The position numbers were made by a program, and so were the translations under genes. From an uncultured delta proteobacterium (GTDB taxonomy: Bacteria > Myxococcota > Myxococcia > Myxococcales > Anaeromyxobacteraceae), in contig CAWFDF010000011.1 in the NCBI GenBank assembly GCA_963814585.1, positions 228,002-292,001 on the forward strand: a stretch of 64,000 bases of DNA, in the 5' to 3' direction. A model generated the notes under the pieces. It had not been told where the DNA came from. It searched no databases and saw only the letters and a program-made list of their open reading frames with translations. Positions 1 to 64,000 of the stretch are shown here, in pieces; positions within the stretch are counted from its first letter, which is position 1; each line of letters begins with the position of its first letter.

Positions 1-1
1 C

Positions 2-172
2 CAGGCGGCGATGCATGCCGCCAACCTCCCCACCGCGGAGGAGCTGCGGACCATGCGCCAGCGCCTGAGCGAGCTGGAGGCCCAGGTGGAGGCGCTCGAC
101 AGCCGACTGAAGCAGGCCGAGGCGGCCGCCCCGGAGGCGCCCTCCGCGCCGCCGGAGACGTCGGAGCCGTAG
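2..172 (+). CDS. 3' end of a coiled-coil hypothetical protein (truncated by window start)
   Basis: Open frame QAAMHAANLPTAEELRTMRQRLSELEAQVEALDSRLK...EP* with GC3-rich codons; TAG at 170-172. Confidence 0.6.
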   Translation, partial: QAAMHAANLPTAEELRTMRQRLSELEAQVEALDSRLKQAEAAAPEAPSAPPETSEP

Positions 173-232
173 GAGCCGTCGCAGGAGCCCGGCGCGTCCG
201 GAACGGTCGGTGCTGGCCGGCAGAGCCCTGAG

Positions 233-829
233 CTAGGAACGGTCCTGCTCGTCGAGCTTCTTCTCCATCGACTCGATGCGCCGGGCGATGTCATCGAGCT
301 GCCGCTTGAACTCGGGGAGGTTGTGGATGCCCTCGGCCGCGGAGCGGATGCGCTCGTCGAGCCTCTTCTGCAGCCCGGCCAGGGCCTCCTGCGAGGCGCT
401 CACCAGCTCGCGGGCCTTCTCGCCGGTCTGCTGGCCACGCGCCACCAGGCTCTGGACGCGCTGCTCGGCGGCTTGACGGACCGCGTCGACGCGCTCGCGC
501 AGGTCGCCCCCGGCGCCGCCCACCATCTGCTGGGCCACCTCGCTGCCCTGCCGGATCAGCCCGAGCAGCGTCTTCATGCTGGTGCGGGCGCTCTTCTTCT
601 CCTCCTCGAAGATGATCTGGGCCAGCGTGACGGCGGTGAGGTCGTCCTTGGTCCGGTTGTCGATCACCTTCACCTCGCCGCCCGCCTTGATCATCTCTGC
701 GATCTCGTCGAGGGTCACGTACCGGGACTCCACGGTGTCGTAGAGCTTGCGGTTGGTGTACCGCTTGATCACCTTCGGCGCGGTGCCGGAGGGCGAGGGT
801 TCGGCGGCGGTCTCCAACTCGTCGGTCAT
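233..829 (-). CDS. Polyhydroxyalkanoate synthesis regulator DNA-binding domain protein (PhaR-like)
   Basis: IKRYTNRKLYDTVESRYVTLDEIAEMIK and DLTAVTLAQII motifs; coiled-coil C-terminus. Confidence 0.88.
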   Translation of the reverse strand: MTDELETAAEPSPSGTAPKVIKRYTNRKLYDTVESRYVTLDEIAEMIKAGGEVKVIDNRTKDDLTAVTLAQIIFEEEKKSARTSMKTLLGLIRQGSEVAQQMVGGAGGDLRERVDAVRQAAEQRVQSLVARGQQTGEKARELVSASQEALAGLQKRLDERIRSAAEGIHNLPEFKRQLDDIARRIESMEKKLDEQDRS

Positions 830-941
830 CACTACCCCCGGAAGGAATCCAAGTGCCTGCAACGCCAGGGATTGTTCTGGTGATGGCGCTTGGTGTCAAG
901 CGTTTCGCGGTGTAGGCTCGAGCCAACCAAACGGTTCCGCA

Positions 942-2411
942 ATGATCGTCGTCTGCACCGGCTGCTCCGCCAAGTTCCGCGTCGCCGACGAGAAGGTCGG
1001 CCCGAGCGGCGCCAAGCTGCGCTGCTCCAGGTGCCGGACCGTCTTCAGGGTCCAGCGCCCGGTCGAGGTGCCCGCGCCGGCGGCGCCGGAGGTCGGCGAG
1101 GACCCCTTCCCGCCGGAACCGGACGTCCCGCTCCGCGCCACGCCGCCACCACTCCCCCGCCGCGCCACCACGCTCGACGCCCGGGCCGCCTTCGAGGTGG
1201 ACCTGGAGCCGAACCTGGGCGCGGCGCCCGCTCCCACCGATCCGTTCGGCGCTCCGGTTGGCGCCGGGGCCGGCGAGGCCGGCAAGGCCTCGTCCCGGGA
1301 TCGAGCGCTGCAGGACGATCCGTTCGCCGCCGAGGCCGCCCTGGACTTCGAGGTGCCACCGCCGGCCGCCCTGGCGCCATCGGCCGTCCATGGAGCCGAC
1401 CTGGATCCCTTCGCCTCGCCCGGCCCGGCCGGGGCCGATCCGCTCGAGGGGTTCGGGGCGCCGGCGCCGGCCGCGACGGCGTTTCCGGTCGGGCCGGGCG
1501 CCGGCAACCTGCTCTCCCTCGAGGAGTTGACCACGCCGCCGGCCCGGCGGCTGTCGGTGTCGATCGGGCCGCCGCCCATGGCGGTGCTGGGAGCGACCGA
1601 GGATCCCTTCGCCGGCGTGGCGCCCCTCGAGGCCGGCCTCTCGGACCTGGACGACGGCGTGCTCGCCAGGGCCGTGCCCGCCAGCGGAGCTTCCCCCCGG
1701 CCGCCGGCGCCGCTGCGAGCCGAGCCGGACCTCGAGCCGCCACTCCAGCTCGATCCCTTTGGCGCCGCGGCCGTGGCCGCCGATCCCCTGGCGGTGGACG
1801 AGCCTCGGCGGGCGGGGTCGCTGCCACCGGCCGAGCCGACCGGAGCGCTGCGGGTGGAGGTCCATGCCCTCCGGTTCCGCGAGGTGATGGTGAGCGCCAT
1901 GGCGCTGGCGGCGCTGCTGCTGCTGGCCCTGGCCATCCTGGTGGTCTGGCGCGGCGGCCTCTCGCCGGCCGAGGCCTTCCGCCCTTCGGCCATCCTCGCC
2001 GCGCTGGCGCCCCGGCCACCGGCGGGATTGCTCGTGGTCACCGGCGTGACCAGCGGGCTCTACGAACGGGCACGAGGGGCGCCGCTCCTCTTCGTCCGGG
2101 GCACGGTGCGCTCCACGGCGTCGACGCCGCTCGAGGGCGTACGGGTGGTCGTCGAGGTGGTGCGCGATGGCGCCGTGCTGGCCCGCGGCGACGTTCCGGC
2201 GGGCGCGGTGCCCGGTCCCGAGGCCCTGCACGGCGCGGTCGACGCGGCCGCGCTCTCCGAGGCCTACGCCGCGGTGGCCGCGGCCGGGCGGGCGCCGCTG
2301 GCTCCGGGGGCCTCGGCCCCCTTCCTGGCGGCCTTCGCCGACGCCCCGGCCGGCCTGGCCGGCGCGGCGCTCCGGGTCCGTCCGGTGGCGGGCGGGGCGC
2401 CGGGCCCGTGA
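942..2411 (+). CDS. MJ0042-type zinc-ribbon membrane protein (DUF3426-like C-terminus)
   Basis: N-terminal CxxC...CxxC (CTGCSAKFRV...LRCSRCRTVF), Pro/Ala linker with repeated DPF, single TM helix. Confidence 0.8.
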   Translation: MIVVCTGCSAKFRVADEKVGPSGAKLRCSRCRTVFRVQRPVEVPAPAAPEVGEDPFPPEPDVPLRATPPPLPRRATTLDARAAFEVDLEPNLGAAPAPTDPFGAPVGAGAGEAGKASSRDRALQDDPFAAEAALDFEVPPPAALAPSAVHGADLDPFASPGPAGADPLEGFGAPAPAATAFPVGPGAGNLLSLEELTTPPARRLSVSIGPPPMAVLGATEDPFAGVAPLEAGLSDLDDGVLARAVPASGASPRPPAPLRAEPDLEPPLQLDPFGAAAVAADPLAVDEPRRAGSLPPAEPTGALRVEVHALRFREVMVSAMALAALLLLALAILVVWRGGLSPAEAFRPSAILAALAPRPPAGLLVVTGVTSGLYERARGAPLLFVRGTVRSTASTPLEGVRVVVEVVRDGAVLARGDVPAGAVPGPEALHGAVDAAALSEAYAAVAAAGRAPLAPGASAPFLAAFADAPAGLAGAALRVRPVAGGAPGP

Positions 2412-3175
2412 GCTCCCCGTCCGTGGACGGGACCGTGGCGCTGGTGAAGGCGCTCACCGGCAGGCTGGCGGCGCTCGAGGAGGGACCGGCACGCTCGGGC
2501 GCGGCGGCGCGGGCCCTGGCCGGCATGCCCGCCGAGGCCGCGGTCCGGGTGGTGGCGGCGCTGGCGCGGAGCGCCCGGGCGGAGGCGCGGGCCGCCATGG
2601 CGGCGGTGGGCCAGGCGCTGGTCGGGCCCGACGCCGCGCTCCTCTACGAGCACCTCGCCGAGGTCTACGCGGTCGCCACCGAGCAGGACCTCCTGGAGGT
2701 CTCCAGCCTGCTGGTCTCCCCTCCGGCGCACCAGGCCTGGGTGCCGCCGCGCGACAAGGGAGACTCGCGGCTCGCTCCCCTGACGCTCGGTCACAAGAAG
2801 ACCCTGGCCCGCTCCCACCGCGACCCCGACCTGCTGGCCCGCCTGGCCGCCGAGGGAGAGCCGTCGGTGGTGCGGGAGCTGCTGCGAAACCCGCTCCTCA
2901 CCGAGCCCTTCGCGGTCCGGATCGCGGCCCGGCGTCCCATGCGTCCTGAGACGCTGAGGCTGCTGGCCGAGTCGCGCCGCTGGCGGACCCGTCCGGCGGT
3001 GATGTTGGCGCTGGTGCGGAACCCGTACGCCGAGCCGGCGGTGGCGCTCAAGCTGGTCGCGGTGCTGCCGGCCGCCGAACTGGCCGAGGTGGGACGCGAC
3101 GCCACCGTCCACCCCCTGCTGAGGGCCACCGCGGCCCGCCTGGCCAGGGCCAAGTCCGGGGCCCGGGACGGATAG
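2408..3175 (+). CDS. Hypothetical helical-repeat protein
   Basis: GTGA start/stop overlap with upstream gene; LLRNP and LVRNPY motifs. Confidence 0.7.
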   Translation: MSSPSVDGTVALVKALTGRLAALEEGPARSGAAARALAGMPAEAAVRVVAALARSARAEARAAMAAVGQALVGPDAALLYEHLAEVYAVATEQDLLEVSSLLVSPPAHQAWVPPRDKGDSRLAPLTLGHKKTLARSHRDPDLLARLAAEGEPSVVRELLRNPLLTEPFAVRIAARRPMRPETLRLLAESRRWRTRPAVMLALVRNPYAEPAVALKLVAVLPAAELAEVGRDATVHPLLRATAARLARAKSGARDG

Positions 3176-3280
3176 CGCCGCTCCGCGGATCACCAGCACG
3201 CCTCCGCTGCCGGGTCGCGGGTGTCCCGCGCGGTGCTCGGCCTCACCCGCCCGGCGACGGCCGGGGTCAGGGGATGCGCT

Positions 3281-3475
3281 CTACCGGGGCGGCTCGCCCG
3301 ACGCGCCAGGCGCCGCCGGCTTCTTCGGCGTCACGTCGATGGCGGGATCCTCGTTCACGCTCTTCTTGAAGTTCCGGATCGCCTTGCCGAGCCCGTCACC
3401 CAGGGCCGGGATCTTGTTGGCCCCGAAGACCAGCAAGACGACGATCATGACGACGACCAGTTCACCCGTTCCCAT
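3281..3475 (-). CDS. tatA: Twin-arginine translocase TatA/TatE subunit
   Basis: [34 protein letters not shown] signature. Confidence 0.93.
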
Positions 3476-3576
3476 GGTTCACTCCCACCCATCGTGGCCA
3501 CGCCGGTGGCTCGCGGCGCGGTAGCATAGTCGCGCGCCCCCGCGGGCGCCAGACGCCACCTTCGCCCACCGGAGCC

Positions 3577-4362
3577 ATGACCCTCCCGTTCGTTCCCGCC
3601 CCGCGCCGCGCCGGCCGGCTCCTGGTGCTCGGCCACCGGGGCTCGTCGGCGAGCGCGCCGGAGAACACGCTGGCCGCCTTCGCGCAGGCCTGGGCCGACG
3701 GCGCCGACGGCGTCGAGCTGGACGCCTGGCGGTGCGCCACCGGCGAGGTGGTGGTGATCCACGACGAGGAGACGACCAGGACCTGCGGCGAGCGGCTCTC
3801 CGTGCCGGAGGCGCCGCTGGCGGCGCTGCGGCGGCTCGACGCCGGGAGCTGGAAGGGGGCGCGCTTCCGCGGCGAGCGGATCCCGCTGCTCGGCGAGGTC
3901 CTCGAGGCCCTCCCCGGCGCCGTCGTCAACGTCGAGCTGAAGGCGCGCGCCGGCCGTCCGGACCGGGCGCTGGCCGCCGCGGTGGCGGTCAGCATCGCCG
4001 GCGCCGGCGCCGGGGACCGGGTCATCGTCTCCTCCTTCGACTTCGGGCTGCTGCGGGCGTTCCGCGCCGCGGCGCCCCGGGTGGCCACCGGGCTCCTCTT
4101 CGAGGCCTCGTGGCACCTGCGGCTCCGCATCCCGCTGGCGGCGGCCTGGCTGCGACCGTCGACGCTGCACCCGCACCTCGGGCTCTGCACGCCGGTGCGG
4201 CTGGCGGGGTGGCGCGCCGGAGGCAGGGCGGTGATCGCCTGGACCGTCGACGACCCGGCCGAGGTGGGCCGGCTGGCGCGGGCGGGCGTGGCCGGGCTGG
4301 TCAGCAACGACCCGGGGGCCGCGCGCCGCGCCATCGAGACGGCGCTGGGCCGCGCTGGCTAG
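3577..4362 (+). CDS. Glycerophosphodiester phosphodiesterase
   Basis: GHRG...PENTLAAF, ELD, VVIHD, NVELK, WTVD motifs. Confidence 0.92.
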   Translation: MTLPFVPAPRRAGRLLVLGHRGSSASAPENTLAAFAQAWADGADGVELDAWRCATGEVVVIHDEETTRTCGERLSVPEAPLAALRRLDAGSWKGARFRGERIPLLGEVLEALPGAVVNVELKARAGRPDRALAAAVAVSIAGAGAGDRVIVSSFDFGLLRAFRAAAPRVATGLLFEASWHLRLRIPLAAAWLRPSTLHPHLGLCTPVRLAGWRAGGRAVIAWTVDDPAEVGRLARAGVAGLVSNDPGAARRAIETALGRAG

Positions 4363-5360
4363 AACTCGAACCCGAACTTGAAGGCGCCGGCCAGCGACGA
4401 CTCGAGGCGGTAGGCCGGGTAGTCGGCGCTGGCCTCGTAGCTGCCGCCACCGAACCAGGTGCCCTCGATGGCCATGGTGACCGCGGCGGCCGTCATGCGC
4501 AGGCCGAGGGTGGTCCGGTAGAGGTTGCGGGTGAGCGAGGGGAACTCGGCGGCCGCGGCGACCACCAGGGCTGGCGGGGCCGGGGCGGGGAGGCCGCTGG
4601 CGTCGTAGTCGGGAGCGTAGCCGATGGGGTCGCTGCTGGCCTTCACCCGGAGCAGGCGGAAGGCCAGGTAGGGCGTCAGGCTGGTCACGGCGTTGACGCC
4701 GAACCGCTTCGACGTCACCAGCGTGAGATCGGTGCTGGAGAGGTTGAGGTCCTTCTGGCCGAGGAAGATGGTGTGGGCGGCCATCACCGCCACGTCCGGG
4801 ATCTTCGCGTACCCCTCCTGGATGGCCCACTTCAAGGTGAGCTGGGCCGCCGCGTAGCTCGACTGGGAGATGTGGAGGATCCTCCCGCCCAGCTCCAGGC
4901 TGTAGGGGAGCGACTTGCGCACGTGGAAGGAGGGGACGACGAGCTGGGCCGGCGTCTTGGTCCGCGTCGGCCAGTAGTTGCGGGGGAAGGCTGGCGTGGC
5001 CGGAGCCGCCGGGAACGGCGGAGCGGTTCCCACCACCTCCTTGTGGACCTGCGTGTAGGCGACCTCCAGGTCGAACGCGAAGCCGGAGTGGCCGACGGTG
5101 GCGGCCGGCTGGAGCAGCGCCGAGGAGAGCGAGAGCGCCAGCTCGGAGCTGAGCATGGCGAAGCGCATGCGGGCGTCGGAGGCCAGCGCCTCGTCCTCCG
5201 GGGTGGTGGCGCAGGGCAGGCTGCTGCAGTGGGTCAGCGCCCACACGTAGGCGCTGGGCGGGCCGAGCCGGGTGATGTCCATGTCGAGCGGCTCGCCGGC
5301 CCGGGCCGGAGGCGCGGCGAGGGCGAGGACGGCGGCGAGGAGCGCCAGCGGACGACGCAT
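4359..5360 (-). CDS. Exported, probable outer-membrane beta-barrel protein
   Basis: Signal peptide, amphipathic strands, C-terminal KFGFEF with terminal Phe. Confidence 0.7.
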   Translation of the reverse strand: MRRPLALLAAVLALAAPPARAGEPLDMDITRLGPPSAYVWALTHCSSLPCATTPEDEALASDARMRFAMLSSELALSLSSALLQPAATVGHSGFAFDLEVAYTQVHKEVVGTAPPFPAAPATPAFPRNYWPTRTKTPAQLVVPSFHVRKSLPYSLELGGRILHISQSSYAAAQLTLKWAIQEGYAKIPDVAVMAAHTIFLGQKDLNLSSTDLTLVTSKRFGVNAVTSLTPYLAFRLLRVKASSDPIGYAPDYDASGLPAPAPPALVVAAAAEFPSLTRNLYRTTLGLRMTAAAVTMAIEGTWFGGGSYEASADYPAYRLESSLAGAFKFGFEF

Positions 5361-5441
5361 GCAACCTCCAGGGGGGAGACGAAACGAGGTTACAGCCCCG
5401 ATTTCGCGGGTGTCAACGAATGGGGCGGGAGCGCGGGCGGG

Positions 5442-6494
5442 TCAGCGCGCCGCCAGGACCGCGCGCAGGTCGGCGGCGAAGGCCTCGAGGTCCGCGTCGG
5501 AGGTGTCCCAGGCGGTCATGAGGCGCGACCCGGCGCCGGCGATGAAGTCGTAGAAGCGCCAGCCGCGGGCCCGCATGGCGTCGGCCACGCCGGCGGGCAG
5601 GTCGACGAAGACCCCGTTGGCCTGGGGTGGGCGCAGCGGCGTGGCGCCGGGGATGGCGGCGAGGAGCCGGTGGAGCCGGCGGGCCTGGGCGTTGGCGTGG
5701 GCGGCGTGCCGGAGCCAGGCCCCGTCCCGGAGCATCCCCACCCACGGGGCGGCCAGGAAGCGCATCTTGGAGGCGAGCTGGCCGGCCTGCTTGCAGCGGT
5801 AGGCGAACTCGTCCGAGAGCGTCCGGTCGAAGAAGACCACCGCCTCGCCGACCGCCATGCCGTTCTTGGTGCCGCCGAAGCAGAGGACGTCGACGCCGGC
5901 GCGCCAGGTGACGTCGGCCGGGTGGCAGCCCAGCGAGGCGACGGCGTTGGAGAAGCGGGCGCCGTCCATGTGCACCTTGAGCCCGAGCTCGCGGGCGGTG
6001 GCGCCGACGGCGCGCAGCTCGTCGGGGGTGTAGACGCTCCCTTGCTCGGTGGCCTGGGTGACGCTCACCACCCTGGGCTTCGGGTAGTGGATGTCCGAGC
6101 GCTTCTCGACGAGGTGGCGGACGCCGGCGGGCGTCACCTTCCCCTCGGGGCCGGCCATGGTGAGGACCTTGGTGCCGTTGGAGAAGAACTCGGGGGCCCC
6201 GCACTCGTCGGTCTCGACGTGGGCCGTCTCGTGGCAGAGCACCGAGTGGTAGCTGCGGGTCAGCGAGGCCAGGGCCAGCGAGTTGGCGGCGGTCCCGTTG
6301 AAGACGAAGTAGACGTCGCAGTCGGTCTGGAAGACGCGGCGCAGCAGGTCGGCGGCCTCGGTGGTCCAGCGGTCGTCGCCGTAGCCGGGGGCGTGCCCCG
6401 TGTTGGCCTCCTGGATGGCGGCGAGGGCTTCGGGGCAGATGCCGGCGTAGTTGTCGGAGGCGAGCTGCCGGGCGGCGGGCGGGACGGGGGGCAT
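5442..6494 (-). CDS. ltaE: Low-specificity L-threonine aldolase
   Basis: ASDNY, FNGTAAN, HVETDECGAPEF, HMDGARF, GGTKNG motifs. Confidence 0.93.
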   Translation of the reverse strand: MPPVPPAARQLASDNYAGICPEALAAIQEANTGHAPGYGDDRWTTEAADLLRRVFQTDCDVYFVFNGTAANSLALASLTRSYHSVLCHETAHVETDECGAPEFFSNGTKVLTMAGPEGKVTPAGVRHLVEKRSDIHYPKPRVVSVTQATEQGSVYTPDELRAVGATARELGLKVHMDGARFSNAVASLGCHPADVTWRAGVDVLCFGGTKNGMAVGEAVVFFDRTLSDEFAYRCKQAGQLASKMRFLAAPWVGMLRDGAWLRHAAHANAQARRLHRLLAAIPGATPLRPPQANGVFVDLPAGVADAMRARGWRFYDFIAGAGSRLMTAWDTSDADLEAFAADLRAVLAAR

Positions 6495-6581
6495 GGAGGG
6501 GCGGGGTACCATGCGAGCGGATGGGAGTCCACGATGACGGATGCAGTTCGATGGTGGTTGACCTCCGCCCGGTCCACGTGT

Positions 6582-6600
6582 AATGGGATTAAGTCTCAAT
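6582..6600. promoter_or_regulatory. Putative Fur-type operator
   Basis: AT-rich imperfect 9-1-9 palindrome AATGGGATT-A-AGTCTCAAT about 30 nt upstream of the 6632 ORF. Confidence 0.4.
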
Positions 6601-6631
6601 AAGCGATTCCGATGAACTACTCTGGGACAGG

Positions 6632-7402
6632 ATGAAGGACGGGATGAACACGATGAAGATCCGAGCCGCCATCATGGCAATTATTGCCATGATTCCAACA
6701 GTTGACCTCGCCGACGAGCGCCCGTACGCCTTCACGTATGAGCCTACCGTCTCTGTAGCCGGTGAGAAGGAACTCGAGCTATACGAGACTTTGTATCAGT
6801 CCGACTCCTCAGGAAGCACCAGCCGGAGCTGGTACCACCAGCTCGAGATCGGCTACGGCATCACCGACCGGTTCGACCTGGCCGTCTACGGTGTCTTCCG
6901 CACCACCCCCACCGACGACTTCGAACCGGCCGCCGTCAAGGTGCGGGGGCGCTACCAGTTGCTCGGCAGCGACGCCCCGGTGGAGCTGGTGCTCTACGCC
7001 GAGGTGGCGAAGGCGTTCGTCGACGAGGAGCCGTGGGCCATCGAGGAGAAGCTGATCCTCGGCCGCACCTCCGGCAGGCTGACCTGGGCGGCCAACCTGA
7101 TCGCCGAGCAGGAGTTCCCTTCCGGCGGCGGCACCGAGATCAGCTTCGGCTGGTCGGCGGGCGCCGCGTTCGAACCGGTGGGCGGCCTGCGCCTGGGCGC
7201 CGAGACCTTCGGATCGCGCGCCGGGGACCTGGGCGGCACGGGAACGTGGAAGGCCTGGGCGGGGCCCACCGGCTCGGTCCTGCTCCCCTTCCTGGCGCGG
7301 GGCTCGATCAACAGCGCCTGGCTCACCGTCGGCGCCGGCTTCGGCCTCAACGAGGCCAGCGACCAGGTCCGGGCCCGCGCCATCATCGGCTGTGACTTCT
7401 GA
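6632..7402 (+). CDS. Exported, probable outer-membrane beta-barrel protein
   Basis: Signal-like N-terminus, EIGYGITDRFDLAVY strands, C-terminal Phe. Confidence 0.7.
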   Translation: MKDGMNTMKIRAAIMAIIAMIPTVDLADERPYAFTYEPTVSVAGEKELELYETLYQSDSSGSTSRSWYHQLEIGYGITDRFDLAVYGVFRTTPTDDFEPAAVKVRGRYQLLGSDAPVELVLYAEVAKAFVDEEPWAIEEKLILGRTSGRLTWAANLIAEQEFPSGGGTEISFGWSAGAAFEPVGGLRLGAETFGSRAGDLGGTGTWKAWAGPTGSVLLPFLARGSINSAWLTVGAGFGLNEASDQVRARAIIGCDF

Positions 7403-7404
7403 TC

Positions 7405-7424
7405 GCGGCGGCTTCAGCCGCCGC
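7405..7424 (+). terminator. Stem-loop after the outer-membrane protein gene
   Basis: GCGGCGGC-TTCA-GCCGCCGC perfect hairpin immediately after the stop; no clear U-tract. Confidence 0.5.
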
Positions 7425-7494
7425 AATAGGAACCGGCCAGCACACGGGTCGGCTCTCCTGACGACACCTGGTCACCTGCGCCCCGGTTGCCGCC

Positions 7495-7869
7495 ATGTTC
7501 TCCACCCATGCCGTCGCCGGCCGCACCGAGCCCACCCACCCGGCGCGAGACCTGGGCGCTGCAGGCCGGAACGGCGGTCGCTGGGGGGCTCTCGAGCTGC
7601 GCTCGGTGGTCGGGGGCCTGATCGGCGCCAGCGTGGTGGGTGGGCTGCAGGCGCGGCTCGCCAAGGGCGGCGCCAGCGCGCTCGACCTGACCTTCTACGA
7701 CCTGGGAGGAACGCTCGGCTCGCTGCTGCCGGGGCTGGCGTGGGAGCGGTGGGGCCGGCCCGGGGTGCTCACCGCCTGCATCGGCGCGGTCGCGATCGCT
7801 CTCGGAGCCAACGCGCTGCTCTGCGCCGGGCCGGGATCACGCCGCGTCTCGCGCGCCGACGGCAACTAG
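7495..7869 (+). pseudogene. C-terminal fragment of a YnfM-like MFS transporter
   Basis: GGASALDLTFYDLGGTLGSLLPGLAWERWG resembles the last MFS helices; rest of protein absent. Confidence 0.5.
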
Positions 7870-8111
7870 TCGTTGGCGACGATGCGAGCCGCCGGCACCT
7901 CGAGGGCGCGGGCGATGGCCACCACCGTGGTGTAGGGGGGATTGCGGCCACCGCGCTCGATGAGGCTGACGTAGGCGACCGAGAGGTCGAGCTCCTCGGC
8001 CAGCGCGGCCTGGGTCACGCCCTGCCGGTGGCGCTCCTCGCGGATGCGCGCGCCGAGGTGAAGCAGCTCGGCCGGCCGGGTGTTCTTGCTCTTCTTGGAC
8101 TTGGAGCTCAT
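7866..8111 (-). CDS. XRE-family HTH transcriptional regulator
   Basis: LGARIREER...TQAALAEELDLSVAYVSLIERGGRNP; GGAAGGA RBS-like sequence upstream. Confidence 0.9.
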   Translation of the reverse strand: MSSKSKKSKNTRPAELLHLGARIREERHRQGVTQAALAEELDLSVAYVSLIERGGRNPPYTTVVAIARALEVPAARIVAND

Positions 8112-8230
8112 GTGGTTCCTTCCGAGACCATAACCGGCCTGATCATGCGCCGGTGCGGCTTGCCGCCGCGCTGCCCGCACTATACGACGGGTGCGATCCG
8201 GGTGCAGGGAGGAAAGCCCGGCGAGGCCGC

Positions 8231-10417
<2,187 letters not shown>

Positions 10418-10471
10418 GCCTCGATTTAACCGGCGGGGCGGGCCGCCGCCGCGGTCCGGCGACCTGGCCCC

Positions 10472-11884
10472 TCACCCCGGGGTGCGGCCGCCGCGCCCCG
10501 GCGAGGCGGCCAGCGGGACGATCTCCCGTGACGAGAGCCGCAGGAAGCGCCACAGCAGCGCCGCCGACACCGACACCAGGCCGACCACGAAGCCCCACCA
10601 GAGCCCGGCCACGCCGAGGTCGAGACCGTAGACGAACCAGAGCAGCGCCGGGGTGGCCAGCAGCCAGTGGCCGACCAGGTTGGCCACGAACGTGAAGCGG
10701 GTGACGCCGGCGCCGCGGAGCACGCCGGCCCCCGCCCCCTGCAGCCCGTCGAAGACCTGGAAGGCCGCCGCGATCCGCAGCAGCGGGACGGCCGCCGCGG
10801 CCACCGCCGGTTCGTCGGTCATGAGCCGCGCCAGCAAGCCGGGGGCGGCCAGGAAGACCAGGCCGGTGCAGGCCATGAAGGCGCCTGCGGCCCCGAAGGC
10901 GGTGAGGCCGGCGCGCCGGGCGCCCGCCCGGTCGCGGGCGCCGACGAACGTGCCCACCCGGATCGAGCCGGCGTTCCCGATCCCGACGGTCACCGTGAAG
11001 GTGAGCGTGGCCATGGCGAGGGCCAGCTGGTGGGCCGCCATGGGCTCGGCCCCGAGCCGGGCCGCCAGCACGCCGGCCAGCGAGAAGAAGGCCACCTCCG
11101 CCACCATGTGGAGGCCGGAGGGCAACCCCACCCGCGCGGCGCGCAGCAGCTCGTCGCGGTCGGGCCTCCGCTCGTGACGTGGGACGGGCGGCGCGGGGAC
11201 GGCCCGGATGGCGGCCAGGAGGATGGCCGACTGGACCACCAGGCTGAGGCTGCTGCTGATGGCCGCGCCTCCACCGCCCAGCGCCGGGAGCTGGCGCAGC
11301 GGGCCCGCCCAGGCCGGCAGCACGGCACCGCCGAAGACCAGCAGCACGCTGAGCGGGAGGTTCAGCAGGTTGGCCACCACGGTGGCCACCACCATCGGTC
11401 GGGTGTGGCCCGCCGAGGAGAGGTAGCCCCGCCCGCCCACGTAGAGGAAGAGGAAGGGGAGACCGGGCAGCCGCCAGAGGATGAAGGTCCCGGCCACCTC
11501 GGCCACCGCCGGCTCCACGCCGAAGGGGACGAAGGTGAGCGGCAGGAGCGCCATGGGCAGGGCCAGCGCCAGCGCCGCGATCACCGAGAGCGAGCCCCCC
11601 TGCCAGAGGAGCTTGCGCGCTCGCGCCGCGTCGCCGGCGCCGAAGGCCTGGGCGATGAGCGGGTCGAGCCCCATCATGAGCCCGATGCCGAGCACGGCGA
11701 CGGTGAAGAAGAGCGTGTTCCCCAGCCCGACACCGGCCAGCGGCACGGCGCCGGCGCGGCCCACCACGGCGGTGTCGACCACGCCCATGAGGGCCTGTCC
11801 GGCCTGCGCCGCCGCCAGTGGGGCGGCCAGCCGGCCGAGGGCGCGCAGCTCGAGGCGGACGGGCGTCGCGGGTGGGGAGGCCAT
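10472..11884 (-). CDS. MATE family efflux transporter
   Basis: MGVVDTAVVGR, FQVFDGLQ...GVLRGAG; multiple TM helices. Confidence 0.92.
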   Translation of the reverse strand: MASPPATPVRLELRALGRLAAPLAAAQAGQALMGVVDTAVVGRAGAVPLAGVGLGNTLFFTVAVLGIGLMMGLDPLIAQAFGAGDAARARKLLWQGGSLSVIAALALALPMALLPLTFVPFGVEPAVAEVAGTFILWRLPGLPFLFLYVGGRGYLSSAGHTRPMVVATVVANLLNLPLSVLLVFGGAVLPAWAGPLRQLPALGGGGAAISSSLSLVVQSAILLAAIRAVPAPPVPRHERRPDRDELLRAARVGLPSGLHMVAEVAFFSLAGVLAARLGAEPMAAHQLALAMATLTFTVTVGIGNAGSIRVGTFVGARDRAGARRAGLTAFGAAGAFMACTGLVFLAAPGLLARLMTDEPAVAAAAVPLLRIAAAFQVFDGLQGAGAGVLRGAGVTRFTFVANLVGHWLLATPALLWFVYGLDLGVAGLWWGFVVGLVSVSAALLWRFLRLSSREIVPLAASPGRGGRTPG

Positions 11885-11962
11885 CGGGGGCGGCAAGATA
11901 CCAGCCGGGCCGGGCCGCGGAGGTACTGGATCTCCGTTCAGCGTGTGGGTAGCATGCCGCCG

Positions 11963-12529
11963 ATGAGGGTTCTCGGCATCGATCCAGGCTCGCTCCGCTG
12001 CGGTTACGGCGTGGTGTCGCGCCAAGGCGGCCGGCTCACGGTGGTCGAGTCGGGGGTGTTGATCCCCCGGGTCCGTCCCATGGCCGAGCGGCTGGCCTTC
12101 ATCCTCGAGGGGCTCGGCGAGGTCATCGCCCGGACGGCGCCGGCCGAGGTCTCGATCGAGCAGATCTTCGCGGGGATCTCGCCCCGCTCGGCGCTGGCGC
12201 TCGGCCAGGCTCGCGGGGTGGCCATGGCGGTGGCGGCGCGGGCCGGGCTCCCGGTCTTCGAGTACCAGCCGAGCGAGGTGAAGCTGGCCTTCACCGGCTC
12301 CGGGCGGGCCGGCAAGGCCCAGATGATGCAGACCGCGCACGCGCTGCTGGGCGTCGCGGCCGAGCTCTCCGACGAGGCCGACGCCGTGGCCCTGGCGGTC
12401 TGCCACCTGGCGCGCCGGCCGCTCCGGCTCGCCGTGGCGACGGCGGCGCGAGCCCCGGCCCCGGCCACCGCGCGCGCGGCGCTGGCGCGGCTCCGCCCGG
12501 CGCGGCGCGACCACCGGAGGCTTCCGTGA
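11963..12529 (+). CDS. ruvC: Crossover junction endodeoxyribonuclease RuvC
   Basis: [28 protein letters not shown]. Confidence 0.95.
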
Positions 12530-13119
12530 TCGCGCGGCTCACCGGCGCGCTGGTCGAGAAGGGCGAGGACTTCGCCGTGGTCGACGTCCAGGGCGTCGGC
12601 TACCTGGTCCACCTCTCGACCGCCTCCTCGCTGGCCCTGCCGCCTCGCGGCGAGCGGGTGGCCTTGCGGACCATCACCCACGTCCGCGAGGATGCGCTCG
12701 ACCTGTTCGGCTTCGCGACCGAGGAGGAGGAGGGCGTCTTCCGCGCCCTGCTCGCGGTGAAGGGCGTCGGACCGCGCGCCGCGCAGAAGATCCTCTCCGG
12801 CATCCCGCCGCGCGACCTCGCGCAGGCGGTGGCCCACGGCGACGTGGCGCGGCTCACCAGGGTGCCGGGCGTCGGCAAGAAGACCGCCGAGCGGCTGGTG
12901 GTCGAGCTGAAGGACAAGCTGCTGGCGCTGGCGCAGGCGGCGGGCCCGGTGGTGGCCGGCGCCGGCGGTGGCGTGCTCGGCCAGCTGGCCGCGGCGCTCG
13001 TCAACCTCGGGTACAAGCCGGCCCAGGCCGAGCAGGTGGCCGAGCGGCTGCGAGGCCAGGCCGAGGACATGGCGCTGGACGAGCTGCTGCGCGAGGCGCT
13101 CAAGGCCATCCGGGGGTAG
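12526..13119 (+). CDS. ruvA: Holliday junction branch migration protein RuvA
   Basis: [37 protein letters not shown]. Confidence 0.96.
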
Positions 13120-13157
13120 CCCGCCCGGTCGGCGGGACGTGGTAGGCAAGGAGCCGC

Positions 13158-14198
13158 ATGACCGTGAAGGCCATCCGCGACGTGAGCGCCGGGGCGCTGG
13201 AGGGGGAGGCGAAGCTGGAGCAGTCGCTCCGCCCCGCCACCTTCGACGAGTACGTCGGGCAGGAGAAGATCGTCGAGAACGTCAAGGTGTACGCGCGGGC
13301 CGCCCGGGCGCGCGGCGAGGCGCTCGACCACGTGCTGCTCTCCGGCCCGCCCGGCCTCGGCAAGACGTCGATGGCCCACATCCTGGCGCGCGAGCTCCAG
13401 GTCAGCCTCCACGTGACCAGCGGCCCGGCGCTGGTGAAGAAGGGCGACCTGGCCGGGCTGCTCACCGCGCTGCAGCCGCGCGACATCCTCTTCATCGACG
13501 AGATCCACAGGCTCTCGCCGGCGGTCGAGGAGGCGCTCTACCCGGCCATGGAGGACTTCCGCTTCGACGTGGTGCTGGGTGCCGGGATCGGTGCGCAGAC
13601 CATGGAGATGAAGCTGGAGCGGTTCACGCTCATCGGGGCCACCACCCGGACCGGCCTGCTGGCGGCGCCGCTGCGCGACCGCTTCCCCATCCAGGAGCGG
13701 CTCGACTACTACGCCACGCCCGAGCTGAAGGAGATCGCCACGCGCGCGGCGCGCAAGCTGTCGCTCCCGGTCGAGGAGGCCGCGGTGGAGGAGCTGGCGG
13801 CCAGGGCCCGGGGGACGCCGCGCATCGCCATCCGGCTGCTGCAGCGAGCCCGCGACTTCGCGCAGGTGGAGGGCGACGGGCGGCTCACCCGCGGGGTGGT
13901 CGAGACCACGCTGCGCCGCCTCGACGTGGACGCGCGCGGGCTCGACGCCATGGACCGCCGCATCCTCGCCATCGTGATCGACACCTTCGGCGGGGGCCCG
14001 GTCGGCATCGACGCGGTGGCGGCGTCGGTGGGCGAGGAGTCCGGGACCATCGAGGACGTCTACGAGCCGTTCCTGGTGCGCGAGGGGTTCCTGGCCCGGA
14101 CGTCGCGGGGGAGGATGGCGCTGGAGGCCGCCTACCGCCACCTCGGCAGGATGGACGGGACCGGGCGGCCGGGCGGGGGGCAGGGCCACCTGCTCTAG
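13158..14198 (+). CDS. ruvB: Holliday junction DNA helicase RuvB
   Basis: LRP..FDEYVGQ, GPPGLGKT, FIDEIHRL, RGTPRIA. Confidence 0.97.
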   Translation: MTVKAIRDVSAGALEGEAKLEQSLRPATFDEYVGQEKIVENVKVYARAARARGEALDHVLLSGPPGLGKTSMAHILARELQVSLHVTSGPALVKKGDLAGLLTALQPRDILFIDEIHRLSPAVEEALYPAMEDFRFDVVLGAGIGAQTMEMKLERFTLIGATTRTGLLAAPLRDRFPIQERLDYYATPELKEIATRAARKLSLPVEEAAVEELAARARGTPRIAIRLLQRARDFAQVEGDGRLTRGVVETTLRRLDVDARGLDAMDRRILAIVIDTFGGGPVGIDAVAASVGEESGTIEDVYEPFLVREGFLARTSRGRMALEAAYRHLGRMDGTGRPGGGQGHLL

Positions 14199-14406
14199 CC
14201 GGGTGCCGTGCCGTCGCCGAGACTCCGGCTCATGACAGGGATGTCATGGCCCGTGGCGCCATGTGTCAGGATTTCCGACGGCGACCGCGAGGGCTCCTGG
14301 ACGGGGCGCACCCGGTGGCAGGGCCATCCTGGAGAAATCCGCTTGATCTCCAATGGGATGAGAGTCCTGCCAGGCATGCCAGTCCGTTCCCGGTGACGCC
14401 CTCCCG

Positions 14407-14422
14407 TGGCACGCCAGTTGCT
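14407..14422 (+). promoter_or_regulatory. Sigma54 (-24/-12) promoter of lpxC
   Basis: TGGCACG-CCAG-TTGCT matches the TGGCACG-N4-TTGC consensus, about 100 nt upstream of the ATG. Confidence 0.8.
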
Positions 14423-14524
14423 AAGTACCGGCATCGCAAGAGCGGCCGCCACCTACGGCGACACCTCCGGGTGGAACACCGGAAACCAGGCCGCTGCGGG
14501 CAGCTTCAGGAAGGCGAGAAGAGC

Positions 14525-15448
14525 ATGGCTCACTGGAATCAGCGGACGGTTGCGAAGCGGGTCTCGTGCACGGGCGTCGGCCTGCACTCGGGCGCGCCGG
14601 TCACGCTCACCCTGGCACCGGCCCCGGCGGACGCTGGCGTCTCCTTCGTCCGGATGGACCTGGGCGTCGAGATCCCGGCCCGCTACGACCTGGTCGTCGA
14701 CACCAGGCTCTCCACCTCGCTGGCCGTGGGCAATGCCCGCGTCTCCACCGTCGAGCACGTCCTCTCCGCCCTGCAGGGCATGGGCATCGACAACTGCCGG
14801 GTCGAGGTGGATGGCCCGGAGATCCCCATCCTGGACGGGTCGGCCGCCCCCTTCGTCGCCCTCGTCAACGAGGCCGGCGTGAAGGTGCAGAAGGCCGCCA
14901 AGCGGTACGTCGTCATCACCCAGCCCGTGGAGGTCCGCGAGGGCGACAAGCTGGCCCGGCTCGAGCCGGCCGACGGCTTCTCCGTCAGCTTCACCGCCGA
15001 CTTCGGCCACCCCCTCATCACCAACCAGGGCTTCGAGGTGAACGTCTCCGACCGCTCCTACGAGCGCGAGGTGGCCCGGGCCCGCACCTTCTGCTTCCGC
15101 AAGGACATCGAGGCGATGCAGTCGATGGGGCTGGCCAGGGGTGGCAGCCTCGAGAACGCCATCGTGGTGGACGAGTACTCGATCCTCAACCCCGAGGGGC
15201 TGCGCTGGCCCGACGAGTTCGCCCGCCACAAGGTGCTCGACGCCATCGGCGACCTGGCGCTGCTGGGGCGGCCGCTGCTCGGCGCGTTCACGGCGGTGAA
15301 GGGTGGCCACGCCCTCAACCAGGCGCTGGTGAAGCGGGTCCTCACCGACCCGACCTGCCACCGCATCGTCCAGGTCTCGGAGGAGAGCGAGGGGGCTCGC
15401 GCCCGCCTGCCGGTCTCCGTTGGCGTCGAGTCGCGCCTGCCGGCCTAG
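14525..15448 (+). CDS. lpxC: UDP-3-O-acyl-N-acetylglucosamine deacetylase
   Basis: QRT...GVGLHSG, TVEHVLSAL, PILDGSA, ARTF, RHKVLDAIGDL. Confidence 0.97.
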   Translation: MAHWNQRTVAKRVSCTGVGLHSGAPVTLTLAPAPADAGVSFVRMDLGVEIPARYDLVVDTRLSTSLAVGNARVSTVEHVLSALQGMGIDNCRVEVDGPEIPILDGSAAPFVALVNEAGVKVQKAAKRYVVITQPVEVREGDKLARLEPADGFSVSFTADFGHPLITNQGFEVNVSDRSYEREVARARTFCFRKDIEAMQSMGLARGGSLENAIVVDEYSILNPEGLRWPDEFARHKVLDAIGDLALLGRPLLGAFTAVKGGHALNQALVKRVLTDPTCHRIVQVSEESEGARARLPVSVGVESRLPA

Positions 15449-15527
15449 CGCCCCGCCGCGTCCGGCTGCATCCCGCTGGGAGGCGCCCTTCGTGCGGCGG
15501 GGGGCCGATAGGCCCTAGACTGCGCCC

Positions 15528-16568
15528 GTGTCCATCGCTCCGCCGCCACTCCTGCGCGCCCCGGCCGACGCCCTCGGCCCCACCGGCGAGCCACGCCTGG
15601 GCCGCTACGCCGGGTCGATCGGACGGGTCCAGTTCGACTCGCTGGCGCCCGAGGGCCTGGTGGCGTCCCTGCGCCACGCCGCCCGGTCCAAGCGGTGGCA
15701 GCGCGCGCTCCTGGCGCTCCCCGGCCACCTGCTCTTCCTCGAGATCCTCGACGGCGGAACCCTGGCGGGTGGCTCGGCGTGGATCGCCGAGCGGGCCAGC
15801 GGAGAGGTGCTCTTCGACCGCGACGCCGGCGGCGTGACCGGTCTCAACGTCCATGTCGGGGAGCGGCCGGGCGCCGGGGCCCGCGCCAGCTTCACCGCGC
15901 CGGGGATGGCGCTCGGCCTGGAGCGGCGTGCCGATCGCTTCAGGCTCTCGGCCGATCTCGGGGACGCCCTGCGGCTCGACGTGATGCTCGACACCCGGGA
16001 CTCGCCCGAGCCCTTCTCCCTGGTGGCCGCCCTGCCCGAGGACGGGCTGCGCGCCGCCCAGCTGACCGGGCCCCTCCCCATCGAGGGGAAGCTCGAGGTG
16101 CGCGGCCGGAGGGTGCCGCTCCAGGGCGGCCTCGCCGTGCTGGAGTTCGGCGCCGGGATCTTCCCCCGGGAGGTGGGATGGCGGAAGGTGACGGCGGCCG
16201 GGCGGCTGCCCGACGGCCGGACCGTGGCGCTCCACGTCGTCGACGGGCTGCCGGGCGCCTCGAACCAGGACGGCGCCGACGACGTGCTGCTGGTCGGCGA
16301 CGGGCCGGTGGGGCTGCCTCCGGTGGTGGTGGAGATCGATCCCGGCACCGCCATCGCGCCGTGCCGGATCCTGTCGCCCGACGGCTCGGTGGATCTCACC
16401 TTCCAGCCCGTGGCGGCGCACCGCGACGCCCGCGGCCTGTTGCTGGTGCGGCTGGCGACCACGCAGCTGGTCGGCGAGCTCTCCGGCACCGTCCCCGGCC
16501 CCGGCGGGCGGCCGCTGCAGATCAGCGGGCTGGCGTGCGTGCTCGAGGATCGGCTGGCGAAGTGGTAG
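15528..16568 (+). CDS. DUF2804-like family protein
   Basis: Beta-rich; KRWQ, DGSVDLTFQP, QLVGELSG, VLEDRLAKW C-terminus. Confidence 0.65.
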   Translation: MSIAPPPLLRAPADALGPTGEPRLGRYAGSIGRVQFDSLAPEGLVASLRHAARSKRWQRALLALPGHLLFLEILDGGTLAGGSAWIAERASGEVLFDRDAGGVTGLNVHVGERPGAGARASFTAPGMALGLERRADRFRLSADLGDALRLDVMLDTRDSPEPFSLVAALPEDGLRAAQLTGPLPIEGKLEVRGRRVPLQGGLAVLEFGAGIFPREVGWRKVTAAGRLPDGRTVALHVVDGLPGASNQDGADDVLLVGDGPVGLPPVVVEIDPGTAIAPCRILSPDGSVDLTFQPVAAHRDARGLLLVRLATTQLVGELSGTVPGPGGRPLQISGLACVLEDRLAKW

Positions 16569-16906
16569 GTCCGGCGTCTCCTCTTCCACCTTCACCTCCA
16601 CCTCCACCTCCACCGGCGGTCGACGCTCCGGTGATCGGGTGACGCCGATGGTGCCGGCGCCCGGGAACGCCACCGGCCGCGCCGCCACGCCGGGCGAGGC
16701 GCTGGCCCTCGTGGGTGCGAGACAAGTTCGGTGAGCAGCCGAATCCTTCCTCCCCGGGGAGGGTCGAACACCCCAGGGGCCGGCCGCTCGGCCTCGGGAC
16801 CGGGCCGGCCAGGCCCTGCCCGGGGGTGGTCGGGCGCCCCGCGCCTCGTTACGATCACGTCCCGGCCGCACGGCGGCCACCAGCACCCTGGCCACCAGGA
16901 GGTACC

Positions 16907-17293
16907 ATGCTCTTCGCCGCCCACCTCGTCGCCGCGCTCGTCACGTTCTCCGCACCCGTTGCCGGGGCGCTGCCTCCCCCCGGCCTCGTCGACGGCGCCA
17001 CCGCCCAGCAGCTCCAGGCGGGCGGCGTCACCGTCCTCGACGTGCGCTCGGCGCAGGAGTTCGAGAGCGGGCACGTGCCGGGCGCCCTCAACATCCCCCA
17101 CGACCAGGTGGCGGCCCGGAGCGCCGAGCTGGGCGCCAAGGACCGGCCGGTCCTGCTCTACTGCAGGAGCGGTCGCCGCAGCGGCCTGGCCGCCTCCGAC
17201 CTGGCCAGGCTGGGCTTCACCGCCCTCTACGACTTCAAGTCCATCAGCGCGTGGCCGGGCCCGGTGGACAAGGGTCCGGCGAAGGGGAAGTAG
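16907..17293 (+). CDS. Exported rhodanese-like domain protein
   Basis: LDVRSAQEFESGHVPGALNIP, YCRSGRRS; AGGAGG RBS. Confidence 0.9.
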   Translation: MLFAAHLVAALVTFSAPVAGALPPPGLVDGATAQQLQAGGVTVLDVRSAQEFESGHVPGALNIPHDQVAARSAELGAKDRPVLLYCRSGRRSGLAASDLARLGFTALYDFKSISAWPGPVDKGPAKGK

Positions 17294-17990
17294 AGCTCGG
17301 GGCGGGAGGGAGCGCCGCCCTCGCCTCGGCGAGCGCCCGCCGCAGCGCGCGTTTGGCCAGCAGGCCCACCACCGCCGTGAGCACGGCCAGCCCCGCCAGG
17401 AGCCCCCACGAGTCGAGGCGGAGGCCTTGCACCGCCTGGCGCGGGTCCGGCAGGAGCGAGCCCAGCCAGGCGTAGAGGATGGTCCCGGGCAGCATCCCGA
17501 CGAAGGAGCCGGCCGCGAAGTCGCGCAGGCGCAGCGGCGTGACCCCGACCACGTAGTTCAGCACCGGGAAGGGGACCACCGGGGTGGCGCGCAGCAGGGC
17601 CACCACCTGGAAGCCGCTGCGCCGGATGGCCTCGGCGATGATCGGCCACTCGCCCACCCGGGCGAGCCGGCGGGCCACCACGCCGCGCAGCAGCGTCCGC
17701 CCCAGCAGGAACGGGAGGCAGGAGGCGACGCAGGTGGCCGGTGCCGCCACCAGCACGCCCACCACCGGGCCGAAGGCGTGGCCGGCGCCCACGGTGATGG
17801 GGCCGGCCGGGAGCATGAGCAGGCCCGCCACCAGGTAGACCAGGGCGTAGGCGACCCGCCCGGCAGGCCCGCCCTCCCGCGCCGCGAGGAGGGCCTCGAG
17901 GATCCAGTCGGGCCGTCGCAGCACCGAGAAGGCCAGCGCCGCCAGCGCCAGGCCGACCAGCAGGAGCCGGACCAGGCCCCCGCGGACCAC
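17244..17990 (-). CDS. TVP38/TMEM64 (VTT domain, DedA superfamily) membrane protein
   Basis: LLRATPVVPFPVLNYVVG, GMLPGTILYAWLG; GTG start overlaps TAG at 17990-17992. Confidence 0.85.
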   Translation of the reverse strand: MVRGGLVRLLLVGLALAALAFSVLRRPDWILEALLAAREGGPAGRVAYALVYLVAGLLMLPAGPITVGAGHAFGPVVGVLVAAPATCVASCLPFLLGRTLLRGVVARRLARVGEWPIIAEAIRRSGFQVVALLRATPVVPFPVLNYVVGVTPLRLRDFAAGSFVGMLPGTILYAWLGSLLPDPRQAVQGLRLDSWGLLAGLAVLTAVVGLLAKRALRRALAEARAALPPAPSSTSPSPDPCPPGPATR

Positions 17991-18310
17991 TACCAGGTCC
18001 CGAAGCGGCGGGGGGGGCCGGAGACGCTCAGCCCGCGCGTCGGATCCGTCTTGCGGAGCCCCTCGGACACGGCCCAGCGAAAGAAGGCCCGGGACGCCGA
18101 GAGGCGCAGCCGCCGCGTCCCCAGCCCCGCGGCCGCCTCGACCCAGGCGCGGAGCTGGGCCCTGGTGACGCTGCGGACCCACGCGGCGTCGGGCTGGCGC
18201 CGCGCCCGCCACGCCAGCTGCAGCACGGCCCGAGCGTAGAGGATGGCGGTCCGCGGCGCGCTGCCGGCCGCATCAGGTGGTCACGGAAGCGGACGGCGAT
18301 GGTCACGCTT
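17990..18310 (-). pseudogene. Phage-integrase N-terminal SAM-like domain fragment (frameshifted)
   Basis: RFRDHL.../YARAVLQL...VTRAQLRAWV...RLRLSASRAFFRWAVSEGLRKTDPTRGL. Confidence 0.6.
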
Positions 18311-18499
18311 TGCCACCTTGGGTCGAAACCTGCACGCGCGCGTGCTTGGGACAAACGCGCTTGCTCGGGCCTGATTCCGTAGAGATCGCGAGGGGCCCCA
18401 GGGGTCACCTCGTGCCCTCCTCGAGCTCGCGGGGCGGCCGCTGGGCTGCGAGCGCGGCGAGCTGGGCCACCTGGCCCCGGAAGGCCTCGGGGCGCGTCC

Positions 18500-19147
18500 A
18501 GGCGGCGAGGATGCGAGGAGCACCTCGAGGAGCGTGCTCTTGCCGTTGGCGCCGGTTCCGTAGAGCAGGAAGAGGGCGTGCTCGCCCACGCCGCCGGTGA
18601 GTGAGTAGCCGACGGCGCGCTGGATGAAGTCGCGGAGGCGCTGTTGCGCCCAGTGACGCGCTCGAGGAAGGTCGACCAGGCCGGGCAGCTGGCCGCGGCG
18701 TCAGTACTTCACCGGAGCCAGCCGGGTGATGAGGTCATCGGGCCGGTGAGGCCGGAGCTCGCCGGTGCAGAAGGTCGATGTGTGCCGTTCTCGACGTTGA
18801 GCGCCCACGGGTCGGCGTCGAGGTCCTCAGGGGTCAGGGCCAGCGTGGGGTTGGTGCTCGCAATCCGCAGCATCGCCTCGAGGGCGCGGGCGCTCTCGCT
18901 GGCGATGGCGTGACGCGCCTGGGCCTTCCGGTCGGCCTGGCTGTCCTCCTCGGCCGCCGCCGCGAGCCGCGCGCGCGTTGGCCTCGAGGGCGTAGGTCAT
19001 CACCCGGCGCTTCTCGTCGGCGCGCCATCGGGCGCTGTCCCAGAGGTGCCAGCGGTTCCAGCCGTGGACGTACCGAACGACCCCCCCGAACGTGTTCACG
19101 AACAGCTCGGCATTGCCCGCCTCTGAGAGCTGGAACGGCTGCCCCAT
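18500..19147 (-). pseudogene. Phage/plasmid primase, P4 family (D5-like), fragmented and truncated
   Basis: SEAGNAELF...RYVHGWNRWHLWD, DADPWALNVENG, GYSLTG, LYGTGANGKSTLL (Walker A) across frameshifts. Confidence 0.8.
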
Positions 19148-19519
19148 CACCTGTACCTCCTCGGTCGGCCCGCCAGCGCCGGGTCGGATGCCACGCCGGC
19201 GTGCGGCTGGCCGCCGAGCACCACCAGGTCGAGGATGCCGTTGCGGTCCACGCGCACCAGCTGGCCGGTGGGCCCGACGTAGGTGCGCCCGCGGCTTCAG
19301 CAGCGCCGGCAACCAGGGGCAGGCCCGGCGCCAGCCAGGGGGGAGCGGCACCAGCTCGGGGTCGAAGAGGTCGGGCGTGGTCACTGGAGTTGCTCCGCGG
19401 CCAGGGGCTCCACGACGTCCACCGGGATCGCCCCGTCGGTCCCGAGCTCGACGAAGGCCTCGTGCCAGAGCACGACGGCGACGGACGGGCCGGCCTTCTT
19501 CGGCCGCTCGCGGCGGATG

Positions 19520-20676
19520 ACCACCAGCGGCGACGCCGAGCTTCTCCGACCAGTAGGAGCGGGCGGTCCGCCGGAGGTCGTGCGGCGTCCAGTGCGGCAT
19601 GACCAGCTGCTTCGCCTTGAAGAGCTCCCGGACGTGGCGCGACAGGGCCGTGTCGCTGAGCCGGCCGGTGGCGCTGGAGTGGGGCGGTCTTGAAGACGAG
19701 GTGCGATCCGGCTGTCGTGCCGGGCGCTTCCGGTGCCTGCAGCTTCTCGAAGGCGGTCCACCGCCGCGCGGCGAGAGCGGCACCACCTCGTCGCCGATGG
19801 AGGCGTGCATGGTGGCCTTCCGGTCGGCCTCCGGGATGGTCCAGAGCCCGGCCTCGAGGTCCACGTGCTCCCAGCGGGCGCGGAGCAGCTCGCCGGTCCG
19901 CTTGCCGGTCAGGAGCAGCAGGAGCAGCGCCTGGCGGCCCACCTTGGCGTCCTCGCGCGCACGGGCCGGCGAGGGCGGCGAGGAGCTGCTGCAGCTCCTC
20001 CGGCGAGAGCACGCGCTGGCGGGGCGGGCGCTCGACGGCGCCCAGCGGCGCGGGGCCTGAGGCCCTGGAAGGGCGAGGCGTCGAGGACGCCCAAGCTGCA
20101 GGGCGAAGTTGAACATCTGGCCGAGCAGCCGGTGCGTCCTCGATGCCTGGGTCGCGTGGCCGTCGGCGGCGATGTCCTCGATGACGCGCGTGCCACGCCT
20201 GCTTCGGGCGACGTTCCGCACCCTGAGGTTCTTGAAGCCCGTGCGGCCGCTGGAGGACGAACCGCTTGAGCTCCGCTTCTCGGCTGCGCGGGGGTGCTTG
20301 CGGTGGCCCTGCGAGCGACGCCTGGAACTTGGTCACCAGGCGTCGACGGTCATCTCGTCGGGAGGCCGGCGACCTGGTCGAGGCCCGACAGGCCGCTGCG
20401 CGCCCGGCTCCGCAGCTGCTCGAGCCGCTCGCGGGCCGCCGCCAGGCCGAGGTCGGGATAGCGACCCAGGACCGTCAGGCTCTGCTTCCCGCCGGCCTGG
20501 TCGGTAGAGCACCCAGGTGACGGTGCCGCTCTTGCCGAGGCGGGCGCGCAGCCCGGGGCGGTCGCTGTCGCCCCACTCCTCGCGCTCGCTCGCGGCGCTT
20601 GCCGAGCTGTTCGCGCAGCCACGACTTCTGTGAAGCGACGCACGCGGGGGCGTCGTGTAGGCTTGGGCTCGACCAT
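19520..20676 (-). pseudogene. Tyrosine recombinase/integrase (P4-like, with arm-binding N-terminus), multiply frameshifted
   Basis: LGRYPDLGLAAARER, LLLTGKRTGELLRARWEHVDLEAGLWTIP, WTPHDLRRTARS. Confidence 0.85.
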
Positions 20677-20764
20677 CGTGCCTCCAGCAAGGCCCGCTGG
20701 TTCTGGGGCTCCCGGCTGGCAGGCCGGGAGCCCCTTCTTCTGGCCTCGAGGGTTACGAGGTCCC

Positions 20765-20861
20765 GGGATGAAACCGCGCCTCCTGGGATGAAACCTGGGA
20801 TGAAACGTTCACGCGACCAGGAGCGTACAAGGCCGGTCTGACGCGAACAATCCTTCATCCC
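20765..20861. repeat. Putative integrase arm-type sites
   Basis: GGGATGAAAC at 20765, 20785 and 20797 plus inverted TTCATCCC at 20854, between the integrase start and the element end. Confidence 0.6.
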
Positions 20862-20944
20862 GGAAGCCCTATCGCACGCCTGCGAGTATCTGCTGACCTG
20901 GATCGCAGGCAGGATCGGGCGGATGCGAAGTCCCGAAAACAGGG

Positions 20945-22219
20945 TTACCACGTCCCGAACCGCCTGCGCGCCTCGGCGGTGAGCGCGTCACGCTGCGACG
21001 GGTGCGCGATGGCGATGAGCGCCGCGGCCCGCTGCCGGAGGTTCTTGCCCCACAGGTCGGCGATGCCGTGCTCGGTCACCACGTAGTGGACGTGGGCGCG
21101 GGTGGAGACCACGCCGGCGCCGGGCTTCAGGTAGGAGACGATGCGGGACTCGCCCTTCGGGGTGGTGGAGGGGAGCGCGATGATCGGCTTCCCGCCCTCC
21201 GAGAGCGCCGCGCCGCGCATGAAGTCCATCTGGCCGCCGACCCCGGAGTAGAGGCGGTCGCCGAGGGAGTCGGCGCAGACCTGCCCGGTCAGGTCGACCT
21301 CGAGGGCGCTGTTGATGGCGATGACCTTGCGGTTGCGGCGGATCACGGCGGTGTCGTTGACGTAGGCGATGTCGAGCATCGACACCTGCGGGTTGTCGTC
21401 GATGAAGTCGTAGAGGGCGCGGCCGCCCAGCGCGAAGCCGGCCACCACCTTCCCCGGGTAGACGGTCTTGGCCTCGCCGGTGATGACGCCGCGCTCGACC
21501 AGGTCGACCACGCCGTCGGTGAGCATCTCGGTGTGCATGCCCAGGCGGCGGTGATCGCGCAGGCCGAGCAGGGTGGCGTTGGGGATGGCGCCGATGCCGA
21601 GCTGCAGGCAGGCGCCGTCCTCGACCAGCTCGGCGCAGTGGAGCCCGATGGCCTTCTCCGCCTCGGTGAGCGGGTGGTGGGTCTCCTCGGGGATGGGGTC
21701 GTCGACCAGGACCAGGAAGTCGATGTCGTCCTGGTGCAGGATGCCGTCGCCGTGGGTGCGCGGCATGTTGGGGTTGACCTGGGCGATGACGGTGCGGGCC
21801 ACCTCCACCGCGGCGCGGGTCACGTCGACCGAGACGCCCAGCGAGCAGAAGCCGTGCCGGTCGGGGGGCGAGACCTGGATGAGGGCCACGTCGAGCGGCA
21901 GCACGCCGGCGCGGAAGAGCTGCGGCACCTCGGAGAGGAAGACCGGAAGGTAGTCGGCGCGCCCCTCGTTGACGGCCTGCCGGACGTTGGCGCCGACGAA
22001 GAGGGCGTTGACGCGGAAGCTCCTGGCCATCTCCGGGGCGGCGTAGGGCGCGGCCCCCTCGGTGTGCAGGTGGACCACCTCGACCACCCGCAGCTCGTCG
22101 GACCGGGCCGTCATGGCGGCGATCAGCCGCTGCGGCGCGGCGGCGACGCTGTGGACGAAGACGCGGTCCCCGGACCGGATGACGGCGACGGCTTCCTGGG
22201 CGGTGACGGTGCGGGACAT
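20945..22219 (-). CDS. Acetyl-CoA hydrolase/transferase (4-hydroxybutyrate CoA-transferase-like)
   Basis: LQLGIGAIP, HTEM, EVDLTGQVCADS, SGVGGQMDF, VTEHGIADL. Confidence 0.95.
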   Translation of the reverse strand: MSRTVTAQEAVAVIRSGDRVFVHSVAAAPQRLIAAMTARSDELRVVEVVHLHTEGAAPYAAPEMARSFRVNALFVGANVRQAVNEGRADYLPVFLSEVPQLFRAGVLPLDVALIQVSPPDRHGFCSLGVSVDVTRAAVEVARTVIAQVNPNMPRTHGDGILHQDDIDFLVLVDDPIPEETHHPLTEAEKAIGLHCAELVEDGACLQLGIGAIPNATLLGLRDHRRLGMHTEMLTDGVVDLVERGVITGEAKTVYPGKVVAGFALGGRALYDFIDDNPQVSMLDIAYVNDTAVIRRNRKVIAINSALEVDLTGQVCADSLGDRLYSGVGGQMDFMRGAALSEGGKPIIALPSTTPKGESRIVSYLKPGAGVVSTRAHVHYVVTEHGIADLWGKNLRQRAAALIAIAHPSQRDALTAEARRRFGTW

Positions 22220-22324
22220 GAAGCGCGGTGCTCCTCGGCTGGATGGGGTGCGGCACGATACCAGCGCTGCCGTCCGGGTGGGAATCGATCCGGCGGAAGG
22301 CCGGGGCCGGTCCGGCCGGGGCGT

Positions 22325-23185
22325 CTAGCGGAGGTCGAGGGCCAGCTTGACGGCCAGCGCCAGCGCCGAGAGCACGGCGACCCGCCGGACCAGCGCGTCG
22401 CCGCGGCGCACGGCCAGGTGCGCCCCCAACCAGGCCCCGCAGAGCTGGCCGGCCGCCATGGGGAGGGCCACCGGCCAGACCACCACGCCGCGCCAGGCGA
22501 AGAGGCCCAGCGCGGCCAGGTTGGAGGCGAAGTTGACCACCTTGGCGCCGGCCGAGGCGCGGGCCAGGCCGTCGCCGAGCAGGGCCACGAAGGCGACGAT
22601 CAGGAAGGTGCCGGTGCCGGGGCCGAAGAAGCCGTCGTAGGCGCCGATGGCCAGGGCGATGAGGCCGGCCAGGACGGGGCGGGCGGCCTCCCGGTTGGGG
22701 GCGGTGTGGGGTGGTGCCGTCACCTGCGGGGGTGGTGCTGCGGCAGGGGTCGAGGTCCCGCCGCCAGAATCCCCACCGCCCGGCGAGTGCGCTCCGTCCC
22801 GGGGGGCGGACCGCGGCGAGCGCCGCAGCCCGATGAAGAGGGCGGCGGCGGCCAGCAGCACCAGCACGATCGGCTTCAGCCTGTCGGACGGGACCGCCAG
22901 CACCAGCGCGGCGCCGAGCGCCGAGCCGAGCAGGCCGAGCGGGAAGCCGACCCGGGCCCGCGCCGGGTCGATGAGTCCGCCGCGCCAGAACCTCACCAGG
23001 GCGGCGCCGGAGCCGAAGACCGACTGTCCCTTGTTGGTGCCGAGGGCGAGGTGGGGGGGCAGGCCGGCCGCCAGCAGCGCCGGGACGGTGAGCAGCCCGC
23101 CGCCGCCGGCGATGGCGTCCACCAGTCCGGCGGCGAAGGCGACCAGCGTCAGGGCGGCGATGGTGAGCGGGGAGAGGGAGGGCAT
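22325..23185 (-). CDS. TauE/SafE (TSUP) family transporter
   Basis: AGLVDAIAGGGGLL, LGTNK, GAYDGFFGPGTGTFL. Confidence 0.93.
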   Translation of the reverse strand: MPSLSPLTIAALTLVAFAAGLVDAIAGGGGLLTVPALLAAGLPPHLALGTNKGQSVFGSGAALVRFWRGGLIDPARARVGFPLGLLGSALGAALVLAVPSDRLKPIVLVLLAAAALFIGLRRSPRSAPRDGAHSPGGGDSGGGTSTPAAAPPPQVTAPPHTAPNREAARPVLAGLIALAIGAYDGFFGPGTGTFLIVAFVALLGDGLARASAGAKVVNFASNLAALGLFAWRGVVVWPVALPMAAGQLCGAWLGAHLAVRRGDALVRRVAVLSALALAVKLALDLR

Positions 23186-23249
23186 CGGCGAGTCGCTGGC
23201 GGAGCGAGGGGGGCCTGGGCCGTGGCGAGGACTCGAGGGGGCCCGGCGC

Positions 23250-24296
23250 CTACCCGCGTCCCGCCACCTCCAGCAGGTCGGAGAGCACCGCGTAGGCGGT
23301 CTGGTCGACGCCACCGGCGCCTTCCCAGAGCCCGACCTCGCCCAGGAGATCGGTCTCCAGCACCAGCACGCCGTCGGCGTCCGACGAGGCCAGCAGGTCG
23401 CCGAGCGGAAGCTCCTCGGGAGCGACGCGGGCGGTGACGCGGCGACCAGCGCGGCGGGCGCGGGCCACCAGCCGCCAGCGCTTCCCCTCCTGCGTCGCCT
23501 TGGCCACCGCCTGGGCGGTGACCTGGCGGACGCTCACCCGCTCCACGTCGACGGGGCGCAGCGCGGCGCCCATGAGCGCGTTGGCCAGCGCGCAGGCCTT
23601 CACGGCCGCGTCCCAGCCGTCGAGGTCGAAGGCGGGATCGGCCTCGGCCACGCCGGCGGCCTGGGCCTCGGCCAGCGCCACGTCGAACGGCACGCCAGCC
23701 TCCAGGCGCGAGAGGATCCGCGTGGTGGTGGCGTTGAGGACGCCGCGGAAGCCGAGCACCTCGACGCCTCGCAGGCAGCGCCCGGCCAGGTTGAAGACGG
23801 GGAGGCCGTCCATCACCGCCCCCTCGTGGAGGTAGCGGACGCCGTGGCGCCGGGCCAGCACCTGGAGGCGGCGCTCGGCGTGGGCCACCGGGCCCTTGTT
23901 GGCGGTGACGACGTGGAGGCCACGCCGCAGGGCCGCCGCCACGTGGCCGGTGGCCGGCTCGCCGGCCAGCGGCTCGAGGGGGGAGAGCTCGACGAGCACG
24001 TCGCAGGGCGCGCCGGCGACGAGGGCGCGGGTGGACGGGACCGGCCTCCCGCGGTGGAGGGGCGCCAGCGACTTCCCCGCGCGGACCAGGGCCAGGGCGC
24101 GCCGCAGGGGGAGCCCGCGCGGATCGACGGCCAGGCCATGGTGGGCGGTGGCGATGGCGGTGACCCGGACGGCGACGCCGGCGCGGCGCAGGATGCGGCC
24201 GTAGGGGCCGCCCAGCAGCTCGGCGAAGCGGCGAGCGACGTTGCCGAAGCCCACCAGGGCGAGGCGCAGGGGGCGGAGGCGGCGGGCGGTGGCCAT
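23250..24296 (-). CDS. hom: Homoserine dehydrogenase
   Basis: GFGNVA, HVVTANKGP, EGAVMDGLP, AEADPAFDLDGWDAAVK. Confidence 0.9.
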   Translation of the reverse strand: MATARRLRPLRLALVGFGNVARRFAELLGGPYGRILRRAGVAVRVTAIATAHHGLAVDPRGLPLRRALALVRAGKSLAPLHRGRPVPSTRALVAGAPCDVLVELSPLEPLAGEPATGHVAAALRRGLHVVTANKGPVAHAERRLQVLARRHGVRYLHEGAVMDGLPVFNLAGRCLRGVEVLGFRGVLNATTTRILSRLEAGVPFDVALAEAQAAGVAEADPAFDLDGWDAAVKACALANALMGAALRPVDVERVSVRQVTAQAVAKATQEGKRWRLVARARRAGRRVTARVAPEELPLGDLLASSDADGVLVLETDLLGEVGLWEGAGGVDQTAYAVLSDLLEVAGRG

Positions 24297-24378
24297 GCCC
24301 GCCGAGCCTACCGCGGCGGGCGCGCCCGCGGTGACGCCTGTGGAGCGGCCCGGAGGCGCCGGCCGGCGGCGGCGCCCG

Positions 24379-25677
24379 CTACCCGAGGAGCAGCCGCCGC
24401 TCGTCGGCGAGCACCGAGGCCAGGAAGGCGGTGAAGCGGGCGCCGGCGGCGCCGTCGATCACCCGGTGGTCGTAGGAGAGCGACAGCGGCAGCATGAGCC
24501 GCGGCCGGAACTCGGATCCGTTCCACTGCGGGCGCATGGTGGACCTGGAGACGCCGAGGATGGCCACCTCCGGCGCGTTGATGATGGGCGTGAAGGCGGT
24601 GCCGCCGATGCCGCCGAGGCTGGAGATGGTGAAGCAGCCTCCCTGCATGTCGGCCGGGGAGAGCTTCCCGGCGCGGGCCCGGGCCGCCAGCGCGGCCACC
24701 TCGCGGGCGAGCTCGATGACGTCCTTCCGGTCGGCGTCGCGGACCACCGGGACCACCAGGCCGCCGGGGGTGTCGGCCGCGAAGCCGAGGTGGAAGTAGC
24801 GCTTGAGCACCAGCGTCTCGCCGTCGATCGAGGCGTTGAAGTCGGGGAACTGCCGCAACGCCGCCACGCAGGCCCGGATCAGGAGGGCGAGCAGCGTCAC
24901 CTTGGCGCCGCCCTCGCCCTGCTCCCGGTTGAGCTGGACGCGGTAGGCCTCGAGGTCGGTGATGTCGGCCTCGTCGACCTGGGTGACGTGCGGGATCATC
25001 GCCCAGTTGCGGGCCAGGTTGGCGCCCGCGAGCTTGCGGAGGCGCGAGAGCGGCCGCGGCTCGACCGGGCCGAACGAGGCGAAGTCGACCTTCGGCCAGG
25101 GGAGGAGGTCGAGGCCGCCGCCCGGGCGTGGCCCGGCGCCGGCCAGCGCGGCCTTCACGAAGGCCTGGACGTCGTCGCGGAGGATCCGGCCGCGCGGCCC
25201 GGTCCCCGTGACGGCCGCCAGGCCGACGCCCAGCTCGCGGGCGAAGCGGCGGACCGACGGCGAGGCGTGGACCATCCCGCCGGCCGGTCCGACGGCCGGC
25301 TTGCCGGCCGGCGCGGAGGCCGGCGCGGTGTCAGGCGTCGGGGCCGCCGCCACGGAGGGTGGCGGGGCCGAGGCCGGTGCAGCCACCTTCGCGGGTGGGG
25401 CGGGCGGCGTGCTCGCCGCACCGGCGGGCGCCACGGCGGCCGCGGCCTCCAGCACCAGGATGAGCGAACCTTCCTTCACCCGGTCCCCCGGCTTGAGCTT
25501 CACCTCGCGCACCGTGCCGCCGGCGGGGGACGGGACGTCGAAGGTGGCCTTGTCCGACTCGAGCGTGAGGAGCGGCTGGCTCTCGGCGACGGCGTCGCCC
25601 GCCTTCACCAGCACGTCGGTCACGCCGGCGTCCTTGACGTCGCCGATGTCGGGGACCCTGACCTCGATGGTGGGCAT
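24379..25677 (-). CDS. aceF: Pyruvate dehydrogenase E2, dihydrolipoamide acetyltransferase (one lipoyl domain)
   Basis: LESDKATFDVP, HASPSVRRFARELGV, LSYDHRVIDGA. Confidence 0.96.
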   Translation of the reverse strand: MPTIEVRVPDIGDVKDAGVTDVLVKAGDAVAESQPLLTLESDKATFDVPSPAGGTVREVKLKPGDRVKEGSLILVLEAAAAVAPAGAASTPPAPPAKVAAPASAPPPSVAAAPTPDTAPASAPAGKPAVGPAGGMVHASPSVRRFARELGVGLAAVTGTGPRGRILRDDVQAFVKAALAGAGPRPGGGLDLLPWPKVDFASFGPVEPRPLSRLRKLAGANLARNWAMIPHVTQVDEADITDLEAYRVQLNREQGEGGAKVTLLALLIRACVAALRQFPDFNASIDGETLVLKRYFHLGFAADTPGGLVVPVVRDADRKDVIELAREVAALAARARAGKLSPADMQGGCFTISSLGGIGGTAFTPIINAPEVAILGVSRSTMRPQWNGSEFRPRLMLPLSLSYDHRVIDGAAGARFTAFLASVLADERRLLLG

Positions 25678-25679
25678 GT

Positions 25680-28334
<2,655 letters not shown>

Positions 28335-28559
28335 GGTGGGGTCCTCGTCACAATCCCGGGTCGGGCGCGACTCCCCTTCTAATGCGGACCCGGACCGGAC
28401 CGCATGGCCGGATCGGGGCGAACCCAGTCCGGCCAGGGAGTTGCGGGGTAGGCCGGCTGGTTCCGCCCGGTGCAAGCGTTCGTTTGCAGGACGGAATTCC
28501 CCTTGATCACGGTCACTATGTTATCCAGACTGCCATCACCCACGGGAGGGACTTGCGCG

Positions 28560-31500
28560 ATGGCGGAAGCGTTCGGCTTGGGGCTCGACGTCGGCTCGAC
28601 CAGCGTCAAGGCGTGCCTCATGAGCGGCGGCATGGAGCGCTGGTCCGAGGTCCGGGCCCACGACGGCGACGTGGTGGGGACGGCGCGGGCCATCCTGGCC
28701 GGCCGGTCCATCCTCGACGGCACGCCGACCGTGGTCACCGGCGGCGAGGGGCGCCGGCAGTTCAAGCTGGAGCGGGCCATCGCTCCCGAGGCGCTGGAGC
28801 GGGCCCTGCAGGCGCTCGGCCTCGACGCCACCGCCGTGGTCTCGGTGGGTGGCGAGGACCTGGTCGTCTACCGGCTCGACGCCGGCCGGATCGTCGGCAC
28901 CTACGCCGGTAACAAGTGCGCCAGCGGGACCGGCGAGTTCTTCGCCCAGCAGCTTCGCCGCATGGACCTGCCGCTCCAGGTGGTCGACAGCCCCGAGGTG
29001 GACCAGGCCTGCGTCCACCGCCTCTCCTCCCGCTGCTCGGTCTTCATGAAGAGCGACTGCACCCACAAGCTCAACAAGGGGGAGGCCAGTCGCCACGACA
29101 TCGTCCTCAGCCTCACCCACGTGATGGCCGGCAAGGTGCTCGAGTTCCTCGCCAAGGCGCGCGTCGAGACCGGCACGGTCCTGATGGTGGGTGGCTCGGC
29201 CCGCAACCCGCACCTGGTCCAGGCGGTGCGCGACGGGCTGCCCGGCGCCGAGCTGGTGGTGCCGGTCCAGGCCCCGTATCTCGAGGCCTACGGCGCCGCG
29301 CTGCTGGCCCAGGAGCGAGGCACCCCGCTGCCGGCCGCCGAGGCGCTGGCCGGCGATGGCGACGTGGCCTACGCCCGCACCCGCCCGCTCAGCGAGGCGG
29401 CCGCGCTGGTCACCTTCCACCCGTCACGCCGCGGCCGGGCGCGCGCCGGGGCCCGCTACGTGCTCGGCATCGACGGGGGCTCGACCACCACCAAGGTGGC
29501 GCTGGTCGACGCCGCCAGCCGGGAGATGGTGGCCAGCCACTACGGCCGCACCCTGGGGGATCCGGTGTCGGCGCTGCGCCGCTGCCTCACCGAGGTGATG
29601 GGCCAGCTCACCGACCAGGTCGGCGGCGAGGAGGCCGTGGAGATCGTGCTGGCCGCCACCACCGGCTCGTCGCGCGAGCTGCTGGGCGTCTTCTGCGGCA
29701 CCGGCGCCATCTACAACGAGATCATGGCCCACACCGCCGGCACCACGGCGCTCGATCCGGCCATCGACACCATCTTCGAGATCGGCGGGCAGGACGCCAA
29801 GTACGTCTCGCTGCGCAACCACGTCCCGGTCGACTACGCCATGAACGAGGCCTGCAGCGCCGGGACCGGCTCGTTCCTGGAGGAGTCGGCCGCCGGGGAC
29901 CTCGACATCGCCCACGCCGAGGAGATCGGCCCCATCGCGATGCAGGCCACCGCGCCGCTCAAGTTCGGCGAGCACTGCTCGGCCTTCATCAACTCCGACA
30001 TCCGCAAGGCCATCTCGCAGGGAGCGACCCGGAGCGACATCGTGGCCGGCCTGACGCTCTCCATCGTCTCCAACTACCTGAACCGCGTGGTCGGCAGCCG
30101 CACCATCGGCAGCCGCATCGTGCTGCAGGGCGGGGTGGCCAAGAACCCGGCCATGCCCCTGGCCTTCGCGCAGCTCCTCGGCAAGCCGGTGGTGGTCCCG
30201 CCCGATCCCGAGCTGATGGGCGCCTACGGCGTGGCGCTCATGGGGCTGGCCCGGCTCGAGGACGGCACCGTCCAGGCAGCGCCGCTCACGCTCCGCGAGC
30301 TCTCCACCCGGTCGATCAGCTCGGAGAAGGAGTACCGCTGCCGCGCCTGCGAGAACCTCTGCCCCATCCGGATCATGAAGGTGGGGGAGTCGCGCCACCA
30401 CTTCGGCGGGCGCTGCAACAAGTTCGCGAACCTGCGCCGCAAGGTGGCGCTGCCCGCCGGCGAGGTGAAGGACTGGGTCGAGGTGCGGCGCAAGCTCTAC
30501 TTCGAGACCTACGCGGCCCAGGCCGACGTCCTGCCCCGGGGCGGCGTGCTGGTGGGGGTGCCCGAGGCCCTCTCCGTCCACTCCCTGTGGCCGCTCTACT
30601 CCAACTTCCTCGCCGCGCTGGGCGTGCGCGTCCAGCTCACCCCCGAGGTGTCGCAGAAGGGGGTGGCACGCTGCGAGTCCTCCTTCTGCTACCCCGCCGA
30701 GCTGGCCCACGGCCAGCTGGGCACGCTCCTGGAGCAGCCGGTCCAGCCCGACTTCGTCTTCCTGCCGCACCTGAAGACCATGCCGTCCTACCAGAAGGAC
30801 GTGCACGCCTGCCTCTGCCCCATCATGCAGGGGCTCCCCTACACCCTGCGCACCGCCTTCTCCATCGACGACTCGCGCCTGCTGCGGCCGGTGCTCGACC
30901 TCACCGCCGGGCTCGAGGCGGGTCTCGAGGCCATGCAGGAGGTGGCCCTGCAGCTGGGCCGCACCCGCGAGGACGGGCGCAAGGCCTGGGCGCTGGCGGT
31001 GGAGCGGCAGACCGCCTGCTATCGCGAGGGGCGGCGCCTGGGGCGCCAGGCGCTGGCCGAGGCCGAGGCCGCCGGCCGGCCGGCCATCGTCCTCTTCGGC
31101 CGTCCCTACAACGCCTTCGCGCCCACCGCCAACATGGGCATCCCCCGCAAGTTCGTGACCCGCGGCTGGAGCGTCATCCCCTTCGACTTCCTGCCGCTCG
31201 CCGACGAGGCCATCCCGCCCAACATGTACTGGTACTACGGGCAGCAGGATCTCAAGGGGGCGGTGCTGGTGAAGGAGCGGCGCAACCTCTTCGCCTGCTA
31301 CGTCACCAACTTCTCCTGCGCGCCCGACTCCTTCATCCTCCACTTCAACCGGTGGATCCACGACTCCAAGCCGTTCCTGACGCTGGAGCTCGACAGCCAC
31401 ACCGCCGACGCCGGCGTCGACACCCGCATCGAGGCCTTCCTCGACGTGGCCGAGGCGTGGCGCAAGGCGCCGCGGGGAGCGCCGGCCCCGCCGCCGGAGC

Positions 31501-32949
31501 GCGACTGGGACGTCCTCCTCCAGGACCGCCAGGCGGTGGTGGTCAACCGCCGCACCGGCGAGCGGCGCGGCATGAAGGACCCGCGCGTCCGCCTGGTCTG
31601 GCCGTCGATGGGGCGCGTCACCACGGCGCTGGTCAACGAGGTCGCCAGGTTCAACGGGATCGACTCGGTGGTGCTTCCCCCGGCCGACCAGGGGACGGCG
31701 CCGCGGGCGCGGGCGGTGGCGTCGCGGCAAGGAGTGCATCCCGGCGCTGCTGGTGCTGGGGGCCTTCCTCGACTACCTGGCGCAGCAGCCGAAGGACGCG
31801 GACCCGGACATGGTCCACCTGATGTTCATGCCCATCACCACCGGCCCCTGCCGCACCGGCCAGTACGCCATCTTCTACCAGGGCCTGGTGCAGGAGCTGG
31901 GCTTCCGCAACGTGGTGATGCTGTCGCTCAACTCGGACAACTCCTACGCCGAGCTCGGCCCCGACTTCAACCGCGAGCTGTGGCGGATGATCGCCGTGGG
32001 CGACTACCTGCGCGACGTGGAGGGGACGCTGGCCGCGCTGGCGGTGGAGCGCCGGTCGGCCATGGCCGAGCTGGAGGCCGTGGTCCAGGAGGCGCTGGTG
32101 GCGGCGCGACACGGCGGGCCGGCGGTGCTGGACCGGCTGCCGGAGTGGGGCGATCGCCTCGGCCGCATCCCGCTCACCAGGCCGCTCAGCGAGGCCAGGA
32201 AGGCCCTGGTGGTCGGCGAGATCTTCGTGCGCCGCGACGACTACTCGGTGGCGCCGCTGGTCGACCGGCTCGCCGATGCCGGCGTGGTGGCGAAGATCAC
32301 CGGCCTCACCGAGTGGGTCCACTATCTCGACTGGGACCAGCTCCGCCGCATGCGGAAGACGCTGGCGGCCATGCCGCCCTGGCGCCGCCTCTTCTCCCGG
32401 GAGCTGCGTGCCACCTATGTGCTCCGCATCGAGATGCTCTGGAAGGCCTGGGTCGAGCGGCGGGTGAAGAGGGGCCTTGGCCGCAGCGGGATGGTGCCCG
32501 AGGCGCCCCACGGCATGGACCGGATCATGGCCCGGGCCGAAGAGTTCGCCTCCTGCGAGCTGGAGAGCGAGGCGACCCTCTCGCCGGCCTCGGCCGCGGT
32601 GGCCATGGACGAGGGCTACCACGGCGTCGCCATCATCGCCCCGTTCGCCTGCCTGCCGGGCCGGCTCATCGAGGCCACCTACGGCCCGTGGGCGCGCGCC
32701 CGTCGGCTGCCGGTGGTGGCGGTGGAGAGCGACGGCAACCAGTACCCGCCGGGCGTGGTGAGCCGGATCGAGATCTTCGCCCACGACGTCAGCCGCGGCG
32801 AGCGGTCCCGGCCGGCGGCCCCGCCGGTGGTCGCCGGGGGCGACGTGGATCGGCACCTGCCGGGCGTGGTCAGCCGGATCGAGGAATTCGCCCACGACGT
32901 CCGCCTCGGAGAGCGGGCCAGGCCGGCGCGCCTGCCGGTCCTGCCCTGA
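28560..32949 (+). CDS. Acyl-CoA dehydratase activase fusion (two ASKHA ATPase domains + DUF2229-like), frameshifted near 31725
   Basis: GLDVGSTSVK, GNKCASGTG, GIDGGSTTTK, EIGGQDAKY, MNEACSAGTGSF; one extra base in gtcgcggcaag breaks ASGKECIP and the ORF continues in the 31753..32949 frame. Confidence 0.88.
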
Positions 32950-32975
32950 ACTGGTGCCCCGGCGCTGGAGCGCCT

Positions 32976-35387
32976 TCAGTCGGCGGGGAATCCCATCCGC
33001 CGCTCCAGGGCCTTGAAGCGGGGGTCGCGGCGCAGGCCGCGCAGCAGCGGGTCCAGCCGCAGGTCGCCGAGACCGCCGTCCCGCCGGACCAGGGCCAGGT
33101 CGAGCCACTCGAAGGCCCGGTCGGCCTCGCCGCGCCACGCGAAGGTGGTGGCGATCTGGAAGGGCGCGTCGGCGGCGTGGCGGGCGATCATGGTGGCGAG
33201 GGCGGCCTGGGAGTCCCGTGACCGGCCCAGATCGTGGAAGGCGGCCGCCTCGAACTGCAGGTGGTAGACCTTTTCCACGCTCCGGTGCGCCGCGGCGATG
33301 GCCGCCTCCGGCCTGCGCTCCAGCAGCTCGGCGGTGGCGAGGTAGATGGGCGCCGAGTCCTGCTCCGGCCAGAGCTCCAGCGAGCGGAGCGCCGCGCTCC
33401 GCGCCAGCTCGAGCCGCTCCAGGCCGAGGTAGAGCGCCGCCAGGGTCGACCAGGGGGCCGAGGACAGGGGATCGAGCTGCGTGGCCCGCAGCGCCAGGGT
33501 GATGGCCTCCTCGATCCGGCCGGTCGGCCCCAGCACGTTGCGGGCGAAGCGCCACATCACCTCGGGGTCACCGGGGTTGAGCGCCAGCGCCCGCTCCATG
33601 TCCTCGCGGCCGCCCTTCCAGTCGTGCCCCAGGTTGACGCGGAAGAAGGCCCGGGCCGCGTAGGCGTCGGCCAGGTCGGGCGCCAGGGCCACGGCGTTCT
33701 CGGCCGCCGCGGCGGCCCGCGTCTTGGAGGCCTCGAGGTCGGCGATGACGTCGCCCACGTTTCCAAAGCCGTAGAACACGGCGTACGACAGGCCGGCCCA
33801 GGCGGGGGCGTAGGTGGGATCGAGGTCGAGGGCGCGCTGGAAGGCCGCGGCGGCCAGGCGCGAGGCCGGCACGGTGTCGCGCCGCATGAAGCGCCGGCCC
33901 TGCAGGTACTGGCTGTAGACCTCGGGCTGGGCGGTCCAGTACTCGCGGCTGCTGGGGAGCTTCCCGCGCAGCAGCTCGACCTCGAGCGCCGCCACCACGG
34001 CGCTGGCGATCTCGTCCTGCACCGCGAAGACCCCGGTCAGCTCGCGCTCGAAGGTCTGCGACCAGAGGTGGCGGCCGTCGCTGGTCCGGACCAGCTGCGC
34101 CGTGATGCGGACCCGGCGGGCGTCCCTGCGGACGCTCCCCACCAGGACGTTGGCGACGCCGAGCTGGCGCCCCAGCGACCGCAGATCGTCCATCCGATCG
34201 CGGAAGGAGAAGGCGGACGTCCGTCCGGTCACCCGCAGTCCCTGCACCTGCGCCAGCGCGTTGATGATCTCCTCCGCCAGCCCGTCCGAGAAGTACTCCT
34301 GGTCGTGCTGCTCGCTCAGGTCGCTGAAGGGGAGCACGGCCACCGACGGCGTGGCGTCGGCCGGCGAGGAGCGCGCCCGCACCCACGCCGCGCCGGCGGC
34401 CAGCACGGCGAGGAGCGCGAGCCCGGCGAGCACGGCGATCCAGGCCCGGGATCGCCGCGGCGGCCGGCGAATGCGGATCGAGGAGGTGGTCCCAGGAGCG
34501 GAGACGCTGCCGTCCGGCCGCAGCGCCGCGAGCGCCGCCATCACCGCGGCCCCGTCGCGGGGTCGATCCACCGGGTCCCTGGCCAGCATCTGGCCGACCA
34601 GCGCTCCGAGGCCGGGCCACTCGGGCACCTCGAGGGCCGGGGCCGGCACCCGGCCGGGGGCCGAGCGGCCGGCGCCGCCGGGGAAGGGGAGCCGTCCCGT
34701 GAGCAGCCGGTAGAGCAGGACCCCCAGGGCGAACACGTCGGTCCGCTCGTCCTCGGGCGCGCCGCGCCACTGCTCGGGCGCGACGTACCCCAGGGCCGCG
34801 CCCTCGAGCCGCGGCCGGCCGAAGGTGTGGGCCACGCCGAGGTCGAGCACCTTCACCGAGCCGTCGTCGCAGAGGAAGACGGTGTCGGGCTCGAGGTGGC
34901 GGTGGGCCACGCCGCGCGCGTGGGCGATCGCCAGCGCCGCCGACACGGCCCGGGCGATGCGGACCGCCTCTGCGGCCGGGAGCGGATCGCCGCCGAGCCG
35001 CTCCGAGAGGCGCGCTCCCTCCAGCAGCTCGTACACGAGGTACGGGCCCTGCTCGCACCGGCCGGCGTCGAGGAGGGCGGCCAGGTTGGGGTGGGTGAGA
35101 TCGGCGATGGTCTCGGCCTCGTGGCGGACCCGCTGCGCCGGGCCCTGGGCCTGGCCGGCGCGCAGCACCTTCAAGGCGACGCGCCGCTCCAGCAGCGCAT
35201 CCTGCGCCTCGAAGACGACGCAGAAGGAGTCCCGCGAGATCTCGCGCACCAGGGCGAAGCGGTCGATGGAGCGGCCCGGCTGCAGGGCGGACGCCCAGCC
35301 GGAGCCGCCCTCGTCGGGGGGTGTCCGGGCCAGGTCGTCGAGCAGCGCCGTGAGCGTCCCCGGCCTGGGCGGGGCCTGGTCACTCAC
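32976..35387 (-). CDS. Membrane Ser/Thr kinase-like protein with TolB-like and TPR domains (probable pseudokinase)
   Basis: VALKVL, YVAPEQ, DVFALG; SVAVLPFSDLS...EYFSDGLAEE; TPRs; catalytic loop reads HRHLEP. Confidence 0.88.
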   Translation of the reverse strand: MSDQAPPRPGTLTALLDDLARTPPDEGGSGWASALQPGRSIDRFALVREISRDSFCVVFEAQDALLERRVALKVLRAGQAQGPAQRVRHEAETIADLTHPNLAALLDAGRCEQGPYLVYELLEGARLSERLGGDPLPAAEAVRIARAVSAALAIAHARGVAHRHLEPDTVFLCDDGSVKVLDLGVAHTFGRPRLEGAALGYVAPEQWRGAPEDERTDVFALGVLLYRLLTGRLPFPGGAGRSAPGRVPAPALEVPEWPGLGALVGQMLARDPVDRPRDGAAVMAALAALRPDGSVSAPGTTSSIRIRRPPRRSRAWIAVLAGLALLAVLAAGAAWVRARSSPADATPSVAVLPFSDLSEQHDQEYFSDGLAEEIINALAQVQGLRVTGRTSAFSFRDRMDDLRSLGRQLGVANVLVGSVRRDARRVRITAQLVRTSDGRHLWSQTFERELTGVFAVQDEIASAVVAALEVELLRGKLPSSREYWTAQPEVYSQYLQGRRFMRRDTVPASRLAAAAFQRALDLDPTYAPAWAGLSYAVFYGFGNVGDVIADLEASKTRAAAAAENAVALAPDLADAYAARAFFRVNLGHDWKGGREDMERALALNPGDPEVMWRFARNVLGPTGRIEEAITLALRATQLDPLSSAPWSTLAALYLGLERLELARSAALRSLELWPEQDSAPIYLATAELLERRPEAAIAAAHRSVEKVYHLQFEAAAFHDLGRSRDSQAALATMIARHAADAPFQIATTFAWRGEADRAFEWLDLALVRRDGGLGDLRLDPLLRGLRRDPRFKALERRMGFPAD

Positions 35388-35506
35388 GGGGCACCGGGCG
35401 TGGCGCGGGACCGCGAGGTGCGGCCGTTGATCGCCTTGCCCACCGGGACCGAGCGTGCCACCATCCGCCAGGGCGCGCTGCTCACCCTGGTTCCCGAGGG
35501 CCTCAC

Positions 35507-35947
35507 ATGGCTGACGCGAAGTTGACGGTCGGTGGCTGGATGACGAAGACCCCCATCACCATCGAGGAGGACGCCTCGGTCATCGAGGCCATCCACCGGC
35601 TCAAGGAGCACTCGATCCGGCGGCTCCCGGTGATGAAGAAGGGGAAGCTGGTCGGCCTGATCACCGAGAAGATGCTGGCGGCCTACACCCCGGGCAAGGC
35701 CACCACGCTCGATCAGTGGGAGCTGCACGGGCTCCTCGACAAGACCAAGGTCAAGGTGGCCATGAACGCCGACCCGTACAAGGTCCACCCCGACACCCCG
35801 CTGGCGGAGGCGACCCAGCTGCTGCACGACAAGAAGCTGAACGGGGTGCTGGTGGTCGACGACCACGGCCAGCTGGCCGGCGTCTTCACCACCACCAACG
35901 TGTTCGAGGCGCTCATCCACTTCGCGGGAGCGGCCGCGTCTCGCTGA
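35507..35947 (+). CDS. CBS domain protein (AcuB-like)
   Basis: MTKTPITI, IRRLPV..GKLVGLIT, second CBS repeat. Confidence 0.9.
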   Translation: MADAKLTVGGWMTKTPITIEEDASVIEAIHRLKEHSIRRLPVMKKGKLVGLITEKMLAAYTPGKATTLDQWELHGLLDKTKVKVAMNADPYKVHPDTPLAEATQLLHDKKLNGVLVVDDHGQLAGVFTTTNVFEALIHFAGAAASR

Positions 35948-35953
35948 CACGGG

Positions 35954-37216
35954 CTACTTCCAGACCCTTCGGTCGTCGATCTTCTTGCCCCCCTCCGGGA
36001 GCGTCCCTCGAGCCAGCAGGGTGACGTCCCCGCGGACCTTCAGCTCATCGCGCAGGGCCTCGCCGAGCGCCGCCGCCAGGGCCGTGTCGCCGGGCCGGTC
36101 CACCTCGACCTCGTAGACCAGGTGGTCGAGGTGCTGGTCGCGCGTCACCACGGCGCGGAAGCGGCCGGCCTCGGCGAAGCGCTTCAGCACCGCCTCCACC
36201 TGGCCGCCGCGCACGAACATCCCCTTCACCTTGACGGCGTCACCGACCCGGCCGAGCAGGCCGGCCAGCTTGGGCGCCACCCGGCCGCAGGCGCAGCGGA
36301 CGGCTGGGGCCAGCGCGCCGATGTCGCCGGTGGCGAAGCGGAGCAGCGGGTAGGCCTCGTCGAAGCTGGTGGCCACGATCTCCCCGGGCTGGCCGGGCTC
36401 GGCGGCACGGCCGGTCTCGAGATCCAGCACCTCGACCAGGATGTCGGGGTGGAGGTGCCAGCCGCCCAGGTCGCCGCACTCGTAGGAGATGCAGCCGAGG
36501 TCGGCGGTGCCGTAGCCCTGCCGGCAGCGGACGCCGAAGGCCTCGATGTCGGCGCGGAGGCTCTCGGGGAGCATCTCGGCGACCACGAAGGCCGCCTCCA
36601 GGAAGAGCGGGGTGCCGGTCTCCCGGGCCCGGGAGAGGAGCTGGAAGAGGAAGCTGGGCGTGCCGGAGTAAGCGGTGGCGCGCAGGTGCGAGGCGGTCTT
36701 GAGCTGCAGCTCGGTCTGCCCCACGCCGCCGGGGATGACGGGGCAGCCCAGCGCCCGCGCCGCGCCGTCGAGCATGAAGCCGAGCGGCGTCAGGTGGTAG
36801 CTGGCCGAGTTGAGCACCACCTCGCCGCGCCGGAAGCCGGCGGCGGCCATCCCGTGACGGAAGCGCCAGAAGTCGCCGTCGCGCCCCTGCGGATCGTAGA
36901 TGGGTCCGGGGGACATGAAGAGCCGGGCCATGGCCGCCGGGTGGACCCCGGCCAGGCCGCCGAAGGGCGGCTCCTCGGCTTGCAGCCCGGGGAGCGCGTC
37001 CTTGCGGGTGATGGGGACTCGCGCCAGGTCGTCGAGGCCGCGGACGTCGGCGGGGGTGAGGCCGGCCTGCTCCAGGGCGCTGCGCGCCGCGGGCGCGGCC
37101 TTCCAGGCGTGGGCGGTGATGGCGGCGAGCCGCTGGCCCAGCCGGGTTCGCCAGGCCTCCGGGGAGAGGCACTCGAGCTCCGGTTCGAGGATCGAGCCAG
37201 GACGCAGCGTCGCCAT
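35954..37216 (-). CDS. Phenylacetate-CoA ligase-like AMP-binding protein
   Basis: SPGPIYDP, YSGTPSFL, YGTADLG, YPLLRFATGD, VKVKGMFV. Confidence 0.88.
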   Translation of the reverse strand: MATLRPGSILEPELECLSPEAWRTRLGQRLAAITAHAWKAAPAARSALEQAGLTPADVRGLDDLARVPITRKDALPGLQAEEPPFGGLAGVHPAAMARLFMSPGPIYDPQGRDGDFWRFRHGMAAAGFRRGEVVLNSASYHLTPLGFMLDGAARALGCPVIPGGVGQTELQLKTASHLRATAYSGTPSFLFQLLSRARETGTPLFLEAAFVVAEMLPESLRADIEAFGVRCRQGYGTADLGCISYECGDLGGWHLHPDILVEVLDLETGRAAEPGQPGEIVATSFDEAYPLLRFATGDIGALAPAVRCACGRVAPKLAGLLGRVGDAVKVKGMFVRGGQVEAVLKRFAEAGRFRAVVTRDQHLDHLVYEVEVDRPGDTALAAALGEALRDELKVRGDVTLLARGTLPEGGKKIDDRRVWK

Positions 37217-37242
37217 GGTGCGGCTCCTCCGCGGGCGGCTGG

Positions 37243-38028
37243 CTAGCTGAGCCAGCGCTTGCGGCGCTTGTAGAACTTCAGGTTCTTGTAGGTCTTGCCC
37301 GCCCCGCCGCCCATGTAGAACTCCTTGACGTCCTCGTTGGAGCGGAGCTTCTCGGCGTCGCCGTCGAGCACGATGCGGCCGCTCTCCATGACGTAGCCGT
37401 AGTGGGCGATGGAGAGGGCCAGGTTGGCGTTCTGCTCGACGAGGAGGAAGGTGGTCTTCTCCTCAGCGTTGATGCGCTTCACGATCCCGAAGATCTCCTT
37501 CACCAGGAGGGGGGCCAGGCCGAGGCTGGGCTCGTCGAGGAGGATGAGCTTGGGGCGGGCCATCAACGCCCGGCTGATGGCCAGCATCTGCTGCTCGCCG
37601 CCGGAGAGGTAGCCGGCCAGCCGCTTGCGCCGCTCCTGGAGGCGCGGGAAGTAGGCGTAGACCATCTCGGTGTCGCGCTTCAGGCCGGCCCGGTCGTTCC
37701 GGGTGTAGCCGCCCATGACGATGTTCTCCTCCACCGAGAGGTCCTCGAAGACGCGCCGCCCCTCCATCACCTGGAAGATGCCGCGCCTCACGATCTGCTC
37801 GGGGGACACGCCGTCGATGCGCTGTCCCTGGAACTCGATGGTGCCGTCGGTGACCTCGCCCTCCTCGGTGTGGAGCAGGCCGGAGATGGCCTTCAAGGTG
37901 GTGCTCTTCCCGGCGCCGTTGGAGCCGAGCAGGGCCACGATCTTCCCCTCCGGCACGTGGAGCGAGAGCCCCTTGAGGACGAGGATGACGTCGTCGTAGA
38001 TGACCTCGACGTTCTTCAGGTGGAGCAT
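37243..38028 (-). CDS. ABC transporter ATP-binding protein (LivF-like)
   Basis: GSNGAGKST, LSGGEQQML, LDEPSLGLAP. Confidence 0.95.
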   Translation of the reverse strand: MLHLKNVEVIYDDVILVLKGLSLHVPEGKIVALLGSNGAGKSTTLKAISGLLHTEEGEVTDGTIEFQGQRIDGVSPEQIVRRGIFQVMEGRRVFEDLSVEENIVMGGYTRNDRAGLKRDTEMVYAYFPRLQERRKRLAGYLSGGEQQMLAISRALMARPKLILLDEPSLGLAPLLVKEIFGIVKRINAEEKTTFLLVEQNANLALSIAHYGYVMESGRIVLDGDAEKLRSNEDVKEFYMGGGAGKTYKNLKFYKRRKRWLS

Positions 38029-38049
38029 GCGGGCTCTCGGCAGGGGAAG

Positions 38050-38079
38050 GGAGGGGCGGCCCGGTGGGACCGCCCCTCC
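38050..38079 (-). terminator. Intra-operon stem-loop after the substrate-binding protein gene
   Basis: GGAGGGGCGG...CCGCCCCTCC inverted repeat. Confidence 0.55.
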
Positions 38080-38094
38080 AGGATCACCGTCGAC

Positions 38095-39279
38095 CTACAT
38101 TCCCAGCCACTCGGCCTTGCGGGGCATGTCGTAGTCCTTCACCTTGACCAGCTTCCCGTCCTTGATGATGTAGACGGCGGTCCTGGTGGAGGGGCGGTGG
38201 TCGGTGGCGGTCCAGGTGACCGGGCTGGTCAGGCCGCCCAGGTCGAAGTCCTTGAAGGACTCGAGCGCGGCGCGGACGCCCTCGCCGGTGAGCTTGCCGG
38301 CCTTGTCGGCCCGCTTGAGCGCCTCCACCCAGACGATGGCGCCGGTCCAGCCGCGGACGTAGAGGGCGTCGTGCGTGTCGGTGGGGTGGTTGGCCTTGTG
38401 GTAGTCCTCCAGCGCCTTCATGCCCGGCACCGCCGTGCCGAACGGGACGTGGGGGACGACGCCGGTGACGCCCTCGGCCGCCTCCTTGGCCACCAGCGGG
38501 AGCGTCTCCGAGAAGCCGTAGGGGTTGGAGCCGAACTTGGTGGTCAGGCCGAGCGCCTTGGCGCCCTTGAGCAGCAGCGAGACGCCGGTGGTGGTGACGT
38601 TGACGTAGGCGTAGTCGGCCCCCTTCTGCTTCATGTTGAGCAGCTGGCTGGTGGCGTCCTGGAAGTTGCCGGGGAGGATCTCCTCGTCCACCACCTCGAT
38701 GCCGTTCTCCTTGGCGAAGGCCCGCCCGGCCGGCATGGGGGCCTTGCCGTAGGCGTTGTCACCGTAGAAGAAGGCCACCTTGGGGGCGCGGGTCTTGTCC
38801 TTCCAGTCCTCCTTGACCCAGCTGAGCCAGGCGCGGATCTGGTCGGAGTAGCTCGGGGCCACGAAGAAGTTGTAGGGCGTCTTGGCCGGGTCGGTCAGGT
38901 CGCCGGCGAAGGAGGCCGAGACGTACGGGATCTTGTCCTCGTTGATGAAGTTCTTGAGGGCCAGCGTGTCGCCGGTGCCCCAGCCGTTGATGAGGACGAC
39001 CTGCTCCTCCTTCATCCGCTTGTAGGCGGAGACGGCCTCGGGGATCTTGTAGGCGTAGTCGACGTCGATGAGCTTGATCTTCTTGCCGTTGACGCCGCCC
39101 TTGGAGTTGGTGAGCGCCACGTAGTCGCGGACGCCCTGGGCGTAGGGCTTGCCCACGTCCGAGGTGATGCCGGTCAGGTCGAAGATGCCGCCGACCTTGA
39201 TCTCCTGGGCCACCGCCTGTCCGGTGGCCAGCAACGCCACCGCCATCGCCAATCGCATCGCGCTTCGCATGAGGTGCAT
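38095..39279 (-). CDS. ABC transporter substrate-binding protein (LivJ/K-like)
   Basis: Signal peptide, IKVGGIFDLTG, GGVNGKKI; GGAGG RBS. Confidence 0.92.
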   Translation of the reverse strand: MHLMRSAMRLAMAVALLATGQAVAQEIKVGGIFDLTGITSDVGKPYAQGVRDYVALTNSKGGVNGKKIKLIDVDYAYKIPEAVSAYKRMKEEQVVLINGWGTGDTLALKNFINEDKIPYVSASFAGDLTDPAKTPYNFFVAPSYSDQIRAWLSWVKEDWKDKTRAPKVAFFYGDNAYGKAPMPAGRAFAKENGIEVVDEEILPGNFQDATSQLLNMKQKGADYAYVNVTTTGVSLLLKGAKALGLTTKFGSNPYGFSETLPLVAKEAAEGVTGVVPHVPFGTAVPGMKALEDYHKANHPTDTHDALYVRGWTGAIVWVEALKRADKAGKLTGEGVRAALESFKDFDLGGLTSPVTWTATDHRPSTRTAVYIIKDGKLVKVKDYDMPRKAEWLGM

Positions 39280-39329
39280 CGGGAAACCTCCGGGTTCGTC
39301 GGTTGGGCTGCCGCTGCGGGGGTACGACG

Positions 39330-40373
39330 TCAATACGAGAAGGGGTAGAGCTTCCAGTAGTTCTTGATGTGGTGCCATCGAGCCGCCATGCCGTCGGGCT
39401 CGAAGATCAGGAAGAGGACGATGGCGAGGCCGAAGACCCCCATCTTCACCGAGGCGAAGAGGGTGGTGAGCTCAGGGAAGGTGCTGGCCAGGGAGCTGGT
39501 GACGAGGCGGAGCAGCTCGGGGAGCAGGGTGATGAAGACGGCGCCGAAGACCGAGCCGAGCAGGCTGCCCAGGCCGCCGATGATGATCATGCCGAGCTGG
39601 TCGATGGCCACGCTGATGGGGAAGTTCTCCGGGCTGATGATGCGGGCCTGGTAGGCCAGCAGCGAGCCGGCCACCCCCACGTAGAAGCTGGAGACGGCGA
39701 AGGAGAGCAGCTTGTAGCGGAAGACGTTGACCCCCATGACCTCGGAGGAGATGTCCTGGTCGCGGATGGCCACGAAGGCCTTGCCGACCTTGGTGCGGAA
39801 GAGGTTGCGGGCGAAGAGCAGCAGCCCGGCCGCCACCGGCAGCGCCAGGAAGTAGAGCTGCCGGTCGTTGGCCAGCACCAGCGGGCCGGCCTTCGGCGAG
39901 GGGATGCTGATGCCGTTGACGCCGCCCGTCATCGACTCCCAGTGGGAGATGCCGAACTCGATGACGAAGTGGGCGGCCAGCGTGGCCACCGCCAGGTAGA
40001 GCCCCTTGAGGCGCAGCGAGGGGACGCCGAAGACCATGCCCACCAGCGCGGTGATCAGGCCGGCGGCCGGGATCACCAGCGGGAACGGGAGGTGGTAGCG
40101 GCCGGCCAGGACGGCGGTGGCGTAGGCGCCGACGGCGAGGAAGGCGGCGTTGCCGAGCGAGATCTGGCCGGTGAAGCCGGTGAGGATGTTGAGGCCGACG
40201 GCGGCGATGACGGCGATGAGGATGCGCAGGCCGACGTCGAGCCAGAAGGCGCTGGCCAGGAACGGCACCGCCACCATGCCAACCAGGAAGGCGATCATCA
40301 TGCGCCGGGCGAAGGCCGTCTCGAAGAGGGCCATGTCCTCGGCGTACGTCTCCCTGAAGTCTCCGCAGCGCAT
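39330..40373 (-). CDS. ABC transporter permease (LivM-like)
   Basis: GLNILTGFTGQISLG, LRLKGLYLA, IIGGLGS. Confidence 0.93.
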   Translation of the reverse strand: MRCGDFRETYAEDMALFETAFARRMMIAFLVGMVAVPFLASAFWLDVGLRILIAVIAAVGLNILTGFTGQISLGNAAFLAVGAYATAVLAGRYHLPFPLVIPAAGLITALVGMVFGVPSLRLKGLYLAVATLAAHFVIEFGISHWESMTGGVNGISIPSPKAGPLVLANDRQLYFLALPVAAGLLLFARNLFRTKVGKAFVAIRDQDISSEVMGVNVFRYKLLSFAVSSFYVGVAGSLLAYQARIISPENFPISVAIDQLGMIIIGGLGSLLGSVFGAVFITLLPELLRLVTSSLASTFPELTTLFASVKMGVFGLAIVLFLIFEPDGMAARWHHIKNYWKLYPFSY

Positions 40374-40381
40374 GGCTCTCC

Positions 40382-41269
40382 TCAGACCCGCTCGATCTTG
40401 ACCTTGCCGAACAACCCGTAGGGCTTCACCGCCAGGATGGCCACCAGCGCGATGAAGGGGGCCACCTCCTTGACGCCGCCGCCCACCAGCGGGTCGAGGT
40501 AGCCGCCCGAGAGGTTCTCCAGCACGCCCATCACCAGGCCGCCGACGATGGCGCCGAGCACGCTGTCGAGCCCGCCCAGGATCACCACCGGGATCACCTT
40601 CAGGCCGAAGAGGGCGAAGGCCCCGTCGACGCCGCCGCGGATGCCGCCCAGCAGCACGCCGCCCACCGCCGAGACCACCGCGGCGATCGACCACGCCAGG
40701 GCGAAGATCCGCTTCACCGAGATGCCCATGGAGAGGGCCACCTGCTGCGAGAAGGCGGTGGCCCGCATGGCGATGCCGGCGCGGGAGTACTTGAAGAAGA
40801 TCGAGAAGAGGGTGAGCAGCACGGTCACGCTGGCCACGCTGTAGAGGTAACCCTGCGAGACCGGCAGCGGCCCCACCATCACCGGCGCGGTGGGGAAGAT
40901 CTCCGGGTAGGGGCGGGTGTCGGTGCCCCAGATCCCCTGCACCACCGCCTTGAGGACCGAGGAGAGCCCCAGGGTCAGCATGATCACCGAGATGACCGGC
41001 TCGCCGATCATGGGGCGCAGGAGCAGCCGCTCCATGAGCACGCCCAGCAGCGCCGAGAAGCACAGCGTGATGAGGAAGGCGGCCAGGAAGGGGACCCGGT
41101 GGGTGCCGACGATGGCCACGCAGACGTAGGCGCCCAGCATGAGGAACTCGCCCTGCGCGAAGTTCAGGATCGAGGAGGACTTGTAGATGATGACGAAGCC
41201 CAGCCCGACCAGGGCGTAGATCGAGCCGATGACCAGGCCGCTCACCATCAGCTGGAGGAAGAACTCCAT
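40382..41269 (-). CDS. ABC transporter permease (LivH-like)
   Basis: GSIYALVGLGF, NFAQGE, VILGGLDS. Confidence 0.93.
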   Translation of the reverse strand: MEFFLQLMVSGLVIGSIYALVGLGFVIIYKSSSILNFAQGEFLMLGAYVCVAIVGTHRVPFLAAFLITLCFSALLGVLMERLLLRPMIGEPVISVIMLTLGLSSVLKAVVQGIWGTDTRPYPEIFPTAPVMVGPLPVSQGYLYSVASVTVLLTLFSIFFKYSRAGIAMRATAFSQQVALSMGISVKRIFALAWSIAAVVSAVGGVLLGGIRGGVDGAFALFGLKVIPVVILGGLDSVLGAIVGGLVMGVLENLSGGYLDPLVGGGVKEVAPFIALVAILAVKPYGLFGKVKIERV

Positions 41270-43218
41270 CAGGCCGCCTTCCCCATGGAGAGCTTGCGCA
41301 CCAGCAGCGTGGTGCGGATGCGGGTGGTCTTGCCGTCCTGGAACTTGATGGTGGTGTCGATGGGGACCTCGAGGGCGTCGCCGTAGAGGGCCAGGATGAC
41401 CTCGCGGTAGCGCTCCTCGACGAAGCCACGCCGCACCTTGCGGGTGCGGGTCAGCTCCTCGTCGTCGGCGTCCAGCTCCTTGTAGAGGAGGACGAACTTG
41501 GCGATGCGGGCGGCGTCGGGCAGCTTCTCGTTCACCAGGTCCACCTCGCGCTGCAGCAGGTCGTAGACCTGCGGCTTGGCGGAGAGGTCGGTGTAGGTGG
41601 TGTAGGAGAGGCGGTTCTTCTCGGCCCACTTGCCCACCACGCCCATGTCGATGCAGAGCATGGCGGTGAGGAAGGGCCGGTCGTGGCCGATGACCACCGC
41701 CTCCTTCACGTAGGGGGAGAACTTGAGCCGGTTCTCGATGAACTGGGGCGAGAACTGCGTGCCGTCGGCCAGCTTCATCACGTCCTTGAGGCGGTCGATC
41801 ACCACCAGCTGGCCGTCGGGCGCCAGGTAGCCGGCGTCGCCGGAGTGGAGCCAGCCGTCGACCACCGTCTTGGAGGTGGCCTCCTCGTTCTTGTAGTAGC
41901 CGAGGAAGACCGAGGGGCTGCGCGAGAGGATCTCGCCGGCCTCGGAGATCTTCACCTCGGTCTCGGGGATGGGGATGCCCACGGTGTGGGACTGGATGTC
42001 CTCGTCGCGGTGGATGCAGCTGATGCCGGAGATCTCGGTCTGGCCGTAGATCTGCTTGAGCCGGACGCCCATGGCGTGGAAGAAGCCGAAGACGTCGGGG
42101 CCGAGCGCGGCGCCGCCGGTGGAGGCGCTGCGGATGTAGGTGAAGCCGAGCCGGTCGCGCAGGGCGCGGAACAGCCCCCAGTAGGCCAGCTGGTAGAGCA
42201 CCTTCAGGTGGAACGGCACCGGCTTCTTCTCGAAGCGCAGGTCGGCCACCTTGCGCCCGATGGGCATGCAGAGGTTGAACATGAACCGCTTGAACGGCGT
42301 GGTGTCCATGATCTTCACCTGGACGGTGGAGGTCATCGACTCCCAGAAGCGGGGCGGCGCGAACATGACGTGCGGGCCGATCTCGCGGATGTTCTCGGCG
42401 GTGGTCTCGGCCTCCTCGGGGAAGTTGACGGTGAAGCCGACCGCCAGCGCCGTGGAGAGCGACATCATCTGCTCGCCGATCCAGGCCAGCGGCAGGAAGG
42501 ACACGAACTCGTCGGTGGGGCGCTTCTCGTCCACCGCGTGCAGGTTCATGGCCATGCCCAGCAGGTTGCGGAAGGAGAGCATGGCCCCCTTGGGGAAGCC
42601 GGTGGTCCCCGAGGTGTAGGAGATGATGGCCAGGTCGGTCACCTGGCCGCGGGCCACGTTGGCCTCCCACAGGCCGGGCTGCTCGGTCCCCAGCTTGCGG
42701 CCGCGGGCCTGCACGTCGGTGAAGGCGACGAGCTTCTGGTGCTGGTACTTGCGCAGGCCGCGCGGGTCGGTGAAGACCACCCAGCGGACCTTGGGCAGCT
42801 TGTCGAGCAGGTCGAGGATCTTGTCGACCTGCTCCTGGTCCTCGGCCACCACCACCGAGGCGTCGCAGTGATCGATGACGAAGGCCACGTCGGCGAGGTT
42901 GGAGTCCTGGTAGAGGCCGACCGAGGCGGCGCCGCAGGCCTGCGCGGCGATCTCGCTCATCACCCACTCCGGCCGGTTCTCGCCGATGACGGCCACGTTC
43001 TCGCCGGGCTGGAGCCCGAGCGCCACCAGCCCCAGCGAGAAGTCGCGCACCTGGTCGTGGTAGTCGCGCCAGGTGAAGGACTGCCAGATGCCGAACTCCT
43101 TCTCGCGCAGCGCCACCTTGTCCGGCATGGTCCGGGCGTTGCGGCAGAGCAGCTTCGGGAAGGTGTCGTCCGGCCCCAGGCGGTCGAGCGAGCTCACGGT
43201 GGTCCCGGTGGGCGTCAT
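41269..43218 (-). CDS. Long-chain fatty acid-CoA ligase (AMP-binding)
   Basis: YTSGTTGFPKG, YGQTE, GWLHSGDAG, ELTRTRKVRR. Confidence 0.93.
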   Translation of the reverse strand: MTPTGTTVSSLDRLGPDDTFPKLLCRNARTMPDKVALREKEFGIWQSFTWRDYHDQVRDFSLGLVALGLQPGENVAVIGENRPEWVMSEIAAQACGAASVGLYQDSNLADVAFVIDHCDASVVVAEDQEQVDKILDLLDKLPKVRWVVFTDPRGLRKYQHQKLVAFTDVQARGRKLGTEQPGLWEANVARGQVTDLAIISYTSGTTGFPKGAMLSFRNLLGMAMNLHAVDEKRPTDEFVSFLPLAWIGEQMMSLSTALAVGFTVNFPEEAETTAENIREIGPHVMFAPPRFWESMTSTVQVKIMDTTPFKRFMFNLCMPIGRKVADLRFEKKPVPFHLKVLYQLAYWGLFRALRDRLGFTYIRSASTGGAALGPDVFGFFHAMGVRLKQIYGQTEISGISCIHRDEDIQSHTVGIPIPETEVKISEAGEILSRSPSVFLGYYKNEEATSKTVVDGWLHSGDAGYLAPDGQLVVIDRLKDVMKLADGTQFSPQFIENRLKFSPYVKEAVVIGHDRPFLTAMLCIDMGVVGKWAEKNRLSYTTYTDLSAKPQVYDLLQREVDLVNEKLPDAARIAKFVLLYKELDADDEELTRTRKVRRGFVEERYREVILALYGDALEVPIDTTIKFQDGKTTRIRTTLLVRKLSMGKAA

Positions 43219-43991
43219 GCCGAGAGCTCCGCGGGCTCGCCCAGGTAGGCCTCCTGCACCTGCTTGCTGGCCTGGACCTCCTCGGGCGGGCCGTCGGCGA
43301 TCTTCTCGCCGAAGTTGAGGACGGTGACCCGGTTGGAGAGGTCCATGACCACGCCCATGTCGTGCTCGATCATGACGATGGTGGTGCCTCGCTCCTCGGC
43401 GGTCTCGACGACGAAGCGCGCCATGTCCTCCTTCTCCTCGGCGTTCATGCCGGCCATGGGCTCGTCGAGGAGGAGGAGGCGGGGGGCCAGCGCCAGGGCG
43501 CGGGCCAGCTCGACCCGCTTCTGCAGGCCGTAGGCGAGCGTGCCCACCACCTTCTTGCGGATGTGCTGGATCTCGAGGAAGTCGATGATGTCCTCGCAGA
43601 GGGCGCGGTGCTCGATCTCCTCGCGCTGGCCGAAGCCCCAGTAGAGGCCGCCGCCCAGCACGCCGGTGTGCTGGTGGACGTGGCGGCCGATGAGCAGGTT
43701 GTCGAGCACCGTCATGCCGCGGAAGAGGGCGATGTTCTGGAAGGTGCGGGCGATGCCGAGCTTGGTCCGGGCCGAGGGCGTCAGCCGGGAGATGTCCCGC
43801 CCGTCGAAGGTGATGGTCCCGTGCTGCGGCTTGTAGACGCCCGAGATGCAGTTGAGGAGGCTGGTCTTCCCCGCCCCGTTCGGGCCGATGATGGCGTGGA
43901 TGGTCCTCGGCTCCACCTTGAAGCTCACGTCCGAGAGGGCGGCCACGCCTCGGAAGTGGAGGATGATGCCTCGGACGTCGAGCATGGCCAT
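43215..43991 (-). CDS. ABC transporter ATP-binding protein (LivG-like)
   Basis: GPNGAGKT, ARTFQN, LLDEPMAGMN, IEHDM. Confidence 0.94.
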   Translation of the reverse strand: MAMLDVRGIILHFRGVAALSDVSFKVEPRTIHAIIGPNGAGKTSLLNCISGVYKPQHGTITFDGRDISRLTPSARTKLGIARTFQNIALFRGMTVLDNLLIGRHVHQHTGVLGGGLYWGFGQREEIEHRALCEDIIDFLEIQHIRKKVVGTLAYGLQKRVELARALALAPRLLLLDEPMAGMNAEEKEDMARFVVETAEERGTTIVMIEHDMGVVMDLSNRVTVLNFGEKIADGPPEEVQASKQVQEAYLGEPAELSA

Positions 43992-44128
43992 CGAGTGGGG
44001 GGTCCCGGGCGGTCGGAGTGAAACGGAATGTTCACGATGGCAGAGCGTCACACCCCCTCGCAAGCGTTTCGCGTAAAAACTGCATGACGCAACGCGCCAG
44101 CCGGGCGCCGGGAGGAATTCACTAGCAG

Positions 44129-45028
44129 TTACTTGCGGCCGGCCACGCGCACACCGATCAGGACCAGCGCGATTCCGGCCGCATGGTAGGCGTGGAACGA
44201 CTCGCCGAGGAGGAGCGCGGCCAGGACGGCGGCGAAGGCCGGGAGGAGATGGAGGAAGGCCCCGGAGCGATCGGCCCCGAGCTCCGCCACCCCCTGGTTC
44301 CACGACATGTAGGCCACCACCGACGCCATCACGCCGACGTAGCCCAGGGTGGCCAGGGTCCGGCCATCCCAGGGCATCCGGGCGCCTTGCCAGGCCTCGA
44401 CCGCGTAGAACGGCGCGAGCCAGGCCAGGCCGATGGCCACCAGCACGGTGAGGAGCGCCAGGGGGTGGAGCCCGGACGGTCGCCGGGCCAGCAGCACCGT
44501 GTAGACGGCCCAGGCGAGCACCGCGGCGAGCACCCAGGCGTCGCCGCGGTTGAAGGCGAGGCCGAGCAGGGTCCTCGGATCGCCCCGGGCCACGATGGTG
44601 AGGACGCCGGTCAGCGAGAGGGCGATGCCGGCCGCCTGGCGGCCGCGTGGCGGCGGCCCGCCCAGGAACGGTCCGATGGCGAGTATGAAGGCCGGACAGG
44701 CGGAGTTGAGGAGCGCGGCGTTGGTGGCGGTGGTCTGGCCGAGCCCCACGTAGACCATGGTGTTGAAGCTGCCGACGCCGAGGATGCCGAGCGGCACCAG
44801 CACCGGGAGCGATCGGCGGATGATGGGCCAGCCGGCCCGCAGCTCCCGGGCGGCGAGCGGCAGCAGGACGAGCAGCGCCACGGACCAGCGCCAGAAGGCC
44901 AGGGCGACCGGCGGGATGCTGGCGCTCACCGCGCGTCCCAGCACGAAGTTGCCGGCCCAGAGCAGCTGCGCCAGGACGAGCAGCAGGGCCGGGTGCACGG
45001 GCAGGTGCCGGGCGCGCGCGGGGGACAT
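44129..45028 (-). CDS. DMT/EamA family transporter
   Basis: LWAGNFVLGR, ALAFWRW, about 10 TM helices. Confidence 0.92.
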   Translation of the reverse strand: MSPARARHLPVHPALLLVLAQLLWAGNFVLGRAVSASIPPVALAFWRWSVALLVLLPLAARELRAGWPIIRRSLPVLVPLGILGVGSFNTMVYVGLGQTTATNAALLNSACPAFILAIGPFLGGPPPRGRQAAGIALSLTGVLTIVARGDPRTLLGLAFNRGDAWVLAAVLAWAVYTVLLARRPSGLHPLALLTVLVAIGLAWLAPFYAVEAWQGARMPWDGRTLATLGYVGVMASVVAYMSWNQGVAELGADRSGAFLHLLPAFAAVLAALLLGESFHAYHAAGIALVLIGVRVAGRK

Positions 45029-45100
45029 GCCGGCAGTCTCGCACGGCGCCCCGGACGCCGTGGCGGGAAGCGCGGACGACCGGCCCGGCGCCTGGTGCCG

Positions 45101-46327
45101 TCAGGGGGGGTTGATCACGACGACGGAGGGCGCGTCCTCCGTCGCGAAGCCCGGCGGGACGTTCCCCGAGTAGGCGACGTGGTCGAGCGTGACCGGCCCC
45201 CCCACGTCCCAGTAGCCGATGGCGCCGCCGGCCCCGGGCTGGTCCGGCCGGGTCGCCACGTTGTTGGTCATGGCGCCGCCGCGGAAGGTGACCGGGCCGC
45301 TGTGGTGCATGGCGAAGGCGCCGCCGTAGTCCACCGCCTGGTTGTCGTCGAACACCACGTCGTTCCAGACCGGCTCGACGCCGCCGGCCAGCTGGATGAT
45401 GTAGAGCCCGCCGCCCATGCCCTGGGGCGAGTTCATGTCGAGGGCCCGGTTGTGGCGCAGCATCAGGCCGTCCAGGTGCACGTCGCTGTACTTCAGGCCC
45501 GCGTGGTCCTCCGGCGCGCCGGGGTCCCAGGTGGTGGCGCCGTAGATGTAGAGGGCCCCGCGGGAGTCGCTGTACTGGAAGTCCGGCTGGGGCCAGGGCC
45601 GGGGCCGGGAGCGGTCCTTCACCACGTACTCGATGACGCAGTTCTCCAGGTGGTGGTCGGAGACGTCGGGCGGGATGCCCATCACCGGGGTCCCGCTCCA
45701 GATGCGGATGCCGTACCAGCCGGTGACGGGGTCCTCGGCGGTGAAGAGGATGTCTCGCTGCGCCGGCGAGGTGCCCCGCGCGTCGATGACGCCCGGGCCC
45801 TCCAGCCGGTAGTGACCCTGGAAGCGGACCTCCACGCCGGGCTGGATGGTGAGCCGGTGGCCGGTGGGGATGTGGACGTCCCCGAGGATCCGGTACGGCG
45901 ACCCGGCCGAGGTCCAGGTCTGCGTGGTGATGGCGCCGCCGGGGACGCTGGTCCCCCCGCTGCCGGAGGAGGTCACGGTGACGGTCGCCGAGCCGCTCCG
46001 GGCCGGATCGGCCAGGCTGGTGGCCACCACCTGGTAGGTGCCGACCGAGGACGGGGCGGTGTAGAGCCCCTCGCCGGTGATGCGGCCCGCCGGGGCGCCG
46101 CCCGCCACGGCCCAGGACACGCCGGCCTCGACGCTCCCGGTGACCGTGGCGCTGAAGGAGACCCTGCCGCCCGGGCCCAGGTCCACCGAAGAGGGCCGGA
46201 CGGTGACCTCCACCGTCCCCGGGTCGATCGGGACCGGCGCTGGCGCCGGCGTGCTGCACGCCGAGAGGAGCGCCAGGCCCACGGCCAGGGCCGCGGGGAA
46301 GGGACGGGGTCTTCGAGGCGTCTTCAC
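45101..46327 (-). CDS. Lipoprotein with Ig-like domain and probable beta-helix region
   Basis: Lipobox LSAC; GLYTAP..VGTYQVVATS; WTSAGSPY...LTIQPGV; GGGLY/YGGA repeats; start codon uncertain. Confidence 0.72.
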   Translation of the reverse strand: MKTPRRPRPFPAALAVGLALLSACSTPAPAPVPIDPGTVEVTVRPSSVDLGPGGRVSFSATVTGSVEAGVSWAVAGGAPAGRITGEGLYTAPSSVGTYQVVATSLADPARSGSATVTVTSSGSGGTSVPGGAITTQTWTSAGSPYRILGDVHIPTGHRLTIQPGVEVRFQGHYRLEGPGVIDARGTSPAQRDILFTAEDPVTGWYGIRIWSGTPVMGIPPDVSDHHLENCVIEYVVKDRSRPRPWPQPDFQYSDSRGALYIYGATTWDPGAPEDHAGLKYSDVHLDGLMLRHNRALDMNSPQGMGGGLYIIQLAGGVEPVWNDVVFDDNQAVDYGGAFAMHHSGPVTFRGGAMTNNVATRPDQPGAGGAIGYWDVGGPVTLDHVAYSGNVPPGFATEDAPSVVVINPP

Positions 46328-46497
46328 GTCGCTCGCTCCGGCGCCGCTCGGGCACCATCCGGGGACTGGTGTGGCCACCCGGTCCCAGGCGCATTGGGCC
46401 ATGTTCCGGCCGGCGCCGGAAGCCCCGTTTCCGGGGGCGCCCCTGAGGGGCACGGCGAGCTCCCCCGACGACCGGCGGAGCGACCCGGCGCCTGCGC

Positions 46498-47628
46498 TCA
46501 GCGGGGCAGCGCGGCGCGCAGGCGGTCGAGCGCCAGATCGAGCACGGCGCGCGAGCAGCCGAAGTTGAGCCGCACGAAGCCGTCGTAGAGGCCGGGTGGC
46601 CCGAACTCGCGGCCGCCCGAGAGCCCCACGCCGGCGGCCTCGAAGTGCCGACGGGGGTGGGCCAGGCCGGTCCCCCGCGCGTCGATCCAGGCGAGGCAGG
46701 TGGCCTCGACCGGCGTGGTCCGGAGCGTGGGCTCGGCCGCCACGGCGGCCATGACCCGCTCGCGGTTGCCGCGCAGGTAGTCGAGGAGCGCACGGTGCCA
46801 GCCGGCGCCGTGGCGGAAGGCCGCCTCGCAGGCCACCAGGCCGAGCACGTTCACGTGGGGGACGATGCCGCGCATGGCCCGGCGGAAGGCCCGCCGAAGC
46901 GGCTCGCCGGGGATGACCGCGAAGGCGCAGCCGAGCCCGGGGAGGTTGAAGGTCTTGGACGGCGCCATGAGGGTGATGCTTCGCCGCGCCGCCTCGGGAG
47001 AGAGCGAGGCGTAGGGGCGGTGGCGATGGCCGGGGTCGAGCACCAGCCCGCAGTGGATCTCGTCGGAGCAGACCGTGAGCCCACGCCGCGCCGCCAGTTC
47101 GTCGACGGCGTGGAGCTCGGCCTCGTCCCAGGCGCGTCCCACCGGGTTGTGAGGGTGGCAGAGCATGAAGAGCCGGGTCTGGGGCGTGAGCGCCGCCTCC
47201 ACCGCCTCGAGGTCCCACTCCCAGCGCTCCGCCCCGCGCCGCAGCGGGGCCGTGGCGAGGTGCTCGGGGGCCGAGAGGAACGGCGGGTAGATGGGCGTGG
47301 CGGCGAAGGCGCTCCCGCCCACCGCGCGGCAGGCGACGTTGAGGCCGGTGACGAGCCCGGGGAGCCAGGTCAGCCAGGCTGGCTCGATGGACCAGGCGTA
47401 CTCGGACCGGAGGTGCTCGACGACCGCCTCCACGAGCGAGGGCCAGGGCTCGGCATAGCCGAACACGCCGTGCGCCACGCGGCGCCGCAGCGCCTCCTCG
47501 ATGGCCGGCGCGACGGCGAAGTCCATGTCGGCCACCCAGAGCGGCAGCACGTCACGGCCGGCGTAGCGGCTCCACTTGGCCGAGTCGGTGCCTCGCCGCT
47601 CCGGGGGGTGGTCGAAGTCGAAGGTCAC
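46498..47628 (-). CDS. MalY/PatB family PLP-dependent C-S lyase
   Basis: RRGTDSAKW, LWVADMDF, PHNPVGR, SDEIH, APSKTFN. Confidence 0.94.
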   Translation of the reverse strand: MTFDFDHPPERRGTDSAKWSRYAGRDVLPLWVADMDFAVAPAIEEALRRRVAHGVFGYAEPWPSLVEAVVEHLRSEYAWSIEPAWLTWLPGLVTGLNVACRAVGGSAFAATPIYPPFLSAPEHLATAPLRRGAERWEWDLEAVEAALTPQTRLFMLCHPHNPVGRAWDEAELHAVDELAARRGLTVCSDEIHCGLVLDPGHRHRPYASLSPEAARRSITLMAPSKTFNLPGLGCAFAVIPGEPLRRAFRRAMRGIVPHVNVLGLVACEAAFRHGAGWHRALLDYLRGNRERVMAAVAAEPTLRTTPVEATCLAWIDARGTGLAHPRRHFEAAGVGLSGGREFGPPGLYDGFVRLNFGCSRAVLDLALDRLRAALPR

Positions 47629-47865
47629 GTCAGGCCCGGGACACCGGCGCCAGCGCGCCGGCTGGCAGCGGGGGCAGGATGGCGAGGCGGTCCATGTCCG
47701 AAGCTCATAGCCCATGGGGTCCGCCGCCGCTCGGGATCAGGAGCGGCGCGATCACCTGCGGGTGGGTCCGAAGGCCTCGCGGCCCGGGCCAGCCGGCACG
47801 TCGCGGCCGCCAGGCCCATGTCAGATCCTGGCCGGCCTCCTGTCTGCGTGTTCAAGGAGGCTGTC

Positions 47866-48171
47866 ATGAAGACCACGACCTACACCTGGACGAAGAACCT
47901 CGCCGCGCTGCTGCTCTCGACCTGCCTGTCGGTGGCCCTGCTCGCGCCAACCGATGCGCGGGCCTTCTCCCGCGTCCCGACCGACTCGCCGGCCCGGACG
48001 TCGGGCCAGGCCGCCGGCTCCTCGGCCGCCACCGGCTTCACCCGCTTCGCCGCCTGGCCGTCGGATCGGACCGGGGGCTCGGCCGCCGGCGCCTCCTCCA
48101 CCTCCGGCCTGCCTCGCTACCGCTCCTGGTCGCCGCTGGCGTGGTGGCTGGCCTGGCTCGGCTTCCGGTAG
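47866..48171 (+). CDS. Small secreted Ser/Gly-rich hypothetical protein
   Basis: AAGGAGG RBS, signal peptide ending ARA, Trp-rich C-terminus. Confidence 0.6.
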   Translation: MKTTTYTWTKNLAALLLSTCLSVALLAPTDARAFSRVPTDSPARTSGQAAGSSAATGFTRFAAWPSDRTGGSAAGASSTSGLPRYRSWSPLAWWLAWLGFR

Positions 48172-48351
48172 CTGCACCGGCCTGGTCGGTGCGGGGGACG
48201 CCACCACGCCCCCCGCCCGATCACGGCGACGGCGAGCGGAGCCGACCCCTGGCAGGGGGCGATGAGGGCCCAGGTGGGCGCGCATCCCACCGGGACGCAT
48301 CCCGTGATCCCGTGACTGTCGGTCAATGGCGGGAATGCCTACCATGAGAGG

Positions 48352-48648
48352 ATGAAGTTCGAGGAGCTCCAGGCCCTGGCACGCGCGGTCCAGCCACTCT
48401 CGCTGGTCGCCGGGAGCCCTGACGGCCGCGAGCGGGTCGAGGCGTACAACGAGCTCGTCGCCTGCTTTCGCGATCTGGTCACCCGGGCGATGAATCGCCT
48501 GCTGCAACGCCAGGCCGTGGACCCCGACCTGGAGCTGGAGCTGCGGCTCCTGGCCAAGGCGCTGCCTGGCGCCCGATGCGGGGCCGAGTCGTCCGCCAGG
48601 CGTGCGGCGCCCGTGCCGGGAAAGATCGGCGTCGTCGATGAAGCCTAG
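48352..48648 (+). CDS. Hypothetical protein
   Basis: Helical 98-aa ORF with coding-like codon use. Confidence 0.45.
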   Translation: MKFEELQALARAVQPLSLVAGSPDGRERVEAYNELVACFRDLVTRAMNRLLQRQAVDPDLELELRLLAKALPGARCGAESSARRAAPVPGKIGVVDEA

Positions 48649-48931
48649 GAGACAGGCCGTCGCGCTCCAGGTCGCCGCGAGGCGACCCGAGGTCTTCATG
48701 GTCCTGGAGCACGCCCTGAGCATCGTGTGCGTGTCCGAAGGCCGCTGGACCGTGAGCGTGGATGGCGGGCCGGCCCTGGGGACCTTCGGCAGCCAGGGCG
48801 ACGCCTGGGAGGCCGGGGTGCGTGAGAATCGCCGTCCGGGACCAGCCGCGGCCGGTGCGGGCCGGCTGAGCTGGATCCGAGGCGACCCGGCGCTCGGCGG
48901 CCGCTTCACACGGCGAACCGGATGTTCATGA
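48638..48931 (+). CDS. Hypothetical protein
   Basis: GRWTVSVDG...FGSQGDAWEAGVRE; overlaps the stop of the previous ORF. Confidence 0.45.
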   Translation: MKPRRQAVALQVAARRPEVFMVLEHALSIVCVSEGRWTVSVDGGPALGTFGSQGDAWEAGVRENRRPGPAAAGAGRLSWIRGDPALGGRFTRRTGCS

Positions 48932-49946
48932 TGTCGCCGTCGTGGACCACGTACTCCTTGCCCTCGAGCCGGAGCTTCCCCTCCTGGCGCGCCTTCGCCT
49001 CGCTCCCGACGGCCATGAAGTCCTGGTAGTGCGTCACCTCGGCGCGGATGAACCCTCGCTCGAGGTCGGAGTGGATGCGCCCGGCGGCGCGCGGGGCCCG
49101 GTCGCCGCGTCGGATGGGCCAGGCCCGGACCTCGTCCTCTCCCACCGTGAAGAAGGAGACGAGGTCGAGCAGGTGGTAGGCGGCGCGGATGAAGCGCGCC
49201 CGGGCTGGCTCGGTGAGGCCGATCGAGGCGAGGAACTCGGGCTGGTCGGCCGGCGGGAGGTCGGCGATCTCGGCCTCGATGGTGGCGCACAGCGACAGCA
49301 CCTGGCAGCCGAGCTCGCTGGCGGCGGCGAGCACGCCGGAAGGAGCCGCGGCGGCGGCCTGGTCCTCGGCGACGTTCACGACGACCAGCAGCGGCCGGCG
49401 GGAGAGGAGGGCGAAGTGCGCCAGCTCCCGCTCCTCCGCGTCGCTCCACGTCATGGTGCGGAGCGGCCGGCCCGCGTCGAGGTGGGCGTGGAGCCGCTCG
49501 AGCTCGTGGTGCTCCGCCGAGCCCTGCTTGTGCTCCCGGGCCAGCCGCTCGAGCCGCTTCTCGACCAGGGAGAGATCGTGGAGGACGAGCTCCGCGTCGA
49601 AGTCGCGAAGCTCCCGCTCCGGGTCCCCCGGCGCGCCGTCGAACCCCGGAAAGCCACGCACCACCAGGCAGAAGGCGTCCACCTCGGCGAGCGCGCGCAG
49701 CGCCTCCTCGTCGAGGCCGGAGCCCTTCCTGGAGGGGCCGGGAACGTCCACGAACTGCATCTCGGCGTAGGTGGTCAGCTTGGGCTTGAAGATGGCGGAG
49801 AGAGCCTCGACGCGCGGGTCGGGGACCTTGATGGCACCCAGGTTCACCTGCGCCCGCCCGCCCGCGCCGTGCTTGTGCTGGCCGGTGAGCGCGTCGAAGA
49901 GGGTGGTCTTGCCCGACTGCGCGTAGCCCACGAGGCCGGCCTTCAT
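48906..49946 (-). CDS. ychF: Obg-family ATPase YchF
   Basis: FFTVGEDEVRAW, AGRIHSDLERGFIRAEV, RLEGKEYVVHDGDI. Confidence 0.93.
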   Translation of the reverse strand: MKAGLVGYAQSGKTTLFDALTGQHKHGAGGRAQVNLGAIKVPDPRVEALSAIFKPKLTTYAEMQFVDVPGPSRKGSGLDEEALRALAEVDAFCLVVRGFPGFDGAPGDPERELRDFDAELVLHDLSLVEKRLERLAREHKQGSAEHHELERLHAHLDAGRPLRTMTWSDAEERELAHFALLSRRPLLVVVNVAEDQAAAAAPSGVLAAASELGCQVLSLCATIEAEIADLPPADQPEFLASIGLTEPARARFIRAAYHLLDLVSFFTVGEDEVRAWPIRRGDRAPRAAGRIHSDLERGFIRAEVTHYQDFMAVGSEAKARQEGKLRLEGKEYVVHDGDIMNIRFAV

Positions 49947-50115
49947 GCGGGAGCCCTCCGCCCGCCCTCCACGCCCATCGGGCCGGCGCGTCGAACCTAG
50001 CATCATCGGACACCGGCCGCCCGGGTCCGTCAGGGGCGCCAGGCGCAGCCCTTCCTTCACCGCGGCCGCAGCTTCCCCGGTATCGTGCACCTGGCCGGAC
50101 GGCGACGGGAGAGCC

Positions 50116-51156
50116 ATGGAACGCACACCCCGCGGTGGCGGATGGGACCAGGCGCCGAGAGCGATCCGGCGCGGGCTCGCCGCCGTCCTGCTGGCGGGCC
50201 TCGTCGCCTGCGGGGGTGATTCACCCAAGGCGGACGGCAACCCGGCCGAGCGGTACCTCGACGACGTCCTCACCCTCGTCGAGCAGAACCTCCTCCACAG
50301 GAGCGGGATCGACTGGGTCGACTACCGCCGGCAGGTGCGCGCCGCAGCGGCCGGCGCCACGAGCGTGGCGGACCTCACGCCCGCGCTCCAGCTCGCGCTG
50401 GACCTGCTCGGGGACCGCCACAGCGGCATCTGCCGGGGCGACGGGAGCTGCCTGGCCCAGTCGGGCGTGCACGGCCTGGGCGGCTGGATCGGCTGGTCCG
50501 ATCCCGGCGTGCTGCCGCCCGGCATCGGCTACGTGCGGGTCGAAGGGAACTTCAGCTCGCCGCTATCGCGGAGGGAGCTGGCCGACCAGCTGCAGGCCGC
50601 CGTCCAGGCCCAGGATCGGGCGGGGCTGGTCGGCTGGGTCGTGGACCTGCGGGAGAACGGCGGCGGTGACATGTGGCCGATGCTGGCCGGCGTCGGACCC
50701 GTGCTCGGCGACGGGCCGGCCGGCTCGTTCGTCTTCCCGGAGGGGATGACCACACCGCGTGTCGCGCCGGGGGCCACCCAGACGTTCTCGTACTCCGGCG
50801 GGGCGGCGCTCGCCGATGGTCGGCCCCGGGTCAGCGTCACGACGCCCTACGCGCTCCGGGCGCCGGCCTCGCGCGTCGCCGTGCTGCAGGACGGCGGCAC
50901 GGGCTCGGCGGGCGAGGCGATCGCCATCGCCTTCATCGGGCGCCCCGGCGCCCGGAGCTTCGGCGCGGCGACCTACGGCCTGTCGAGCGCCAACGTGAGC
51001 TACTCGCTCCCGGACGGCGGCACCCTGATGCTGCTGGTCGGGCTGGGCCAGGACCGGAACGGGATCACCTACGGCGGGTCCATCACGCCGGACGAGCCGA
51101 CGGCCGGCCCCGCCGAGGCGGTCGCGGCGGCGGTCGCCTGGCTGGTCACCCCGTGA
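50116..51156 (+). CDS. S41 family peptidase lipoprotein
   Basis: Lipobox LVAC; VVDLRENGGG, TGSAGE, FGAATYG. Confidence 0.88.
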   Translation: MERTPRGGGWDQAPRAIRRGLAAVLLAGLVACGGDSPKADGNPAERYLDDVLTLVEQNLLHRSGIDWVDYRRQVRAAAAGATSVADLTPALQLALDLLGDRHSGICRGDGSCLAQSGVHGLGGWIGWSDPGVLPPGIGYVRVEGNFSSPLSRRELADQLQAAVQAQDRAGLVGWVVDLRENGGGDMWPMLAGVGPVLGDGPAGSFVFPEGMTTPRVAPGATQTFSYSGGAALADGRPRVSVTTPYALRAPASRVAVLQDGGTGSAGEAIAIAFIGRPGARSFGAATYGLSSANVSYSLPDGGTLMLLVGLGQDRNGITYGGSITPDEPTAGPAEAVAAAVAWLVTP

Positions 51157-51304
51157 GCACCTGACCGGTCCGGCCTGGCGGCCCGATGGTGGCCGGCTCC
51201 CCCTTCGGCGAGAGCTCGGCCTGCGGCCGGCCGCCCGTTGAGCCAGGCAACCGGACGAGCAGGAGCCCTCGCGACTCCGGAGGAGACGCGGAGGCCGCTC
51301 CTGG

Positions 51305-51346
51305 CGGGGCGACTGGACTTGAACCAGCGACCACGGGCACCCAGAC
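51305..51346 (-). repeat. tRNA-Pro 3'-half fragment (att-like) copy 1, diverged
   Basis: CGGGGCGACTGGACTTGAACCAGCGACCACGGGCACCCAGAC; reverse complement has T-arm GGTTCAAGTCC and the acceptor 3' strand. Confidence 0.8.
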
Positions 51347-51396
51347 GGCGTTCACTGATCGTGCAGAGGGGGCAAGGGCCGCCAGGCCTTGCGCCG

Positions 51397-51480
51397 AGGG
51401 CGACGGTCCACGAGTTCGTCGCCGAGGGGCGGCTGGCCCACGTGCGGATCGGGAACCCGATCCGGTTGCTGCCTGGTTCG
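51397..51480 (+). pseudogene. Excisionase-like HTH remnant 1 (N-terminus lost)
   Basis: RATVHEFVAEGRLAHVRIGNPIRL, close to the copy at 60796. Confidence 0.7.
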
Positions 51481-51678
51481 GTCACCCTGCGCCTCGAGTT
51501 CCGCGAGGAGGACCGCCGGCTCCACGATCCTGGGCCCCGCGTGGCCGTCGAGCGGAACTGGCCGAGGTGTCGGCGACGCCGACCGAGGCGTCACGGGCAC
51601 ATCGAAGCCGGCGGAGGGCGCGTCCAGGCCGATGTCACAGGGCGGGATGCGCTAGACTGAGCAGAGCAAGGGGGCGCC

Positions 51679-53172
51679 ATGAGCTCGAGATCGCGTCGCG
51701 GGTTCCTGCCGGTATTCGTTCTCGGGGTCGCGGTGCTGGCCTGCAGCGGTGGTGGATCCGGCGACTCGCCCTTCGCGATCACGGCGGTGCAACCGGGCGC
51801 CGGGACCACCCTCGGCGGAACGGCGGTCGTCGTGTCGGGCCGCGGCTTCGGCGCGGCCGCGACCGTGACGTTCGGTGGCGCGGCGGCGACGGACGTGGTC
51901 GTCGTGAGTGCGAGCGAGGTCCACTGCACGACCCCGCCGCACGCGAGCGGGTTCGTCGACGTCGTCGTCGCGAACTCGGCCACCGAGACCACGCTCAGCT
52001 CGGGCGCCTATCGGTTCGACGCCCCGCCGACGGCGGTCGCGGCGTGGGACCAGATCGTCACGCCCGGCGCCAGCGTCGCGCTCGACGGGAGCGCCAGCAC
52101 GGATCCAGACTCGTCTGGCGTGCTCACCTACGCGTGGTCGCTCGCCGCTCCCGCGGGGAGCGGAGCGACGCTCTCCGGCGGGACCACCGCCACGCCGTCG
52201 TTCGTCGCGGACGTCGCCGGGACCTACGTCGCGACGCTCGTCGTCGGCGACGGCACGAACGAGAGCGCGGCCTCCTCCGTCACCGTGAGGACGAGCGCGA
52301 CCGCGTCCCGGGTACCTGACACGGGGCTCGCGAAGTGCACGGGGGTGGGCGGTACCGCGCCCTGCCCGAGCGAGGGCGCGGCGTACTTCGGCCAGGACGC
52401 GAGCTACACCCTCCTCCCGCCGAGGCGGACGATCTCCACGGACACCGTCCAGGACGAGGTCACCGGGCTCACCTGGGAGCGGGCCGACGACGGCCAGTAC
52501 AACTGGTTCGAGGCCGCCGGTCGGTACGACGCGGTCTACAACGCCACCGGGACCGACGTCTGCGGGTCGCGCGTCCTCGGCGGGTTCTCCGATTGGCGGC
52601 TGCCGTCGGCGCACGAGCTCTACTCGATCCTCTCGTTCGGTCCTTCGGACGCCCCCCTCGACCAGAGCGCGTTCCCCGGGCTCGGCGGCGGACCGTACTG
52701 GACGTCGACGGAGCGCTGCACCGACCTGTACTGTCCCCCCGCTCAGATCTCATTCCCCATCACGACCTATGGGTACGGGCACCGCATGGACCCGATGTGG
52801 GTCGTGTGCGTGCGCGGCCCGGCGTGGGGCGTGAACACGTACGTTGACCAGGGGGACGGCACGGTGCGAGACGACGGGACGGGGCTCGTCTGGGAGCAAG
52901 CGCCTCCCGGCGTGGCGTCCAACTGGCGCAGCGCACTCGCCCGCTGCGAAGGGCTCGTGCTCGGCGGCCGGGACGACTGGCGCATGCCGAGCGCGAAGGA
53001 ACTTCAGACGATCGGGTTCCCGATGAACCTCGGACCGTTCCCCGGTACGCAGGCGGCGGACTACTGGACGTCGACGTCGATCGGCGGGTCCACGCTCGTC
53101 CTGGACTTCAGCGTGGACATGATGGACTCCGCGATCCCGGCGGCCTCGCTGTTCGTGCGTTGCGTGCGCTGA
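51679..53172 (+). CDS. Lipoprotein with IPT/TIG, PKD-like and two DUF1566-like domains
   Basis: Lipobox VLAC; GGTAVVVSGRGF; LDGSASTDPD; TVQDEVTGLTWE...DWRLPSAHEL and TVRDDGTGLVWE...DWRMPSAKEL. Confidence 0.85.
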   Translation: MSSRSRRGFLPVFVLGVAVLACSGGGSGDSPFAITAVQPGAGTTLGGTAVVVSGRGFGAAATVTFGGAAATDVVVVSASEVHCTTPPHASGFVDVVVANSATETTLSSGAYRFDAPPTAVAAWDQIVTPGASVALDGSASTDPDSSGVLTYAWSLAAPAGSGATLSGGTTATPSFVADVAGTYVATLVVGDGTNESAASSVTVRTSATASRVPDTGLAKCTGVGGTAPCPSEGAAYFGQDASYTLLPPRRTISTDTVQDEVTGLTWERADDGQYNWFEAAGRYDAVYNATGTDVCGSRVLGGFSDWRLPSAHELYSILSFGPSDAPLDQSAFPGLGGGPYWTSTERCTDLYCPPAQISFPITTYGYGHRMDPMWVVCVRGPAWGVNTYVDQGDGTVRDDGTGLVWEQAPPGVASNWRSALARCEGLVLGGRDDWRMPSAKELQTIGFPMNLGPFPGTQAADYWTSTSIGGSTLVLDFSVDMMDSAIPAASLFVRCVR

Positions 53173-53206
53173 CGGCCTCGCGAGTAGCGATAACAGGGGC
53201 TTTACG

Positions 53207-53250
53207 GTCGGAGCGACCGGGTCTGAACCAGCGACCATTTGCACCCCAAC
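53207..53250 (-). repeat. tRNA-Pro 3'-half fragment copy 2, diverged
   Basis: GTCGGAGCGACCGGGTCTGAACCAGCGACCATTTGCACCCCAAC. Confidence 0.8.
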
Positions 53251-53414
53251 TCCGCCAGCACGATCAGTCAAGCGATTCAGGATCTCGCAAGCCGCTGCAA
53301 TCCGGGCGGGTTCCGGGGGGAGCATCTTCCATGCCTTCGCCGGTTCCTGCACCGATTCGCCAATCGTCCAACGCACCGGTCATGCAGGCGGGCGGCGAAG
53401 TGGTCGGCGGTCCG

Positions 53415-53444
53415 CTGCTGACCGTCAGGGAGGTTGCGGAGCGC
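53415..53444 (+). pseudogene. Excisionase-like HTH remnant 2 (only LLTVREVAER left)
   Basis: Preceded by a leader homologous to 63256-63420; truncated at GGAGCG. Confidence 0.6.
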
Positions 53445-53696
53445 CGAGTGCAGGGGCAGGCCTGGGCCTTGGCCCGCGCCGCCTCACTGTCTGCCTCGTG
53501 GTGAACGCGGCGCCGAACCGCTTGCGCCCGCCCGCCGATAGCAGTATGGACGTACTGCCATCGAGGACGCGCAGCGCGCTCGCTGCACCTTCAGGCGCTG
53601 GGAGCAAAGAATGAACGCAGCACGGTTTCACACGACTGGCGGACCTGGCGTCCTCGTCCACGAGGACGACCCTGACCCGACCGGGAGGAAGGCGTC

Positions 53697-53912
53697 ATGA
53701 ACGGCAACGTGGCCCTCGTCACGGGCGCATCATCGGGCATCGGCGCAGCCATCGCAGGGCGGCTCGCCGAGGCTGGCTACACGGTCTTCGGCACCAGCAG
53801 GCGAGCGGTGTCCCCGGGACAACGATCGTTCGAGATGCTGACCCTCGACGGCGTCCGGCGGCGCGAAACGATGACCGCGACGAGCTGCGTGGACCTCGGG
53901 GCCGCGTCATGA
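53697..53912 (+). pseudogene. N-terminal fragment of an SDR oxidoreductase
   Basis: VALVTGASSGIG...VFGTSR, homology lost after about 50 aa. Confidence 0.75.
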
Positions 53913-54910
53913 AGGCATTCATCCTGGATCGCTACGGGAGCAAGGTCGCTCTCCGGGCCGGTGAGCTGCCAGACCCGGACGTCAGGGAGGACGAGATCCT
54001 CGTCCAGGTCCACGCAGCCGGGGTGAACCTCCTGGATTCGAAGATCCGGAGTGGCGAGTTCAAGCTGATCCTGCCCTACCGCGCACCGTTCGTCCTGGGT
54101 CACGACGTGGCCGGCGTCGTGGTCCGGGTCGGCGCACGCGTGAGGTACTTCAAGCCGGGTGACGAGGTCTACGCTCGACCGGCGGACCATCGCATCGGCA
54201 CCTTCGCCGAGCTCATCGCCGTCCAGGAGGAGGACGTGGCGCTGAAGCCGAAGATGCTCACGATGGAGGAGGCGGCCTCGCTTCCCCTGGTGGGCCTGAC
54301 GGCGTGGCAGGCGCTCGTCGAGAGAGGGCAGCTGAAGCGGGGCCACAAGGTCTTCATCCAGGCGGGCTCGGGCGGCGTGGGCACGTTCGCGATCCAGCTG
54401 GCAAGGCACCTGGGTGCCACGGTCGCGACCACGACCAGCACGTCGAACATCGAGCTGGTTCGCAGTCTCGGCGCGGACGTCATCGTGGACTACAAGAGGG
54501 AGGATTTCGAGAGCAAGCTGAGCGACTACGACCTGGTGTTGCACAGCCAGGACGGCAAGGCGCTCGTGAAGTCCTTGCGCGTGCTGCGAAAGGGCGGACG
54601 CCTCGTCTCGATCTCGGGTCCTCCTGATCCAGGCTTCGCCGACGAGATCGGCGCGCCATGGTTCGTGAAACTCGTCACCAGGCTGCTGAGCTTCGGCGCG
54701 AGGCGACGGGCAAGGAGCCTCGACACGGCATTCTCCTTTCTCTTCATGAAGGCGAGCGGCGACCAGCTGCGGAAGATCACGGCGCTCATCGATGCTGGAG
54801 CCGTCCGCCCGGTCGTCGACAAGGTCTTCCCGTTCCAGTCGACGAATGAGGCGCTGGCCTACGTGGAGACCGGACGAGCACGAGGCAAGGTCGTGATCAA
54901 GTTGAAGTAG
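53909..54910 (+). CDS. NADP-dependent oxidoreductase (MDR/quinone reductase-like)
   Basis: LGHDVAGVV, LPLVGLTAWQAL, AGSGGVG, GRARGKVVI. Confidence 0.93.
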   Translation: MKAFILDRYGSKVALRAGELPDPDVREDEILVQVHAAGVNLLDSKIRSGEFKLILPYRAPFVLGHDVAGVVVRVGARVRYFKPGDEVYARPADHRIGTFAELIAVQEEDVALKPKMLTMEEAASLPLVGLTAWQALVERGQLKRGHKVFIQAGSGGVGTFAIQLARHLGATVATTTSTSNIELVRSLGADVIVDYKREDFESKLSDYDLVLHSQDGKALVKSLRVLRKGGRLVSISGPPDPGFADEIGAPWFVKLVTRLLSFGARRRARSLDTAFSFLFMKASGDQLRKITALIDAGAVRPVVDKVFPFQSTNEALAYVETGRARGKVVIKLK

Positions 54911-54925
54911 GATGGATCTGCACCG

Positions 54926-55504
54926 ATGCGATACGCCCCGGAACACAACGAAGCGACCCGCGAACGGATCCTGGAGGCCGCAGCGCGCCTCTTTCGTGAG
55001 CACGGCATCGCCGCCGTTGGCCTCGCGAAGATCATGGCCGAGGCCGACCTGACCGTCGGCACGTTCTACACGCACTTCAGGTCGAAGGAGGCCCTGCTCC
55101 GGGAAGCCCTGCTCCGGTCGCTTCGCGATCGGCATGAGCAACTCGAGCAGTCGCTCCACGGCGCCGACGTGGAGCTGACGGTTCGCGCGTACCTGAGCCC
55201 GGATCACCGCGACGCTCCCGGGACGGGATGCCCCATCGCGGCCCTGGCGGCAGAGGTGGCGCGGCACCCCCGCGCGACGCGACACGCCTTCGCGTCCCAC
55301 AACGAGCCGACCCTCGACGCGCTCGCGGCCTGGCTGTCCTCACGGCGAGGCAGGGAGGTCGGCCGCGCGGACGCGGCGGCGCTCCTGGGGCTCCTCGCAG
55401 GGACGCTGCAGCTCGCACGCGCGACCCCCGACCGTGCTGAGTCCGACGCCATCCTCGAGGCCGGGATTCGCGCCGCGCTCCGGCTCGCGGGCGGAGACGC
55501 CTGA
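54926..55504 (+). CDS. TetR/AcrR family regulator
   Basis: RERILEAAARLFREHG...GTFYTHFRSKEAL; GCPIAAL. Confidence 0.93.
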   Translation: MRYAPEHNEATRERILEAAARLFREHGIAAVGLAKIMAEADLTVGTFYTHFRSKEALLREALLRSLRDRHEQLEQSLHGADVELTVRAYLSPDHRDAPGTGCPIAALAAEVARHPRATRHAFASHNEPTLDALAAWLSSRRGREVGRADAAALLGLLAGTLQLARATPDRAESDAILEAGIRAALRLAGGDA

Positions 55505-55507
55505 CCG

Positions 55508-55690
55508 GAGGCGGCCGAGCGGCTCGAGGTGTCCACCGCCTCCGTCTACGCCCTCTGCGAGTCAGGCATGCTGGCCTTCTTCCGGATTTCGACGCGCGCC
55601 ATCCGGATCGCTACAGGTGACCTCGAGACCTGCGTCCGGAGCGAGCGGACGGTCGGCGCAGCTACGGTGAGTGCCGCACCCAGTCGATGA
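55508..55690 (+). pseudogene. Excisionase-like HTH remnant 3 (no start codon)
   Basis: EAAERLEVSTASVYALCESGMLAFFRISTRAIRIATGDL, homologous to 63387..63587. Confidence 0.75.
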
Positions 55691-55799
55691 TGGCGGCCCG
55701 GAGCGCCGAGTGCAGGGTGAGGCCCTGTGCCTTGGCCCGCTTCTCCAGCAACTCCCAGACCAACTGCCGTCCGCATGCCCCGGCGAACTGAAGGTCAGC

Positions 55800-56243
55800 T
55801 CAGTTCCGCAAGACCACGGAAAGCGTCCTGGCCTCACCAGCGGCGAGCTGGAACTGCGACTCGCGCCACTTCGGCGCGGACAGGGCGTAGGTGCGGTTGT
55901 TGGACACGCCGTAGCCCTCCGAGGGCGCTCCCAGGAAGTCCCTGTTCAGCTTCCCGTCCCCGTTCTCGTCGTGGTGGACCGACACGGCATAGGTCCCCGG
56001 CGGTACGTTCGAGAAGACGCAGGAGGCTGCGCCGGAGCTGAGCGGCGTGGATTGGACCTGGAGCCCACCCGTCTCGGGGAAGCCCTGTTCGCTGGCGTAG
56101 AGGGCACACCGGAGGTTGCCGGCGCGGTTCTTGAGGTTGGAGACCTCGACGCGCACGGAGCCGTCGCCGTCGGCTCTCGCAGGCGCACCGGCTCCGAAGC
56201 CGAACAAGAGAGCCAGGGTCACCACGACGAGCGTTCGTGTCAT
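55800..56243 (-). CDS. DUF2141 family exported protein
   Basis: Signal peptide; PGTYAVSVHHDENGDGKL...PSEGYGVSNN. Confidence 0.88.
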   Translation of the reverse strand: MTRTLVVVTLALLFGFGAGAPARADGDGSVRVEVSNLKNRAGNLRCALYASEQGFPETGGLQVQSTPLSSGAASCVFSNVPPGTYAVSVHHDENGDGKLNRDFLGAPSEGYGVSNNRTYALSAPKWRESQFQLAAGEARTLSVVLRN

Positions 56244-56257
56244 GCAGGCCCGGGCCT

Positions 56258-57865
56258 TCAGGCGACGGAACGGGCTGTCGCCGCTGGAGTGGTTGCTGGC
56301 ACGAGTGGGTCGGGAAGGCGCTTCGCCGCGGCGATGACCTTTCGGAAGGTGGAGGGACCCTCCACCGCCGCCGCACACATCAGGCCTGACATGAGCGCGC
56401 CACCGATGCCGAGGATGAGCGCGTCGGCCCCGGCGAGGTAGAGCCCCGGCACCGGCGTCCGGGCTCGCAGCCACGTGAGAGCGAACCGCCCCGGCGTCGC
56501 CGGGAGGCCGTAGATCTCTCCCTCCGGGTGGTTCGTGAAGTGTGCGGTGGAGAGCGGCGTGGAGAGCTCGCGGTGGACCACCAAGCCGGAAAGTCCGGGA
56601 AGCCGCCGCTCGACCTGGGCCAGCATCCCCTCGGCGATTCGGTCCTTCAGCTCCAGGTACTCGTCGCCGCGCTTCATCCAGGAGGACCCCTCCCACCGCG
56701 CGAAGACGCTGGCATCCAGCGTAGCGACGATCTCCGCCGTGTGGGCGCGGGCCTGCGGATCCTTCAGGGAGGGAAAGCTCAGGTAGAGCTGTGGCGACCG
56801 GCCGGCCAGGATCTCACCGCTCCGGTCCCACATCCCGTCCTGGTCGAGCGAATCGTGAAGCCAGTAGTTCTCGCCCCTCACTCCCAGCGAGGCGGGTGAG
56901 CCCGAGAGACCCAGGTAGAGCGACACATGGGTCATGCTGCGGGGAATGCGCCGGAGCTGCGCGCGAAAGGGAATCTCCACCTCCTCCCCGAGCAGGCGGA
57001 GGAAGGTAGCGCGCGCCCCGGCGTCAGAGACCACCACCGGCGCCCTCAGGGTCTCGCCGCCAGCCAGGCCGACGCCCACGGCGCGGCCGCCCTCGACCAG
57101 GATCCTTTCCACCTCGGCGCGAACCCGTACGGTGCCACCGGTACTCTCGATGACACGGCAGGCTCCCTCGGCGATGCTTCGGGAGGTACCCGACGGGTAG
57201 TAGCCGCCCTCCAGGTAGTGGCTGGTGATGACGGCGTGTGCGAGGAAGGCGCTCCTCGCCGGGGGCAGGCCATAGTCGCCCCATCGGGCGCCGAGAACCG
57301 CGCGAAGCCGTTGATCCCGAACGTGCTCCTCGAGCCAGGAGCCGGTCGTCCGCAGAGCGAGCGCGCCCCGTGCCGCCATGAGGGCGCCGGCGATGGCGGC
57401 CACCGGGGCCGGCGCGGCCGAGCGCATGGCAAGAACCTTCACCCAGGAGGCCGCCCGGTCCACGTCGGCGAAGAAGCGGTCGATGGCCCGGCGCTCGCCT
57501 GGGAAGGCGTCCTGGAGGTCGGAGCGGAAGTTCTCCTGGCCGGCGCGGATACCGAACTCGAGGCCGGGGAAGACGAGCCGGTCGTACGTCTCGGGCATCG
57601 GGGACCAGCGGACCTCCCCGCCGGTCGCGACCTGCATGGCCTTTCGCATCATGCCGGGCGTGCCCATCTCGCCGACGTAGTGGACCCCGACGTCCCACTC
57701 GAACCCGCCGCGGCGCGTGAAGGTGTGGGTGAAGCCGCCGGCCCGGTAGTGGCGTTCCAGCACCACGACCTTCCGGCCGTGGAGGCGGGCCAACAGCGCC
57801 GCGGCAGCGAGGCCGCCCATGCCCGATCCGATCACGATGACGTCGGCGTCGTGTCTGGTACTCAT
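56258..57865 (-). CDS. Phytoene dehydrogenase/retinol saturase-like FAD oxidoreductase
   Basis: VIGSGMGGL, GGFTHTF...DVGVHY, LSFPSLKDP, STPLS, GLYLAGAD. Confidence 0.9.
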   Translation of the reverse strand: MSTRHDADVIVIGSGMGGLAAAALLARLHGRKVVVLERHYRAGGFTHTFTRRGGFEWDVGVHYVGEMGTPGMMRKAMQVATGGEVRWSPMPETYDRLVFPGLEFGIRAGQENFRSDLQDAFPGERRAIDRFFADVDRAASWVKVLAMRSAAPAPVAAIAGALMAARGALALRTTGSWLEEHVRDQRLRAVLGARWGDYGLPPARSAFLAHAVITSHYLEGGYYPSGTSRSIAEGACRVIESTGGTVRVRAEVERILVEGGRAVGVGLAGGETLRAPVVVSDAGARATFLRLLGEEVEIPFRAQLRRIPRSMTHVSLYLGLSGSPASLGVRGENYWLHDSLDQDGMWDRSGEILAGRSPQLYLSFPSLKDPQARAHTAEIVATLDASVFARWEGSSWMKRGDEYLELKDRIAEGMLAQVERRLPGLSGLVVHRELSTPLSTAHFTNHPEGEIYGLPATPGRFALTWLRARTPVPGLYLAGADALILGIGGALMSGLMCAAAVEGPSTFRKVIAAAKRLPDPLVPATTPAATARSVA

Positions 57866-58072
57866 CGCAGGGCCCGTCTTGAGGAGTGCGTCGCACCGGA
57901 AGCATACCTGTCGCCACCGCTCTCCGGTGAACCGTCTGGCCGCCGAGCACCGGACTGACATGACGCCGCCGGTCCACGGATCAACCACTCCGAGCCGCCG
58001 GGCCTGTCACCGCCGCCAATACTGCCGCCGGTTGCTGCCACTCTTCTGCCGGGGTCCAGGGCCTCAAGAAGT

Positions 58073-58117
58073 GAAGGCCCTGACGCAACCCGGTTTCCCG
58101 AGGGAGTCAGGGCCTTC
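58073..58117 (-). terminator. Hairpin immediately 3' of tRNA fragment 3
   Basis: GAAGGCCCTGAC...GTCAGGGCCTTC 12-bp inverted repeat. Confidence 0.65.
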
Positions 58118-58122
58118 GAACT

Positions 58123-58166
58123 GTCGGGGCGACTGGACTTGAACCAGCGACCACTTGCACCCCAAG
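58123..58166 (-). repeat. tRNA-Pro(GGG) 3'-half fragment copy 3
   Basis: Reverse complement CTTGGGGTGCAAGTGGTCGCTGGTTCAAGTCCAGTCGCCCCGAC = anticodon loop to acceptor end; no D-arm or 5' half. Confidence 0.88.
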
Positions 58167-58349
58167 TCGCCATCCACGGACAGTCAACTATCACGGCCGC
58201 TCTCGATGGGGTGGAACCTGTCGAGGGAGGAGAGTGGTCACCTCTCGACGGTCCGAACCAGGGGCCTCGGCATCGATCCCATTGGCTTCCCGCCTCGCCA
58301 GCCGCGCGGGGCCCCGGGGCTTCGAGCCATCGAGGGTGCCTGGGAGGGC

Positions 58350-58482
58350 GACCTGCTCACCGTACGCTCCGTGGCGGGGCTCTTCGGGCTCTCAACCTCG
58401 ACCGTCTTCCGGCACTGCGAGGACGGCCAGATTCCTCGCGTCGGGCTCTCAAGCGCCATCCGCGTCGCGCCAGATGCCTTCG
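58350..58482 (+). pseudogene. Excisionase-like HTH remnant 4
   Basis: DLLTVRSVAGLFGLSTSTVFRHCEDGQIPRVGLSSAIRV. Confidence 0.7.
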
Positions 58483-58759
58483 ACCACCGCGGCCAGGGAG
58501 GTCGGCACGGGAGACCAGGGCATCACCGCGGCCCGGGGCACTCGCTTCCTGGTGCCAACTCGCGGGTCGTCCGCGCGCCGTTAGGCCGCCGCCTCGCGAT
58601 CATCGGTCGCCGGCTTCCGCAAGCACCCACCATCCCGCAAGGCCAGGAAGCCGACCGCAGGCTGCGCAGCGACCAGGGCAGCTGCGGCGAGAACGGGCGC
58701 GAGGCGCGGGCGCGACCGGGGGCATCCTGCCGAGCCGGTCCCCGAGGGCGCCCACTTGA

Positions 58760-58870
58760 CCCATTGCCGAGTGAGGTCGAGAGCCCAGGAGGAGTGGACG
58801 GCCGCAAGGATGCCGACGGCCAGCGCCGCGATGACGGCCGTCAGCACCCATTCCGGCATGCCCAGAGCCG
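58760..58870 (-). pseudogene. Membrane-helix fragment resembling the N-terminus of TolB/TPR-type proteins
   Basis: LGMPEWVLTAVIAALAVGILAAVHSSWALDLT with no intact context. Confidence 0.35.
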
Positions 58871-58963
58871 TGCTGCCGGAGGCACTGCCCTGAGGCCCGG
58901 ACGGCAGAGCCCGGGTCACCTCCACGCTGCGACGCCCGCCTCCGCGGACCGCTCGAGCCGACC

Positions 58964-59302
58964 CTAGCCGCCGCCACTCGCGCCGGCCTTCGGGAGCGCC
59001 TCGATCCGCGTCGCCTTTCCGGTCGCGTCGTACGTGGCGCGAACGGTGGCGCCCTCGGGCAGCCGCTCGACCATGACGAACCGGCCCTCCACCACGATCT
59101 GCGTCGCGGGATCGACCAGGAGCCGCAGGCGCTCGGCGCTCTCCTGCCGCTTCAGGACGACCCCGTCGTACCTGGCGCTCACCACCTCACCGGTCGCCGT
59201 GCCTGCCTGGGTCGGCGTCGTGGCGCCCGGGTCGCTCTTGCATCCGCCGACCATCAACGCGAGCGCGGCCACGACCGGTGCCATCAATCGCGAGAGTTTC
59301 AT
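58964..59302 (-). CDS. Small lipoprotein (OB-fold-like)
   Basis: AAGGAGG RBS; lipobox-like VGGC; LPEGATVRATY. Confidence 0.75.
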   Translation of the reverse strand: MKLSRLMAPVVAALALMVGGCKSDPGATTPTQAGTATGEVVSARYDGVVLKRQESAERLRLLVDPATQIVVEGRFVMVERLPEGATVRATYDATGKATRIEALPKAGASGGG

Positions 59303-59818
59303 GTGCGCCTCCTTAACTTGGATGTCAAACTGAATACCGATCCGCGTGGGTCTTGTCAACCGCCGCACGAGGCGTGGCGGCCGCAGGAGCTCTTCAGGGC
59401 ATTGGCGGCTTGGCTCCCGAATCCCGCACGGGACCGGCAGCGCCCGTCCGGGGCTGGAAGGCCACTTAACCTTCTGGATCTGGAGGAAGGGCGCTCGTCG
59501 GGCGGCGACCGGTCTGGGGCGCCCCGCTTCCGAGAGGCCTGCGCTTCGGAGGTCGCCGGCGTCCCCGCCGGCCGGGCTGCTCGCCAGGGCACCGGTGGCA
59601 CGGGCGTCGCGAGTCCGTTCGGCGTACGTGTCATTGCATATCAAAGTACTATACGCCGTAGAGACGCGACGGGAGTGCCACGAGGCGCGTTGACCGAGCG
59701 CACCGAGCCGGGCACCGGGCGGCGCGGACGAGCTTCGCCCTCGATGCCCGCTCGCGTCTGGTGGCCGGGGCGGGTATACAGAACTGCTGCCGCGCGAGCA
59801 CACGGGGGAGGGGCGAAG

Positions 59819-60307
59819 ATGCAGTCGGTGTCGACCAGAGTCCACCTCGCGGAGCCCGGGTCGGAGGGGCCGATGCGCCGCCCGCTCGGACCGGTCCTGT
59901 CGTTCATGCGGTCCCTTTGGGGCGTCAATCACGCTCTCGAGTCCACGTCCCGGGGGATGAAGGCGCGGATCGGCGTCACCGGCCCGGAGCGGATGGTGGT
60001 CCGGCTCGTCGGGCGGTACCCGGGCATTTCCGCCGGGGAGCTCGCCAGCATCCTGCAGGTGCATCCGAGCACGCTCACGGGCCTGCTCAAGCGGCTCGCG
60101 CGACGCGGCCTCCTCGTGAGGCGCGCGGATGCGTCGGATGGTCGTCGGGCGCTGTTCATCCTCACGGCGAAGGGCGAAGCGGTGGACAAGGTGCGGCGCG
60201 GAACGGTCGAGGCGGCGGTGACGGGGGCGCTCATGTCGCTGTCGATCCGAGACGTCCGGGTGACGGCCTCGGTCCTGGATGCGCTCGCGCGAGCGTTGGG
60301 GCGGTGA
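59819..60307 (+). CDS. MarR family regulator
   Basis: GISAGELASILQVHPSTLTGLLKRL...DGRRALFILTAKG. Confidence 0.92.
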   Translation: MQSVSTRVHLAEPGSEGPMRRPLGPVLSFMRSLWGVNHALESTSRGMKARIGVTGPERMVVRLVGRYPGISAGELASILQVHPSTLTGLLKRLARRGLLVRRADASDGRRALFILTAKGEAVDKVRRGTVEAAVTGALMSLSIRDVRVTASVLDALARALGR

Positions 60308-60399
60308 ACCCGGAGCTTCCGCGTGGGCGGCAGACCGTGCCCCCCACTCCGCCACGGGGCGGGCGGCATCTCCAGCGTCTACGGGGCGGCACGGGCCTC

Positions 60400-60594
60400 T
60401 CACCCACACCCCTCGCACTTCACTGGGTCGCCAGGAGGAGTTCCGGGGTCGGGCCTCGCTGATCCCGCGGGGACGGCCTTCGAGGCAGCTTCCTCGTTCG
60501 GGCCCGTCACCTTCGTCGTCACCTGTACCGCCCCGGACAAGAAGAGAGCCCCTGTTACCTGCGGCGAAACCGCAACGATACCAAGGGCTGTGAT
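60400..60594. repeat. Conserved cassette end (copy A) with hairpin at 60547-60589
   Basis: Colinear with 63012-63211. Confidence 0.8.
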
Positions 60595-60638
60595 GTCGGG
60601 ACGACTGGATTTGAACCAGCGACCACTTGCACCCCAAC
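60595..60638 (-). repeat. tRNA-Pro(GGG) 3'-half fragment copy 4
   Basis: GTCGGGACGACTGGATTTGAACCAGCGACCACTTGCACCCCAAC. Confidence 0.88.
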
Positions 60639-60795
60639 GGCGTTCACGGAGCGTGTAGGTGGTGGTCAGGGGTCGCAAGACCTCGCAACGACTCGCGATG
60701 GCCAGGATGGGGAGCCCCCACTTTCGCCATCGTTCGCCGGACTTCGCGGAACTCTTGCTGCTGGTTTGCTGCTGGCACTCGGGACTCAGGGTCGC

Positions 60796-60972
60796 ATGCT
60801 CACGGTGGCCGAGGCGGCGCGGCGGCTCAGGGTATCGAGGGCGACGGTCTACAAACTCGTCGGCGAGGGGCGGCTGGCGCACGTGCGCATCGGGAACCAG
60901 ATTCTCCTCCTGACAGGGGCCATCGGCCTCGGCCAGGGACCGGGCTGGCGCGGGAAGGGGAGGCCAGAGTAG
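60796..60972 (+). CDS. Excisionase-family HTH protein 5
   Basis: MLTVAEAARRLRVSRATVYKLVGEGRLAHVRIGNQI. Confidence 0.78.
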   Translation: MLTVAEAARRLRVSRATVYKLVGEGRLAHVRIGNQILLLTGAIGLGQGPGWRGKGRPE

Positions 60973-61002
60973 GATAGGGACAAACGTAACACGGAGCCCG
61001 CC

Positions 61003-61266
61003 ATGGCAAAGACCGTCGAGACCTACCGGACCACCAAGGCCCTGCGCGAGCTGGTGCGCCGCGCCGCCAAGGTGGTCGACAAGCGACCCTCAGAGTTCCT
61101 GAGGCAAGCCGCCGAGGAGAAGGCACTGGCGGTCCTCCGCGAGGCGGCGGGCGACAACCTGCGCAGGATGCTGGCGCGCCTGCCTGCGGGCCGCGCCGGG
61201 TCCGAGGCCGAGGCCGAGCGGTTGGGCGAGGAGGCGGCCAAGGCAGCGAGGAAGGGCGGCGCGTGA
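61003..61266 (+). CDS. Probable ribbon-helix-helix antitoxin
   Basis: ELVRRAAKVVDKRPSEFLRQAAEEKA; GTGA overlap with the PIN gene. Confidence 0.7.
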   Translation: MAKTVETYRTTKALRELVRRAAKVVDKRPSEFLRQAAEEKALAVLREAAGDNLRRMLARLPAGRAGSEAEAERLGEEAAKAARKGGA

Positions 61267-61688
61267 GGATCGTCATCGACTCCTCGGTGGTCGTGGCCGC
61301 CCTGACCACACCCAATCCGGAGTCCGCGTCCCGCGTGGTGCTCGCTGCTGTGGCGGCCGGCGCGGTGGAGCTGGTCATCACTGACGAACTCGAGGCCGAG
61401 TACCGACGCGCCGTTGAATTCCCTCAGGTCAGGCGCTATGCCGCCAAGGTGGACCGCCAAGCGTTCGTCGGCGCCATCGTGGCGACAGCCGAGCGAGTGG
61501 AGGCTGGCTCAGCAGTCGGCTCGGTTCCCGCCGACCCGGGAGACGACAAGGTGGTGGCGGCGGCCCTGACGGGGAGGGCAGCCTTCCTGGTGACCCTGGA
61601 CCATCACCTACTCGAGCTCGGCGGGCTGACCGGCGTGTTGTTCCTGAAGCCAGGCGACCTCTTGCGAGTGTTGCGGGCGCAGCACTGA
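61263..61688 (+). CDS. PIN-family toxin of a toxin-antitoxin system
   Basis: RIVIDSSVVVAAL, DPGDDKVVAAAL, FLVTLDHHLL. Confidence 0.9.
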   Translation: MRIVIDSSVVVAALTTPNPESASRVVLAAVAAGAVELVITDELEAEYRRAVEFPQVRRYAAKVDRQAFVGAIVATAERVEAGSAVGSVPADPGDDKVVAAALTGRAAFLVTLDHHLLELGGLTGVLFLKPGDLLRVLRAQH

Positions 61689-61751
61689 GCAGCCTCGCTA
61701 CTTCCGCTCCGGAGTCGGTTCCGTGGAGCCAGCAGAGCCAGGCAGCAGCGC

Positions 61752-61850
61752 CTGCTCACGGTGGCCGAGGCGGCGCGGCGGCTTCAGGTGTCGAGGGCGA
61801 CGGTCTACAAACTCGTCGCCGAGGGGCGGCTGGCGCACGTGCGGGTTGGA
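61752..61850 (+). pseudogene. Excisionase-like HTH remnant 6
   Basis: LLTVAEAARRLQVSRATVYKLVAEGRLAHVRVG, near-identical DNA to 60797-60890. Confidence 0.78.
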
Positions 61851-61950
61851 ACCAGATACGGTTCCTTCCGGCCTCGATCCATTCCGCACGAAGGTAACCT
61901 CCGCGTATACCTTTGTGCGTGGCCCGCTCGCGCCCCAGGGGCCGGGACCG

Positions 61951-62322
61951 TCAGCCTCGGACTGGTCCGCCCGGCCCTGGGGTGATTCGGGCCTGCCCGG
62001 GCTGCAGCACCGTGAAGCTGGCGCGAAGGGCCTCGCCGTGCTTGGCGACGAGGTCCAGTACCGAAGGCCCAAGGGTTCGCCGCGCGTTGCCGGGGAAGCG
62101 GACGAGGATGACGCCATCGCTGCCGGACCCTGCAACGAAGGCGAGCCAGCCGAAGTCCTTGTCCTCGGTGAGGAGGATTCGGCCCTCACGCCTGGCCAAG
62201 GCGATGACCTCGGCGTCCACGGTCCGAGTCGTCTCCTCGGCGAGCGCACGAACGTCGTGGCCGGCGGAGCGAAGGCTGCGGACTACGGCGAAGTCGACGT
62301 TCTCGTCGGCCAGGAAGCGCAC
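61951..62322 (-). CDS. DUF5615-type PIN-like toxin
   Basis: RFLADENV, GHDV, EGRILLTEDKDFG. Confidence 0.9.
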   Translation of the reverse strand: MRFLADENVDFAVVRSLRSAGHDVRALAEETTRTVDAEVIALARREGRILLTEDKDFGWLAFVAGSGSDGVILVRFPGNARRTLGPSVLDLVAKHGEALRASFTVLQPGQARITPGPGGPVRG

Positions 62323-62331
62323 AGCCGACTG

Positions 62332-62562
62332 CTATCCCGCCTGCGGGAGCACGATAACGTCATGCGCGACCGAGTCGGCGGCGTAGCGCAGCACGGCCTG
62401 GATGTCGTCGTGCGTGAGGCGAGGGTAAGCGTCTACCAGATCAGCCTCCGTCGCTCCCTCGGACAGCTTGCGCAGGATGCCCTCGACCGGAATGCGGGTG
62501 CCACGCACGACCGGCTTGCCCTGAAGGACGGCGGGATTGAGCTCGATGCGGTCGGTCGTCAT
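62332..62562 (-). CDS. DUF433 antitoxin
   Basis: NPAVLQGKPVVRGTRIPV...YPRLTHDDIQAVLRYA. Confidence 0.92.
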   Translation of the reverse strand: MTTDRIELNPAVLQGKPVVRGTRIPVEGILRKLSEGATEADLVDAYPRLTHDDIQAVLRYAADSVAHDVIVLPQAG

Positions 62563-63011
62563 GGCGAAGGCTCCGCAAGAATCGTAGCACCCGGGACGCC
62601 CTTGGGCGAGCCCTCCCAACCGAAGCTTCTGGGCAGGCGGCGTGAGGTCCGTTCCGCGAGCCGCCCCCTTCCGCCAGGCCAACCAGCAACCTGGGACTCC
62701 GACGGTGCAGGTGAACCGGAGCCAGTCCATGTCCTTTCCAATCGTCGCCGCGAGGGCCAGCAGCTCCGTCTCCTCGGGTGGGGGCTCGGCCGCCACCACG
62801 CGGAGGAGCGCCGTCAGCGCGCCCGGCGGCGGGGCCTGCTGCGCACCGGGGTCGGAATCGCCAGCGTCCCCCACGCGGACCTCCAGATGAACGGTCCAAG
62901 GCGAGCTCATTCGAGTAGCAGGTGAGCGCCTGATGATCTGGCCTGCCTTGGGAGTGGGCCCGCCACGGGTCCAGCGTCATCTCCAGCTGCGACAGGGCGG
63001 GATGGACATCT

Positions 63012-63211
63012 CGCCCACTCCCCTCGCACTTCACGGGGTCGCCAGGCCGAGCTCCGGGTCGGGCTTCGCTGCTCCCGCGGGGACGGCCTTCGAGGCTTCG
63101 CGGCAGATTCCTCGTTCGGACCCGTTACCTGCGCCACTACCCGTGCTGCCCCGGACAAGAAGGAGCCCCTGTTGCCCGCGGCGAAACCGCAACGATAACA
63201 GGGGCTTTGAT
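63012..63211. repeat. Conserved cassette end (copy B) with hairpin at 63164-63206
   Basis: AGCCCCTGTT...AACAGGGGCT outer stem with inner GCGG-CGAAA-CCGC; colinear with 60400-60594. Confidence 0.8.
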
Positions 63212-63255
63212 GTCGGGGCGACTGAATTTGAACCAGCGACTACTTGCACCCCAAG
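63212..63255 (-). repeat. tRNA-Pro(GGG) 3'-half fragment copy 5
   Basis: GTCGGGGCGACTGAATTTGAACCAGCGACTACTTGCACCCCAAG. Confidence 0.88.
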
Positions 63256-63386
63256 TCCGCCCGCACGATAAGTCAAGCGATGCAGGAGTTCGCAACGATT
63301 CGCAATCAGACGGGTTCCCGCGCGAAGCATCTTCCATGCCTTCGCCGAGTTCAGCCGAGTTGCGGTGGTCGTCCAATGCACCGGTA

Positions 63387-63587
63387 ATGCAAGGGAAGGT
63401 CACCGTGGGTGTGGATTCCCTGCTCACCGTGAAGGAGGCAGCCGAGCGGCTCAAGGTGTCAACCGCCACCGTCTACGCGCTCTGTGCCTCGGTGCGGCTG
63501 GCGTACCTGCGGATCTCGACGCACGCCATCAGGATCGCTGGCGGGGACCTGCGGTGTTTCGTGCGGAGCTGCCTTGGCCACCGTTGA
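63387..63587 (+). CDS. Excisionase-family HTH protein 7
   Basis: LLTVKEAAERLKVSTATVYALCASVRLAYLRISTHAIRIAGGDL. Confidence 0.8.
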   Translation: MQGKVTVGVDSLLTVKEAAERLKVSTATVYALCASVRLAYLRISTHAIRIAGGDLRCFVRSCLGHR

Positions 63588-63668
63588 GCCACTGAGGGCG
63601 GCAGCCGTCCGGCGGTGGCAGCGCACATGGAGGCGACCTGTAGCGGCAGGCGGGCTACACTGGGCGCC

Positions 63669-64000
63669 ATGGCCGAGGCCCCCTACAGGGTGAGCGACCC
63701 GACGCTGGCGGAGTTGCTCCGCCGGCTCGTCCCGGCCTACAGGCCGGAGAGGGTGTACCTCTTCGGTTCCCGGGCGCGCGGCGAGGCCGGGCCGGACAGC
63801 GACTACGACCTCCTGCTCGTCGTGCCGGACGACGCTTCGGCCGATCGCCGGCGCTCCCGGCTCGCGTACGAAGTGCTGCGTGGGACGGGCGTCGCGGCCG
63901 ACGTCCTGGTCTGCACCCGGAGCTGGTTCGACCGTCGCGAGGGGCTCAAGGCCTCGCTCCCTGGCACCGTCCTCCGCGAAGGGCGCCTCCTCCATGCCGC
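63669..64000 (+). CDS. Minimal nucleotidyltransferase (MNT), probable MNT-HEPN antitoxin; runs off window end
   Basis: RVYLFGSRARGEAGPDSDYDLLLVV (GS-x10-DxD); absent from the ORF track because the stop lies outside the window. Confidence 0.88.
   Translation, partial: MAEAPYRVSDPTLAELLRRLVPAYRPERVYLFGSRARGEAGPDSDYDLLLVVPDDASADRRRSRLAYEVLRGTGVAADVLVCTRSWFDRREGLKASLPGTVLREGRLLHA

What the first reader, a model, noticed from the sequence alone, without database searches (positions are those of the whole stretch)
51347..63587. Seven excisionase-like copies fall into three families, each paired with its own leader
Seen: family I (RATVxxxVxEGRLAHVR at 51397, 60796, 61752) follows a leader beginning GGCGTTCAC after fragments 1 and 4. 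Family II (STAxVYALC...RISTxAIRI at 55508 and 63387, plus the stub at 53415) follows the TCCGCC.GCACGAT.AGTCAAGCGAT...GCATCTTCCATGCCTTCGCC leader after fragments 2 and 5. Family III (58350) has a third leader. Leaders contain short direct repeats: TTGCTGCTGG twice at about 60746-60766, and GCACCG repeats in family II. Inference: several related element lineages share one tRNA target, each cassette brings its own directionality factor and arm sites, and xis decay may lock older cassettes in place.
Basis: partly seen in the sequence, partly recalled or inferred. Interest (0 to 1): 0.72.

Follow-up and report, generated by a model that had tools for sequence, protein, structure and literature searches.

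The report
Integrase tails left at tRNA-Pro site
The seven 'excisionase' copies are the cut-off back ends of integrase genes that split themselves when mobile elements inserted one after another at the same tRNA gene; they point to a widespread myxobacterial integrase design whose extra DNA-binding domain is attached only in the unsplit gene and whose job is untested.

Summary
Seven Xis-fold (HTH_17-like) copies and five 3' fragments of tRNA-Pro(GGG) are real, and leader type tracks HTH type in relatives. Only five copies follow a leader; most are decayed. They are not free excisionase genes. Related integrases read without a stop into the att core (22 of 27). Core+leader+HTH is one stop-free frame (32 of 34), in the frame used by the integrase lineage that shares its arm motif. 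Intact elements have a separate Xis-like gene before int (17 of 27). Natural single-ORF Int-linker-HTH proteins are common (46 of 150 hits), and phage Mx9 Int is one. So attP lies inside int, and integration severs a C-terminal Xis-like domain. The window is a decayed tandem array of such elements with toxin-antitoxin cargo; the only family integrase in the assembly is an IS21-type-broken pseudogene beside the tRNA on contig C2. attP-in-int (Mx8/Mx9) and accretion are known; I found no description of the severed HTH domain, but the primary papers were unavailable. Its role, probably favouring integration, is inferred. The scan earlier noted attP-in-int on other DNA (e1-3897113), without this domain.

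The parts
51302..51342 (-). tRNA-Pro(GGG) 3' fragment 1 (att core; outermost, 37/41 identical)
51347..51492 (+). 5' remnant of leader I joined by a deletion to the 3' part of an HTH I domain (first helix lost)
51679..53172 (+). cargo: TIG/PKD/Lcl_C domain protein
53207..53249 (-). tRNA-Pro 3' fragment 2 (37/43 identical)
53250..53443 (+). leader II (integrase linker, NAPVMQ arm word) and HTH II stub, in frame with the core
53437..53480 (-). 3' remnant of an antitoxin-like gene (partner of BrnT in relatives; 'BrnA' label recalled) fused to the stub
53697..55504 (+). cargo: SDR fragment, zinc-type alcohol dehydrogenase, TetR regulator
55508..55690 (+). orphan HTH II, 5'-truncated, no core or leader
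55660..55760 (-). 3' remnant of the same antitoxin-like gene (86-90% to relatives)
55800..57865 (-). cargo: DUF2141 protein and flavin (amino-oxidase family) oxidoreductase
58001..58121 (+). tail of a type I integrase gene (arm repeats, hairpin); rest of int lost
   Evidence: (81% to L100/L044)
58122..58166 (-). tRNA-Pro 3' fragment 3 (44/45)
58167..58500 (+). leader III and divergent HTH III, out of frame with the two open core frames
58964..60307 (.). cargo: small protein with no Pfam match (-) and MarR regulator (+)
60349..60593 (+). int-side tail of a third type (shared with 62960-63210), ends in a hairpin
60594..60637 (-). tRNA-Pro 3' fragment 4 (43/44)
60638..60972 (+). leader I (arm repeats TTGCTGCTGG at 60755, 60766) and HTH I: stop-free from the core in the FEPAT frame
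61003..61688 (+). TacA-like antitoxin and PIN toxin pair
61752..61860 (+). orphan HTH I, no core or leader, similarity ends near residue 36
61951..62562 (-). DUF433 / DUF5615 (PIN-like) pair, 93% to L037
62960..63210 (+). int-side tail of the third type, hairpin
63211..63255 (-). tRNA-Pro 3' fragment 5 (43/45)
63256..63587 (+). leader II and complete HTH II: stop-free from the core in the DLNQ frame
63669..64000 (+). minimal nucleotidyltransferase (followed by HEPN in relative L050), at the contig end

Best explanation
The stretch is the outer part of a decayed tandem array of small integrative elements at tRNA-Pro(GGG). Their tyrosine integrase gene runs across its own attP: N-terminal arm-binding, core-binding and catalytic domains, then a ~105-145 aa unstructured linker that encodes arm site-core-arm site, then a C-terminal Xis-fold winged HTH (HTH_17). 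Integration cuts the gene (shown by anatomy). The catalytic part stays beside the restored tRNA and ends inside the antisense tRNA, often 28 codons on; linker+HTH is left at the far att end. Each new arrival pushes older ends outward, and deletions removed the int bodies and two cores, leaving five cores and seven HTHs with TA and metabolic cargo. Inferred, not shown (about 50%): the HTH works only while fused. It binds or bends attP arm DNA so that the long Int made from the circle integrates efficiently, while the short chromosomal Int lacks it and needs the separate upstream Xis to excise. The split would thus be a built-in directionality switch. The confidence given is for the identity; the role is less sure.
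For: (a) Integrases read stop-free through the core in 22 of 27 sites; core-to-HTH is stop-free in 32 of 34, at 188 nt (FEPAT frame) or 192-198 nt (DLNQ frame) in most. (b) Frames match by lineage: all 11 int tails with the NAPVMQ-like arm word use DLNQ, as do 9 of 12 such leaders; 4 int tails with FAAxLLLG use FEPAT, as do 10 of 12 such leaders. (c) 33 of 33 linkers have no stop in the HTH frame, versus 28 of 66 other sense frames, 34 of 99 antisense frames and 23% of shuffles; HTH dN/dS 0.22-0.24. (d) Natural one-ORF fusions: P0003 holds integrase, this core, leader II and HTH II; also P0011 and P0104; 46 of 150 representative hits, 33 of them >=480 aa, median 35% identical. The same arm word flanks the core in 18 of 43 fusions versus 11 of 860 shuffles. 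(e) Phage Mx9 Int has tRNA-Gly homology at nt 1395-1428 and HTH_17 at aa 489-537 after it. (f) AlphaFold model of P0011: folded integrase, linker pLDDT <50 (407-425, 428-503), folded wHTH 505-553. (g) A separate HTH gene precedes int in 17 of 27 integrase hits. (h) Searching by the HTH alone across the phylum, 25 of the 30 best loci have a tRNA fragment upstream, 24 of 25 open through it. (i) SD word before only 1 of 33 HTHs versus 89 of 174 called genes.
Against: The linker's amino acids are nearly unconstrained (dN/dS 0.88-0.94), so its fixed length may reflect att geometry. An in-frame ATG/GTG/TTG lies within 15 codons in 31 of 33 cases (ATG in 21), so separate translation is possible. Frame is not fixed per arm word: L040 versus L175 and P0053 versus L174 differ. 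The query held both domains, so 46 of 150 shows existence, not frequency. Some fusions may be tandem junctions, not circles. No excised circle, transcript or protein was seen. The C2-C11 join is inferred, with an unassembled gap. Mx9 shows no upstream Xis-like gene by HMM or Pfam. Sequences are related, so counts overstate independence.
Confidence: 0.82

Rival explanations
1. One reading: each HTH is a free-standing excisionase made from the att end with its own start codon; the open frame from int is incidental.
For: HTH_17/TIGR01764 match (18 of 19 members); best PDB hit 4j2n Gp37, E 1.9e-5 (recalled as Pukovnik Xis); a possible start in 31 of 33; linker dN/dS near 1.
Against: Separate Xis-like gene already present; lineage-matched frames, 46 one-ORF fusions and Mx9 Int; SD 1 of 33.
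Confidence: 0.1
2. Dual use: the HTH is fused to Int in the circle and is also made alone from the start codon inside the second arm repeat once integrated, acting as a helper or inhibitor of recombination. This adds to the best explanation and does not exclude it.
For: An in-frame NTG sits 7-14 codons upstream, inside the arm word, in most lineages; HTH under purifying selection.
Against: The NTG is explained by arm-site DNA conservation; almost no SD; the HTH faces inward from a hairpin and core, and no promoter was identified (not scanned).
Confidence: 0.25
3. The fused HTH is a transcriptional autoregulator (BldC/MerR-like) that binds the xis-int promoter and shuts off int expression from the circle, not a recombination architect.
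For: Weak BldC-family matches in 9 of 19 members; Mx8 Int manages with a tail that has no HTH_17, and P0031/P0032/P0036 carry other tails.
Against: The domain lies right after the attP arm and co-varies with it; covalent tethering to the recombinase suits action at attP.
Confidence: 0.2
4. The intervals are live integrase-less cassettes (an integron-like array) excised in trans by an integrase elsewhere.
For: Small int-less intervals with one att end and HTH recur in relatives (L042, L070); modules are shared at 81-93% between genomes; cis-mobilisation of CIMEs is known (PMC5704250 passages).
Against: Cores 1 and 2 are degenerate; left and right ends of the intervals share no arm word above background; the only family integrase in the assembly is broken.
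Confidence: 0.07

Closest known systems
Myxococcus phage Mx9 integrase (AAP78666; Julien 2003, primary paper not held)
   Same: Best phage match to the family integrase (38.8% over aa 208-406); tRNA homology inside int followed by a C-terminal HTH_17; a review states its integration follows a principle similar to Mx8's (PMC6070905 passages).
   Different: Mx9 carries the 5' part of tRNA-Gly, only ~13 codons before the HTH; here the 3' half of tRNA-Pro lies ~60 codons before it. Mx9 is a phage with no detectable upstream xis; these are small elements (Replic_Relax gene in L057) with one. The HTH domain is not mentioned in the Mx9 texts I could read.
Myxococcus phage Mx8 int/attP/uoi (Tojo 1996; Magrini 1999; Tojo and Komano 2003: titles and review passages only)
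   Same: attP within int; integration gives a new 3' end and changes activity; a separate HTH_17 gene (uoi, annotated excisionase) directly upstream of int. [quoted passage not shown]
   Different: The Mx8 Int tail has no HTH_17; its target is another tRNA (tRNA-Asp, recalled).
SSV1/pT26-2 'suicidal' archaeal integrases (PMC7253208 passages)
   Same: att site inside the integrase ORF; tandem integration can rebuild intact or hybrid genes; the att site is read in different frames in different lineages.
   Different: There the split inactivates the enzyme and tandems were not observed. Here the catalytic part stays whole, only an accessory wHTH is cut off, and tandems are common.
Site-specific accretion and CIMEs (PMC5704250 passages); Islander tDNA islands (PMC4383910 passages)
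   Same: Tandems of decayed, integrase-less elements bounded by tRNA fragments.
   Different: Five fragments plus two core-less ends is a long array (Islander lists 4 tandems of >=3, counting only members with an integrase); interval ends are chimeric, not matched attL/attR pairs.
Xis-type winged-HTH directionality factors (HTH_17 / TIGR01764; PDB 4j2n Gp37)
   Same: Sequence family and predicted fold.
   Different: Encoded as the C-terminal domain of Int, not as its own gene; function untested.

Membership tests
Mx8/Mx9-type integrase with attP inside int | Tyrosine integrase ORF reads through the att core | tested here: met
   22 of 27 related integrases; 64 of 112 homologous proteins contain the antisense-tRNA peptide in the DLNQ or FEPAT frame
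Mx8/Mx9-type integrase with attP inside int | A 3' coding continuation lies beyond the core at the other att end, in the integrase frame | tested here: met
   natural fusions; in the window met at fragments 4, 5 and (stub) 2, not at 3
Mx8/Mx9-type integrase with attP inside int | Long and short forms differ in recombination activity | not testable with these tools
   needs recombination assays
Free-standing excisionase (Xis/RDF) | HTH_17/TIGR01764 winged HTH | tested here: met
   3 of 7 copies over the Pfam cut-off, 6 of 7 at E<=0.1; 18 of 19 family members match TIGR01764
Free-standing excisionase (Xis/RDF) | Own gene with own translation start | tested here: inconclusive
   SD 1 of 33 versus 89 of 174; an NTG in 31 of 33; in frame with int
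Free-standing excisionase (Xis/RDF) | Binds att arm and stimulates excision | not testable with these tools
   needs EMSA and excision assay
tRNA-targeted genomic island (Islander definition) | tRNA plus displaced 3' fragment in the same orientation | tested here: inconclusive
   five co-oriented fragments at the end of C11, intact tRNA on C2; the join is inferred, not assembled
tRNA-targeted genomic island (Islander definition) | Each member has its own integrase | tested here: not met
   no integrase in the window array; only a broken one on C2
CIME (cis-mobilizable element) | Lost integration genes | tested here: met
CIME (cis-mobilizable element) | Retains its own matched attL and attR | tested here: not met
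   no shared arm word across any window interval above background; a type I tail faces a type II leader in the interval between cores 3 and 2

The most novel reading that the evidence does not exclude
Myxococcota carry a large family of tyrosine integrases, including the cloning-tool integrase of Mx9, with a covalently attached Xis-fold domain that works opposite to Xis: it builds the integrative complex on attP and is amputated by the very reaction it promotes. Because lineages read the core in different frames, a tandem junction rebuilds a full Int-HTH gene only between frame-compatible neighbours. In-frame junctions would be unstable and mismatched or broken ones would persist, which would explain long mixed-family arrays like this one. 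In none of 5 chromosomal junctions with both parts (L037, L039, L045, L106, L133) is an intact fusion rebuilt.
Probability: 0.35. Interest if true: 0.78.

Novelty: new variant of a known kind. Interest (0 to 1): 0.6.

Why it matters
It corrects a likely misannotation: some small 'excisionase' ORFs beside tRNA fragments in myxobacterial genomes are integrase 3' ends, and fused forms get named 'excisionase family DNA binding protein'. It gives a concrete candidate for an old question, how the C-terminal segment that Mx8/Mx9-type integrases lose on integration controls directionality. The test is cheap: one domain deletion in existing Mx9 integration plasmids. At least 33 diverse full-length fusions with different tRNA targets are also candidate integration tools for myxobacteria. 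The window's own array is decayed and, taken alone, ordinary.

Tried and rejected
ARAGORN and Rfam found no tRNA or RNA family in the window; the fragments were identified by BLAST to the genome's own tRNA. No assembled overlap joins C11 to C2, and the HEPN partner, an upstream xis, Replic_Relax and BrnT were not found in the assembly (91.7% complete). Viral-contig scan for the core: 0 matches. Phage tblastn with the core+leader+HTH frame: no match. Single-sequence PDB search: none. The repeated motif at 53437/55699, first suspected to be a second recombination site, is an antitoxin gene remnant. Orphan HTH breakpoints differ between genomes, so a site-specific break at the HTH start was not supported. 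Sequencing runs: no RNA holder listed; best share 0.29. Laying four metagenome contig sets gave no excision joint between cores among the joints shown (11 more not shown); one contig joins 55510 to 61754 (47 nt side), too weak to use. Four primary Mx8/Mx9 papers were not held; no supplements were read, and they could mention the domain.
Full report
Setting. The window is the last 64 kb of contig C11 of G000. It holds no intact tRNA, but five co-oriented 41-45 nt antisense copies of the 3' half of tRNA-Pro(GGG); the intact gene is on contig C2 at 7252-7326. On C2 the tRNA is followed by a convergent integrase pseudogene, broken by an insertion whose two ORFs look like IS21 istA/istB (label from recall), frameshifted and without its N-terminus. 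No overlap joins the contigs, so the join is inferred. Records matching the core in the genome collection are often titled Anaeromyxobacter, Anaeromyxobacteraceae or other Myxococcota. The core pattern matched 80 of 92 genomes of the family, often more than once.

Observation. All seven HTH-like copies exist. Pfam HTH_17 passes its cut-off for 3 of 7 and matches at E<=0.1 for 6 of 7. Five follow a tRNA fragment and a leader; 55508 and 61752 do not. Only 63420 is full length and in frame. 60796 is in frame but diverges towards its end, 51397 lacks its first helix, and 58353 is out of frame. 53415 is a stub fused by deletion to the tail of an antitoxin-like gene that lies beside BrnT in relatives. 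Between the fragments lie metabolic cargo and toxin-antitoxin pairs, several shared with other genomes of the genus at 81-93%.

Relatives. I fetched 44 stretches around cores and added loci. After removing duplicates there were 208 core sites: 129 tRNAs and 79 fragments. 34 fragments have the HTH downstream, and 27 sites have an integrase tail upstream.

The key result. The integrase does not stop before the att core. In 22 of 27 sites it reads through it, either as ...SGRLDLNQRPLAPQ or as ...GATGFEPATTCTP, and beside the tRNA it often ends 28 codons later. At the other end, core-leader-HTH is stop-free in 32 of 34 cases, mostly at 188 nt in the FEPAT frame or 192-198 nt in the DLNQ frame. Lineages match. 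All 11 integrase tails with the NAPVMQ-like word use DLNQ, as do 9 of 12 leaders with that word. Four tails with FAAxLLLG use FEPAT, as do 10 of 12 such leaders; one further tail of that type (L028) is frameshifted. These words are direct repeats present on both sides of the core, as arm sites would be (inference). Counter-cases exist: L040 versus L175, and P0053 versus L174. Beyond the core, 33 of 33 linkers lack stops in the HTH frame, against 28 of 66 other sense frames, 34 of 99 antisense frames and 23% of shuffles. The linker's amino acids are nearly neutral (dN/dS 0.94 and 0.88; 10 and 8 equal-length members) while the HTH is conserved (0.22, 0.24).

Natural unsplit genes. P0003 is one ORF with integrase, this core, leader II and HTH II. 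P0011 and P0104 are similar, 3 of 112 integrase homologs in all. A search of 50%-identity representatives with P0104 gave 46 of 150 hits with integrase and C-terminal HTH, 33 of them >=480 aa, median identity 35%; the query held both domains, so this shows existence, not frequency. In 43 fusions (41 of the 46, five left out, four of them with short linkers, plus P0011 and P0003) the same word flanks the core in 18, versus 11 of 860 shuffles. Searching 201 phylum genomes with the HTH alone matched 83. Of the 30 best loci (including G000's own and several seen before), 25 have a tRNA fragment upstream (Pro, Gly, Arg, Met, Leu, Ala, Asn), 24 of them open through it, and L254 is a 548-aa fusion. 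The best phage match to the integrase is Mx9 Int, which has tRNA-Gly homology at nt 1395-1428 and HTH_17 at aa 489-537. The AlphaFold model of P0011 (mean pLDDT 82) shows an integrase with an N-terminal three-strand domain, a disordered linker and a folded winged HTH; Foldseek's best hits are Tn1549 and lambda integrases.

The real xis is elsewhere. In 17 of 27 integrase hits a separate small HTH gene lies directly upstream of int; the other ten are truncated, at locus edges, or Mx9. This mirrors Mx8 uoi. The att-end HTHs have an SD-like word in 1 of 33 cases versus 89 of 174 called genes, though 31 of 33 have a possible start codon nearby.

State of this array. No intact family integrase or upstream xis is in the assembly. 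The int sides of the cores keep only short tails ending in hairpins, and no interval has matching arm words at its two ends. The array is best read as at least seven insertions fused by deletions; the two outer cores are the most decayed.

Mechanism. Shown by anatomy: integration splits int after the catalytic domain and strands a Xis-fold domain at the far att end. Inferred: the domain acts when fused, binding attP arm DNA and favouring integration, so the reaction removes its own helper. Rivals are a free Xis, dual use, an autoregulator, and live cassettes; see those fields.

Literature. Passages seen: PMC6070905 (Mx8 attP inside int, new 3' end with changed specificity; similar principle for Mx9), PMC4383910 (Mx8 and SSV integrases extend across attP; 4 tandems of >=3), PMC7253208 (hybrid integrases, att read in different frames), PMC5704250 (accretion, CIMEs), PMC11610982 (passages and reference titles). 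PMC10281127 was read in part 1 of 2, which holds the whole announcement text and has no mention of an HTH or excisionase domain. Search listings only; none pointed to a description of a C-terminal HTH_17 cut off by integration. The four primary Mx8/Mx9 papers were not held and no supplements were read, so novelty is provisional.

Verdict. Observation partly confirmed, interpretation partly supported. A new variant of a known kind: an Mx8/Mx9-type self-splitting integrase with a severed Xis-like domain, seen here as debris in a decayed tandem array. Interest 0.6.

Noticed in passing
G000:C12:3144-3512 and 29566-29640; G000:C8:697675-698050 (L072-L074): A second array of the same kind at tRNA-Pro(CGG): two fragments, each with leader and in-frame HTH, no integrase found; C8 ends in an int-side-like hairpin.
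   Followed up: partly
window 61003-64000 and loci L036, L037, L039, L042, L046, L050, L057, L070: Many different toxin-antitoxin pairs (TacA-like/PIN, DUF433/DUF5615, BrnT pair, MNT/HEPN, Fic, ParE, AbiEi/AbiEii) pile up near the HTH end of these elements.
   Followed up: partly
P0031, P0032, P0036: Integrases of this family that read through the core and a repeated arm word into a short tail with no HTH match, recalling the Mx8 tail.
   Followed up: no
L057:9584-11466; L033:2-1245; L032:18263-18999: Type II elements carry a small core: unknown ORF, Replic_Relax gene, upstream HTH, int; no phage genes seen.
   Followed up: partly
window about 19560-19945 (- strand): Another tyrosine-recombinase match (PF00589, E 5.5e-8) whose similarity appears spread over two frames, next to a primase-like stretch; unrelated to this array.
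   Followed up: no
L037 (G087:C65): The contig is a perfect inverted duplicate of itself, probably an assembly artefact; counted once.
   Followed up: no
window 49945-51156: The S41 peptidase outside fragment 1 has a short 70% match inside a relative's island (L041), so the array may once have extended further left.
   Followed up: no
L034-L035 (G083:C8): A further tRNA-Pro fragment with an HTH in the opposite orientation on the int side.
   Followed up: no
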